The notes under the pieces are model-generated. The model was given only the letters and a program-made list of their open reading frames with translations, was not told where the DNA came from and made no database searches. Made by a program: the position numbers and the translations under genes. A stretch of DNA of 52,579 bases from Thiobacillaceae bacterium (GTDB lineage: Bacteria > Pseudomonadota > Gammaproteobacteria > Burkholderiales > Thiobacillaceae): the NCBI GenBank assembly GCA_041736375.1, contig JBGSTQ010000423.1, forward strand, positions 1-52,579, given 5' to 3'. Positions 1 through 52,579 of the stretch are shown piece after piece. How positions within the stretch are numbered: position 1 is the stretch's first letter; every line of letters begins with the position of its first letter.

Positions 1-140
1 GCAATATTTGAAGCTCTACAACCACCACATCCCTCAACGCGCTTTGAACCACCAGGCACCCATCCAGGCACTGAAGAAATGGCAATCGGAAAAACCCGAG
101 TTATTCGTTAAGCGCGTTTATAAACAGGCGGGACTGGACA
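1..140 (+). mobile_element. Right end of an IS481-family insertion sequence
   Basis: The sequence ...GGACTGGACA ends at 140 (IS481 elements end 5'-TGT...ACA-3'). The transposase stop (143-145) falls just beyond it. Confidence 0.65.
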
Positions 141-145
141 GGTAG
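1..145 (+). CDS. IS481-family transposase, C-terminal end (partial)
   Basis: Frame 2 reads QYLKLYNHHIPQRALNHQAPIQALKKWQSEKPELFVKRVYKQAGLDR*. YN..P...L...P is the typical end of an IS481/rve integrase core. Confidence 0.75.
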   Translation, partial: QYLKLYNHHIPQRALNHQAPIQALKKWQSEKPELFVKRVYKQAGLDR

Positions 146-278
146 GGTTCACTGCTCAGCCACTTGCAAAGGCCCTCGAAATGGAAAACCGGTTTCGGAA
201 GTAGAAAACAGATTCCAGAACATTGATTCGGACTGGCTCGCTCCACTGCTTGCCTCGCATAAAAATCACATAGCCGTT

Positions 279-860
279 TGATTTAATTAAATTAAATTCC
301 CCGTAAACGGGGGCATTTGAGGGGTCTGACGTCCGCCTGTAAACGGGGACATTTCACAGGGCTTCAGATATTTGGAGCCATCATGCGAATCATCTGGGTG
401 TCACCGCCAAAATGCCCGGTCATGCCAGTACCCATGCGGGATTACGCCGGTATCTCCTGCCAGCATTCACTCCTCGCCTCGGATGCGCGATCAACAGCTT
501 TCCGCGACGGAATGAGGGCGGCCGCCGGGACCAGTCCGGCGCGCTCCCGTAAACAGGGACATCTCGACTTGCGCGCCCCTGTAAACAGGGACAACTCATC
601 CCGTGACCGGGGACATCTCATCCTGTAGATCGGGGCAAGTCGTCCTGTAGACAGGGGCATTTCAGGAAATTACCCACAAGCATAGCCACCGGGCGAATCG
701 ACCTTGTGAAGTTGTTCCTTTTGCAGTCGGTTACGCGCATTTACGCGGGTTGATGGCGATTCGAGAGGTGGCTTTGTAGCTGGGCTTGCCTGGCTCGAAT
801 CGACCTGGAGATTTCGTCCTAAACCTATTAAACCTATTAAACCTTTTAAACAACAACACG
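279..860. other. Putative plasmid-type replication origin (oriV)
   Basis: Iterons, a DnaA-box-like TTACCCACA (670-678), AT-rich 9-mers TAAACCTAT/TAAACCTAT/TAAACCTTT/TAAACAACA (820-855) and an AT palindrome ATTTAATTAAAT (281-292). Confidence 0.75.
300..663 (+). repeat. Iteron array: seven ~20-bp repeats, consensus CCYGTAAACRGGGRCAWYTC
   Basis: Copies at 300, 336, 546, 578, 600, 622 and 644; the last four have an exact 22-bp period. Confidence 0.85.
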
Positions 861-1240
861 CGCGAGCGAGCGCCAGGGACAGGAGGAAGCACAGGGTTGT
901 TGTCTTCAGAAATCCGAAATCGAACACCGAAGGACTCCATGACGCATGGCTGGGCGATCGTGAATCTTGTCGCCACGGAGATTATTGGTTGCTTATCGCT
1001 GGAGGTGTTACCGGCGGTGTAAATCCGTAGAAATTTGGCGGCAGATATTGGCGGCGTGGCCTGCCTGCCTGCCAGGCTTTCAAGGGCTACGGCGGCTATT
1101 TGCCGAAAGCACTCATCCTGGTCGATGTTCCCAAAGCTGTCCAAGGACTGTGTGGCTATTCCACGCAATTCGGCCGCATGTGACTGCCGTTCCGGCAATT
1201 GGGGACAGTAGTCGCATCAATCGATGCAGAATAGGTAGCT

Positions 1241-2014
1241 TCAACCCGCCCGGCGTTTCTGAATCAGGTCATAGGCGAGCTGAATTTCCTTGGTCTTCTC
1301 GGTGGCCATGGCGATCATGTCGTCAGGCAGGCCTTGCCCGGTCAACTTGTCAGGGTGGTACTGGCTCATTAGCTTGCGGTAGGCGCGCTTGATTTCGTTG
1401 TCGGTGTTTTCAGGGGTGACACCCAGGGCTTTATAGGCATCTTCGAGCGCGTTTTCGCTGTTGGGCGTCCCTGCTGCAAAGTGGCCCTGGTTGAGCACCA
1501 TGTCCATGAGGTGGCGGTAAGAGGCGGAGTCGTAGCCAAGACGGGCGGCAACGTCAGCGAGCAGAGCATCCTCGGTGGGGTGGAGATGGCTGTCGGCCAG
1601 AGCCAGCGTGATCAGGAATGAGACCAGCACTTCGCGCAGGCTACGTGTGTGTCCACAGACGGACATGAAGCGATCGCAAATGGCGGCCAGATCGGTGTCC
1701 AGGTCAACGCCACGCTTGAACAGGGCTATAGCCTGGGTGCGGTGTTCCTGGCTCATGCCGAGTTGCCTGATCAGTTCCTCGGTGTGTGCGATCTCAGCCT
1801 TGGATACCCGGCCATCGGCCTTGGCCAGGCGCCCGGCTGCAATAAACAGCGTTTCCAGAAAAACCGTCTGGCGCAGGGCGTTTTGCAGGGGGTTGACGCC
1901 GCCAGTGCCGTATTTGCGGACACGGTCGACGAACCAGCCTGCAACGAATCCGAGGAGGGCGCCGGTAACACCAGCGAAGTAGTAGCCCGCAATCAGGCCG
2001 ATGATCTTAAACAC
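1241..2014 (-). CDS. djlA: DjlA-like co-chaperone (N-terminal TM, TerB-like domain, C-terminal J domain)
   Basis: Hydrophobic Gly-rich N terminus; AKADGRVS..EI TerB-like motif; AYKALGV...IKRAYRKLMSQYHPDKL J-domain with HPD. Confidence 0.9.
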   Translation of the reverse strand: MFKIIGLIAGYYFAGVTGALLGFVAGWFVDRVRKYGTGGVNPLQNALRQTVFLETLFIAAGRLAKADGRVSKAEIAHTEELIRQLGMSQEHRTQAIALFKRGVDLDTDLAAICDRFMSVCGHTRSLREVLVSFLITLALADSHLHPTEDALLADVAARLGYDSASYRHLMDMVLNQGHFAAGTPNSENALEDAYKALGVTPENTDNEIKRAYRKLMSQYHPDKLTGQGLPDDMIAMATEKTKEIQLAYDLIQKRRAG

Positions 2015-2235
2015 ACATGCTCCTGTTTCGATGGCGTCCAGGTTGGGGCTGGACAGGAAGTTCTGATGCTAGCTTGGAACCTAGCTGATAAGGGTTTGCC
2101 AATCACCTGCTGCTTTGGGAGCGCACGCTGGCCGCGTTCTATCGACCACAGCTGCCGCACACCGTTTCCACAAAGCCGCCATCTGAGCGACCGCTGTACT
2201 TCGAGACCTGCCGTAGAGCCAATTCACACTGCTCG

Positions 2236-4222
2236 GTAGAGTCGAGATGTGGCGCGGTAGCGGTAGGTTTGGTTTGTCTGTTGCCGCCCCTTTCGTCTGG
2301 CGGTGCCCAAGTAACCTTGCCATGACCCCGTTTCCACACCCCGCTCATCGAACCGGACATGCAGATTTCCCGCATCCGGCTCTCGGACAAGACATCACAC
2401 CTTCGCACACGCCCGGCTGTGTTTGTACTTAGCTAAACAGATGAGCCCGAAGTACCCATAAAGGTGCGGGAAGGGAAAGACCCCGCCCTTGCGCCGTCGA
2501 ACTTTGTACTTGTTACGCAGCCACCGACGCAACCGCGTCGCCGTGTAGCGGTCGAGCGTTTCATATGCACGGCTGACGCTCCCTACACTGAAGTAGTTTG
2601 CCCAGCCGCGCAGCATCCGGTTCAACCGCTCCACCAGCTCCGTGGTTTCTTGCCACGCCGTTTTCAGTTCGGTCAGCGCATGGACCTTTTCGACCATGCG
2701 CCGGATACTTTTCTTCGACGGCCACAGGGCGGTACGTGCTTTCCCTGTGACTGGCGAATACCGCCTGCCAAACGTGTATCCCAGAAAGTCGAACGTGCCT
2801 TCCGGTACCTTGCAGATGCGTGTTTTCTCCTCGTTCACCGTCAGCTTCAGCTTGCCCATGATCTCGCGCATTCGCTGCAGGGCTTCTTCCGCCTTGCCGT
2901 GCTTGCACAGGATCACGAGGTCGTCGGCATAGGTGACGATGCGACTGCCAAGGCTTCGCTCCAGGCCGAGTTTCTTCCACGCCAGCACAAACCGCCGCAT
3001 ATACAGATTCGATAGCAGCGGTGAGATCGGCGAGCCTTGCGGGATGCCGCGTCCGCTGTCCTTGGCCTCGGTCGTGCGTGTCTTGCGGCCTTGCTGATCA
3101 GTTTCTTCGACTGCGCATTCCAACCACATCTTGATCAGATGCAGCACACGCCGGTCCACGATGCGCCGCGCGAGCGACAGCATCAGTTCGGTGTGTGGAA
3201 TGCTGCCGAAGTAATCGGCAAGGTCGGCGTCTACGACGTCCGTTTGGCCTCGGTGCAGACGTTCTTCCACCTCCACGGCCGCCTGCTGGGCATTGCGGCC
3301 CGGCCGGTAGGCGTACTGTTCAGGGGGAAGGTCGGCTTCGAAGATCGGTTCGAGCACGAGCATCGCTGCTGTCATACACACCCGATCCCGCAGGGTTGAG
3401 ATTCCCAGTGGCCGTAGCTTGCCATTGGCTTTCGGGATGAACACTCTCCGGATCGGGTCCGGTCGGTAGCTCTCCTCTTTGAGGGCTTGCGCCAGTTCGC
3501 CCAACCATCGCTGCACCCCATACGCTTCAACCTCGGCAAAGTCCTGGCCATCCACGCCCGGTGCGCCCTTGTTGGAGCGGCACTGGGCATAGGCATGGGC
3601 CAGGATGTCTTCCCGGTAGATCTTGTCGTACAGGGCGTAGAAGCGATAGCCGGCTTCGGACTTCGCTTTCGTGTGTAACGCCATCTGTAGTTTCTGAACA
3701 CTGAACGGAGTTGATAGGTTGCCCAATCTCCACGTCCCTCTCTACGTCTTGCGCTGGTCTTGAACTGAGGCCCCTTCCCTCCACCGGCATTACCCGGCTT
3801 CCCAGGTACTACGGGCCTCTCCGCCACCCCAAAGGCGTCCAGCCTGTCCGTCACCGGCGTCTGGTTGGTCTTCCCGGACCACGCCAAGGGGCTTCCCGTG
3901 TTGCGCGCGCTTCCCTTGTGTACATGCTGTCGCCACTACCCCGGTGCAGCGTCTGCGGTTCCTACTTTGCTCATTTCCGCAGCCGTATCAGCCTTCCCCA
4001 GTAAGGCTGCTGGGTCGGCCTGCACGATGGCATTTCGAGGTTTGCTCAGCGTTCACTCGCGTTACGGCCTGCACACTCGCGCTGTCACCACATTTTGTGA
4101 CTCGCTAGCCGAAGGCTTCAGCCACTTCGTTACCTCCATGACTGCTCCGGTTACTTCCGGCTGGAGCATTTCGCCGGGTGGGGCTTGCACCCACTGGGAA
4201 GCGCCGCCTTTGCACGGCGCAC
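2236..4222 (-). mobile_element. Group II intron (~1.99 kb), full length
   Basis: 5' end GTGCGCCGTGC at 4222 (minus); domain V GAGCCGGATGCGGGAAATCTGCATGTCCGGTTC at 2350-2382; domain VI ending ...CTCGACTCTAC at 2236; internal RT ORF. Confidence 0.9.
2395..3726 (-). CDS. ltrA: Group II intron reverse transcriptase/maturase (no HNH endonuclease domain)
   Basis: [46 protein letters not shown] and RGWANYF motifs. Confidence 0.95.
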
Positions 4223-4457
4223 GCCAATCCTGCCGTCGGAGCTGACTGGGCGTATGACTGGTGTTATGCGGGTTGCTGTCGTTGATGCCCAGGGAGCGGT
4301 GAACGTCAGCTTCCTCATACGGCGAACTCGCCCTTCCGCTTGATGCTGCCGGTTGGATCCGTGGAAGCACCAGTAGCGGAGGGCACCCTTTGGCGGGCAG
4401 TCCTTTGCTCGCCTCTGGGGGGCTGCGCTCTTCAGGCGAGCGGTAAGGCTGATTACA

Positions 4458-5732
4458 ATGGAAATAAACAACTACAAGGGTAGGCACATGTTTGGCAGCA
4501 TCGATAAGAGCAAGGGTTTGCTGTTCGTCACTTACGATCTCGATCACTCTATACGTCTAACGATGGAGAAGATGCGGCAGGAGGTCGAAGGACTCGATGA
4601 AAACCGGCTGCTCAATACGCCGCCGGAAGACTTGAAGTTCTATCTGGTCGAGAAGTTCGGCATTACGCCAATCACCCTTCTGCTCGATCAGTGGTATGCC
4701 GATCATCAGGACGCTCAGGTTGATGTCAGGCACGATCGCATGCGCTGGATCGAGGACCGCAGCCGCCCGGCCATAGTGGCGGGCGAACGCGTTGAAGTGC
4801 GTATCCCCTTCGAGGGCGAGTCGGAGCTGTTCTATACGAAGGCCAACACCTTCAACATGAACCCGCCTCGCGCTGTCATAGAGAAGAACGAGATCGTCCT
4901 GCGCTACGACACGCCCGCAGACCAGCCCCGCGATATCCGGCCCTTGGTCGATCAGACTCTGCGGGACATTGAGGAGCATCTGGGGTGGCAGCGCGACATG
5001 ATCGACACGCACAACCGGAACCTTCCGGGCGCAGCGGAACAGGCGATCCGCCAGCGGCGCGAATGCCTGCTGGCGCAGTCGCAACGTGCGGAATCACTCG
5101 GCATCCCAATCCGGCGGCGCACCGATGCGCCCAAGACCTACGCGCTTCCCACTGTGAAGCGAAAGATCGTCCCGACCTTGCCGCCTGCGTCAACGGCGCA
5201 GTTCAAGCCGGAACCGGTACTCACCATGGATCTGTACGAGCACATCCTCAAGGTCGTACAGGACATGGCGCTCGTGATGGAGCGCAGCCCTGACGCTTTC
5301 AAGGCCATGAACGAGGAAGCCCTGCGGCAGCACTTCCTCGTGCAGCTCAACGGACAGTTCGAGGGCAAGGCGACGGGCGAGACGTTCAACATGGCAGGCA
5401 AGACCGACATCCTGCTACGCGAAGGCGACCGCAATGTCTTCATCGCCGAGTGCAAGTTCTGGAAGGGGCCGAAGGCGTTCGGCGAAGCCATCGACCAGCT
5501 CCTCGGCTACGCGACCTGGCGAGATAGCAAGACCGCGATCATCGTCTTCAACCGGAACACCGAGACCTCAACGGTCTTGAGCGGCATCGCTAACGTTGCC
5601 AAGGTACATGCGAACTTCAAACGCGCCATTGACTGGCCGCATGAAAGCGGCCTCAGGTATGTCATGCACAGCAACGGGGACAAGTACCGCGAACTGATCC
5701 TGACCGTCCTCGTGTTCCACGTGCCGCAGTGA
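4458..5732 (+). CDS. Hypothetical protein with C-terminal PD-(D/E)XK-like nuclease motif; candidate defence gene
   Basis: 424-aa ORF; GKTDILL...VFIAECKFW...QLLGY resembles a restriction-endonuclease-fold active site. The start could be 4488. Confidence 0.6.
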   Translation: MEINNYKGRHMFGSIDKSKGLLFVTYDLDHSIRLTMEKMRQEVEGLDENRLLNTPPEDLKFYLVEKFGITPITLLLDQWYADHQDAQVDVRHDRMRWIEDRSRPAIVAGERVEVRIPFEGESELFYTKANTFNMNPPRAVIEKNEIVLRYDTPADQPRDIRPLVDQTLRDIEEHLGWQRDMIDTHNRNLPGAAEQAIRQRRECLLAQSQRAESLGIPIRRRTDAPKTYALPTVKRKIVPTLPPASTAQFKPEPVLTMDLYEHILKVVQDMALVMERSPDAFKAMNEEALRQHFLVQLNGQFEGKATGETFNMAGKTDILLREGDRNVFIAECKFWKGPKAFGEAIDQLLGYATWRDSKTAIIVFNRNTETSTVLSGIANVAKVHANFKRAIDWPHESGLRYVMHSNGDKYRELILTVLVFHVPQ

Positions 5733-5915
5733 TGCAAATCCAGACTTCAAAGATTGTTCAAAAAGCGGCCTTTGGCTGATCGGTCCAGACCGTATGACCG
5801 CTTACGGCGGCGTGTGACCAACCGCCGCTAGGAACCAAAGGCGGTCGGCAGCGAAAGACAACAACCCCGCAACGGCCGTGGGAAAATCTGCGCACCAAGT
5901 GAGCCAGGTGAGCGA

Positions 5916-8360
5916 ATGACCGATCAGCAGACCCGGAACAACCACTACGTCCCGCAATGGTATCAGCGCGGCTTCCTCGCGCCCGGTCAGTCTCGCCTCT
6001 TCCATCTCAACCTGAACCCGGATCGCGCGACGCTGCCTGACGGCCGGCAAGTGACGCATCGTGCGCTTCAAGAGAAGGCTACGAAACAGTGCTTCGTCGA
6101 GTACGACCTATACACCACACATTTCGGTCAGATCATCAACGACGACGTGGAGAAATACTTGTTTGGTGCCATCGACGACCAGGGGGCGAGAGCAGTCCGC
6201 GCCTTTGCACTCGGGAACCACGCCGACGTACACGCGGCGTTCCAGGACTTCTTCGAGCACATGGCAGCGCAAAAGCTGCGCACGCCCAAGGGCCTGGATT
6301 GGATCCGCTCGTGTTACGGCTCGCTGAGCCAAGTCGACCTGATGGTCGAGATGCAGGCTCTACGCCTAATGCATTGCACCATGTGGGTTGAGGGCGTGCG
6401 GGAGATCGTTTCGGCGCAGGACTCGGACGTGAAGTTCATCCTGACGGACCACCCGGTGACGGTCTACAACGCGGCGGTGGATCCCATGTCCGAGCAGTGC
6501 GCCTACCCGCAGGATCCACTTGTAGCGGCCCTGGGCTCTCAGACTGTGTTCGCGCTGGATGCCAACACCTGCCTGATCCTCACTCACCTGGAATATACCA
6601 AGGAGCCGGATCAACTAGACCTGACGCGGCTGCGCACGAACGCCCGGCACCTGGGCGTGGGCATGACGCGCACCGACAACTTCATCCGAGACCGGATACT
6701 GAGCCGGGACGAGGTGGTCGCGATCAACCACCTGCTCAAGTCGCGGGCGAAGCGCTACATCGCAGCCGCCGACAAGGCCTGGCTCTACCCGGAGCGGGAG
6801 TTCAACGGGTCATGGGCGCAGATAGCCAAGGTGCTGCGGCCTAGGGACGATTTGTGGCGCTTCGGCGGGGAGATCTACGTCGGCTACAAGGATGGAACCT
6901 CTGGCTATTGGGACGAGCATGGCCGCACGTCCAAGGCCCACGAGTTCCTGACCCGCAAGTCCCCCCGCAAAAACATCGGGGCCAACGACTTCTGCGGCTG
7001 CGGCAGTGCCTACACGTTCAAGGACTGCTGCCAGCGGCTGCCCACCGCAGAGCGTCCGTCGTGGGAGGTCTACGGCCTGCGCGAGCGCAACCTGATGTTC
7101 TGCAACGCCGTTCAAGGCATCTTGGGCCTGTCTGACGGAGCGTCCTGGGAGGACGTGCGCCGCAACCTTAGCGACGAGCACGTCAAGCGGATCCATCGCG
7201 CATTTGCGAGCTTGTGGCCCGATGACACCGATCTGGCCTCCCTGCTACCGCGGCCCAACCCGAAAGTCCTGCGCTCGGTCTACATGGGCTTCAGCGATCC
7301 TCGCACCGTCGAGGCGACGGTGCTGGGCTGGCTGCCGTTTGTCGATGAGATCGTGCTCGTGAACCCATTCTTCCTGGGCACGCGCATGAAGCCCGAGTTC
7401 AGCCCCATCGAGTCGCCCACCGGCCACAAGATGCAGACGCTCAAGAACGTCATGCTGCTCCTGGTGCTGGAGCCGTTTATCCGCGCCGGCCTCGTGCATC
7501 TGGTGCCCGATCCCGGTGAGGTCAGTGCCCCGCTCGGCCATCATGTCCGGGAAGTGCTCACGCGGCGCACCGACGGATGGAAGCCCCCTAAGGGCGGCGG
7601 CCTGCACCGCTTCCTGAAACTCGCGGAAGAGGAAACACAGCGCGTCGTCTGGATGCTGCCAGAGGCCTCCCAGCGGCGCATCATCGCCGAGCACATGCCA
7701 GACGCCGACGCCGTGATGACGGATCGCCTCATCGCGTATTTCAAGCGCCAGGCTGAGGCCGATCCCTACACGCTGCTGCAGCCGCTTCCTGTGGGCAAGG
7801 ACGGTGCGCAGAACCAGATCTTCAAGGGGCTGAGCTTGGAAGCGGCGCTGTATCTGGCATCGCTGACTGGCTCGATCATCCACGTCGACACGGAGGCGCA
7901 CTGGGCGCAGCTCCTGAAGGACGCTCAGCCTGCTGGCGCGCCGTCGCAGCGCACGTGGGCGCCCGTGCGACAAGCCTTGAGCGAGATATCGTTCCCGGTG
8001 GAACTCAACTCGCAGCGAGTGGCGGAACGCATCGCTAGCGGCGACCGTCTGCCGATCCGGTCGTTACTGCGGCGGCTGGCGCAATCGGTCTCGGCCCCGG
8101 ACGACGGGGCCGCTCCCACCGAGCTGGCCAAGCATGTGCGCCAAGCGCGCGGCAGGGTCGAGCGTGCATGGAAACGCGCAGACAACAGCACCCTGCTCCC
8201 CACAAGCCTCGAGCTGCACGTGCCGCCGACGGGGTTTGCCCGTCATGAGGTACAGCGGCTGCTTGTGATGTTTGCCGGCGTTACCAGGCCTCAGCCCATT
8301 CCGTACGCGCTGCGCTTGGTGTTCGACGAACCGGAGGATGACAGCGGAAATACTTCCTAA
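5916..8360 (+). CDS. DUF4238-like protein with internal SEC-C-type Cys motif; candidate defence gene
   Basis: N-terminal NHYVPQWYQRGF and FILTDHPV are typical of DUF4238; NDFCGCGSAYTFKDCC matches the SEC-C pattern. Confidence 0.7.
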   Translation: MTDQQTRNNHYVPQWYQRGFLAPGQSRLFHLNLNPDRATLPDGRQVTHRALQEKATKQCFVEYDLYTTHFGQIINDDVEKYLFGAIDDQGARAVRAFALGNHADVHAAFQDFFEHMAAQKLRTPKGLDWIRSCYGSLSQVDLMVEMQALRLMHCTMWVEGVREIVSAQDSDVKFILTDHPVTVYNAAVDPMSEQCAYPQDPLVAALGSQTVFALDANTCLILTHLEYTKEPDQLDLTRLRTNARHLGVGMTRTDNFIRDRILSRDEVVAINHLLKSRAKRYIAAADKAWLYPEREFNGSWAQIAKVLRPRDDLWRFGGEIYVGYKDGTSGYWDEHGRTSKAHEFLTRKSPRKNIGANDFCGCGSAYTFKDCCQRLPTAERPSWEVYGLRERNLMFCNAVQGILGLSDGASWEDVRRNLSDEHVKRIHRAFASLWPDDTDLASLLPRPNPKVLRSVYMGFSDPRTVEATVLGWLPFVDEIVLVNPFFLGTRMKPEFSPIESPTGHKMQTLKNVMLLLVLEPFIRAGLVHLVPDPGEVSAPLGHHVREVLTRRTDGWKPPKGGGLHRFLKLAEEETQRVVWMLPEASQRRIIAEHMPDADAVMTDRLIAYFKRQAEADPYTLLQPLPVGKDGAQNQIFKGLSLEAALYLASLTGSIIHVDTEAHWAQLLKDAQPAGAPSQRTWAPVRQALSEISFPVELNSQRVAERIASGDRLPIRSLLRRLAQSVSAPDDGAAPTELAKHVRQARGRVERAWKRADNSTLLPTSLELHVPPTGFARHEVQRLLVMFAGVTRPQPIPYALRLVFDEPEDDSGNTS

Positions 8361-8476
8361 CAGAACGATGCAGCTGGAGGAATCATCTGTTCACACGCCG
8401 TGTCGCGTCGCTAAAGTCTGCAACCTGTTCAACACCGGCCACTCAGCCGAACTATCCCCACTGGCAGCAAAGGCCG

Positions 8477-8634
8477 GATTGTGTTGAAAAAGTCCCGACA
8501 AACGATTTTGAGCGTTTTACAGGGGTCATCTACCCCTTGCCCGGCCAGGGATCGTCGATTGTGGGGCATTCTGAGAGGTCAACTTTCCACGATTGCAGCC
8601 ACCTGCGCTGGAAGTCGACTTTTTCAACACAATC
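8477..8634. mobile_element. 158-bp MITE with perfect 18-bp terminal inverted repeats and 4-bp target duplication
   Basis: GATTGTGTTGAAAAAGTC (8477-8494) and GACTTTTTCAACACAATC (8617-8634), flanked by GCCG on both sides (8473-8476, 8635-8638). The ends resemble IS1182/IS5-type termini. Confidence 0.85.
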
Positions 8635-8937
8635 GCCGAGGATCCGGCATTGGGTAGTTGGTTCGTAAGGCTTCTCGACTCTGACAGCTGACGTTCAGAG
8701 CCGGGCCAATCCGTGCCAGCCCATGACAACTCCCGCTGCATAGTAAAAGTTCAAATCAACAAAATCAGTGGTGTCGATGCAATAGCCGCTATGGAGAAGC
8801 GGCACAAAGACAACTGTCGGCGCACTGCGCCTCCGTCAGGCGCTCAATGCCAGATTTCTGAAGAATATTATTGCCGTTAAAGGGAGGACATGAGCAGCCA
8901 GGACTTACCGTGCCTCGCGGCTGGCAGAAGAACTCGA

Positions 8938-10395
8938 TCAGATGTCGAGCGTGCCCAGGTAGATCAGAAACTCGGCCTTGGCCCAGGGGTGCGCCAGCCC
9001 GCCTCGCTTGAAAATGTCCACGATGTTCTGCTTGTGCTTGGATGCGGACAGCCAGGCCAGGAACTTCACCAATGCCTCTTGGCGTCCCTCCTCGTGCAAC
9101 GACTCGAAGTACGCCCACAACGACTGGTTCCTTGTCATCTCCGCCTGGGCCTTGTCGCGGCGCTGTGCTTCCAGCTTCTCCCTGGAGGCATGCCTGGCTC
9201 TGGCTTCCTCTTCACGTTTCACATCGTGCTGGCTCCGCCTGATTGCCGCACCCTCCTTCAAAGCCACGAGGAAATAGGGGCCGATGTCCTTCACCTTGCC
9301 GGCGCGGTAGCGGGACAACACGTATTCCATTGCGCCCTGGATGGCGGTTTCCGGGAATTCACCGCACACACGAGCCGCAACCCTGGCCGAGAGGCAGAAC
9401 TCTTGTTGCAGGCGAGTCATGATCGGATTCGGCTCATCGAGGGGCCTATCGCCAGCCTGGGCGATATTTACTGGTTCAGGCAGACCCTTGCCCTCATCAG
9501 ATCCATTTGACGCAAGCACAGGCGTCTTATCGCTTTCTGCAACGGCATCCGGAACAGACTCGGATGATGGATGAACAGGTTCAAAGGAATCCGCCATTCC
9601 TATCGGGGGTTCGATCTGCATGTTCTGCTGGGGATTAGGCTCGATCAAGAATCGGATTTCCGCGACTCGGCGTGCCTGTCTTTTCACCTGAGTGGTAATG
9701 AGCAGATCTGTAATCGCGTTGACCTCACGGAGTGCGGGCTGGATCACCCGCTCGTTCAGCTTCCGGTAGTCCTCGTAGTACGGATCACTTGCGCCCAAAA
9801 GCGCCCTGAGCGCATCGACCGGGAATGAAGGGGTCTGCCCAAGCCTGCGAAAGCGTGCGCAGTTTTCGTACAACGCCAAGGCATAGCAGGAATGGAAGCG
9901 GCGCACGATGTCGATATCGAGCAGGACGTAAAACTGGGGGTTGAACAGCTTCACCCGGAGATGGGGGCTGTATGCGTAGGTGCAGACACCATCAATGATG
10001 TCCGCGCTGGCCAGCAACGTGGAAACACCCCATTCCCGCTTGCCGGCGTCGTTCAGTATGTCCCACTCGATGACCGTGCTCGTGAGGGCCTTCAGCAGCG
10101 TCTTGATGCGAGCGACATCGTGACTGTCATAGCCGATCAGATCCACAAGCTGTCTGACCGGTATTCGATGGATTGTGATGCTTGGGTTCGGCAGCTCGTA
10201 GTAGGCGTTGAGCAGGAGCGCGTTGATCAGCTTGCGTTGAACCAGGGTGATGTTGTTGGTGATGTGGACAGCCTCGACGCATTTCCTGACCTGGCGAGTC
10301 CGGGATTTTCTTGCAGGCTTGGTCTTTCGCCCCGGCTTCTCTGGATGTTTCCCGCCAGGCTGGCTGGCGTCTTTGGTCACAGCGGTTTCTCCCAT
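8938..10395 (-). CDS. Plasmid replication initiator, Rep_3 (RepA/RepB winged-helix) family
   Basis: ITLVQRKLINALL, YALALYE..ARFR, LRALLG...Y...NERVIQPALREVN...KRQARRVAEIRF are Rep_3 hallmarks. Confidence 0.88.
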   Translation of the reverse strand: MGETAVTKDASQPGGKHPEKPGRKTKPARKSRTRQVRKCVEAVHITNNITLVQRKLINALLLNAYYELPNPSITIHRIPVRQLVDLIGYDSHDVARIKTLLKALTSTVIEWDILNDAGKREWGVSTLLASADIIDGVCTYAYSPHLRVKLFNPQFYVLLDIDIVRRFHSCYALALYENCARFRRLGQTPSFPVDALRALLGASDPYYEDYRKLNERVIQPALREVNAITDLLITTQVKRQARRVAEIRFLIEPNPQQNMQIEPPIGMADSFEPVHPSSESVPDAVAESDKTPVLASNGSDEGKGLPEPVNIAQAGDRPLDEPNPIMTRLQQEFCLSARVAARVCGEFPETAIQGAMEYVLSRYRAGKVKDIGPYFLVALKEGAAIRRSQHDVKREEEARARHASREKLEAQRRDKAQAEMTRNQSLWAYFESLHEEGRQEALVKFLAWLSASKHKQNIVDIFKRGGLAHPWAKAEFLIYLGTLDI

Positions 10396-10440
10396 CCCAT
10401 GAGCGTCATCGCCCTCAGTCCGGGCGCTTGCCGGCTCCGA

Positions 10441-10644
10441 TCACCTGGGCGCAAACCCGACCTCGGCCAACGCCTTACGAACCTTCTCAGCCGCGAACAT
10501 CATGCGATAGGCCTCGTCGGTGTCCTGCGCGTTTACATAGAACTGCTCGAACCCCACCCGCTTGAGGAACTGAGCCAAATCCCAGGCTTCGGTCTCGGAA
10601 AGCAGAACCGTCAAATCAACATTTGCCATCTCTGCATCTTTCAT
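10441..10644 (-). CDS. Small conserved hypothetical protein of plasmids/ICEs
   Basis: LSETEAWDLAQFLKRVG...AQDTDEAY..M pattern familiar from mobile elements; 4-bp overlap with the upstream ORF. Confidence 0.65.
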   Translation of the reverse strand: MKDAEMANVDLTVLLSETEAWDLAQFLKRVGFEQFYVNAQDTDEAYRMMFAAEKVRKALAEVGFAPR

Positions 10645-11186
10645 TCCAGGTGTTCCCCGAAGAGGCTGTCCAGGTTCTTCTCGCTGCTGGCCTGCAACTC
10701 GGTCAGTCGCTTCCGCTGGTAATCCAGCACCGGCTTCTGATGGACCTTGAGGCTGTTCACCGATTGACGGGTGCGGTACATCAATCCGGCCAGGCTCTTT
10801 CTCGATGACAGTAATTTATCGACGATGGCGATGGTCTCCAGCGTGACCTCGGCGTTGATCTCGAATGCTCCGCGCCGGCAGACGCGCTTGGTGAGATGGC
10901 CGTTGACCTGTTCTGTCCAGAAGCGGCCGGAGCGTTGGCTCTTGTGCCACACGACCACAACGGGTTCCACCTTGTCGGGCCGCTGGCGTTTCCAGTACTG
11001 GATGCCCAGCTTTCCGTCCATCGGGGGCTGGCAGTAGTTCAACACCACGTCCGACTTCTGCAACAGCTCATCGACTTCGGAAAGCAGGCTTCCTAGATCA
11101 GCAAACAACGCGCGCCCTTGTTCGGCGATCCCGGCCAGCCAGGCACGATGTTCTGCGATGCGTTCCTCGTTGCTCGACGACGGCAT
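10641..11186 (-). CDS. Hypothetical protein (181 aa), first gene of the rep operon
   Basis: Co-oriented and overlapping with 10441-10644; divergent from parM. Confidence 0.6.
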   Translation of the reverse strand: MPSSSNEERIAEHRAWLAGIAEQGRALFADLGSLLSEVDELLQKSDVVLNYCQPPMDGKLGIQYWKRQRPDKVEPVVVVWHKSQRSGRFWTEQVNGHLTKRVCRRGAFEINAEVTLETIAIVDKLLSSRKSLAGLMYRTRQSVNSLKVHQKPVLDYQRKRLTELQASSEKNLDSLFGEHLE

Positions 11187-11411
11187 TTTCGGGGGTGGCT
11201 CAAGGACTAATAAGGTTATGTGGTTCGGTGCCTGGCTTTGGCATGTCGACGGACGATGTCAGAGCGGGGTGGATGCTATCGGCATTTATCATTACTTGCA
11301 ACGGTATATCTTGATGCGCTATTGTTCTAGACATCTGACGACGTTTTCGGTCGTCTGTTTCGGAAATCCGATTTCCGATGTCATTTCGAGACAACTCAAG
11401 AGGTGCATCAA

Positions 11412-12407
11412 ATGCCAAATGCAAACAGCGTGATCGGCCTGGATATCGGGCACTCCGCCGTCAAGATCGCGTGCTACAGCCAGGACGAGAAGGAGCGCCA
11501 TCTCCTTTTCCCGTCCATCGCGGTACCGGCCTTTTCCATTTCCGATGATGGCGAGGCCAGGCGTGCCGCGCGGGAAACGGTGATGGTGGGAAGCCGGGCC
11601 TATTTCTTCGGCGAGACCGCGCGCACCCAGGGCGGCACGTCCACGGGACTGTCTGAGGACTGGGTCGATACCCCGGAACACATGGCGCTACTGAAGGGTG
11701 CGCTGAAGCGTGTCCAGGATGAAGTCGGGCTACCCGAAACCGCCATGCTGGTCATGGGCCTGCCGACCCATCTTTTCTCGCGCCAGCGCGATCGCCTGAA
11801 GCAACTGGCCAGTGAAGCCCACAAGGGCGAGATCAAGGTGGTTCCCCAGCCCTTCGCACCATTCCAGATGATGATGCTCGACCGGCTGGGTAACCCCTCA
11901 CCGGTGCGCTCCATGATGGAGGAGTCCTGGGGGGTGATCGAGGTGGGCTACTACTCCACCGACTTCATGCTCATGCAACGCGGGCGCTGGGTGGAAAAAG
12001 CCTCGGGCTCCTGCGCGGGTGTGCGTGTCGCTGCAGATCATCTGGCGCGCATGCTCGCCGAGAAAGGGCTGACCGTCGATTTGCCAGAGTGCGAGGAAGC
12101 CCTGCAAACCCGGCGCATCCTGGACTTCGGGCGCAAGACTGATGTAGGCCATGAAGTGGATCAATCCGTCGCGCTGGTCGTCACCGAGGTCATCGACACC
12201 GCCACCCGGCTAATGGAGCCCTATGTCCGCAAGCTGGATGGGGTCCTGGTCGCAGGGGGCGGCGCGCCGATCGTTCACCCCAACATTCAGGAAAAGTGGC
12301 CGCATGCTCACATGGCCGACAAGCCACGCCTGGCCGTTGCGGAAGGGATGCGTCGCTTCGGGATGGCCCTGCTGCGCGCGCGCCAGTTGCAAGGCGTGAG
12401 CGCCTGA
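11412..12407 (+). CDS. parM: ParM/StbA-family actin-like partition ATPase
   Basis: GLDIGHSAVK (phosphate 1), VIEVGYYSTD (phosphate 2), VLVAGGGA (adenosine); GAGG RBS upstream. Confidence 0.85.
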   Translation: MPNANSVIGLDIGHSAVKIACYSQDEKERHLLFPSIAVPAFSISDDGEARRAARETVMVGSRAYFFGETARTQGGTSTGLSEDWVDTPEHMALLKGALKRVQDEVGLPETAMLVMGLPTHLFSRQRDRLKQLASEAHKGEIKVVPQPFAPFQMMMLDRLGNPSPVRSMMEESWGVIEVGYYSTDFMLMQRGRWVEKASGSCAGVRVAADHLARMLAEKGLTVDLPECEEALQTRRILDFGRKTDVGHEVDQSVALVVTEVIDTATRLMEPYVRKLDGVLVAGGGAPIVHPNIQEKWPHAHMADKPRLAVAEGMRRFGMALLRARQLQGVSA

Positions 12408-12420
12408 TCAGGGGACAGCA

Positions 12421-12804
12421 ATGGGAGCCTGGGTCAGAGGCGGCGAGCCGCCGGATGAAATCAAGGTCACGTTCGTGGTCAACGCCAGGAAAGATCCCGA
12501 ACTGGCCGCATGGCTTTGGGGGCTGCCCTATCGAGGGACTTCCGCATCGGTACGCGACATCCTGAGCGCTGCGGCCCGCCAATTGAGTCGACCAGCCCCG
12601 GATGCCAGCCCGGCTGCTGTGTCTCTGGATACAGCTGCATCGAAGACTGCTTCTCAGATGGGCGCGAATCACCCTACCCAGAAACCTGCCGCATTGGCCC
12701 AGATGCCTGCGCACGATATTTCCGGTGTGGCAAATCCAGAAGGCCAGGAAGTCATGACCGATGCCGTGGCCAAGCTGATGCGGGAGATGGATGATGAGTT
12801 CTGA
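12421..12804 (+). CDS. Putative ParR-like adaptor / ribbon-helix-helix DNA-binding protein
   Basis: Small ORF right after parM; IKVTFVV strand then helices, low-complexity linker, short acidic C-terminal helix. Confidence 0.55.
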   Translation: MGAWVRGGEPPDEIKVTFVVNARKDPELAAWLWGLPYRGTSASVRDILSAAARQLSRPAPDASPAAVSLDTAASKTASQMGANHPTQKPAALAQMPAHDISGVANPEGQEVMTDAVAKLMREMDDEF

Positions 12805-12958
12805 GCAACGCCTTCACGACACACCTACTACGCCATGGGAAGACAGGACTCCGGGCTCGTCAAGGACGCGAGGGATGCCCCGGCAGAGCCATGCGGCATA
12901 TTGGCGTGTTTGCGAAATAGTGTCTGGAGGGCAGGCATGCACACACGCAAAATCCGGA

Positions 12959-13498
12959 TTACGTAGCCTTCTTCGTTTTCGCCTGAGTCGTCCCCTTCGG
13001 GATCAGCGTCCAGTCCAGCCAGGTCGTCTTCGCCGCCTGTTCGTACAGCATGCAAATCAGCAGGCGTGTCTCCTGGGGCGTCTTCGCCCACTGCGCGTCG
13101 CTGAGTGCGAGACCGCTCCACATCGCATCATGCGTCATCGCTTCCCTCAGCCGTGCAATCCGCTCTTCCAGCGTAGGCGTCAACACGAAGTCCTCGGGGC
13201 TCAATGCGTCGGCCAGCAGGTAGGCCTGGGCGACAGGGATGGCCAGGTATTCGGCGGCACGTACCAAGGTGTCGCGCCCGAGCTGATAGATGGGCTTCTC
13301 TCCGCTCGCCAGCTTCATCAGGTAGACGTAGGTGATGCCCAGCGACTCGGCCAATTGTTTGGAAGTTTGGCCACGTTTGGACATCTCTTCCCACAGACGC
13401 GCGATAAGCGTCGCACCGGGTGGCGATTCGGGTGCCGCAGGCTGTTGAGCTTTGCTTCCGCGCGCTTTGGGAGGTGGTTGTTTTTTTGAAGTAGCCAT
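12959..13498 (-). CDS. XRE-family HTH transcriptional regulator
   Basis: TSKQLAESLGITYVYLMKLASGEKP HTH signature. Confidence 0.8.
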   Translation of the reverse strand: MATSKKQPPPKARGSKAQQPAAPESPPGATLIARLWEEMSKRGQTSKQLAESLGITYVYLMKLASGEKPIYQLGRDTLVRAAEYLAIPVAQAYLLADALSPEDFVLTPTLEERIARLREAMTHDAMWSGLALSDAQWAKTPQETRLLICMLYEQAAKTTWLDWTLIPKGTTQAKTKKAT

Positions 13499-13634
13499 AC
13501 CGGTCGCCTTAGTCGTGGCAGGAAAACCATAAGGTCACAGCAAGGATCCTATGGGCACTGTGGAAAAACCATACGTGCAAACGATTTTACAGGCAATGCA
13601 ATTCACAGTCGTTTTCTCAATGGAGGGTATCACC

Positions 13635-14606
13635 ATGCTCAAGAGTGGCAGTTCCCGCATCGCGGCGGCCCACAAGTACGTCAACGCCATGCTCAACGTG
13701 GCCTATATCACCGGATTCGTGCGTCAACCCGAGGGGCGCACGTTTCTCATCCAGCAGAAGAGCGAATCGGCAGACCTGGTTCACGCCATCCCCGTCCAGG
13801 TCGGCGATGGCATCGCCGTGCCGCGCGAGTTCACGCCGATCACGGCCACCTGCCATGTGTATGGCGTGAAGTCCTTGGATGGGTTGCGCAATGCCGAGTT
13901 GCGCGTAATCGACATGCGAACCCCGTCCACCCGCTCGATGCCGCTCTGGCTGGCCTGGAATGCCTCCATGCCGGAGGGCATCAAGCTGGATGGGTTCAAC
14001 CCGTTCCGGGCTGGCGCTCTCAAAGCCGAGTACACCGGACAGGATGAAGCAGCGGATGATCCGTTGCGCCTGGTCCTGGAAGCAACTCGTGGCCGGCTGG
14101 ACACGCGCTTGGGAGATAACGCCAACGTAGCAATGCTGGCTGGCGTCGTGGAGGGGGCCGCCTACATCAAGCCCACCGAGCATCAGCAAGGCTACATCGC
14201 CGCACTGATCCGGCAACACAGGAATCCCGACCAGAGCATCCCCGTCAGGTTGTATTCAAACAAACCCCAGTCGCACCTGTCGTCCATCTGCATCGGTGCG
14301 CCGGTCAAGGTGGTGGGGCAGATCCGGGTGAAGCTCATCCACGGCGAGCCCGAGAAAGAAGGCGATCCTCCCGTCATCCTGGGCAGGCAGCTTTACATCC
14401 TCTGCGGGGAGTTTTCTGTGGTGCAACGGGGGACTGAAGAACATCCCGGTGACATTCGTTTCCCCTTGCCAGACTGGTGGCACGAAATGGTTCAGCGACG
14501 TCGGGAGGAAGTGCAGGGCAATAAGGCGTCACAACACGGCGCCGAGCCGGGGCAGGAAAAGGCTGTGCATGCGGCGCCGGCCATCGTGGCCGATCCCTCT
14601 CTATGA
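13635..14606 (+). CDS. Hypothetical protein with two SSB/OB-fold-like repeats
   Basis: Duplicated NVAYITGFV and NVAMLAGVV starts, each followed by IPV; GAPVKVVGQIR resembles the SSB G..V.V.G.L motif; GGAGG RBS. Confidence 0.55.
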   Translation: MLKSGSSRIAAAHKYVNAMLNVAYITGFVRQPEGRTFLIQQKSESADLVHAIPVQVGDGIAVPREFTPITATCHVYGVKSLDGLRNAELRVIDMRTPSTRSMPLWLAWNASMPEGIKLDGFNPFRAGALKAEYTGQDEAADDPLRLVLEATRGRLDTRLGDNANVAMLAGVVEGAAYIKPTEHQQGYIAALIRQHRNPDQSIPVRLYSNKPQSHLSSICIGAPVKVVGQIRVKLIHGEPEKEGDPPVILGRQLYILCGEFSVVQRGTEEHPGDIRFPLPDWWHEMVQRRREEVQGNKASQHGAEPGQEKAVHAAPAIVADPSL

Positions 14607-14847
14607 GGGCGGCGCATTCATGATTGCTCGGAATACTGTTTCGGAATGCTGATGTCTGTATTCAATGAGGGATTGTGCACATCCGCATTCCTTCTGGCGT
14701 GTTGCATCAGGGCCGGCCACACCACGGGGTGGCCGCCCTCCTCTCCTTTATCAGCAAACGTTTCCCCTACTCCTTGAAACCTGTGCCTGGCATCCGCCGG
14801 GCCTTCATCAACGCGCCGTGGGGCGCACATCAAGGAGAACCACCATC

Positions 14848-15438
14848 ATGGAAAAAGTGAAGCAACTTTTCGACGCCATCGTCGGCGCCGATGCCTGGTA
14901 CATCGCCGGCAGCCCGCTGCTGGGCAGCATCACCAACAGGGATGAGCCCACGGGCAACCCGAAAAACGAAGTGCTGTACTTCACCTGGGTCGGCGACGAG
15001 GAAGGCACGGAATTCTCGGAGAGCATCACCGAAGAAGACCTGGCCAACGCCACCGTCAACGGCAACACCATCACGATCAGCGACCCGAATGGTAATTTCG
15101 ATATCCAGCTTTACCGCTTGGCCCCGGTTGAAATCAACTCGGCACCACCATCATCTGCTTCGCAGGACGATGAAGAACGTAAAGCCCAAGGCCATGACCG
15201 TGGGAGATTGTTCATGCTGGAGTTGCTGGATTCCGTAGAAACATTGACAGGCATCGCGGAACAACACGGTGCGCGTACTTTGGCGGATCTCATGTACCTG
15301 CAAAACGCGATCCTGAGCGGTGGCTTCATTGACCACTACCCAGAAGAATCGAAGGTGCTTGAGATCGCCAGTGGCTTGCCGTCAGGCGGGCAGTGGTCGA
15401 AGTTCATCGCAGTCGAGTATTTGGCCTCTGAAACCTGA
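14848..15438 (+). CDS. Hypothetical protein
   Basis: AAGGAG RBS before ATG 14848; preceded by the backbone leader repeat. Confidence 0.65.
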   Translation: MEKVKQLFDAIVGADAWYIAGSPLLGSITNRDEPTGNPKNEVLYFTWVGDEEGTEFSESITEEDLANATVNGNTITISDPNGNFDIQLYRLAPVEINSAPPSSASQDDEERKAQGHDRGRLFMLELLDSVETLTGIAEQHGARTLADLMYLQNAILSGGFIDHYPEESKVLEIASGLPSGGQWSKFIAVEYLASET

Positions 15439-15514
15439 GCATCAACCACCCACGAGGGGTCTTTGGCCCCTCCGGGCCAGGACTTCTTCTCAATATCCAA
15501 GAAGGAGAAACACA

Positions 15515-15919
15515 ATGACCAGGGTTTATCTGGAAGCCTACGCGTGCGATGACTACGGCGATGGCCCCACGTTTGCTGAACTGGATGTAACGCCCGAGTT
15601 CTGCGCCCGTCTGCAACGCCTTGCTGCACTCGGCACCGAACATCAGCTCACCGAGCTGCGAATGTCAGACGGCCCTGATGCCTGGGGGCCAGGTGATATT
15701 GAGCAGGACATGCGCTTCACCATGCCGGAATTGGTGGTTGCGGGGGACAGTTTCTGGTTTACGGATCATCCGAAGCATGCCACGTACAGCGTGGAAACCC
15801 GCTCCATCGGGATCGCCGGATTTTGCGATGCCGTCGCAAAACACGAGCGTTCCGATCCGCTGTTCTTTGGCGATGATGTTGATGCCCTGAGGGCTTGCGC
15901 TGCGGACAATGTCGGGTAA
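15515..15919 (+). CDS. Hypothetical acidic protein (134 aa)
   Basis: AAGGAG RBS before ATG 15515. Confidence 0.65.
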   Translation: MTRVYLEAYACDDYGDGPTFAELDVTPEFCARLQRLAALGTEHQLTELRMSDGPDAWGPGDIEQDMRFTMPELVVAGDSFWFTDHPKHATYSVETRSIGIAGFCDAVAKHERSDPLFFGDDVDALRACAADNVG

Positions 15920-15958
15920 CGGACTTCCGCCCATTCATCTCGCGTTGAAACTCCCCTC

Positions 15959-15992
15959 AACCCCGCCTGGTCTCTGACCTGGCGAGGTTTTT
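15959..15992 (+). terminator. Intrinsic terminator-like hairpin, repeat copy 1
   Basis: AACCCCGCCTGGTCTCTGACCTGGCGAGGTTTTT. Confidence 0.65.
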
Positions 15993-16109
15993 ATCGTCTG
16001 CTGCTTGCCCTACTCCCCTCTGAAACCGAAGCGCCGGAATGGGCCTTGCCCCATTGCCGGCTTCACCAAACAGCCGCCCGTGGGGGTGGCGTCCAGAAGG
16101 AGAGTAGTC

Positions 16110-17051
16110 ATGAGCATCAACGTGCAGGAATTCATCGAGAAGGTCAACGTCGTCGCGGTCGACGCCGCCGTGTATTCGGGGAAGGTCTCGCGCGACCTGG
16201 CGGATGATCCCGAGGTCTTTACTTCTGGGTCGTTGAAAGTGATCGACCCCGTCTTGCTGAGACCATTCACGGCTTACAAGCAAGCGGCAATGCGGGCCTG
16301 TCGCAATACGGGCGTGGGATTCCTGAACGGCTTCGCCGTGCCGGACTCCCAGGTTGAGCCACTACTTCGGGTGTTGTCGCAGGTCGCCACGAAGTTCGAG
16401 CAGGCACGAACGGATTTCCTGTCGAAGTACCTGGCAGCCGTTGAGGACTGGGCCAATGCCCATCCCTCCCAGGCTTCGGAAATCCGCGCCAAGGCGCAGA
16501 CCCTGTCCTACGTGGAAAAGGCGCTGCGCTTCGGCATCGGTGTCTTCAAGGTGCAGCCCCAGGCCATCCCGGTCAGTCTCTCGGTCCCGGATGCAATCGG
16601 CCATGAGGTGGGCGGCATCGTGGGGCAACTTGCCCACGAGGTTGCCCAGGATGTCCGGGACACCTGGAGCCCGAAGGCAGATGGCGTGACCCAGAAAATC
16701 CGGGGCCTGCTAAACCGGGTTTCCGAGAAATGCCACAGCCTGGCCTTTCTGGATGGCAAGGTTGGCCGCATCGCTCACTTCGTGGACGAGATCGCCGTGG
16801 CGTTGCCCACCAACGGCAGGATCGTTGGCCGGGACTTCCTGATGCTGTCCGGGCTGATGGAAATCCTGTCCGATCCCGGCAGGCTCCTGGCTGAGTTAAA
16901 GCTGGAGATCATCCTGGCGGAAGAGCCTTCGGCCGAAACGGACGAGGTCGAGCTGGCAGTCGACGGTGAAGAACATCTCGTCGAACCCTGCATGTCGCCA
17001 GTTCCACCCGTCGTCGCGCCGGTCGTCGGCCGCAATGCCTACGCCTGGTAA
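16110..17051 (+). CDS. DUF3150-like protein of ICE/plasmid backbones
   Basis: SGSLKVIDP..L.PF..YK..A.R.C...GVGFLNGFAVP and LAFLD motifs; AAGGAG RBS. Confidence 0.7.
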   Translation: MSINVQEFIEKVNVVAVDAAVYSGKVSRDLADDPEVFTSGSLKVIDPVLLRPFTAYKQAAMRACRNTGVGFLNGFAVPDSQVEPLLRVLSQVATKFEQARTDFLSKYLAAVEDWANAHPSQASEIRAKAQTLSYVEKALRFGIGVFKVQPQAIPVSLSVPDAIGHEVGGIVGQLAHEVAQDVRDTWSPKADGVTQKIRGLLNRVSEKCHSLAFLDGKVGRIAHFVDEIAVALPTNGRIVGRDFLMLSGLMEILSDPGRLLAELKLEIILAEEPSAETDEVELAVDGEEHLVEPCMSPVPPVVAPVVGRNAYAW

Positions 17052-17079
17052 GCATGGCGCTTGTGCAGTTGCTTCACCC

Positions 17080-17114
17080 AACCCCGCTCGGTCTCTGACC
17101 TGGCGGGGTTTTTT
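17080..17114 (+). terminator. Intrinsic terminator-like hairpin, repeat copy 2
   Basis: AACCCCGCTCGGTCTCTGACCTGGCGGGGTTTTTT, near-identical to copy 1. Confidence 0.7.
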
Positions 17115-17199
17115 ATGGGCAGCCAATCGAGCATATGTACCCACACGTCCAGCAGGTAGCATTGCAACAATACGCATTATAACTTTTAGGGATGACACA

Positions 17200-18576
17200 T
17201 TGGAAAACGCGTCAGAAAGAAACGCACTTTTCATCTCTCATGCAACGCCGGAAGACAACGCGTTCGTGCGCTGGCTGGGGGCTAAGCTGACTGCGCTTGG
17301 GTACGAGGTATGGGCCGATGTCATGCGACTGCGTGGCGGTTCAGATTGGTCCAGGGAGCTTGAGGATGCACTTCGCCAGCGAGCCGCAAAAGTCCTGGTC
17401 GTCTGCACACCGCTAGGGCTGAATAAGCAGGGTGTTCGCAACGAAATCGAGATGGCATCGAACATCGCAAACAAGCTCGGCGACAAGGAATTCATCATCC
17501 CCCTTCGTCTCGAAAACTATGAGGCTCCTTTCCGGATCGCACATGTTCAGTATGTTGATTTCAAAAGAAGCTGGAGCCAGGGATTTATCGAACTGGCTGA
17601 GCTTTTAGTGCAATTCCCTGCCCTTCGCAAGGAACCCAACCGCTCAACCGAGGCATGGCTTGAGGGACAGCGCTCAGGGGCCGCCAGGCTCGTCAACAGG
17701 AAGGAATGGCTCTCGTCGAACTGGCTTCAGGTCACAGGGCTTCCTGGAAAGGTTTTCTATTGCGAACCTCCGGTAGGTTTCCAGCTAGAAAAATTACAGC
17801 ACCGCTCCTTCCATACCTGGCCAGTAGTTCCATTTCGCGGTGGTGTTCTAACCTTTGCTGAGCCTGACGCTGATGGTTTCCTTGGACAAGACCTGCCGGC
17901 CAAGACTATTGCAGCAATTGAGACCGGTTCATTCATTGACCATGGATGGGCTGAAATGGACATTCTTGGGTACGAAGCGAGAAGATTGTTCGCCGATCTC
18001 GGAAACCAGGCCTTTGAAGCCTTTCTTCACAAAAAAGGGCTTTCATTTTCAGAAAGCAGCATCAAGCATAGATGGTGGTATGGCGGTATCAAAACTGCCC
18101 CTCTGACTATGATTCCGTTCGACTGGGAGCACCAAAAGGGGCGGCGGCAGATTGTCGGCAAATCAGATAAACGAGGGATATTCTGGCACTACGCCATCAG
18201 CGGTCAGGTTCGAACCTCGCCAGTGCGTCATGTGCGTATCTCGGCCAGTCTGATCTTTTCCGACAACGGGATGGACGCCATGAACGATCACCGCAAGGCT
18301 CACCGTTTACGGAGATCATTTGCCAAGACATGGAGGAATGCGAGATGGCGGGACATGATGCTCGCCTTCCTATCCTGGATCTCTTCGGGTAAGGACGAAT
18401 TGATCATTCCCGTATCGAGTGGACGGTTTATTTACCTTGCCCTTCCTCCAGCAAGCTTCTTGTCACCGGTGACCGTGCTCCATGATGGTGAGGAACCACC
18501 TGACGAAGATGACCCCGACTTCGATGAGTCCGATTTAGACGATTACCCGGACTTTGATGAAGGGAGTGCTGAATGA
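17200..18576 (+). CDS. TIR-APAZ NADase effector of a SPARTA system
   Basis: LFISHATPEDNAFVRWL...GYEVWAD...GVRNEI (TIR with catalytic Glu), then an APAZ region (LSSNW, RRSFAKTWRNARWRDMMLAF) and an acidic tail. TTG start with AGGGA RBS inferred. Confidence 0.9.
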   Translation: MENASERNALFISHATPEDNAFVRWLGAKLTALGYEVWADVMRLRGGSDWSRELEDALRQRAAKVLVVCTPLGLNKQGVRNEIEMASNIANKLGDKEFIIPLRLENYEAPFRIAHVQYVDFKRSWSQGFIELAELLVQFPALRKEPNRSTEAWLEGQRSGAARLVNRKEWLSSNWLQVTGLPGKVFYCEPPVGFQLEKLQHRSFHTWPVVPFRGGVLTFAEPDADGFLGQDLPAKTIAAIETGSFIDHGWAEMDILGYEARRLFADLGNQAFEAFLHKKGLSFSESSIKHRWWYGGIKTAPLTMIPFDWEHQKGRRQIVGKSDKRGIFWHYAISGQVRTSPVRHVRISASLIFSDNGMDAMNDHRKAHRLRRSFAKTWRNARWRDMMLAFLSWISSGKDELIIPVSSGRFIYLALPPASFLSPVTVLHDGEEPPDEDDPDFDESDLDDYPDFDEGSAE

Positions 18577-20126
18577 GGACAGAACCCCGACTGATTCATG
18601 TCGCGGAGCCACGGCTTGAATTCCGTTTTGGTCAGAAAACAGAATACCCGCGCGACGGTCTCTACTTGTTTGGCCCGGTTGATGCAGGAGATGCTCCTCG
18701 ACAAATTCGCTACGGCTTCATCGGGACGACCGACTCACTTCGTCGTTTCAGCGCATGGGCCGACCAAGTGTCACATTACATTGAGGTCCCTGCTCCCGGC
18801 CGAATGTCGAAGGCAACCTCCCCCCAACATGTCCCCTTCCCTGGTTTCAGCGAGGCCTTCAATTCTCTCTGGTCGAACAAGCCGGCACGAACCATCACCG
18901 ATATCGATGGGAAGGAACTGCGCAAGTTGATCTGCATCGACAACCGCCATGAGGCAATCAAAGCTGTAGTGGACGTATTTGTCGATCGTCTCGTAGCCGA
19001 CCAGAAGCGATCAGAAGATCCCCCTGCGTTCTGGTACGTGGTGATCCCCGACTTCATTTTTGACATGGGGCGTCCCAACTCAACTGTCGCGATTGGGGAG
19101 CGAGTGAGGGGGTCGGTCAGGATCAGTGAAAAGAAGGCAGCAAACCTGGTGATACAGCCAACACTCTTTGGGATCGCTGAGCGGGAGGCCGAAGTCTACA
19201 AATATGCCAAGAACTTCCGGCGACAACTGAAAGCCAGGCTCCTGGATCACCAGATCGTGACTCAGATCGTACGTGAATCAACTCTTACCCCTGATGACTT
19301 TCTCAAAGCCAACGGGAGGGATCCAAAGCGACGCGTCGAGGATCCAGCAACCATCGCCTGGAAGCTCTGCACGGGCTCCTACTACAAGAGCGGTGGTCGT
19401 CCGTGGCAACTTGGCGACATGCGGGCAGGCGTTTGCTACGTGGGCTTGGTCTACAAGAAACAGCCTGAATCCGCCGATCCCCGCTACGCCTGCTGCGCTG
19501 CCCAGATGTTTCTATCCGATGGCGAGGGTGTGGTGTTTCGTGGTGCGCTTGGCCCGTGGTTTCATCCTGATCGACGGGAGTTCCACCTAGATAGAGCATC
19601 AGCTCGACGTCTCATTGAGACTGTTCTCGGGGAGTACCGAATCAAACATCAGGCTGACCCGGTGGAATTGTTTATCCACGCGAAGGCTTCATTCAGTGAC
19701 GATGAATGGGCTGGCTTCATGGAAGCCGCAACTGACCACACCTCCAATGTGGTCGGGGTGCAAATCTCGGATGCTTGGGATCAGCTGAAGCTCTTCCGCC
19801 CGGGTGCATACCCAGTTGTTCGAGGAACCGCGCTGATTACCAGCCCTCGTTCTGGATTCCTGTGGACTTCCGGATACGTTTCACGCTTGGATACCTACAT
19901 GGGACCTGAGACGCCCAATCCACTAAAGGTATCAGTTCGTCGAGGGGATGCCGACATTAAAAATGTCATGTCAGACATCCTCTCCCTATCGAAGATCAAC
20001 TTCAACACTTGTCTTTTCAATGACAGGGAACCGGTGACCATCAAGTTCGCTGACGCCATCGGTGACATCCTCACTGCTGCGCCGGTGCATTCAGAACCCA
20101 AGTTGCCATTCAAGTTCTACATATGA
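18573..20126 (+). CDS. Short prokaryotic Argonaute (MID-PIWI) of a SPARTA system
   Basis: EPRLEF..GQK...PRDGLYLFGP, QLKARLL...TQIVRE, PWQL...RAGVCYVGLVYK, CCAAQMFL, ETPNPL, C-terminal PFKFYI; ATGA overlap with TIR-APAZ. Confidence 0.93.
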   Translation: MRTEPRLIHVAEPRLEFRFGQKTEYPRDGLYLFGPVDAGDAPRQIRYGFIGTTDSLRRFSAWADQVSHYIEVPAPGRMSKATSPQHVPFPGFSEAFNSLWSNKPARTITDIDGKELRKLICIDNRHEAIKAVVDVFVDRLVADQKRSEDPPAFWYVVIPDFIFDMGRPNSTVAIGERVRGSVRISEKKAANLVIQPTLFGIAEREAEVYKYAKNFRRQLKARLLDHQIVTQIVRESTLTPDDFLKANGRDPKRRVEDPATIAWKLCTGSYYKSGGRPWQLGDMRAGVCYVGLVYKKQPESADPRYACCAAQMFLSDGEGVVFRGALGPWFHPDRREFHLDRASARRLIETVLGEYRIKHQADPVELFIHAKASFSDDEWAGFMEAATDHTSNVVGVQISDAWDQLKLFRPGAYPVVRGTALITSPRSGFLWTSGYVSRLDTYMGPETPNPLKVSVRRGDADIKNVMSDILSLSKINFNTCLFNDREPVTIKFADAIGDILTAAPVHSEPKLPFKFYI

Positions 20127-20329
20127 GAATTCAAGTGGGGAGTCCGATGTCTATCCGGCAAGTCGAATCACAAAACACGCAATACCGATTTACGGAAGCA
20201 ATCCCGACGAAACCTGACGCCCATTTTTCAACGCCTGACCCCAATACCCTCTTTATCGTCTGTTGTCCGACCTACTCCTTTTCGAAATCAACCGCGCCCG
20301 TGGGGGCGCTTTTCGTAAAGGAGAGTCAC

Positions 20330-21979
20330 ATGTCTTTGTCACACATGGGCACGATCGCCAAGATCGTGGCTGCCCGAATCGGCGTCGAGGTGGTGTTCGA
20401 TGCGTCTGCCGACACCGCTTCCACCGATGGCACCCGCATCTTTATCCCTACCAGCCTGATCGGGGATGGCGATGCGCGAGCCGTAACCCTTATGCGCGGC
20501 TTCATTGCGCATGAGGGTGTGGGCCATATCCGGCATACGGATATGGAAGAGTGGAGTGCCTTTGTCCGAGACGCTTCACCCTTGGGCAAGAGCATCCTCA
20601 ACATCATCGAGGACATCCGGATCGAACGGCTGGCGTGCAGGGTGTATCCAGGTATCAAACGGATCCTCGATGCGACCGTGGAAGCTCTGAAGCCGGAAGG
20701 CTTCTTCGATCTTCCCGCCAAACCTCACCCAGCCGGCGTCGTCACGGGCTTGTTGCTCAACTGCCTGCGGGCGGAAGAGCTTGGCCAGCCACTCGATCCG
20801 ATTCCGGCTCGGGCGATGGCATTCAAGCTGTTCGGTGTGTCGTTGAGAGACGACATCCTGAAGATCGCAAGGAACGGCAGCCGTGGTAGTTCAACGGTGG
20901 AAGCAGTCGACGCCACCAAAGCCATCCTCAGGCTGCTTGGAGATGTTGCAAAGCCGGCGGCCAATCCGAAGCCACATCCGGTGCAGTCGGCTGAACAGCA
21001 GGAGGGTCAGGCTGATAAAGGTGCATCTGGGCCAGAAAGCAACCTGGCAGCGAGCACTTCCCAGCAGCAAAGCCAGAAGCAGAGCAAATCCGCCGCACAG
21101 GCTCTCGCCGCAAGCACGAAAGATTGCGGTCCTGGAGGTCTTGAGGACATGGCCAAGGAAGCGATGGGCAAAAGCGTTGGTTCCAGCCAGTACTTGACCG
21201 AGATGCCACGTACCATTGTGGCGTCGCCTATCCAGGGATGGCGTCCGTCAGCGCGCTCTGCCGGGATTTCCAGAACCCTCTCCCGCAAGCTGGAAGACAT
21301 GCTCCAGTCCCGTGTGGATGAGGAGGATTTCTCGGTACGCGGTGGCGGTCGCCTGGATGCCAGGCGTGTTTCCAGAACGAAGTTGCTCGATCTGGAGGTG
21401 TTCGAACGGGAAGGCGAGGCAGCGCCGGGTCTGGATACGGCGTTGTTCGTGCTGGTAGACAAGTCAGGAAGCATGAGTAGCCCTATCGGTACCAGCACCG
21501 ACACGACGGAAGCGGTCGCGTTGGATGCTGTCTCGGCACTTGGGGATGCACTTGCCTGTTTCGACGGTCGAGGCGTGTCTTTCTCGGTGGAGGGATTTTC
21601 TCAGACGATGACGGCATACAAGCCATTCTCTGCACCTTGGCGGGGCACGCGGGCTTGCCTCGGCCGCTATCAGGCTTCGGGTGGCACGGACTTCCCTTCG
21701 GCCTGCTTCACGGCCATCGGCGAGATCGCCAAGCGCCCCGAAAAGCGCAAGGTGATCCTGGCGCTGACCGACGGAGACGTTGGCGAAATCTCGCTGGTTG
21801 CCAGCATGCAGAAGACGGCCATCGAGCATGGAATCGAGACCAGGGTAGTTTTCCTGGGTATCAACCCCAAAGGAGCTGGCTATATGGCAAAGGCGGGAGG
21901 ATTTGCTCGCTATGGTGTTGCCAATCAGGCTGAAGATGTTCCCAAGGCTGTCTTCGCTGCGCTGGAAGACACTTTCTGA
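20330..21979 (+). CDS. CobT-like protein with HExxxH metal motif and C-terminal VWA domain
   Basis: ASTDG, HEGVGHIRHT, NIIEDIRIE; VWA MIDAS DKSGS, GGT and LTDG; AAGGAG RBS before ATG 20330. Confidence 0.85.
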   Translation: MSLSHMGTIAKIVAARIGVEVVFDASADTASTDGTRIFIPTSLIGDGDARAVTLMRGFIAHEGVGHIRHTDMEEWSAFVRDASPLGKSILNIIEDIRIERLACRVYPGIKRILDATVEALKPEGFFDLPAKPHPAGVVTGLLLNCLRAEELGQPLDPIPARAMAFKLFGVSLRDDILKIARNGSRGSSTVEAVDATKAILRLLGDVAKPAANPKPHPVQSAEQQEGQADKGASGPESNLAASTSQQQSQKQSKSAAQALAASTKDCGPGGLEDMAKEAMGKSVGSSQYLTEMPRTIVASPIQGWRPSARSAGISRTLSRKLEDMLQSRVDEEDFSVRGGGRLDARRVSRTKLLDLEVFEREGEAAPGLDTALFVLVDKSGSMSSPIGTSTDTTEAVALDAVSALGDALACFDGRGVSFSVEGFSQTMTAYKPFSAPWRGTRACLGRYQASGGTDFPSACFTAIGEIAKRPEKRKVILALTDGDVGEISLVASMQKTAIEHGIETRVVFLGINPKGAGYMAKAGGFARYGVANQAEDVPKAVFAALEDTF

Positions 21980-21990
21980 GTTGTAACCGC

Positions 21991-22021
21991 ACCCCGCTTG
22001 GCCTCTGGCCAGCGGGGTTTT
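21991..22021. terminator. Terminator-like hairpin, repeat copy 3, between convergent VWA and jetD-like genes
   Basis: ACCCCGCTTGGCCTCTGGCCAGCGGGGTTTT. Confidence 0.7.
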
Positions 22022-22022
22022 A

Positions 22023-23135
22023 TTATTTGAGTATCAGTAGATCGGGCGCGAGCAACTCGATCTCTATGGGTAACACCCGTTCTTGATCTACCCCCCGAGA
22101 AGCACACAGAACAAGAAGCTCTCTGGCAATTTTCTCATCCTCCCCGCATGTTATTGGCATTTGGTTTTGGCCTGTTTTTCCCACTACAGAAACATAGGGA
22201 TGGTTCCGGCTCTGGTTTCTAAGCGAAGCGATCATCGGCTGATAAAGCGCACTCAAGCGGAGGCCCGGCACGGTTTTTTTGAGCCGCAGATAAATCTGAA
22301 TCCCGGCGGGGTCGAGATCTCCCCAAAACGCAATCCTGTCATGGGCAAGCAGCTCTTTCGCGCCAGGGCATGTCGCCCCGTCTCTTCTCAGGGTGATCGC
22401 GCTCGCGAACCGGTCTTCCACCATGCCGGCCAACTGATTTCCATAGTCTTCCTGAGACTTGCTCAGCCCAAAGCCGTACGTACACACAAAAGCACACTGA
22501 TGAATAGCATTCGTGGCCACGGCCATCTCGAAGGCAGCCGGGTTTTCAACCAGCACTACAGCATCCGGTGATTGGCATCCGGCTACGACAACGTAGAGCG
22601 GGTGGCCTTGAAACTGGTCGACGTGGATTCCAAACGCCCTGAGGGATGGGGATGCAAATTCGTCCAGGAGCTTCGATGAGCCCAAGAGGTATCGTGCACT
22701 GACCAAAAAACGATGCCGGCCGGTTTCACTGGCCTGGCTCTCACGCAGACTGATCAGCCCCTGGAGAATGAGCCACATATCTGATTCAGAAAATGCTGCC
22801 AGCTTTGCACTCAGTGGCGCCAAGGATTCTCGATCCTGTAGTTGAAGCTCGGATCGTTCCAGCACGGATATCCAGCGTTGCCGGTCAGTATCCTGGGGAA
22901 CCACTGGTAACGACCCGATAATCCTCACTTGCGCGAACGGTGCACCATCGGGCGATACACCCTCTATCCAGCGCTCCTTTGACAGTCGCCCCAAGGATTG
23001 TCGGATCGTCAAAGGAGATTCCCCAGTGTCCGTTGCCAGACCTTCAACCAACCCACCAGGGCGAAGGTATGCCTTCCCACTCATTTTCTTGATGAGCGCC
23101 GCGCGAATTCGCTCGACAGAATCCTCAAGCCCCAT
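22023..23135 (-). CDS. jetD: Wadjet JetD/MksG-like TOPRIM nuclease
   Basis: VVLVENPAAF (TOPRIM Glu), FWGDLDPAGIQI (DxD), C-terminal DQE; last gene of the SMC operon. Confidence 0.8.
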   Translation of the reverse strand: MGLEDSVERIRAALIKKMSGKAYLRPGGLVEGLATDTGESPLTIRQSLGRLSKERWIEGVSPDGAPFAQVRIIGSLPVVPQDTDRQRWISVLERSELQLQDRESLAPLSAKLAAFSESDMWLILQGLISLRESQASETGRHRFLVSARYLLGSSKLLDEFASPSLRAFGIHVDQFQGHPLYVVVAGCQSPDAVVLVENPAAFEMAVATNAIHQCAFVCTYGFGLSKSQEDYGNQLAGMVEDRFASAITLRRDGATCPGAKELLAHDRIAFWGDLDPAGIQIYLRLKKTVPGLRLSALYQPMIASLRNQSRNHPYVSVVGKTGQNQMPITCGEDEKIARELLVLCASRGVDQERVLPIEIELLAPDLLILK

Positions 23136-23137
23136 CG

Positions 23138-26100
23138 TCAGTGCTCAACCACAGCGCCACGGGTCGGTTTCACACGAAGGTTCATCAACCCGATTGCCCC
23201 ATAGTGCGATCCGACTTCTTCGGGCTGCAAAATCCGCCGTGTCCTGCTGTCCGCATACATGAACTGGCCATTGATTTCACGGGCCTCGATCAGAGTTGGG
23301 AAGTATTCGAAGTTGTTCTGGTAGTTCTCGTCGTGCCCCGTGATGATGAGTTGGAAACGTCCCCGTGTGCGCTTGATGCTGTCCAGAGCATCCCGAATGA
23401 GCCCCTTGTTGGACAAGCTCGAAAATGCCCCGTCCATGATGGCGAACTGGGTGGGATGCAGATGCTTTTGCTGAGCCCGGCTGGTGGTCACGCGACGCAG
23501 TTCACGCTCGGTGACGTAATCCGCCATCTTCACGATCCACAGGAGCGTCATGGCTACGCCCTGGCCTGTGCTGACCATGTTCTTTTCCAAGGGCAACGAA
23601 TGCTGGCTGATGGATGGCATGCGCACCTTGATTCGCGGGTTGAGGATGACTTTCTGATAGAAGGTATTTCGGATTTCAGCGCGGATGCCACGGATAGCCT
23701 GATCGCGCAGGCCGGGTGCGGCGTTCTCGACGGCATGCTTGGTCGATTCGTATTTCTCGACCATTTCCACCACTTTATCCAGAACCGCCTTGATGTCGTC
23801 CTGGTTGGCTTCTGTTGCCTCGATCTCGAAGCCGGCGCCCAGATTGCCGTCCTTGTCCTTCCCAGGGCCGAATACCGCCTTCATGATCTTCAAATTGTCC
23901 GGCAGCCGCTGCGTGAACGCTTTTAGCCACTTCCCAATGTTTTCCCATTCGCTTTCGAGGTAGGCGGTGGCAGTCGCGTTGGCGGCCTGGTTCTTCTCGT
24001 AATTGCTTTTCGCTACAGCATGGAGGTGATCCACGATGGCGGGACTTTCCTTGGCATGGGCGAGTTCAAGGCGCACATGCTCAGTTAGATCCAGATCCCC
24101 CATGACCAGGATTTTGTCGACCATCGACGCCAGACTGCTCCTGGCTCGCTGGTAGCCCTCCTTGGCGTCTTTCATGGCCTGGCGGAGCTCCGAAGAATCC
24201 TCGATTTGGATATCGCTCTCGATGTCTATGAGCATACGAACCAGGTCTTCAAGGTTATCCTCCTCACGCAACCCCAGCGCGAACCCGCCGAGAGGATGAC
24301 GTTCGATCTGATCCCTGGTAACTGTGGCCAGGTCTTCCTGTTCAGTCGTGAATTCCCGGTATTTCTTGATGAGGCCTCGGACAAACTCATCGATCACCAT
24401 GACCTTCTTGATCAGGCCCAGATTTTGGTTCTCGATGGATTCGATCGCCTTGTTCAAAGGTGGTAGCAAGCGGTCTTGAATCACATGCTGCTCAGCTTTC
24501 AGATCGTTCAGGCGTTGCTGGATTTGCCTGGGGCGATCTGGCCCGGCCTTCACAAATAGCTCAGCCGCCTCGAATCGGAACCGTGTACGTTGATCGGCAT
24601 GGGACTTGGCTCTGTCCAGAGTCGCTTCGGTATCACCGGCCTCAGCCATGAACGCCGGGTTCTCCTCCGCGTGATCAATAAATGCCTGGATGCGCTGAAG
24701 GTGATTATTCTTGCCAGCCGCCAGTGTGGCGTCGGCTGCTGATTTTTGCTGAGTATCGAGGCGCTTTTCGAGACTTTCAATTTCACCATTGTTGATCTCC
24801 AATGCATCGGCCGCCCTCTCCGAATCTAATTCGGCAGCCGTATGCTCATCCCTGAGCGCCGACTCATTCGTTTGGGCGAATTCTCTGTAGTGGCGCTCAA
24901 CCTGGGTGATGTCCGCAAGCGTTTCAGTAGAGGCCTTGGCCTCCAGTTCAGGGAGCATTGCATTGAGCTTGTCTTGTTCTGTTGCAAGCTGTGCATCCTT
25001 TTCCAGGTAGCCATGCTTGACGCCCTCAGAGGCATGCCTGGCCAGCGTGGTTTCTTCGCTTTCTGGTGAACATGTGGTGCGTTCGGTCTGCTTGGTAGAC
25101 AGAACCTGAGTCAGCTCCTGAACCTGATTGTCAATCAGCGCCTTCTCACGTTCGACCAATGTCGGGTCAAGCAAGCAATCAACCTGTCGTGTTCGGACGC
25201 CGACAAGCCAGGTATGCGCAGCCATTGCGTCTCTGGAAATCACCCCGGTTCGGCAGAACTCTTCCAGTTCCGCGAGCACGAATACCGGCGCCTCAACACC
25301 CGCCTTCGCCAGCCTGCCTGCGGCCTCAACGGCTTCACTGATAGTCTGGTAAACCGGTGCATGCAGCAATGCGGAGAACAGGGTCAAAACGCTTTCCATG
25401 CGGTCTGTTGGAAGCTGCATCTTGACCACGGCCTCATGCACTGGAACAGACTTCCCGCCAGCGATCGCTACCGCCTCGCGTGTAACCTTCCCAGCCACAA
25501 TCACAGCCTGGTCCAGGGCCGACCGTCGCACGCCGGCCTCAACCAGGTCGCCCTTGAGTCGCTCGACCTCCCTCCCAAGCGTTTCCCAACGGTTGAGGCG
25601 GTCCAGCAACCACGCATCCGGATCGCCATCCCCGTTGGCAGCCTGGAACATGGCCAATGCCTTGATGAAAGGCCGGAACTTGTTCCTATCGCCCTCAATG
25701 CTACTCAGTCGATTCCTGGTCTGGTCTCGATCTGAGGTCACCTGTTTAGCGAGGCCGACGGGAGACGCCTCACCGAACAGCTTGATAAAACGATCCCTGG
25801 CTGGCAATGCCTCGATGAACCGTTTCAACTTGGCATCAAGTTCGTTGAAGCGCTTGTTCGCTGCCTCCTTGGTGGTGTCCAGAGGCTTGCGGAGATCTCG
25901 GGCCTTTTTCAATGCTGATTGAGTTTCCTGAAGAAGCCGATTGGCTTCCTCGGATGCATTCTCCAGTTGCATGGCCTTTTCAGCAGGGCTGATCGATTCG
26001 CCGTATTCACTGAGGAAGGCCTGCCAGCCTTCATAGACAGGTTTGAGCCGGCGCACCTTGTCCTTGTGGTCATCCAATGACTTGGCAGCCTTCTCCAGTT

Positions 26101-27685
26101 CCTGTCCCACCAGGCGACCAGTCTGTGTGGGCGAAGCAAGCTCTTCCTCCGTGAATAATCTGCTATCCGCCATGCGGCGGTATTCCGACTGCTGTTCCCC
26201 AACATGGGTCTGCTCGTCTTGCAGCTTCTCTTTCTCGGCCTGATGGTCTTTGTACCGATTGGAAAGTCGCTCCCTCTCTTCCGACTTGGTCGCAAGCTCC
26301 GCTTCGAGTCGTTTCTTGAGTGCCCTTGCGGGGTTGGTGTCGGCATGCGCTTCGACCCAATCAAAGGCCTGGGTCACCAGATCGATAGCCTTATCGCGGG
26401 TCCAGTCGCGGGTGAAGGTCGAAGTGAGTTTCAGGAGGGCCAGCGCTGACTCGCGGGAATAAAGGCTACCTGATGGCCCACGTTTGCTGATGGCAGAAAA
26501 ACTATGGCAAGCAAAATCAATCAGTTGCGAACGATGGGCCTGTTGAAGTGACAACCCATTTCTTTCATGTGCGCGCCGATTTACTTCACTGGCGGGCTCC
26601 CCGGTGAACTCAGCCATTACTCGATCCGACAGGAACCACGAGCCATCCTTCATAACCATAGATCGGGCAATTTTCGGGATGGTTTCAGGTGGCGTTCTTG
26701 GGATACCTGGGATGGGGACATCCACCACCACGTCTTTCAGCACAGCCATTTCAACCGAAAACGCGCCCAGATGCTGGTCATAGGCCTGCTTGGCGTCTTT
26801 CAGCTTGGAGCCCAACTCCAGCGCACCTGCAAGCTCCCGAAGCGTGTTGCCTGCACGGCGCAGCTCTTCCGCCTTTCTGGCGGTCTCATGCTTGGCGGAT
26901 ATGACCTTCGAGACTTTTTCATGGATCGTGTCTTCAATGCCATGCTCGCCTTCTTCGCCGAGATCGCCCATGACATCGGTAAGAAGTTCTGGCGCCAGGC
27001 GTTCGTAGAAAACCGCAGCCGAATAGTTCATGCCGGCCGGCGGCTTCACCTCGAAGTAGCCGTGTCCACCTTCGGCGCCGCGCATGAGTTGGTAGATCAA
27101 CTGTTGCTTGAGCGATGACATGTCGAAGAAGTCTTCGACAAAGGCAAGCCATGCACGCCTGGTTCGTTCTTTGGCATTGCCCGGAAACAGGTTGGTGCAC
27201 GTCCTCAGTTGCCCCAGGAAAGCATCGTCAGCAATGAGCGTGTGATGGAGTTCGTGGACGTGCGCGACAGGACAGTCATCAAGAGTTCCCTGATAGGCAT
27301 ACACCTCCAGCTTCTCGTTCTCTCCACTGTAGCCATACATCCCGAACACCATGGTCTGGCCACCCAATTCCCCGCCACTTTGCGCCACGAGGTCACCACT
27401 GGCCCCTGGCATCGGGATGAGCACCTGAATTCGTATATGTGTGAAATGTCCTGTCTGAGATGGCGCGAAGAAGCGTGTGCGGATGTCCTTCAAGCTCTTG
27501 CCGTGGGAGGTCAACATGGCCAGGATGGCGGTAACCATCGTGCTCTTCCCCTTGCCGTTGGGTATGTTCAAGGCAGCGTTTTCACCATTGATCTCAAGGA
27601 TCTGGTGCGGCCAATCGGGGCGCCATGGTTTGGTGCGTCCGCTGTTCAGGAAGTTCGAGAGTTCAATGCGCTGCAGGATCGGCAT
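23138..27685 (-). CDS. jetC: Wadjet JetC/MukB-like SMC ATPase (1515 aa)
   Basis: Walker A PNGKGKST, long coiled coils, signature VSTGQG, Walker B-like FAIMDGAF, H-loop IITGHD. Confidence 0.8.
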   Translation of the reverse strand: MPILQRIELSNFLNSGRTKPWRPDWPHQILEINGENAALNIPNGKGKSTMVTAILAMLTSHGKSLKDIRTRFFAPSQTGHFTHIRIQVLIPMPGASGDLVAQSGGELGGQTMVFGMYGYSGENEKLEVYAYQGTLDDCPVAHVHELHHTLIADDAFLGQLRTCTNLFPGNAKERTRRAWLAFVEDFFDMSSLKQQLIYQLMRGAEGGHGYFEVKPPAGMNYSAAVFYERLAPELLTDVMGDLGEEGEHGIEDTIHEKVSKVISAKHETARKAEELRRAGNTLRELAGALELGSKLKDAKQAYDQHLGAFSVEMAVLKDVVVDVPIPGIPRTPPETIPKIARSMVMKDGSWFLSDRVMAEFTGEPASEVNRRAHERNGLSLQQAHRSQLIDFACHSFSAISKRGPSGSLYSRESALALLKLTSTFTRDWTRDKAIDLVTQAFDWVEAHADTNPARALKKRLEAELATKSEERERLSNRYKDHQAEKEKLQDEQTHVGEQQSEYRRMADSRLFTEEELASPTQTGRLVGQELEKAAKSLDDHKDKVRRLKPVYEGWQAFLSEYGESISPAEKAMQLENASEEANRLLQETQSALKKARDLRKPLDTTKEAANKRFNELDAKLKRFIEALPARDRFIKLFGEASPVGLAKQVTSDRDQTRNRLSSIEGDRNKFRPFIKALAMFQAANGDGDPDAWLLDRLNRWETLGREVERLKGDLVEAGVRRSALDQAVIVAGKVTREAVAIAGGKSVPVHEAVVKMQLPTDRMESVLTLFSALLHAPVYQTISEAVEAAGRLAKAGVEAPVFVLAELEEFCRTGVISRDAMAAHTWLVGVRTRQVDCLLDPTLVEREKALIDNQVQELTQVLSTKQTERTTCSPESEETTLARHASEGVKHGYLEKDAQLATEQDKLNAMLPELEAKASTETLADITQVERHYREFAQTNESALRDEHTAAELDSERAADALEINNGEIESLEKRLDTQQKSAADATLAAGKNNHLQRIQAFIDHAEENPAFMAEAGDTEATLDRAKSHADQRTRFRFEAAELFVKAGPDRPRQIQQRLNDLKAEQHVIQDRLLPPLNKAIESIENQNLGLIKKVMVIDEFVRGLIKKYREFTTEQEDLATVTRDQIERHPLGGFALGLREEDNLEDLVRMLIDIESDIQIEDSSELRQAMKDAKEGYQRARSSLASMVDKILVMGDLDLTEHVRLELAHAKESPAIVDHLHAVAKSNYEKNQAANATATAYLESEWENIGKWLKAFTQRLPDNLKIMKAVFGPGKDKDGNLGAGFEIEATEANQDDIKAVLDKVVEMVEKYESTKHAVENAAPGLRDQAIRGIRAEIRNTFYQKVILNPRIKVRMPSISQHSLPLEKNMVSTGQGVAMTLLWIVKMADYVTERELRRVTTSRAQQKHLHPTQFAIMDGAFSSLSNKGLIRDALDSIKRTRGRFQLIITGHDENYQNNFEYFPTLIEAREINGQFMYADSRTRRILQPEEVGSHYGAIGLMNLRVKPTRGAVVEH

Positions 27686-28481
27686 CTTCCGACTCCGTTT
27701 GTGATTGGCCCGTTATCAACTCAACGGATCGTCGTTCAAGAGTCACTGACGAGTCGGACGGCATGAGATAGGACAGTTCATGCTCAGCAATCACCGCCAT
27801 ATCCACAGCAGCCACAAGGGTCTGTCGGTACTCGCCAGGGTTGCCTGCGTCCTGGATCATGCCGGCCTCTTCCATAACCTTGAGAAAACGGCTTGCGTAG
27901 GCATGGAGGCTGTTCTTGTTCCCCCACAGAAGATCCCATGCCGTGCCTTCCATCCCTTCAGGGCGGCCCATATTGCCAAGCTGCTCGATGCCCTTGGAAA
28001 GTGAATCGACAAACAATTTCTCGGAGACCAAGGCCTCGCGGTAACGGCTGATTTCCGCCGGTAGCCGATCGATACGTTCGTAAAAGAACCACTGCAAGGT
28101 AAGCCACATCCTCGCCAGCCAGACTACTCGCTCAGCTTTGCTGGCGTTTCTACGTCTGCCATCACGGATTTGATCGAGCGTCCAATCGTTGTCCAGGTAG
28201 GGCGCCAAGGTTTCACCACGTAGCCTGGTCACGACATAGATCCGATTGTTTCGCCCCGCTTTCGGGGGAATACCGAACTCCAAGCCGTCCCGTATGTAGA
28301 GCGTGAACCCCTGAGCGGCCAGGAATTCATCCAGGTCTCGCAGTTCTGACTGACTACAGTCCGACAGGATTCGCGCCACCTCCAGTTCGTTTTCTCGTGG
28401 CGGCCGGTCGGGTGGGTTACCGTGTATTTCCCGGTGTTTGAGCAACAACCCGAAAACAAGCCCAAGGTCTGTTGGAGTCAT
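27663..28481 (-). CDS. Putative Wadjet JetB/MukE-like kite subunit
   Basis: Size and position overlapping the SMC start; winged-helix-like C terminus (FLKVMEEAGMI...GEYR). Confidence 0.6.
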   Translation of the reverse strand: MTPTDLGLVFGLLLKHREIHGNPPDRPPRENELEVARILSDCSQSELRDLDEFLAAQGFTLYIRDGLEFGIPPKAGRNNRIYVVTRLRGETLAPYLDNDWTLDQIRDGRRRNASKAERVVWLARMWLTLQWFFYERIDRLPAEISRYREALVSEKLFVDSLSKGIEQLGNMGRPEGMEGTAWDLLWGNKNSLHAYASRFLKVMEEAGMIQDAGNPGEYRQTLVAAVDMAVIAEHELSYLMPSDSSVTLERRSVELITGQSQTESEDADPAAH

Positions 28482-29881
28482 GGAGTTTCCTCAAGAAACA
28501 TGACCGGATCGCTCCCGGTTACTTCACGATCGGCGTGAACGAATTGGGTTGTCAAATCGGTCAGGCCAACCACGATCTTCTGGTTTTCCGAAGTCAGCAT
28601 TCCCGGCGCGGCATATACGCCGAAGAAATCCAGTGGCGTCTCACCCTCTCCAAGAACCAAGCCTGTCAAAGACATCATCTCGCTGAAACTGGCCGGCCCC
28701 CTTTGAAGCCGCTGAATCACCAGGTCGCGGTTGCGCATCAGGAAGTCCATCAGGCGGGCTGAACCACCTGCAATTGTGGGATCCACGGTGAAGCCATGAA
28801 CACGTTCAGGCTCTTGGGCAATTTGTTCCCGCAAGTCAGTAGCACCGACCATCATGGACGGGTGGAAAATGGTGGTGGAGAGCCCCCACGGCATCAATTC
28901 ATGTAGCAGGGCTTCGGTTCGTCGGATCGCGTCTTCGCTGCCCTGCTCAACCAAGGAGTCGGCAATGTGCAGGAAATGGATAGCCGCATTGCCTTCGTTC
29001 CTGACTCTTTGTGCCATTTCGATGAAGCGCAGGAACCTCCTGGAAAGAGATTCCACGTTTTGTAACACCAGCTCCAGGTCAGCCTGCAGATTGCCCAGGT
29101 AAAACTTGGCCTCAGTTCGCCCAGCCCAGACCGAGAAGCTGGCCTGGATGTGCTCGTTAAATACCAGTTCAATCGCGTGGCTGATGGTGACGGCCGCCGT
29201 GCTCAAGGAAGCGGCGATACTGGATCCCTCTGCTATCAGCAAGGATCTCAACTCGGCGAGAGAGGGGCGTTCCAGAACGCCCGATAGCTGCTTGCTTTTG
29301 GCTGCCAGGTCCAAGGTCATGGCTCGACAAAACACCGGGACGTCTTGGAACTGGCCTCGTTCAATGGCCTTGATCAACCTATCAGCGTCAAGGTCGCTGT
29401 ACAGCCAGCTTTCCCTCAACGATGAGACGCGAAGAAGCAGCCTGGCGTTTTCCGTGAGGTGTATCTGCGAAAACCCTTCTTCAACATCGATCAGCGGCGT
29501 GGTATCCCAAGTTCTGGCGTAAGTGATCTCGCCATCCTGTCCTGGCATGCCGTAATGGATCTCGCGGGCTTGCCCCAGGTTGGAAACGCAGTATTCGATG
29601 TCAGCGTCGGTTACTTGTGGGGCGCGCTTCCGTATCCTCGCCACGAGTTCGTTGATCGGGCAGAAGCCGATTCCCCTGTCCATTTCGATTTCATGCAGAC
29701 ACTCGATGGCGGAAAGCGCCAAGTGCAAGTTAAACCCGGCTCTTTCGGGCACATCTGGCACATAGGTGCCGCCAGCCTCCCGTCGACTCTGGTGGATGTC
29801 GATCAAGCGAGACACCGCCGCGATCAGGCGTATGTCGTGAGGCAAATTGTCTGCGGATATTGTTACCACCAGCTGTCCCAC
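28478..29881 (-). CDS. Putative Wadjet JetA/MukF-like kleisin
   Basis: First of four translationally coupled genes; IHLTENARLL...KAIERGQF segment, helical middle region. Confidence 0.6.
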   Translation of the reverse strand: MGQLVVTISADNLPHDIRLIAAVSRLIDIHQSRREAGGTYVPDVPERAGFNLHLALSAIECLHEIEMDRGIGFCPINELVARIRKRAPQVTDADIEYCVSNLGQAREIHYGMPGQDGEITYARTWDTTPLIDVEEGFSQIHLTENARLLLRVSSLRESWLYSDLDADRLIKAIERGQFQDVPVFCRAMTLDLAAKSKQLSGVLERPSLAELRSLLIAEGSSIAASLSTAAVTISHAIELVFNEHIQASFSVWAGRTEAKFYLGNLQADLELVLQNVESLSRRFLRFIEMAQRVRNEGNAAIHFLHIADSLVEQGSEDAIRRTEALLHELMPWGLSTTIFHPSMMVGATDLREQIAQEPERVHGFTVDPTIAGGSARLMDFLMRNRDLVIQRLQRGPASFSEMMSLTGLVLGEGETPLDFFGVYAAPGMLTSENQKIVVGLTDLTTQFVHADREVTGSDPVMFLEETP

Positions 29882-29994
29882 CCGATTTGATGTTGTTTGT
29901 CATGCTAACGAGGCAACGGCTCACCAGATGAGCCACTCAAAAATATTTCAACAGCAGATTCCGGATGCCCTTTTATTCATTTCGATTACGTCGG

Positions 29995-30150
29995 TCATAG
30001 TGCAAGGTCACCCCCCCGCGTAGCGCCGACATCCCAGGCATTGGCCACCAACTCAGTCAGCGCCACCTGAGGGACGTGAGCCACCTGGCCGAGCTCGCGC
30101 AGCAGGTAGTCTTCCTCGAACAGAGAGGACTGCAGGGGAGCGTTAGACAT
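29995..30150 (-). pseudogene. 5' remnant of a GHKL (Hsp90/MORC-like) ATPase gene
   Basis: MSNAPLQSSLFEEDYLLRELG...VALTELVANAWDVGAT carries the GHKL N-box (E..ANA.D) and stops about 7 codons later. Confidence 0.7.
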
Positions 30151-31308
30151 GGCTTGCAACTCCTGATTGGAAAATGCGCTCAAGCGTCGCCGGCACGAGG
30201 GCGGCATTGGCCTGGCGGATGGCGGCATGTCGAACTTTAAGTTCGGCGACCTTGGTTTGCAGGGCGTCGAAGGTTTGCTGGACTGCCAGCGGCTGGACGG
30301 GCACTTCGATGGCCATTAGCGCCGGCGCTGTGATCGTTCTGTTTCTTGCCGCTGTACCAGGTGATGCGGCATACACCTTCTGGAACCCCTCTGGCGTAGT
30401 GAAGTAGTACCAGAGGAAGCCCGGTACAGCGCAGTCCGAATTGGCTTCGCACGTGAGCATTCGGTGATTCCCGACACAACCGTCATCCTCAGGTTTCGCG
30501 ATGGCAATGGCCTGCTCCCATGCCATGATATTGCTGAAAATCAGATCGCCCGTGCGGACACGGTAAAGGTCTTGCCACGAGAAATCGCTACCGGGAACAG
30601 TGCGCCGATGAAACGTTCCCTTGTAGAAGCTCCGGACGCCAAGTTCGGTGTAATTCGCCTCCAGGACAATGCCGACGCCTCGCCGTGCCAATGGGGCGAC
30701 TTCGGCCATCGGACGATAGGGAGCACCGGTGATGGCCTCGCGGAAACGCACCGCCAGCAACCGCTCGGCATCGGCCTCAATGGCATTCAGGTTTTCAGCA
30801 ACCTGACGCACCTTGTCGGCCAGGGTGTCGAGGCGGGTGACGATGGCCTGTTGCTCAGCCAGGGGAGGCAGCGGAACTTCAATCTCGGCAAGTTTTTCGA
30901 TGCCAAGTTTCGATTACGGCCCGCCCCACCCGGCGATGCCCTTCTGATCTGTTCCAGTCCTTCAGGTGTTGCAGTCAAATAACGGCTCAGGAATGACGCG
31001 ATGGCCCGCTTAGAGTCAACGGCGCAGGTGATGAAGCGATGGGAGCCAAAGCGTCCACTATCCTCGGGTTGCGCAACAGCGACGGCACCTTCCCAGGCAA
31101 AGACATTGGAAAAAATCAGGTCGCCTGGCTCAATCCCGAACAAACGCTTGCTGCCAACATCTGTCCCGGCCAGCGCCGACTTGTGGAAAGTGCCCTTGCC
31201 GAACGAGCGAATGCCCAACTCGGGGTAAGCCCTGTCAATGTCGATCTCGACGGGGCGCCGCACGATGGGCGCAATGTCGCCAAGTTTGGCTCGCGGCCAG
31301 CGATTCAT
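30143..31308 (-). pseudogene. hsdS: Type I R-M specificity subunit, frameshifted near 30908-30910
   Basis: Two TRD halves in different frames. Adding one base after RNR restores LGIEKLAEIEVPLPPLAEQQAIV, the conserved HsdS region. Confidence 0.85.
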
Positions 31309-32480
31309 GCCTCGCCCTCCGTCTCGGGCCTGGCGAGTCGTCGCGCCTCCAGCTCCCGCCGCGACCGTTCCAGTTCCTCGGCGATCAGCCTCTCATCGGG
31401 CAGCACGGTCTGGTACTCGGCGGCGATCACCTTGTTGGGCAGGTTGTCGAGCGCGTAGTGGGCTTCCGATGCGCCTTTCCCCGCGCAGAGGATGAGGCCG
31501 ATGGGCGGGTTCTCGCCGGGCTTCATCCAGTGTTCGCGGGCGTAGTTGAGGTAGAGGTGCATCTGGCCGGCGTCGGCATAGCCAAACTGGCCGACCTTGA
31601 GGTCGATGACGATCAGGCTCTTGAGCCGGCGATGGAAGAACAACAGGTCGACCCGGAACCAGGTGTCATCCAGCCGCAGGCGGCGTTGCCTGCCAACGAA
31701 GGCGAAATCGTCGCCCAGTTCCATCAGAAAATCGGCGAGATGCTGGATCAGTGCGTCTTCCAGATCGGATTCGGAGTACTGATCCTTGAGGTTGAGGAAT
31801 TCGAGAACGAAGGGATCCTTGATGGCCTCTTCCGGCGTCATCGCGTCGTCGGGCTCGGCCGCCTCGGCCGTTTCCAGCATGGCCACCTTGTTTTTCGATA
31901 GCGCGATGCGTTCGTAGAACTGGCTGTTGACCTGCCGGTCGAGCTGGCGCACCGACCAGCCGCAGCGCAGGGCCTCGGTTTCGTAGAAGGCGCGGGCGGC
32001 GGCGTTCTTGACGGACAGGAGGCGGACGTAGGCCGACCAGGGTAACGGGAAGCGGGCGGCGAGTGAGGCAAGGTCATGGGATTGTCCAGACAGTGTCTGG
32101 ACTATTTGCGTGCCCCGCGATTCTCCAGACGCCATCTGGAGAATCGCGGAGGGTGAAAATTTTGCAGACAGTGTCTGCAAAATCTGTTCGGCGGGCCATG
32201 CCAGATAGAAGGCTCGCATCTGCCATAGGTTCTGCCGGCTGAAGCCTCGCCCGAATTGACGGGTCAGATCATCGCCCAGGCGTCTGATAAGCGCCGCTCC
32301 ATATTCGGCCCGGCCCTCGCCCCCCTGCTCGAATTCGACGATGCGCCGCCCGATTTCCCAATAGCTCGCGGTCATCAGCGCATTGACGCTACGAACGGCG
32401 GCGCGGCGTGCAGCTTCCAGCAGATCAACGATGCCGGTATGGACGTCGCCGTAGCCAGTGGGTGTCGTAAGTTGGGTCAT
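31305..32480 (-). CDS. yhcG: YhcG/DUF1016 PD-(D/E)XK nuclease-family protein
   Basis: YWEIGRRIVE, LPWSAY, WSVRQL.RQ, KDPFVLEFL, DLLFFHR.L...IDLK, GQM..YLNY. Confidence 0.92.
   Translation of the reverse strand: MTQLTTPTGYGDVHTGIVDLLEAARRAAVRSVNALMTASYWEIGRRIVEFEQGGEGRAEYGAALIRRLGDDLTRQFGRGFSRQNLWQMRAFYLAWPAEQILQTLSAKFSPSAILQMASGESRGTQIVQTLSGQSHDLASLAARFPLPWSAYVRLLSVKNAAARAFYETEALRCGWSVRQLDRQVNSQFYERIALSKNKVAMLETAEAAEPDDAMTPEEAIKDPFVLEFLNLKDQYSESDLEDALIQHLADFLMELGDDFAFVGRQRRLRLDDTWFRVDLLFFHRRLKSLIVIDLKVGQFGYADAGQMHLYLNYAREHWMKPGENPPIGLILCAGKGASEAHYALDNLPNKVIAAEYQTVLPDERLIAEELERSRRELEARRLARPETEGEA
32084..32183. repeat. Three tandem palindromes with 39-bp period inside yhcG
   Basis: GTCCAGACA-G-TGTCTGGAC, CCGCGATTCTCCAGA-N5-TCTGGAGAATCGCGG and ATTTTGCAGACA-G-TGTCTGCAAAAT, centred at 32093, 32132 and 32171. 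Confidence 0.9.
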
Positions 32481-34246
32481 GCCGATACCTCGCTGACCAG
32501 GGCCTCGATTTCCGCCAGCAAGCGCATCACGTCCTGTTCTTTGGCGCGCATCGCCGCCACCAGATCTTTCGGGTCGGCATGCTCCAGACCCGCCTTGGCA
32601 TGCGGATTTTTCAGGTCGAGGTTGTAGATCGGCCAGTAGATCGCATCGCCCTCGCGCTGGGCAGCCTTGGCGGCCTCGTCGTGCTGTTGCTGGCGGCGTT
32701 TGAGGTCGCGTTGCTCGGCTTCGACAGGCGCTTTCTTGCCTGAGCCGTTCAATGCGGTGAGTTCAAGCTCGATCTCCCGGAGCCGCTTGCCGAGCAGCGT
32801 GGCGGCCTGGCGCTCGGCCTCCGCTTGTTTCCAGATGGGCTCGGCGCGGGCCAGGGTATCGGCCTTGAGGGCGGCGAAATCGACCTTCCACGCCTGCGCG
32901 TTCCCTTCACGCTGGCCCCACCATTCGAGGCAGGAGTCAAAGTCTTCGTATCGCAGCGGCGCGGTCTTGCTGTATTTCTTGCGCCCTTCCGGCAAGGGCA
33001 GTTCGTAGTACCAGATGTCCCTGGTGGGGCCAGCGCGGTCGAAGAAGATCAGATTGGCGGGAATGTCCGTGTAGGGGGCGAAAACGCCCTGCGGCAGGCG
33101 GACGACGGTGTGCAGATTGAATTCGCGCAGCAGTTCTTCCTTGATGCGGCCTGACACGCCGTCGCCGAACAGGGTGCCGTTGGGGACGACCACGGCAGCC
33201 CTACCAAGTATGGGCTGGCGCCGTAGCTTGCGCATGATGTACTGGAGGAAGAGCAGCGCGGTTTCCGCCGTCTGCTTGTCAGCCGGGAAACCTGCCTTGA
33301 TGCCAGCCTCTTCTTCGCCACCGAAGGGCGGGTTGGTGAGGATGACGTCCACCCGCTCGCGTTCGCCTATGTCGGTGAGCTTGCCGGCCAGTGTGTTGCC
33401 GTAGGCGATCATCGGGGCTTCCAGGCCGTGCAGCAGCAAATTCATCTGCGCCAGCATGTAGGGCAGCGGCTTGGCTTCCTGGCCATGCAAGGTTGCGCGT
33501 TGCAGCGTGCGTCGGTCATCCGGGGTTTTGACCTGCTGGGCCAGGTGGTCATAGGCCTCCACCAGGAAGCCGCCGGTGCCACATGCCGGGTCGAGCACGG
33601 TCTCGCCCAGCTTAGGCGCGATGACCTCGACCATGAAGCGCACCACGGGGCGCGGGGTATAGAACTCGCCGGAATCCCCCGCCGCGTCACGCATCTCGCG
33701 CAACATCGATTCGTAGAGGTGCGATAGGGTGTGGATTTCCTCGCTGGCGCTGAAGTGGATGCCGCTGATCTTGTTGATGATGTCGCGTAGCAGGTAACCG
33801 CTGACCATGCGGTTCTGCACACCGCCGAAAACATTGGCGATCACCTCGCGCTGGCTACCCTTTTCGCCGGTGCCGGCCAGGCTCTTGAGGTAGCGGAACA
33901 GCCCCATGCCGGAACTGCCATTCGAGCGAACGGCGGTGTCCTGACCGATGAAGGCGAGCAGTTCGTCGCCGCTGATCCCATCCTCCCGCGCAGCCCAATC
34001 GCGCCAGCGGTAGGGTGACTCGATGATGGGGTGATAGGGCTGGCCATCCAGGGCTGCCTCCTCCTCGTGCTGGGTTTCCAGGTCATCGAGGAATTTCAGG
34101 AACATCACCCAGGTCAGTAACGGCAGGCGGTCGATGTCGCCATTCAGGCCTTTGTCCTTGCGCAGAATGTCGCGGGCGGACTTGATCAGGGCCGACAGTT
34201 GCTGGGCTGTGGTGAGCGGTTGTTTGGTCTTGCGGGTTCGGGCCAT
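32477..34246 (-). CDS. hsdM: Type I R-M N6-adenine methyltransferase
   Basis: GEFYTPR, DPACGTGGFL, NPPF motifs. Confidence 0.95.
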   Translation of the reverse strand: MARTRKTKQPLTTAQQLSALIKSARDILRKDKGLNGDIDRLPLLTWVMFLKFLDDLETQHEEEAALDGQPYHPIIESPYRWRDWAAREDGISGDELLAFIGQDTAVRSNGSSGMGLFRYLKSLAGTGEKGSQREVIANVFGGVQNRMVSGYLLRDIINKISGIHFSASEEIHTLSHLYESMLREMRDAAGDSGEFYTPRPVVRFMVEVIAPKLGETVLDPACGTGGFLVEAYDHLAQQVKTPDDRRTLQRATLHGQEAKPLPYMLAQMNLLLHGLEAPMIAYGNTLAGKLTDIGERERVDVILTNPPFGGEEEAGIKAGFPADKQTAETALLFLQYIMRKLRRQPILGRAAVVVPNGTLFGDGVSGRIKEELLREFNLHTVVRLPQGVFAPYTDIPANLIFFDRAGPTRDIWYYELPLPEGRKKYSKTAPLRYEDFDSCLEWWGQREGNAQAWKVDFAALKADTLARAEPIWKQAEAERQAATLLGKRLREIELELTALNGSGKKAPVEAEQRDLKRRQQQHDEAAKAAQREGDAIYWPIYNLDLKNPHAKAGLEHADPKDLVAAMRAKEQDVMRLLAEIEALVSEVSA

Positions 34247-34255
34247 GTGGTTGTT

Positions 34256-36664
34256 TTACTGGTAGAGAGCGGCTTGCAAGCGATTGATGGCCTGGCGCAT
34301 CGGCTGGATGCCGCCGAAGTGAAGATTGGCGATTTCCGACGGCTTGCCGTAACGGTCGAGGGGCTGCACCTTGAGCAGTTCCGAGATTTGGCTGAATTGG
34401 AGGATGCCGCGCTCGATGTATTTGTCGAGCAGGATGGCGAGAATGTCGCGGGCGGTGCCGCCGTACTGGATGAACAAATCCTCCGTCGCGCGCTTGGCCT
34501 GCTCGGCGCGTTGGCGTCGGGTGAGCAACGGTGCGTTCCAGGCCAGGTGGCAGAGCAGGTCGAATGCGTCGGCATCGGCCTCGCCGCTGGCGGCGGACAA
34601 CTCCTCGAAACTGATGCCGCGCTCAGTCAGTTCCTGCAGCACTTCAATTCGGGTATCCGGGTTCGCCCATTTGCTCTGAAAATCACTGCGATTGGGGTAG
34701 AGCGTGCGTAGCGCGCGGCCGGAGTATTCCGTGTATTTGACGACTTGCAGCTTCTTGCCGTCGGCGTCCAGGTCATAAACCAGATGGCCGATGACTTCCA
34801 CTTCGCCGCCGTCGATGTAGAACTTGCGCGGTTCACTGGGGGGTTCCCCGATCAGCACACCGGTGCCGGGGCCGATTTGTTCTTCCTCGGTTTCGTATTC
34901 GAACGGCGGCACTTCAGGCACGGTCTCGGTGACGCTGACCGGTTCGCCAGCCTCGTCGATCACGGCCTCCTCGATGAGGGTGGGTTCGCCGTCGAAATCC
35001 GGGTCGGCGAAGTGGCGGGTGGCGGTGCCGGTAAAATCCAGAATGTTGAAGTATTCCTTGCCGTAATCCACCTTCAGTCGCGTGCCCCGCCCAATGATCT
35101 GCTTGAACTCCGGGCGCGAGCCGACGACGCGAGCGAGGACGACATTCTTGACCATCTCCGCATCCACACCGGTGGTGAGAAGCTGCGAGGTGGTCAGAAT
35201 CACAGGGGTGGGCTTGTCCACATCCTGAAAGTTGGCGAGATGGCCGAGTCCAATGCCTGCCTCGTCGGCCGTGACGCGGCAGGCATAGTCGGGATACTGG
35301 GCCACCAGGTCGCTATTGAGGTTCACCAGCGCCTGACGCATTTCGGCGGCGTGTTCCTGATCGACGCAGAAAATGATGGTCTTGGCGAAGCGGTCGGTGC
35401 CTTTCAGGAAATGGGTGAGGTGCTTTGCGATAGTCTGGGTGCGAGCGCGCAGGGCCACGACACGCTCGAAGTCCTTGGTCTGGTATTCGTCATCCGGGAT
35501 GGGGCGACCGTAGCGGTCCAGTTCGTCCTTCGAGGGCCGCCAACCGGCAGCGTCAACGGTCGTGATGACACGATGCACCCGGTACGGCGCGAGAAAGCCA
35601 TCCTCGATGCCCTGGCGTAGGGAGTAGGTGTAGATGGGATTGCCAAAGTAGTTGTAGGTATCCCGCTCTTCCTCACGGATAGGCGTGGCGGTCATGCCGA
35701 ACTGCACCGCCGGAGAGAAATACTCCAGGATTTCGCGCCAGGAACTGTCGGCACGACTTGAGCCGCGATGGCATTCGTCGACGATGATCAGGTCGAAAAA
35801 GTCGGGGCGGTACTGCCGGAACACCTCGTTGCCAGGGGTCGACAAGGCCTGATAGATACCGAAGTACATGTCGCGGCTTTGGCTCACGTCACCGGATGCA
35901 ATCTTGTGCCGGGCATCGCCGAAAGGCGCGAACATCTTAGCCATCGGGTCGTCGACCAGGAGATTGCGATCGGCCAGGAAGAGGATCTTCGGCCGCCGGT
36001 GCTCACCTGTGCGATTCCAGCGGCTGCTCCAGAGTTTCCAGCAGAGTTGGAAAGCCACGGCAGTCTTGCCTGTACCGGTGGCCATTGTGATGAGAATGCG
36101 CTGCTGGCCGAGCAGAATGGCCTCGATCACACGTTGGATGGCGATCTGCTGGTAGTAACGCGGCACCTTGCCGGAGATCAGATTGAACGGCTCCAGCAGG
36201 TGCTTCGTCGCCGCCTCGTTAATCCCCTGCGCACCAGCCAGACGTTGCCAAAGCGCTTCGGCTGTTGGGAAGGATGAGATCTCGGTTTCGCGCCCGGTGA
36301 GGTAATCAATCTCAATGATGCGATGGCCGTTGGTGGCGTAGGCGAACTTGAGCCCCAGAATTTCTGCGTATTCCTTCGCCTGCTGAACACCATCCTCCGC
36401 TGGCCGGCTTGCATCCTTCGCTTCGACGACAGCGATCGGAAAATCACGCCGGTAGAACAGGATGTAGTCGGCCCGCTTCTGCTTGCCGCGACGGACAATG
36501 CCGCCGGTGACGATGATCCGGCCATCGGTGAAGGTGCGTTGCTCGCCGATCAGCGTGGGTGCCTGCCCCCAGCCGGCTGCATGGAGAGCAGGTGTAATAA
36601 AGAGCCTGCATGTATCGGCTTCGGTATATGCCTCTCTTCCAGCCTCTTCCATCTGCGACACCAT
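34256..36664 (-). CDS. hsdR: Type I R-M restriction subunit (EcoAI-like)
   Basis: EADT, RADY...VVEAK nuclease, MATGTGKT, DECH, TATP, QIIGRGTR. Confidence 0.95.
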   Translation of the reverse strand: MVSQMEEAGREAYTEADTCRLFITPALHAAGWGQAPTLIGEQRTFTDGRIIVTGGIVRRGKQKRADYILFYRRDFPIAVVEAKDASRPAEDGVQQAKEYAEILGLKFAYATNGHRIIEIDYLTGRETEISSFPTAEALWQRLAGAQGINEAATKHLLEPFNLISGKVPRYYQQIAIQRVIEAILLGQQRILITMATGTGKTAVAFQLCWKLWSSRWNRTGEHRRPKILFLADRNLLVDDPMAKMFAPFGDARHKIASGDVSQSRDMYFGIYQALSTPGNEVFRQYRPDFFDLIIVDECHRGSSRADSSWREILEYFSPAVQFGMTATPIREEERDTYNYFGNPIYTYSLRQGIEDGFLAPYRVHRVITTVDAAGWRPSKDELDRYGRPIPDDEYQTKDFERVVALRARTQTIAKHLTHFLKGTDRFAKTIIFCVDQEHAAEMRQALVNLNSDLVAQYPDYACRVTADEAGIGLGHLANFQDVDKPTPVILTTSQLLTTGVDAEMVKNVVLARVVGSRPEFKQIIGRGTRLKVDYGKEYFNILDFTGTATRHFADPDFDGEPTLIEEAVIDEAGEPVSVTETVPEVPPFEYETEEEQIGPGTGVLIGEPPSEPRKFYIDGGEVEVIGHLVYDLDADGKKLQVVKYTEYSGRALRTLYPNRSDFQSKWANPDTRIEVLQELTERGISFEELSAASGEADADAFDLLCHLAWNAPLLTRRQRAEQAKRATEDLFIQYGGTARDILAILLDKYIERGILQFSQISELLKVQPLDRYGKPSEIANLHFGGIQPMRQAINRLQAALYQ

Positions 36665-36828
36665 CTCCCTTGTCTTGCCAGAAACAGCCCGCTTTTCAGA
36701 AGTGGGCAAATTTGCACATTATCAACGTTTATGAGCAGCCTAAACTCTGCGTCTCACCTGACTACAAGTCACCTTCGGACTTCTTCGAATAACAACGTAG
36801 TCTTGCCCAGCACCTCTCCTTCAAAGCC

Positions 36829-36853
36829 CAGAGCCCGCGCAAGGCGGGCTCTG
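36829..36853. terminator. GC-rich hairpin downstream of the 37005-38018 gene
   Basis: CAGAGCCCGC-GCAAG-GCGGGCTCTG perfect 10-bp stem. Confidence 0.45.
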
Positions 36854-37004
36854 TCTGTCCATCAGGCAGAACGTGGCTTACGCCACATCCTTGCATCCTC
36901 CAGGACGGGAGGACGTGGGGGTTCTCGATGCCTGTTCGAGTCCCTGGTGCGCGGGGGAGGGAATCCCTGGAGAGTAGCCGCCGCCGCGCCGGCTTGTTCA
37001 GTAT

Positions 37005-38018
37005 CTATTTGCGCTTCTTCTTGCCCGTAGCCAACTGCTCAACCAATTCACTTTGCCTGGCCAGCTTCTTCTTGGCCTCCTTGACCATGTGCTCATAGCG
37101 CAGCAAGGCACTCAGGCGCGGGCGAATAAGTTCATTCTTCCATCGCGTCACTGTGGCTTTCGATGCGCCCAACAGAGTGGCGAGTTCGAGGCTGTTGTCA
37201 TACGGCACACCGAGTTCCCTGGCCCAGCCGGCGAGTATCTCCGGCATGGCAATGCCATCATATTGCGTCCTGGCGGAGTCCAGGGTGTTGCCGTTGTTGT
37301 CAGCCAAGTCTCGGGACGCCTTCATCACCCAGTCCGGAATGGCTGCCCGGCCGTATTCATACGACGCCAGTCGCGGCATGCCAATACCCAGCGCATCGGC
37401 AAACTCCGCCTGGGACATATCCAGCCCTTTGCGGATATCGACCAGATCCTGGTTGTCCGCTGACAGAACCCGCTGCGCGGGTGGTCTCTTCTGGATTACA
37501 GGCAGGCACGCCTTCTCATGCATGGCAGTGGCGGCTTCCTTCACGCAAGGCAATCTCAAGGTATGCATGGCCAGCTTCGATCCCTCTTCCGATTCGTTCA
37601 TCGCAGCATTATATAAACGACGTCTGATTTCCAATATACCAATACGTCTATCAATATCGGACAACACCCCATCGTCGGTAACAATGGGCGTGCGTCGATC
37701 ATCTTGTTCGGGGGAGGAGCTGTCGGTTATGTCGGATTCGGCGGTCTCCCTGACCTTGCCGCGCATCTGGAACGCCGTGTTCCTGGCGATCACCAAGAGA
37801 TAGGGTTCCAGAGCGACGCCCGGCTCGTAGTTTTTCAGCACCGATTTGTCAAAGGTCAGCCAGAGTTCCTGCGCGAGGTCGTCGGCATCCACGCCACGGA
37901 CCTTCCATGCAGTCGCCTTGGCCAAGCGCTTGAGCAAGGGGTACACCGTGGCGGCCAGCGCCTCTCGCGAGAGCTGTCCGCCACGGAACTTGAGCAAGGC
38001 ATCAACAGGGTTCACCAC
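37005..38018 (-). CDS. Regulator: sigma-70 region-2-like N terminus fused to two XRE-type HTH domains
   Basis: DADDLAQELWL...YLLVIARN; MSQAEFADALGIGMPRLASYEYG; ELATLLGASKATVTRWKN...P. Confidence 0.65.
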   Translation of the reverse strand: MVNPVDALLKFRGGQLSREALAATVYPLLKRLAKATAWKVRGVDADDLAQELWLTFDKSVLKNYEPGVALEPYLLVIARNTAFQMRGKVRETAESDITDSSSPEQDDRRTPIVTDDGVLSDIDRRIGILEIRRRLYNAAMNESEEGSKLAMHTLRLPCVKEAATAMHEKACLPVIQKRPPAQRVLSADNQDLVDIRKGLDMSQAEFADALGIGMPRLASYEYGRAAIPDWVMKASRDLADNNGNTLDSARTQYDGIAMPEILAGWARELGVPYDNSLELATLLGASKATVTRWKNELIRPRLSALLRYEHMVKEAKKKLARQSELVEQLATGKKKRK

Positions 38019-38053
38019 CAGTCACCGTCGTCTTATGACGTTGCCGTCAAGGC

Positions 38054-38380
38054 TCAACGAGAGGCCCGCTTCGGACCGGATGACCATGCGGCCTCCTGGA
38101 GCAACTCGCCCATCCGAGCGAGTTGCTCTCGCAAGAGATTGCGGTAGGTCTCCTCCTCGATGTAGCTGTCCGCGAGCATCGCCAATGTGACCAGGCATAT
38201 CTCATGCGCATGCACCGGATAGCGTGAGATAGCCGATTCGGCACGCTCCATGAGGTCTCCGGGGCTCAGCCCTGCGGCTCCCTGGTTACCCTGTATGGCC
38301 ATCGTTTCAGCGGCCACGGCCACGATGTAGGGCATGTCTTCGAATTGCGTGATGTATTCGTCTGGGTTTATCTTCTTCAC
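38054..38380 (-). CDS. Hypothetical protein (108 aa)
   Basis: Co-oriented in the T4CP operon; AGGAG RBS upstream. Confidence 0.6.
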   Translation of the reverse strand: MKKINPDEYITQFEDMPYIVAVAAETMAIQGNQGAAGLSPGDLMERAESAISRYPVHAHEICLVTLAMLADSYIEEETYRNLLREQLARMGELLQEAAWSSGPKRASR

Positions 38381-38418
38381 TTCTTTTACTCCTGATAATC
38401 GTGTGTAACGACAGCCCC

Positions 38419-40269
38419 CTATCCTTGGTGGGGCGTCTCACCGATGAGAAGACACAGGAACATGTCGCTCGCGCCGCGCACCCAGCGCGCGTCCGCAGCG
38501 ATTGGCAATTCGCAGCCGACCAGCACCTCCCAGCCTCCTGCCAGTGGGACGCAAGACTTGAGCGCTTCGACTGCGTAACAGGCCCACACGCCGTCCTTGT
38601 CAGTCCGTTCCTTGTACTGGGGAGGTGCGGAACTGGCCATCGCATCCTTTAACGCACGGACAGCCCCTTCGATGCCATCCACATCGAGAGGAATACCGTT
38701 GCCAGGGTGGCCTGCTTCGATGGGCGTCGCCGGCAATGACGATTCAGGCTTGCCCGATTTGTTGATGGCCCGGTGCTCACCGAAGCCACATCCCAGAACC
38801 TGCGGCTGGTACTTGCAGTCCGGCATCGCGGCGATGGCAGGAAACGCCTCCGCTTTGAAAATGAGGGTGAATACCCAGTTCTGGACGATTTTCCCGCCAG
38901 TTCCGTGCATCGCCATCTTGAATAACGCGCTCTTCTCGCTGTAATCACGGCCGCCGTGATGCTGGTACAACAACCCCATTCGCGAGAGCCGGGCCAGCAA
39001 CAACTTTGTGAAGGGCGACATCTGCCCTCTCCCCGCCTGCTCCGTCAGGCGAGGCGCGTTGAGCGCAGAGGCCAATGCCGTCCGGAGCACCGCGTCGTTC
39101 ACGTACACCCACTCGCCATGCTTGAACCCCACCCGCATGGCCTTGTTGTTCCCGTTGATGCGGCCAGGTTCCAGAAGCAATGCCTCGAACTGATCCCAGG
39201 CCCAGGCCTCGTTCTCGTCAGCTGGGGCTGAGTCCACCGGGGCCGCAGTGGCATCGGCCGGGTGATCAATTGGTATGACCTGGATGGGGATGGCTCGTAC
39301 CGGAAGCGGTTTTTCTACCTCGACCGTCTGGCTATCAAGCCAGGCTGGCAAAACTTCGATGTCCTCATACATGGCAGCCATATTCTTCTCGCCCTCGGCC
39401 ATGCCGGTACGGATGTCGGCGGTGATGAGCAACTCAGTCAGGGCGCGTGTTCTGTCGTCCGCCCACAACGGCAGGCTGTTGATGTGGTGGTAGAACGACA
39501 GGGCCAGGTTCAACGCGTCACGATCCCCCTTCGGGAGCGCCCAGAACTCATCCAGGGTGATCAGGATCTTGCCGCCCTCGGTATCGTGGTTGGGCCTGAC
39601 TTCTTCCACTAGCCCATCCAGGCGCAGCCGATAGCAGGTGATCTTGCCGATGTCGTGAGCCAGGCCGGCGATAGGGATCAAGGGATCGGTCGCATCGAAG
39701 CGGTAGGTGCCGTCGATGAGCGGGAAGACGTTCTGGCCTTTCTTGTTCTTGTGGCCGTCATAGTGCCAGGACGGCGCCATACCCAGGATTGTGGCCAGGA
39801 CATTCCGGGAATGCTGCATCAATGTCGCGCCGCCATGCCCCCCAGGCACAGGCGAGGCAGGCAGCTTGTCATGCACCTGGAATATCTCCATGACCGCGCG
39901 CAGCAGCGCCGCATGGGCGGGATGTGTGGCCTGGTAGGCGGTAAACCAGGTCGAGAACTGCTCGGGCAGGAATGGTTCGCTACATGGAGCCCTGGCCAGC
40001 GGGGGTGACCCACGCGGAAAAGCACCCAGCGAAATAGCCAGTCCACGTCGGCTGTCCCCGGATTTCAGGCGATGCTGTCTGTTGGCTCGGACAACAGCCA
40101 ACCATACGGCAAAGGCGAGCACACCCCAGAACAGCCCAACCAGTATGATCCCCAGCCCCTTGAAGGCGTAGAGGGGAATTTCATGGAGAAGGGCTCGCGA
40201 GGGAATGGCCAGCACCCCGTACCAGAACGCCGTGACGATCACGAATGACGAGAGCAGGGGATTTTTCAT
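38419..40269 (-). CDS. HD-domain protein resembling MOBH/TraI_2 relaxase, with N-terminal hydrophobic segments
   Basis: LPASP..GGHGG..L..H, LAHDIGKI, FYHH, LLITAD; ATGA overlap with the upstream gene; downstream of the T4CP. Confidence 0.65.
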   Translation of the reverse strand: MKNPLLSSFVIVTAFWYGVLAIPSRALLHEIPLYAFKGLGIILVGLFWGVLAFAVWLAVVRANRQHRLKSGDSRRGLAISLGAFPRGSPPLARAPCSEPFLPEQFSTWFTAYQATHPAHAALLRAVMEIFQVHDKLPASPVPGGHGGATLMQHSRNVLATILGMAPSWHYDGHKNKKGQNVFPLIDGTYRFDATDPLIPIAGLAHDIGKITCYRLRLDGLVEEVRPNHDTEGGKILITLDEFWALPKGDRDALNLALSFYHHINSLPLWADDRTRALTELLITADIRTGMAEGEKNMAAMYEDIEVLPAWLDSQTVEVEKPLPVRAIPIQVIPIDHPADATAAPVDSAPADENEAWAWDQFEALLLEPGRINGNNKAMRVGFKHGEWVYVNDAVLRTALASALNAPRLTEQAGRGQMSPFTKLLLARLSRMGLLYQHHGGRDYSEKSALFKMAMHGTGGKIVQNWVFTLIFKAEAFPAIAAMPDCKYQPQVLGCGFGEHRAINKSGKPESSLPATPIEAGHPGNGIPLDVDGIEGAVRALKDAMASSAPPQYKERTDKDGVWACYAVEALKSCVPLAGGWEVLVGCELPIAADARWVRGASDMFLCLLIGETPHQG

Positions 40270-40973
40270 GGGATCTGATCCGACCATTTGAAGCGCGCCC
40301 GCGAGGTCGGCGACAACATCGAGGGGTTGCGTCCTGTGAACCACCAGAAACCGCTCCAGAGTGCGACATAGCCCCGTTCTTCCAGGCGTTCCATCGCGGC
40401 CTGGGCACGAGGGCGCGCCACCTTGTGAATCAGGTGATCGAGCAGGATGTCGGCACGGATGCCTGGCCATAGCCACACCACCTTGGCTGCATCCAGTTCC
40501 TCGTCACTGAAGTGGTAGAGGATTTCACAGGCCAGCAACTCTGGGAGTGGAGTTGCCAGAAATGGCAACGGCTTCGGGAAAATAATCTGACGGATATAGA
40601 GCTGATACAGCGCGCGAACCAGGATGAGATGCGGCCTGGTACCCAAGGCGCGGCAACAGAGGGCGAAATCCAGCCCCAGTTTGTTCGGGGTACCGGGCAC
40701 GAAGACCCACTCGGCGGCCCTATCGCGCGCGGCCGGCTTGGTGTTGACGTTGCAGCAGAGGCGAACCTGATCGCGCAGGGAGGTGAAGGCTATGCGTTCT
40801 TCTTCCTCCATGTAGTCTTCTTCCGTGACTTCCGGCGTTTCCAGATAACGCGGTGCACCACCGTCCTCCAGGTTCGTGACCTCGACCACGTCTTCGTCGA
40901 CGATGTGCAACGCCGGATCACCAAACAGGCCGGACTCCACCAGATCCCAGAGAGCATCGTCGTCGCGTAACAC
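40266..40973 (-). CDS. Hypothetical protein (235 aa) between T4CP and relaxase-like gene
   Basis: Operonic spacing; winged-helix-like C terminus (AMERLEERGYV). Confidence 0.6.
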   Translation of the reverse strand: MLRDDDALWDLVESGLFGDPALHIVDEDVVEVTNLEDGGAPRYLETPEVTEEDYMEEEERIAFTSLRDQVRLCCNVNTKPAARDRAAEWVFVPGTPNKLGLDFALCCRALGTRPHLILVRALYQLYIRQIIFPKPLPFLATPLPELLACEILYHFSDEELDAAKVVWLWPGIRADILLDHLIHKVARPRAQAAMERLEERGYVALWSGFWWFTGRNPSMLSPTSRARFKWSDQIP

Positions 40974-40981
40974 GGGGTCTT

Positions 40982-42736
40982 TCAGCCCTTGCCGAGTTCC
41001 TGCCGGTCGGCACCAGTGAGGTACTGATCCGTGCGCCGGAACAGGTCGATGCCTGTGGCAAAGCGAGGCCGGTAATGGTTGAGCTTCACGGCCCCGATTT
41101 CGGCCGCCACCGACTCCGGCACACTGATCATCGGGACGCGCATGTGATAGACGCTGTTCCCCCCGAAGGTGACGATGGCTTCGCCTTTGTCCAATGCCTT
41201 CAGATCGTCCGTGGAAACTTTGTAGACCTCTTCCTCGCGCTCCTGGGTAGCCAGACCGCTTCCCTGACTTACGCCACCGTCAGGTGAAGCATTCGCACGA
41301 TTGGTCGAATCCGACTGGCTGCCCGTGAACGAAAGCGACCGGGTGACGGCCTTCTCCAGGCCGATGAGATCGGCCGCCGCTTCCGCCGTTTCCTGGGTAC
41401 CCAGCTTGAAATAGATTTTGGTCCAGGTGTTGCCGATCACCATCTCTTTCAGCTCCGGGCTCACCGACTCCAGGTTGGCCAGCGTCTGCACCGCCGGCAG
41501 CAGACAGATGTGCGCGCTACGCGCCTGCTCGAACATGCGGCTCCAGGAAGCATTCACATAGGAACCGGCCTCGTCGAAGAAACACAGGTAGGGTGGCCAG
41601 GGCTTTTCGGTTTCGGGGAGGCGCTGTACCCAAGAGATGGCTGTCCGCAAGTCGCCCACCACCATCTTCCCGAAGTTCTGCGCGGCCACGTCCTTGCCCA
41701 TCGTGGGCAGCATCACGTAGACGATCTTGTTGCGCTTAATCGCCTCGAACAGGTTCACCTCGGGGGTGTAGGTATTCATCACCTGGCCGAACTTGCCAGT
41801 TCCGAACATGAACATCCGCCCTCCTACCCCGCCGAAGGTCTCCTTGAGCCGCTTGATATCTATGCTGGACACCCCCTCCCTGCTGACGCTCCGGTACTGG
41901 TCGAGGAACAGCTTGAGGTTGGTTTTCTCTGGCGAAGGGGGAACACGGTTTTCCAGATAGGCCAGGGCTTTCTGGCTCATCAGCAGGATGGTCAGATCAA
42001 TGAAGTTGTAGGACAACTTCGCCCGGTTCAATGCGGCGATCAGCGTGGCCACGCCCTGGTTGGCGGATTGCTTGTAGTGGTCGGCGCCGGGGTTGTTCTC
42101 CGTGGAAGGAATGAGGGAAAGAATTCGCGCAGACACCTCGTCCGGGTCGCCGTAGAGGATGGGGTTGTAGGTGTTCGAGAGGTCCGGTTCGCCTGGGTTG
42201 ATGACGAGCAAGTCATGGGAACGACCGGCCCATGCGCAGTAGGCATGGATCGTCTCCAACTCCTCGATGTTGAGCTTGCCGTCGATGAAGATCAGCCCGC
42301 CACCGTTGATGATCTGCTGAAACATGAGCAGCCGGCCCAGCACGGTTTTACCGACTCCGGACTGCCCCACGATGAAGCCATGCCGCATCAGATCCTCGTA
42401 AGGGAGGATGAGCGGCTTGCCGGTGTCGGCGAGGTAGCCGACTAACAACCCTTCGGCATGCCCCCCCGCCAATGCCTCGTAGGGCAGATTGCCGGAACGT
42501 AGCTTGAGTTCCGAATTGAAGAGCCCATGCTCAGCCCACGGTTGCAGTGCTTTTGAAGCCAGCCAAAAGCCGCCCAGTGCCGCACCAGCGAAACCGCCCC
42601 AAATGGGAAGCCCGGGTGGCAGGTTTTCAGCCAGGTAGGGGTGGGTCGCGAACAGCCCCGCCGAAATGGCAGCCAGCGAGAGGGTATCCCGCGTGCCTCC
42701 CAAACGCATCCGCTGAACATTCTTGAATGAAAGCAT
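40982..42736 (-). CDS. traD: Type IV coupling protein (TraD/TraG/VirD4-like)
   Basis: N-terminal TM segments, HGFIVGQSGVGKT, IFIDGK, YNP, FFDEAG, QARSA...AVQT. Confidence 0.9.
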   Translation of the reverse strand: MLSFKNVQRMRLGGTRDTLSLAAISAGLFATHPYLAENLPPGLPIWGGFAGAALGGFWLASKALQPWAEHGLFNSELKLRSGNLPYEALAGGHAEGLLVGYLADTGKPLILPYEDLMRHGFIVGQSGVGKTVLGRLLMFQQIINGGGLIFIDGKLNIEELETIHAYCAWAGRSHDLLVINPGEPDLSNTYNPILYGDPDEVSARILSLIPSTENNPGADHYKQSANQGVATLIAALNRAKLSYNFIDLTILLMSQKALAYLENRVPPSPEKTNLKLFLDQYRSVSREGVSSIDIKRLKETFGGVGGRMFMFGTGKFGQVMNTYTPEVNLFEAIKRNKIVYVMLPTMGKDVAAQNFGKMVVGDLRTAISWVQRLPETEKPWPPYLCFFDEAGSYVNASWSRMFEQARSAHICLLPAVQTLANLESVSPELKEMVIGNTWTKIYFKLGTQETAEAAADLIGLEKAVTRSLSFTGSQSDSTNRANASPDGGVSQGSGLATQEREEEVYKVSTDDLKALDKGEAIVTFGGNSVYHMRVPMISVPESVAAEIGAVKLNHYRPRFATGIDLFRRTDQYLTGADRQELGKG

Positions 42737-42796
42737 TTTTTATATACCGTTGCATGTGCTTATAATTTACCACGGCAATCAAGATGTCAGGAAGGT

Positions 42797-43000
42797 TCAG
42801 GATGGCTTATGTGGATGGACTCCGATGATCACTTTGAACAACTGTGTCAACCACCCTGGCCCATAAGGCTTCGCTTGAGAAGTGAACGCCAGACAAGCGC
42901 GGGCTGGCTGGAGAAAGTGGTAGGGCAACGCCACTACTCTGCGCTGAGGTTCAGCGAATAATTCCCCAGTTCGCTGCTCTGGAAACTGGGGTGCAGACAC
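42797..43000 (-). CDS. Short hypothetical ORF, possibly a remnant, divergent from alpA
   Basis: 67-aa ORF filling the gap next to the excisionase; no recognisable motif. Confidence 0.3.
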   Translation of the reverse strand: MSAPQFPEQRTGELFAEPQRRVVALPYHFLQPARACLAFTSQAKPYGPGWLTQLFKVIIGVHPHKPS

Positions 43001-43133
43001 TTAACGGTTATGCACGAAATTGGCCATGAGGACGTGCAATCTTGCAACCTTCCCGAGATGAGATGCGCTCAAGGGCAAGTACACAAGGGGTCGAAGATGG
43101 ACGTGTTTGTGATGGCGTTTTGAAGGATAGATC

Positions 43134-43349
43134 ATGCAACTGATCAACAAGAAAACACTGCTGGGCATGATCCCGCTGTCGGAGAAGGCCATCTACAACA
43201 TGGAAAAACGCGGCGACTTTCCGCGCCGGATCGCGCTCACCAGCCGCAATGTTGCATGGGATTTGACTGACATCACGGCATGGATAGAAGCGCGAAAGGC
43301 ATCAGGCGAACAAGCGGCACGCCCTGGGCAAGTCGTCACCGTTTCTTGA
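43134..43349 (+). CDS. alpA: AlpA-family excisionase/regulator
   Basis: IPLSEKAIYNMEKRGDFPRRIALTSRNVAW...I.AWI; convergent with and overlapping the integrase. Confidence 0.9.
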   Translation: MQLINKKTLLGMIPLSEKAIYNMEKRGDFPRRIALTSRNVAWDLTDITAWIEARKASGEQAARPGQVVTVS

Positions 43350-44532
43350 AGACCCATCCGTCGATCATGTCAGCCCAATCCTGCAACATGGCCGTGCGTT
43401 GCTCGCGATATTCGGCCTTGTTGTAGACCGCCCTCACGCCTCTTTGCTCGTGGGCAAGGCACTTCTCAATCCAGTCTGTGTTATATCCAGCCTCGTGCAG
43501 CATTGTGCTGGCCGTGCGCCGAAGGTCATGCGGACCGAACTTGCCAAGCGGCTTCCCGTCCTTCTGCGCCAGCGTATAGACCATTTCCAGCACCCGGTTC
43601 AGGGTGGCATTGCTCATGGGCTGGTCGGCGTCATAGCGCGACGGCAGCACCCATATAGACCCACCAGCAAAGGTCTTGAGCGCAATGAATATATCGAGCA
43701 CCTGCCGTGACAGAAACACCAGATGCGGGTTCCGGCGCTTCATCCTCTCCTTTGGGATCGTCCATAGGGCTTCCGTGAAACTGATCTCGCTCCACTTTGC
43801 ATCGGTCAGTTCGCCCTTGCGCACCATCGTCAGCAGCAGCAGCTTGCATGCCACCTTGAACTGCGGGCCTGCCGACACTTTCTCCAGGTACTCGTACATC
43901 AGGCCGATCTCATCTGGCGACAGGGCACGCTCACGCGGCGCAAACCGGGCAATGGCCGTGGGGCGCACCAAGTCTGCCGGATTGTCGACGCGCTGGCCTC
44001 GCTCGTTCGCCCATCGGTAGATCTGCATCACCACTTCGCGGGTATGCACTGCCGTGGCCGGCGCCCCCCTGGCCACGATCTTGTCGGTCAGGTCGCGCAG
44101 ATCGTCATGGGTGATTTCAATCAGCAGCTTGTTGCCGAACGGGCCTTTCAACTCTCGGTCGTAGCAGGCGCGGCGCATGTCCCGTGTTGAATCGGCCATC
44201 TCGTACCCGCGCAGCCAGCCCTGCGCCCAGTCGTCGAAGGACTTGGCACCCTTGTCCCGGTTCTTGGCCCGCGCCTTCTCCCTGGCCGGCGACTTGCCAG
44301 CGGCGATCATCTTCTTGGCCTCGTCCAGACGCTCACGCGCCTCTGCTAGCGTGATGCCGCCCACGCCGTACTGACCGAACGTCACCGTCTCCTGCCTGCC
44401 ATTGAGCGTGTAGTTGTAGCGGAACGAGATGCCGCCCGCCTTGGTGACTGCCACATAGAGGCCGTCGCGGTCGGCAACCTTGTACATCTTGTCCTGCGCC
44501 TTCAGGTTGCGCAGCTTGGTATCGGAAAGCAT
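43336..44532 (-). CDS. int: P4-type tyrosine integrase with N-terminal arm-binding domain
   Basis: MLSDTKLR...DRDGLY, catalytic R (TMVRKGE), K (RMKRR), HDLRRT, LAH, Y (VYNKAEY). Confidence 0.95.
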   Translation of the reverse strand: MLSDTKLRNLKAQDKMYKVADRDGLYVAVTKAGGISFRYNYTLNGRQETVTFGQYGVGGITLAEARERLDEAKKMIAAGKSPAREKARAKNRDKGAKSFDDWAQGWLRGYEMADSTRDMRRACYDRELKGPFGNKLLIEITHDDLRDLTDKIVARGAPATAVHTREVVMQIYRWANERGQRVDNPADLVRPTAIARFAPRERALSPDEIGLMYEYLEKVSAGPQFKVACKLLLLTMVRKGELTDAKWSEISFTEALWTIPKERMKRRNPHLVFLSRQVLDIFIALKTFAGGSIWVLPSRYDADQPMSNATLNRVLEMVYTLAQKDGKPLGKFGPHDLRRTASTMLHEAGYNTDWIEKCLAHEQRGVRAVYNKAEYREQRTAMLQDWADMIDGWVFKKR

Positions 44533-44561
44533 GGCTCTCTCCTTTGTTTCGGTCGTTTGGT

Positions 44562-44781
44562 CATGGTATCGGCGAGGGCTGGCGGTACCATGATTTTTCA
44601 AACCATGAAATTCGCTACTAACCTACACCACACCTAGAGTTTCACGATTTCGATACCATGAATTCCCGCATCATCAATGAATGGTATCGGCCAGAATTTC
44701 CGGGCGCCTGAAAATAATACCACTGGAAATACCATTGAAAATAACTCCTTGCCGGTGCATCGTCGTGCAAGGTGATACCAG
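44562..44781. promoter_or_regulatory. Cluster of (A)TACCA(T) repeats: putative integrase arm-binding sites
   Basis: CATGGTATC ~44562, TACCATGA ~44587, GATACCATGA ~44652, ATGGTATC ~44681, AATACCAC and AATACCAT ~44716-44736, GATACCA ~44774. Confidence 0.6.
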
Positions 44782-44792
44782 ACGAAAACAAC

Positions 44793-44818
44793 AAAAAAGC
44801 CCGCAGTTACGCGGGCTT
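44793..44818 (-). terminator. Element-supplied terminator downstream of guaA
   Basis: Minus strand AAGCCCGCGTAACTGCGGGCTTTTTT. Confidence 0.75.
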
Positions 44819-44864
44819 ACGTAGTTTTTATACTGTTCAGTGCCGGATAGTACGAGACATCAAA

Positions 44865-46427
<1,563 letters not shown>

Positions 46428-46498
46428 GGCAATCGCGGGTTGGCGGTCAACGGTCGACAATCAGGCGGGAAACCGCCTGCTGCCAGCCGCGTACGGGG

Positions 46499-47965
<1,467 letters not shown>

Positions 47966-48129
47966 TCACGCGCAAAACCGCATTATACCGGGGCAACAGG
48001 CCTCCCCCAAGCTGTGGTGCTTATTTACCAAAAAAGACAAAAGCGGTTGACGGGGTGGGAAGCGAGCTTTAATTTTCGCTTGCCGCTTCTCAAGCGAGTG
48101 CAAATCCATCCATGGAGAGGAGATAGTTC

Positions 48130-48471
48130 ATGAATACCAAATTTACTTCTGTAGCCATTGCCGGTCTGTTTGCTGTTGTCCTGTACGGTTGCGGCGGCAC
48201 GCCCGCCACGACCGTCGACGCGGCCCCGGTTGCTGCCAAGGCTTCCATCAGCGCAGAAGCCCAGCAAGCCCTGACCCAGGCCGAAGCCGACGTGAAGATG
48301 GCCAAATCCAAATTCGCTCTGTGGACCACGACCGATTCGGCGTTGAAAGCCGCCAAGGAAGCCGCCAAGTCCGGTGATAGCGCTGCTGTAATCAAACAGG
48401 CCACCATGGCCTCCGACCTGGCCAAACTCGGCATTGGTCAACTGTCTTACCCCTCTACCGAACAGAAGTAA
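48130..48471 (+). CDS. Ala-rich lipoprotein
   Basis: Signal peptide with lipobox LYGC; GGAG RBS. Confidence 0.75.
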   Translation: MNTKFTSVAIAGLFAVVLYGCGGTPATTVDAAPVAAKASISAEAQQALTQAEADVKMAKSKFALWTTTDSALKAAKEAAKSGDSAAVIKQATMASDLAKLGIGQLSYPSTEQK

Positions 48472-48511
48472 GCGTTAGTCCGGGCGGCGTCAGCCGCCCA
48501 TCCGCGCCGGT

Positions 48512-48832
48512 TCAAGCTTCCGGCGCCTCCCCTCCCCCCTTCTTCATCACTTTCCCCTCCGCGGCACGCTGGCGGCGCACTTCTTTCGGGTCGGCGATCA
48601 GGGTGCGGTAGATCTCCACGCGGTCTTTGTCGCGCACAGCGGTATCGGCTTTTACCAGCTTGTTCCAGATGCCCAGCTTGTTCTTGGACAAATCGATCTC
48701 CGGGAACTCCACCAGCAGATTCGAACGCTCGATGGCCTGCTGCACCGTCGCCCCCTCGGGCAGGCTCACGGACACCAGCTTCTGCCGGTCTTTCAGGGCG
48801 TACACCACTTCTACTTGCATTTGAGCACTCAT
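48512..48832 (-). CDS. rnfH: RnfH/RatB ubiquitin-like protein
   Basis: VEVVYA, DRVEIYR.LIADPKEVRRQRA. Confidence 0.92.
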   Translation of the reverse strand: MSAQMQVEVVYALKDRQKLVSVSLPEGATVQQAIERSNLLVEFPEIDLSKNKLGIWNKLVKADTAVRDKDRVEIYRTLIADPKEVRRQRAAEGKVMKKGGGEAPEA

Positions 48833-49266
48833 CGCGCGCCGTATACCTTTTCCGCCCGATGGACGAAGGCGTCCACCAGACTGTTGGTCACCATGCCGAA
48901 AACAGGCCCCAGCACCTTCTCAAGCAGGCCGCTGGAAAACTCGTAGTGCAGCACAAACTCGATCTTGCAGGCCGCCTCCGCCAGGATCTTGAAACGCCAA
49001 TAGCCCTCCAGCTTGCGAAACGGGCCACTTTTTAAACGTATCTGCATCTCTTCCGGGGCGCGCTTGGCGTTTTCCGTGGTGAAGTGCTGTTTCACATTGA
49101 GGTAATGCAGGTGAATGGTGGCCTCGGTCACGTCCTCGTCTCGCCGGAGCAGTTCCGTACCACCGCACCAAGGCAGGAACAGGGGATAGTCCTCCACCCG
49201 GTCCACCAATTCGAACATCTCCGAGGCCGAATAAGGCACCAGAACGGATTTCACGACTTCGGCCAT
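48829..49266 (-). CDS. ratA: RatA/PasT (Coq10-like START domain) protein
   Basis: MFELVDRVEDYPLFLPWC, GPFRKLEGYWRF; synteny with smpB. Confidence 0.92.
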   Translation of the reverse strand: MAEVVKSVLVPYSASEMFELVDRVEDYPLFLPWCGGTELLRRDEDVTEATIHLHYLNVKQHFTTENAKRAPEEMQIRLKSGPFRKLEGYWRFKILAEAACKIEFVLHYEFSSGLLEKVLGPVFGMVTNSLVDAFVHRAEKVYGAR

Positions 49267-49344
49267 GGGGGCGATCTAAGGGTTATTGGTGGCAGGACTG
49301 TTAAAATATCATGAAACTCAAACCCCTTTAGCTGACCCGTTCCC

Positions 49345-49788
49345 ATGAGCATTGTCGATAACAAGAAGGCATTCCACGATTATTTCATCGAGGAACGCTA
49401 TGAGGCCGGCATCGTCCTGGAGGGCTGGGAGGTAAAAGCCATCCGGGCCGGTCGCGCCCAGATCAAGGAAGCCTATGTGGTGGTCAAGAAGGAAGAGGTC
49501 TGGCTGGTGGGCTGCCATATCAGCCCTTTGCCCACCGCTTCCACCCACATCCATCCCGACCCCATACGCAACCGCAAGCTACTGCTGCACGCCAAGGAGA
49601 TCAGCAAGTTGATCGGCAAGGTGCAACAAGCCGGCTTCACCCTGGTGCCCCTCAACCTGCATTACACCAAGGGCCGCATCAAACTCGAGATCGGTCTGGC
49701 CAAGGGCAAAAAACAGCACGACAAGCGGGAAAGCGAGAAACAGCGCGAGTGGCAACGCGACAAGGCGCGGATCATGCGGGATAAATAA
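49345..49788 (+). CDS. smpB: SsrA-binding protein
   Basis: [34 protein letters not shown]. Confidence 0.98.
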
Positions 49789-49791
49789 CCC

Positions 49792-50874
49792 ATGACGTGT
49801 CCTGAACCCGCCTATGTCACCCGCCGCAAGGAAGGCATTGCCGGCGTGGAAGAGTTATCGGCCTTCGATGCGATCATCGATGCCCGCTCCCCGGGCGAGT
49901 TCGCCGAGGATCACCTGCCGGGCGCCATCAACCTGCCGGTGCTAGACAATGACGAGCGCGCCCGGGTCGGTACCCTGCACAAGCAGGCCAGTGCCTTCGA
50001 GGCCAAGAAGATCGGTGCCGCCCTGGTTTCCCGCAATATCGCCCGGCACCTGGAAACCCATTTCGCTGACAAGCCCAGAAACTACCGCCCCTTGATCTAT
50101 TGCTGGCGCGGCGGCAGCCGCAGCGGTGCCTTCACCACCGTGCTCCGCTCCGTAGGCTGGAACGCCATGCAATTGGAAGGCGGTTACAAGGCCTACCGAC
50201 GCCATGTCATCGCCGAACTGGAGCGACTGCCCGGGCAATTCCGTTTCAGGGTGGTGTGCGGCCCCACTGGCGTTGGCAAGAGCCGATTCCTGCGCGCCCT
50301 GGAACAATGCGGCGCTCAGGTGCTGGATCTGGAGGACTTGGCCGCCCATATGGGCTCGGTGCTGGGCGCCTATCCCGACCGTCCTCAGCCTTCCCAGAAA
50401 CTGTTCGAGACCCGGGTCTGGGAGCGCATGCGCCGCTTTACTCCGGAACGTCCCGTGTTTGTCGAATCCGAAAGCAAGAAGATCGGCTCGCTTCAGACCC
50501 CGGAGGTGCTTATCACCCGGATGCGTGAAGCGGAATGCCTCAATCTCAACGCCGAGATTCCGGTCCGGGTGGCCCTGCTGCAAGAAGAATATGCCCATTT
50601 TCTCGGCAGCCCCCAAACCCTGGACAAAAAACTGGCCCTGCTCACCGAGCTTCTCGGCCGGGAACGCATCGAGCACTGGAAAGAACTTTCCGCGAGCGGG
50701 CGTTGGGAAGAGCTGGTGGCACAACTCCTGATCCACCATTACGACCCGGCCTACGCCCGCTCCCTGGGGCGTAATTACCTGAGCGCATCCGCGGCTCCGA
50801 CACTCACGGTGACCTCCCACCACAGCGAGGCCTTCCTGACCTTGGCGCACCAAGCCATCGCATCCCTTGCTTGA
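49792..50874 (+). CDS. mnmH: tRNA 2-selenouridine synthase
   Basis: Rhodanese DARSPGEF, YCWRGGSRS; P-loop GPTGVGKS; ESESKKIG; HYDPAY. Confidence 0.93.
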   Translation: MTCPEPAYVTRRKEGIAGVEELSAFDAIIDARSPGEFAEDHLPGAINLPVLDNDERARVGTLHKQASAFEAKKIGAALVSRNIARHLETHFADKPRNYRPLIYCWRGGSRSGAFTTVLRSVGWNAMQLEGGYKAYRRHVIAELERLPGQFRFRVVCGPTGVGKSRFLRALEQCGAQVLDLEDLAAHMGSVLGAYPDRPQPSQKLFETRVWERMRRFTPERPVFVESESKKIGSLQTPEVLITRMREAECLNLNAEIPVRVALLQEEYAHFLGSPQTLDKKLALLTELLGRERIEHWKELSASGRWEELVAQLLIHHYDPAYARSLGRNYLSASAAPTLTVTSHHSEAFLTLAHQAIASLA

Positions 50875-50992
50875 TCTCCCACTCCCCACTGCTAGTCTGG
50901 AAGTGTCACCACGCTGTAATCCGGATGCCATGTCCGACTTCAAACAGCTACCTGAATCCGATCAACAAGTTGTCTCAGATAGGGGGATTAAT

Positions 50993-51427
50993 ATGACTAT
51001 TACTTGGATCATGGTCGCCAATGCAAGTCAGGCCAAGTTGTTCGCCAATCACGGTCCCAAGCGCGGTCTTGAGCTCCTCAAGGAACTGGAGCACCCGCAA
51101 AGCCGCGAGAAGACCTCCAACCTGGTGAGCGACAGATCAGGATCCCATACGGGGACGGGGCATGGATCGTTTGTCCAGGCCACGGATCCCAAGCACCACG
51201 AGGCGGAGCGTTTTGCTCAGGAAGTTTCCCGGGAACTGGAGCATGGTCACTTGAAGAACGCTTACGACCGGCTCATCCTCGTGGCCTCGGCCCCGTTCAT
51301 CGGGCTGATCAACAGCTGCCTACCGGGACAGGTGAGGAGCAAGCTATCGGAAAGCATCGACAAGGACTACACCCGACTGCCTGTGAAGGATCTGGCGGGA
51401 CAATTGGAGCAGTACGTTTACCTATAG
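50993..51427 (+). CDS. Host-attachment (AtsE/baeRF-like) family protein
   Basis: TWIMVANASQAKLF, LVSDRSG, FA, LILVASAPFIG, KDYT. Confidence 0.8.
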   Translation: MTITWIMVANASQAKLFANHGPKRGLELLKELEHPQSREKTSNLVSDRSGSHTGTGHGSFVQATDPKHHEAERFAQEVSRELEHGHLKNAYDRLILVASAPFIGLINSCLPGQVRSKLSESIDKDYTRLPVKDLAGQLEQYVYL

Positions 51428-51955
51428 GAGGGGCCAGCGGCTCAGCTCCTGATAGTGCGCCCCTTCAGAGCGCAAGCTGGAAGTGACCAGCACGAAATCC
51501 CGCGTCGACCAGAGTATCGGCTCCGACGCGGGATTTTCCTTGGTGCAATCCGCATTCCTGAGCAAAGTCACGTGGGGAACGTAGGGTCGCCGATCGAACA
51601 CCACCCCCGCCTGATCCAAGCCTGCTTCCAGCTGTCGAACCAGTTCCATCAAGGCATCGGGTACTTGGCTGGCCCCGAGATGGGCGATGTGGTTGCGACG
51701 CCAGCAGGCGACGCGGTCGAAGTCGATGTCACAAACCGGCGTCCTCACCTTCGAGGCTAATTCGAGCAACTCCGGCAGGCGTACAACTTCCACATCGCCA
51801 ATGAACACCAGGGTCAGATGCAGGGTGTCCGCACGCATACGCCGACCCCCAAGCGTTTCATGGAGTCGTCCGGCCAGGGCCGATAGCTGCGCCCGTAGCG
51901 GCGGGGCAGGCCACAGGGCGAAGAAAACCCTCAGCTTGTCGCTTGCCGCGGTCAC
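51422..51955 (-). CDS. thpR: RNA 2',3'-cyclic phosphodiesterase
   Basis: RVFFALWP; two HxT motifs (HLTL, HVTL); GTGA overlap with ispF. Confidence 0.92.
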
Positions 51956-52431
51956 TTGGCCATGAGCAGGCAAACCGCCTCGGCGGCGATGCCCTCGCCT
52001 CTGCCGGTAAAGCCCAGTTGCTCGGTGGTGGTCGCCTTGACGTTGATCCGCTCGGCAGCCAGGTTCAGGTCGGCGGCGATATGCTCCCGCATGCTGTCAA
52101 TATGGGGCGCCATCCTGGGGGCCTGGGCGATGATGGTGGCATCCAGGTTGCCCACGCGCCAGCCTGCTCCATCCAGGAGTTCCGCCACATGGCGCAGCAA
52201 TTTACGGCTATCGATGCCCTTGAAGCGCGGGTCCGAATCTGGGAAATGGTGGCCAATGTCCCCCAGACCCGCGGCGCCCAGCAGGGCATCGCAGATGGCA
52301 TGCAACAACACGTCCGCGTCGGAATGACCGAGCAGGCCGCGTTCATGGGGGATGTCCACCCCGCCGATGATGAGGCGCCGTCCCTCGGCGAAGGCGTGGA
52401 CGTCGAAACCGTGGCCGATACGCATAGTCAT
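51952..52431 (-). CDS. ispF: 2-C-methyl-D-erythritol 2,4-cyclodiphosphate synthase
   Basis: [30 protein letters not shown]. Confidence 0.98.
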
Positions 52432-52579
52432 GGCAATTCCAGTGTCATGGTTTGATGGGAAATCCCCGCATCCGGATATTCGTCGCCCTGGGCCAGGAAT
52501 CCGAAACGGGCATAGAAGGCTCTAGCATGGGTCTGGGCCGACAGGACAACCTCGGTCAAGCCGCGCTCGCGGGCCGCCT
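52428..52579 (-). CDS. GNAT acetyltransferase (ElaA/YjcF-like), C-terminal part
   Basis: ...[33 protein letters not shown]; stop overlaps the ispF start. Confidence 0.85.

Follow-up and report, generated by a model that had tools for sequence, protein, structure and literature searches.

The short repeats that lie between genes near the left end of the window (the whole 52,579-nucleotide stretch of a Thiobacillaceae genome analysed here) are, judging from comparisons between genomes, decayed two-arm sites of 30 or 31 bp that bound exchangeable gene modules. We consider it probable that such sites are recombined as double-stranded DNA, within a 6-bp spacer, by a 204-residue tyrosine recombinase acting in trans. 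Two of the sites carry an insertion in their spacer, one a group II intron and the other a miniature inverted-repeat element (MITE). The array copy here is a worn orphan rather than the working capture platform of the original prediction, because no recombinase gene was found in the array or in the genome.

Each site consists of a 12-bp arm, a 6- or 7-bp spacer and an inverted 12-bp arm (12+6+12 or 12+7+12), and both arms share the consensus AANGNCNGC-TWT. Across 309 loci that were not chosen by the pattern, the spacing of arm pairs has maxima at 6 and 7 bp (13 pairs each; no other spacing exceeds 8), which matches the build of a tyrosine-recombinase core site (two inverted arms of 11–13 bp around a spacer of 6–8 bp). 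This spacing, together with the lack of a folding signal, upholds the earlier suggestion of two-arm recombinase sites distinct from attC. The type with a 7-bp spacer is present in 66 of 150 family genomes, and arms are concentrated in a few accessory regions of the genome.

The array spans positions 1088–8860, within a guaA-linked element, and contains three cargo genes (DjlA-like, PDC-S54 and DUF4238). Its left end is a full site at 1088–1117 (6-bp spacer 1100–1105; arm scores 5.9 and 8.2), followed by a full site with a 7-bp spacer at 1179–1209 (4.0 and 8.2). A single plus-strand arm at 2105–2116 (6.2) forms the start-side boundary of the DjlA-like gene, and a gene-less linker carries two worn, overlapping sites at 2130–2183 (2130–2159 and 2154–2183; right arms 2.8 and 8.3) and a full site at 2186–2215 (8.2 and 3.2; previously placed at 2184–2214). 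The left composite end, on the minus strand, comprises an outer site at 2221–4237, which is split by the intron (spacer 2233–2235 plus 4223–4225), and an inner site with a 7-bp spacer at 4253–4283 (7.1 and 7.2), the second best in the window on a matrix trained on intron flanks only. A site with one strong arm (4302–4330; arm 4302–4313, 10.9) lies upstream of the second cargo gene, and the stack between the second and third genes (5744–5849) holds arms at 5762–5773 (11.2) and 5793–5804 (10.6) and a weak site at 5820–5849 (4.1 and 5.1). On the plus strand, the right composite end comprises an inner site with a 7-bp spacer at 8413–8443, the best-scoring site in the window, and a MITE-split outer site at 8460–8651, where the match of relatives ends at the end of the spacer. 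Two worn sites follow at 8666–8751 (8666–8695, −0.6 and 10.4; 8722–8751, 2.6 and 4.6), and the right end of the array is formed by two single plus-strand arms at 8781–8857 (8781–8792, 8.6; 8846–8857, 9.7) that are recognized by matrix scores alone.

All five sites listed in the original prediction are present within 3 bp of the coordinates given there, and both its inverted match of 20 out of 30 positions between the copies at 4254 and 8413 and its inverted 12-mer at 4300–4311 and 8686–8697 are exact. Its recurring pattern describes real sites but is loose, fitting one of the five exactly, three with at most one mismatch and four with at most two; the copy at 8724 needs more. Composite ends do flank the two plus-strand genes, as proposed, although the array reaches further left, to 1088, with a third cargo gene. 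The intron and the MITE had been overlooked and, because they split two further sites, had kept these hidden.

A 12-bp arm matrix trained on other genomes only (53 intron-flank and 24 MITE-flank arms) finds 11 arms scoring at least 8 in four gaps delimited by genes (1,374 bp in all), whereas dinucleotide shuffles average 1.46; none of 2,000 shuffles reaches 11, in line with the predicted enrichment, and the intergenic rate of the genome predicts 1.8 such arms. Three of these gaps came from the original prediction, and the fourth (921–1240) was added after matrix hits had been seen there. The intron-only matrix gives 11 arms versus 3.2 expected (none of 1,000 shuffles reaches this count) and only 4 in the eight other gaps of the window (3,075 bp). 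The same arm emerges from two independent target sets, 52 distinct intron 5′ exons and 25 MITE flanks: 18 of the 25 MITE flanks score at least 5 on the intron-only matrix at one offset, versus at most one at each of 27 other offsets. Single copies are weak, as at a low cut-off the matrix also matches coding DNA (19 hits in the window), and the individual copies at 2130, 5820 and 8722 may be chance matches.

Evidence for exchange comes from where homology between genomes ends. The composite end, approximately 65 bp in length, consists of the inner site with its 7-bp spacer, a 16-bp linker, the outer arm and the spacer GGCCGA, and two such ends face outwards, in inverted orientation, on both sides of the block of PDC-S54 and DUF4238. 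Five versions of the right end (the window, G024, G220, G339 and G377) are alike as far as the last spacer base and diverge beyond it, and ten further copies of the composite end in five genomes lose homology past the spacer in the same way. In four of those five genomes an outward-facing pair of ends surrounds 1.2–9 kb of other cargo, and one of these pairs carries the same intron, inserted at the identical base. Two copies in G258 diverge at the opposite spacer edge. One contig of run X4 matches the window from 1095 rightwards and keeps the spacer with a different left arm; three contigs of X6 diverge at 2151, 3 bp from the spacer edge, and have another spacer. The three loose ends listed for public runs that are non-coding and outside the intron and MITE ends (1095, 2151 and 2227) all fall within sites; runs with small shares were left out. 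The breakpoints at the ends of PDC-S54 and DUF4238 are based on genomes and one read comparison, and the 15 joints listed for four runs, the contigs of which drop rare forms, include none produced by inversion or excision of the cargo block. In the synteny test that the original prediction proposed for its two cargo genes, the distance to a predicted spacer is 10 bp or less for three of only five gene ends that could be assessed, versus a background of 30% (p = 0.16). Across genomes and runs, the prediction that the sites bound exchangeable modules holds, and genome comparison points to modules bounded by inverted sites and exchanged at matching spacers, as in pdif modules.

Less decayed arrays occur elsewhere. 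In these fresh arrays, which were found with a pattern favouring their spacers, all six spacer bases are constant within a class and the three adjoining arm bases vary; one gene lies between each pair of sites, with no transposase. Among 80 P2-like gpD loci, one has an array and three more have a half site, these three being mutually identical over the stretch compared. The array of L249 has no match in plasmids, and the 7-bp site pattern has none in viral contigs.

The first cargo gene (1241–2014, minus strand) encodes a DjlA-like co-chaperone with TerB and DnaJ domains (NF006948, above cut-off). A 96% identical copy occurs in a viral locus (L212), where the match ends at 2109 and the locus diverges inside the arm 2105–2116, with its own arm there; no match was found in plasmids. 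The second (4458–5732, plus strand; likely start near 4488) encodes the candidate defence protein PDC-S54 (PADLOC, E = 1.6 × 10−163) and has 80 related loci. Four homologous loci stop matching at 5757, within the predicted spacer 5756–5761, and L001, which has a site in the same place as 4302–4330, aligns from about there by eye and by blastn only from 4342. Most PDC-S54 homologues lack sites at their ends, which counts against our preferred explanation. The third (5916–8360, plus strand) encodes an 814-amino-acid DUF4238 protein (PF14022), with a reverse arm at 8341–8352 in its last codons. Its plasmid homologues stop matching at 8338 and 8348 and viral contigs gave no match; the start-side break, 47–49 bp from any predicted spacer, also speaks against our explanation. 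Elsewhere, the cargo between such sites is often not defence: the system is not defence-specific, and the idea that it loads defence genes is not borne out. Nor are the stacked copies just scars of lost cassettes: most of what they contain recurs in other genomes as conserved composite ends or linkers devoid of genes. The linker with the site 2186–2215 is 82–89% identical in G117, in G006 and twice in G258, with no match in 400 class genomes or viral contigs, and the right stack has no match in plasmids. The Rep gene of the carrier element (8938–10395, minus strand; PF01051) is a landmark for the position of the array: six related loci have 0.4–1.5 kb where the window has 8 kb. The only integrase in the window is an arm-binding P4-type enzyme, and a search of this contig for an attachment-site repeat of the guaA end found none.

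Associations in relatives suggest that a 204-amino-acid tyrosine recombinase is the likely enzyme of the system. In three family genomes a composite end follows its gene, 73–77% identical over 74–79 bp to window positions 8401–8476, and the gene heads fresh arrays in G876 and G891. A site scoring at least 10 lies within 100 bp after the recombinase stop in 14 of 36 loci, versus 2 of 32 control windows and 0.67 in shuffles, and the R-K-H-R-H-Y residues are kept in 32–33 of 33 copies. Several observations count against this assignment: in 22 of the 36 loci the stop is not closely followed by a site scoring above 10, fresh viral arrays have no recombinase alongside, and the enzyme was not found in G424, the genome with the most copies (9). 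Moreover, the protein is nearly all catalytic domain and, because the usual core-binding domain is absent, binding of 12-bp arms is hard to account for. Co-occurrence is weak (the 7-bp site type is in 16 of 28 family genomes with the recombinase versus 50 of 122 without; p = 0.14). The co-occurring recombinase that was anticipated has a match in relatives, but none was found in the array or in this genome (G000; 91% complete), so the enzyme would have to act in trans. Short tyrosine-recombinase hits on two contigs of this genome (C180 and C331) are contig-edge fragments without site arrays, and protein clustering revealed no recurring recombinase near intron, MITE or PDC-S54 loci. The candidate has weak NCBIfam hits to FimB/FimE-type invertases, passing no NCBIfam cut-off. 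It resembles these and the simple tyrosine recombinases in its catalytic residues and small size; the latter, in the available text of PMC8138268, comprise a core-binding and a catalytic domain, unlike the candidate.

We hypothesize that the recombinase binds the arms, with the inner site serving as an accessory site and the outer site as the cut site and likely crossover. A module would be moved by two crossovers at spacer-matched sites, forming a co-integrate that is then resolved, as proposed for pdif modules; alternatively, it could be inverted. The allele here is probably locked in place, because both outer sites are interrupted.

The sites could instead be true recombination sites served by another enzyme (a resolvase-type serine recombinase, a host Xer-like protein or the integrase of the carrier), the small recombinase being merely another module. 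The weak co-occurrence at the genome level and the many orphan arrays would fit, and sub-sites of differing spacer length at fixed distances are reminiscent of res sites. We nevertheless regard this as unlikely: whole 6-bp spacers are kept and homology ends at their edges, the sites show no likeness to dif, and three of five site-rich genomes have no resolvase hit. In searches with our own small profiles, serine recombinases are not enriched (2 of 39 loci with sites versus 7 of 146 without), whereas tyrosine recombinases occur in 9 of 39 and 5 of 146, respectively.

The intron (2236–4222, minus strand; 1,987 nucleotides; Rfam RF02003 and RF00029) lies inside the spacer of the left outer site. 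It has the GUGYG start, D1–D4 and D5–D6 folds, a reverse transcriptase/maturase (2395–3726, minus strand; TIGR04416) and EBS1–IBS1 pairing, with a four-nucleotide EBS1 at 4004–4007 (minus strand) placed by covariation; its ends are fixed by relatives. The left outer site is uninterrupted in four other loci, and the joint 2235–4223 is present in four of four public runs. The intron appears to pair with only four spacer bases and would read the arm through its own protein or a bound host protein. We rejected EBS2 as the source of the arm motif, as the best intron pairing with exon positions −7 to −16 reaches at most 79%, versus 98% for −1 to −4, and as MITE flanks carry the same arm. Six plasmid copies of the intron have no common neighbour. 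The 158-bp MITE (8477–8634), which has perfect 18-bp terminal inverted repeats and a 4-bp target duplication (8473–8476 and 8635–8638), sits inside the spacer of the right outer site, and two of four public runs have the MITE-free joint; samples of the run X5 type carry an allele free of both insertions. By the likeness of its ends and target, it is likely to be of IS1182 type: one IS1182-like element in L013 and two others in this genome, with similar but not identical ends, insert at the same position and duplicate the four spacer bases that the MITE duplicates. A transposase flanked by exactly the ends of the MITE was not found, and none of ten proteins tested is an autonomous partner.

These insertions raise the possibility that introns and IS1182 elements are drawn to repeats that serve as binding sites or are simply dispersed, with genes exchanged by ordinary recombination between similar repeats or by transposition, and with no dedicated recombinase. 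The insertions are the best-documented events in the window, IS1182 copies of the same genome also sit in spacers, and no recombinase is nearby. Yet the shared stretches are approximately 65 bp at 70–80% identity, which is short for RecA, homology breaks off to the base at one edge of the spacer in 15 copies, and single genes lie between the site pairs of fresh arrays without a transposase. We therefore find this reading improbable.

The sites could also be unusual attC sites of an integron-type array, recombined as folded single strands. This would account for single genes between repeats and for intron targeting like that of IIC-attC introns, and 8354–8375 may be an attC-like half, by resemblance. 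However, six stretches show no folding signal (z = −1.19 to +1.03 versus shuffles), the 30-bp sites occur in both orientations, no IntI-type gene is present in the window, and on the integron integrase model TIGR02249 the candidate enzyme reaches 23 bits, far short of the cut-off of 265; we give this reading very little credence. Hairpins of either attC or REP type were rejected, as the gaps fold no better than shuffles, and REP/REPIN elements would be abundant across the genome, not confined to clusters; no Rfam match was found in the gaps. Chance resemblance among GC-rich intergenic words, suggested by the many weak single copies and similar scores in coding DNA, is ruled out for the array as a whole by the shuffle tests and by units conserved in other genomes, and has a negligible probability.

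By analogy, the sites work like pdif modules rather than attC or dif. We take the arm sequence to be unrelated to the dif consensus, and the arms are one self-similar motif rather than separate XerC and XerD arms. In the available text of PMC13141974, accessory genes in the dif modules of Acinetobacter plasmids are likewise surrounded by short double-stranded sites of two arms (pdif sites), which react when their spacers are identical or nearly so; there too, site classes alternate and the array lacks a recombinase. Unlike them, the system here has a likely mobile small recombinase and a spread far beyond Acinetobacter (with one mismatch allowed, it is found in 15 of 251 genomes of the phylum). 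With integrons and CALINs, as described in the consulted part of PMC7923331, it shares one-gene cassettes in rows, arrays that outlive their enzyme and an intron lineage with a 3–4-nucleotide EBS1 that homes to sites; it differs in sites without a hairpin or R-box consensus and a non-IntI enzyme, and its intron target has no upstream stem-loop.

In phage P2 (AF063097), fun(Z) lies between the two sites, at 15332 and 17429, that score highest in the whole genome with the intron-only matrix. Nilsson et al. reportedly described inverted repeats flanking this gene in 2004 and, because the two best P2 sites flank it, the sites here are probably those repeats. According to a sentence in a review (PMC8987985), the repeats enable site-specific exchange of fun(Z); that sentence mentions none of several features seen here, namely an ICE-like carrier, stacks of several sites, composite ends, a candidate enzyme and a pair of targeting elements. 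The literature searched held no description of the system. We lean slightly towards a broader view, in which this is a third, widespread cassette system alongside integrons and pdif modules, with a catalytic-domain-only tyrosine recombinase, 12–6–12 sites and composite ends of about 65 bp, across chromosomes, ICEs and phages, including the P2 fun(Z) hotspot. Its own parasites, a group II intron lineage pairing with four target bases and IS1182 elements, would home to the crossover spacer and freeze arrays.

How defence genes are swapped at cos-adjacent P2/P4 hotspots is posed as an open question in the available text of PMC9122126. Because the system offers a named candidate enzyme, natural substrates and a defined site in which the crossover can be predicted, this question becomes directly testable for one hotspot class. 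Mobile cargo could be mined with the site matrix in the way that attC is used, and the intron is a natural example of targeting with 4 bp of RNA–DNA pairing and without a hairpin upstream. In the window, the system is represented by a worn copy without its enzyme.

The genome under study (2.78 Mb, 90.6% complete) carries on contig C28, the window, an integrative element that adjoins guaA. It encodes a P4-type integrase (43336-44601), a Rep protein (8938-10395), a TraD-like protein, type I restriction genes, and Wadjet-like and short-Argonaute genes. Rep and the shared terminal region are 8 kb apart in the window versus 0.4-1.5 kb in six related loci from five family genomes, and one contig of a public sequencing run (X3) lacks 864-8931 and has 206 other letters instead. 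Within this 8-kb insert lies the site array (1088 to about 8860), with a DjlA-like gene (1241-2014, minus strand), PDC-S54 (4458-5732, plus strand; PADLOC E 1.6e-163) and a gene for an 814-aa DUF4238 protein (5916-8360, plus strand) as cargo. A single DUF4238 protein of a P2 hotspot protects against T7 according to the accessible text of PMC9122126.

The carrier element also holds a SPARTA-like pair (TIR-APAZ and short Argonaute; 16966-20126), a Wadjet-like four-gene block (22023-29881) and, at 31305-36709, type I restriction accompanied by a YhcG nuclease; no site stacks occur in the gaps of the latter two regions. Six 21-bp iteron-like direct repeats (299-663) near the terminal region are common to related elements, and in five of the latter (L201, L203, L204, L205 and L206) the stretch from rep to the terminal region contains DNA from inside rep (window 9387-9549) again, as a partial second copy. 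A viral contig (L212) encodes a DjlA-like protein gene 96% identical to that of the window, a housekeeping-type co-chaperone moving as cargo. Contig C204 of the same genome (L233) has a second site-rich accessory region (244-3400, 6122-6320 and 14185), with MITE relatives in spacers and cargo other than defence.

The original prediction described degenerate two-arm sites around the cargo genes; these are present in the sequence, and the two inverted matches it gave (20/30 and 12 bases) hold exactly. The motif was built from other genomes so that the test would not be circular. Among 82 loci with related group II introns, the 5′ end was obtained for 58, giving 52 distinct 5′ exons, which share an arm at -16 to -5 (G-13 in 44, C-11 in 47, G-9 in 41) and GG at -3 and -2; the 3′ exon begins with C in 44 of 47 distinct cases. 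A matrix from these flanks alone recovers the same arm beside MITE relatives (16 viral loci), where 18 of 25 flanks score at least 5 at offset 17 and at most one does so at each of 27 other offsets. With a joint intron and MITE matrix, four gaps of the window (1374 bp) contain 11 arms scoring at least 8, against 1.46 in shuffles (0/2000); the intron-only matrix gives 11 against 3.2 (0/1000 shuffles reach 11). In both counts, one of the four gaps was included only after matrix hits had been noticed there.

The resulting unit is a 12-bp arm (AANGNCNGC-TWT), a 6- or 7-bp spacer and the inverted arm. In 309 loci picked without the pattern, arm-pair spacing peaks at 6 and 7 bp (13 each, other spacings at most 8). 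Site scores reach 15 in the window and 30 in fresh copies elsewhere, and the window's site stretches fold into hairpins no better than shuffles do. Among the 5′ exons of the introns (L094-L173), 8 of 45 loci have another arm, directly oriented, 23 bp before the target arm.

Two outward-facing copies of one composite end flank the PDC-S54 and DUF4238 block. In each, a linker of 15-16 bp joins an inner site with a 7-bp spacer (4253-4283 and 8413-8443) to an outer site whose spacer is GGCCGA. Both outer spacers are interrupted, the left by a group II intron that had been overlooked (Rfam RF02003 and RF00029; reverse transcriptase matching TIGR04416), the right by a 158-bp MITE (8477-8634) whose 18-bp inverted ends match perfectly and which is flanked by a 4-bp duplication. 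Intron-free alleles (joint 2235-4223) occur in all four runs, from four studies, and MITE-free alleles (joint 8472-8635) in two of the four. IS1182-like elements occupy the same spacer position in L013 and in contigs C326 and C398 of the genome under study. The DUF4238 stop region (8354-8375) appears to resemble the first half of an attC site and may be left over from a former integron stage.

Intron bases 216-219 pair with exon positions -1 to -4 in 98% of cells, with covariation, across 59 loci (three of four pair in the window intron); no comparable stretch pairs with the arm in these loci. Class IIC introns have an EBS1 of 3-4 bp and use an upstream stem-loop such as attC (accessible text of PMC7923331), and EBS2 is not needed for splicing in IIE and IIF introns (accessible text of PMC3753933). 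A stem-loop is absent upstream of the target here, and a protein therefore probably recognises the arm in duplex DNA.

Five versions of the right composite end correspond with one another as far as the last spacer base and diverge beyond it. At two mismatches, 66 of 150 family genomes contain the 7-bp site type (reversed control, 33). In five inspected contigs, of six with two close copies, the paired ends face outward around 1.2-9 kb of other genes in four and inward in one. The ten copies have the spacer GGCCGA in seven cases and one base off in two; all diverge after the spacer, and in one copy the same intron is inserted at the identical base. In L407 (G435:C274, 634-9593), paired composite ends of this type enclose a 9-kb block that includes genes for a TetR regulator and RND efflux. 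A gene-less linker (window 2174-2235) recurs in G117, G006 and twice in G258, where divergence falls at the opposite spacer edge. Among the run matches listed, three loose ends (1095, 2151 and 2227) fall in non-coding DNA away from the intron and MITE ends, each of them in a site, and eight others are in djlA and rep. On sequence comparison, breaks of non-coding units coincide sharply with sites.

For cargo genes, the expectation that homology ends at sites was borne out only in part: of the five ends that could be compared, three fall no more than 10 bp from a predicted spacer, a distance at which 30% of all positions in the gaps are found (P = 0.16). The break on the start side of DUF4238 is 47-49 bp from any such spacer. 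Five of 80 PDC-S54 loci have a common downstream stack and part at a spacer, three of them also upstream; most of the viewable loci have no sites, and PDC-S54 thus also travels by other routes. The 15 joints listed for runs include no inversion or excision joint.

The suggestion of a co-occurring recombinase finds partial support in relatives; the window's array contains no recombinase gene. Of 251 genomes examined in the phylum, 15 contain fresh sites matching a strict pattern (control, 0). In G876, the stop codon of a gene for a 204-aa tyrosine recombinase precedes an array by 22 bp, and in G891 a homologue of this gene has sites on either side. Residues R55, K83, H152, R155, H178 and Y187 are kept in 32-33 of 33 copies; the protein matches XerD over the catalytic domain only and is above no NCBIfam cut-off. 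Simple tyrosine recombinases have two domains (accessible text of PMC8138268). Of 150 family genomes, 28 have the gene; for the genus the figure is 13 of 44. A search of the 90.6% complete genome under study did not find it. A site scoring at least 10 lies within 100 bp after the stop of the gene in 14 of 36 loci, versus 2 of 32 controls; shuffles give 0.67 and at most 3. The unit at this position in G220, G339 and G377 shares 73-77% identity with the right end of the window's array. Against a strict link, 16 of 28 genomes that have the recombinase contain the 7-bp site type, and so do 50 of 122 that lack it (P = 0.14), and fresh viral arrays have no recombinase alongside.

Constant spacer bases are expected of a tyrosine recombinase overlap region. 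As expected, the six spacer bases in fresh viral arrays are kept within each class (6/7, 5/5 and 4/5) and the three adjoining arm bases vary, in loci found by a pattern that favours such spacers. Three viral contigs (L249, L242 and L238) have fresh arrays after gpD, a P2-like tail gene, with alternating spacer classes and 28-29 bp linkers; another (L239) has one-class arrays in direct orientation.

In phage P2, the two best sites by the intron-only matrix (15332 and 17429) flank fun(Z), whose inverted repeats were reported in 2004 and permit the gene to be exchanged site-specifically (accessible text of PMC8987985); the site family is therefore probably already in print as a repeat, apparently without the enzyme or anatomy given here. 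The pdif modules described in the accessible text of PMC13141974 are alike in exchange logic but differ in their arms. A word search of the accessible text of PMC13586616 and PMC13552941 returned no mention of palindromic sites, and searches of openly accessible main texts found no description of the system.

We propose that a recombinase from a small mobile gene, supplied in trans, would bind the arms, with the inner site of the composite end assisting synapse assembly and strand exchange occurring across the outer 6-bp spacer. Two crossovers could then swap modules that have inverted ends, or such modules could be inverted. We regard this full mechanism, from trans-acting recombinase to module exchange at the sites, as fairly probable. 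The window allele is worn and enzyme-less, with both outer sites interrupted; the feature is real and is best read as an orphan array, now decayed, that belongs to a pdif-like system for module exchange outside the integrons.
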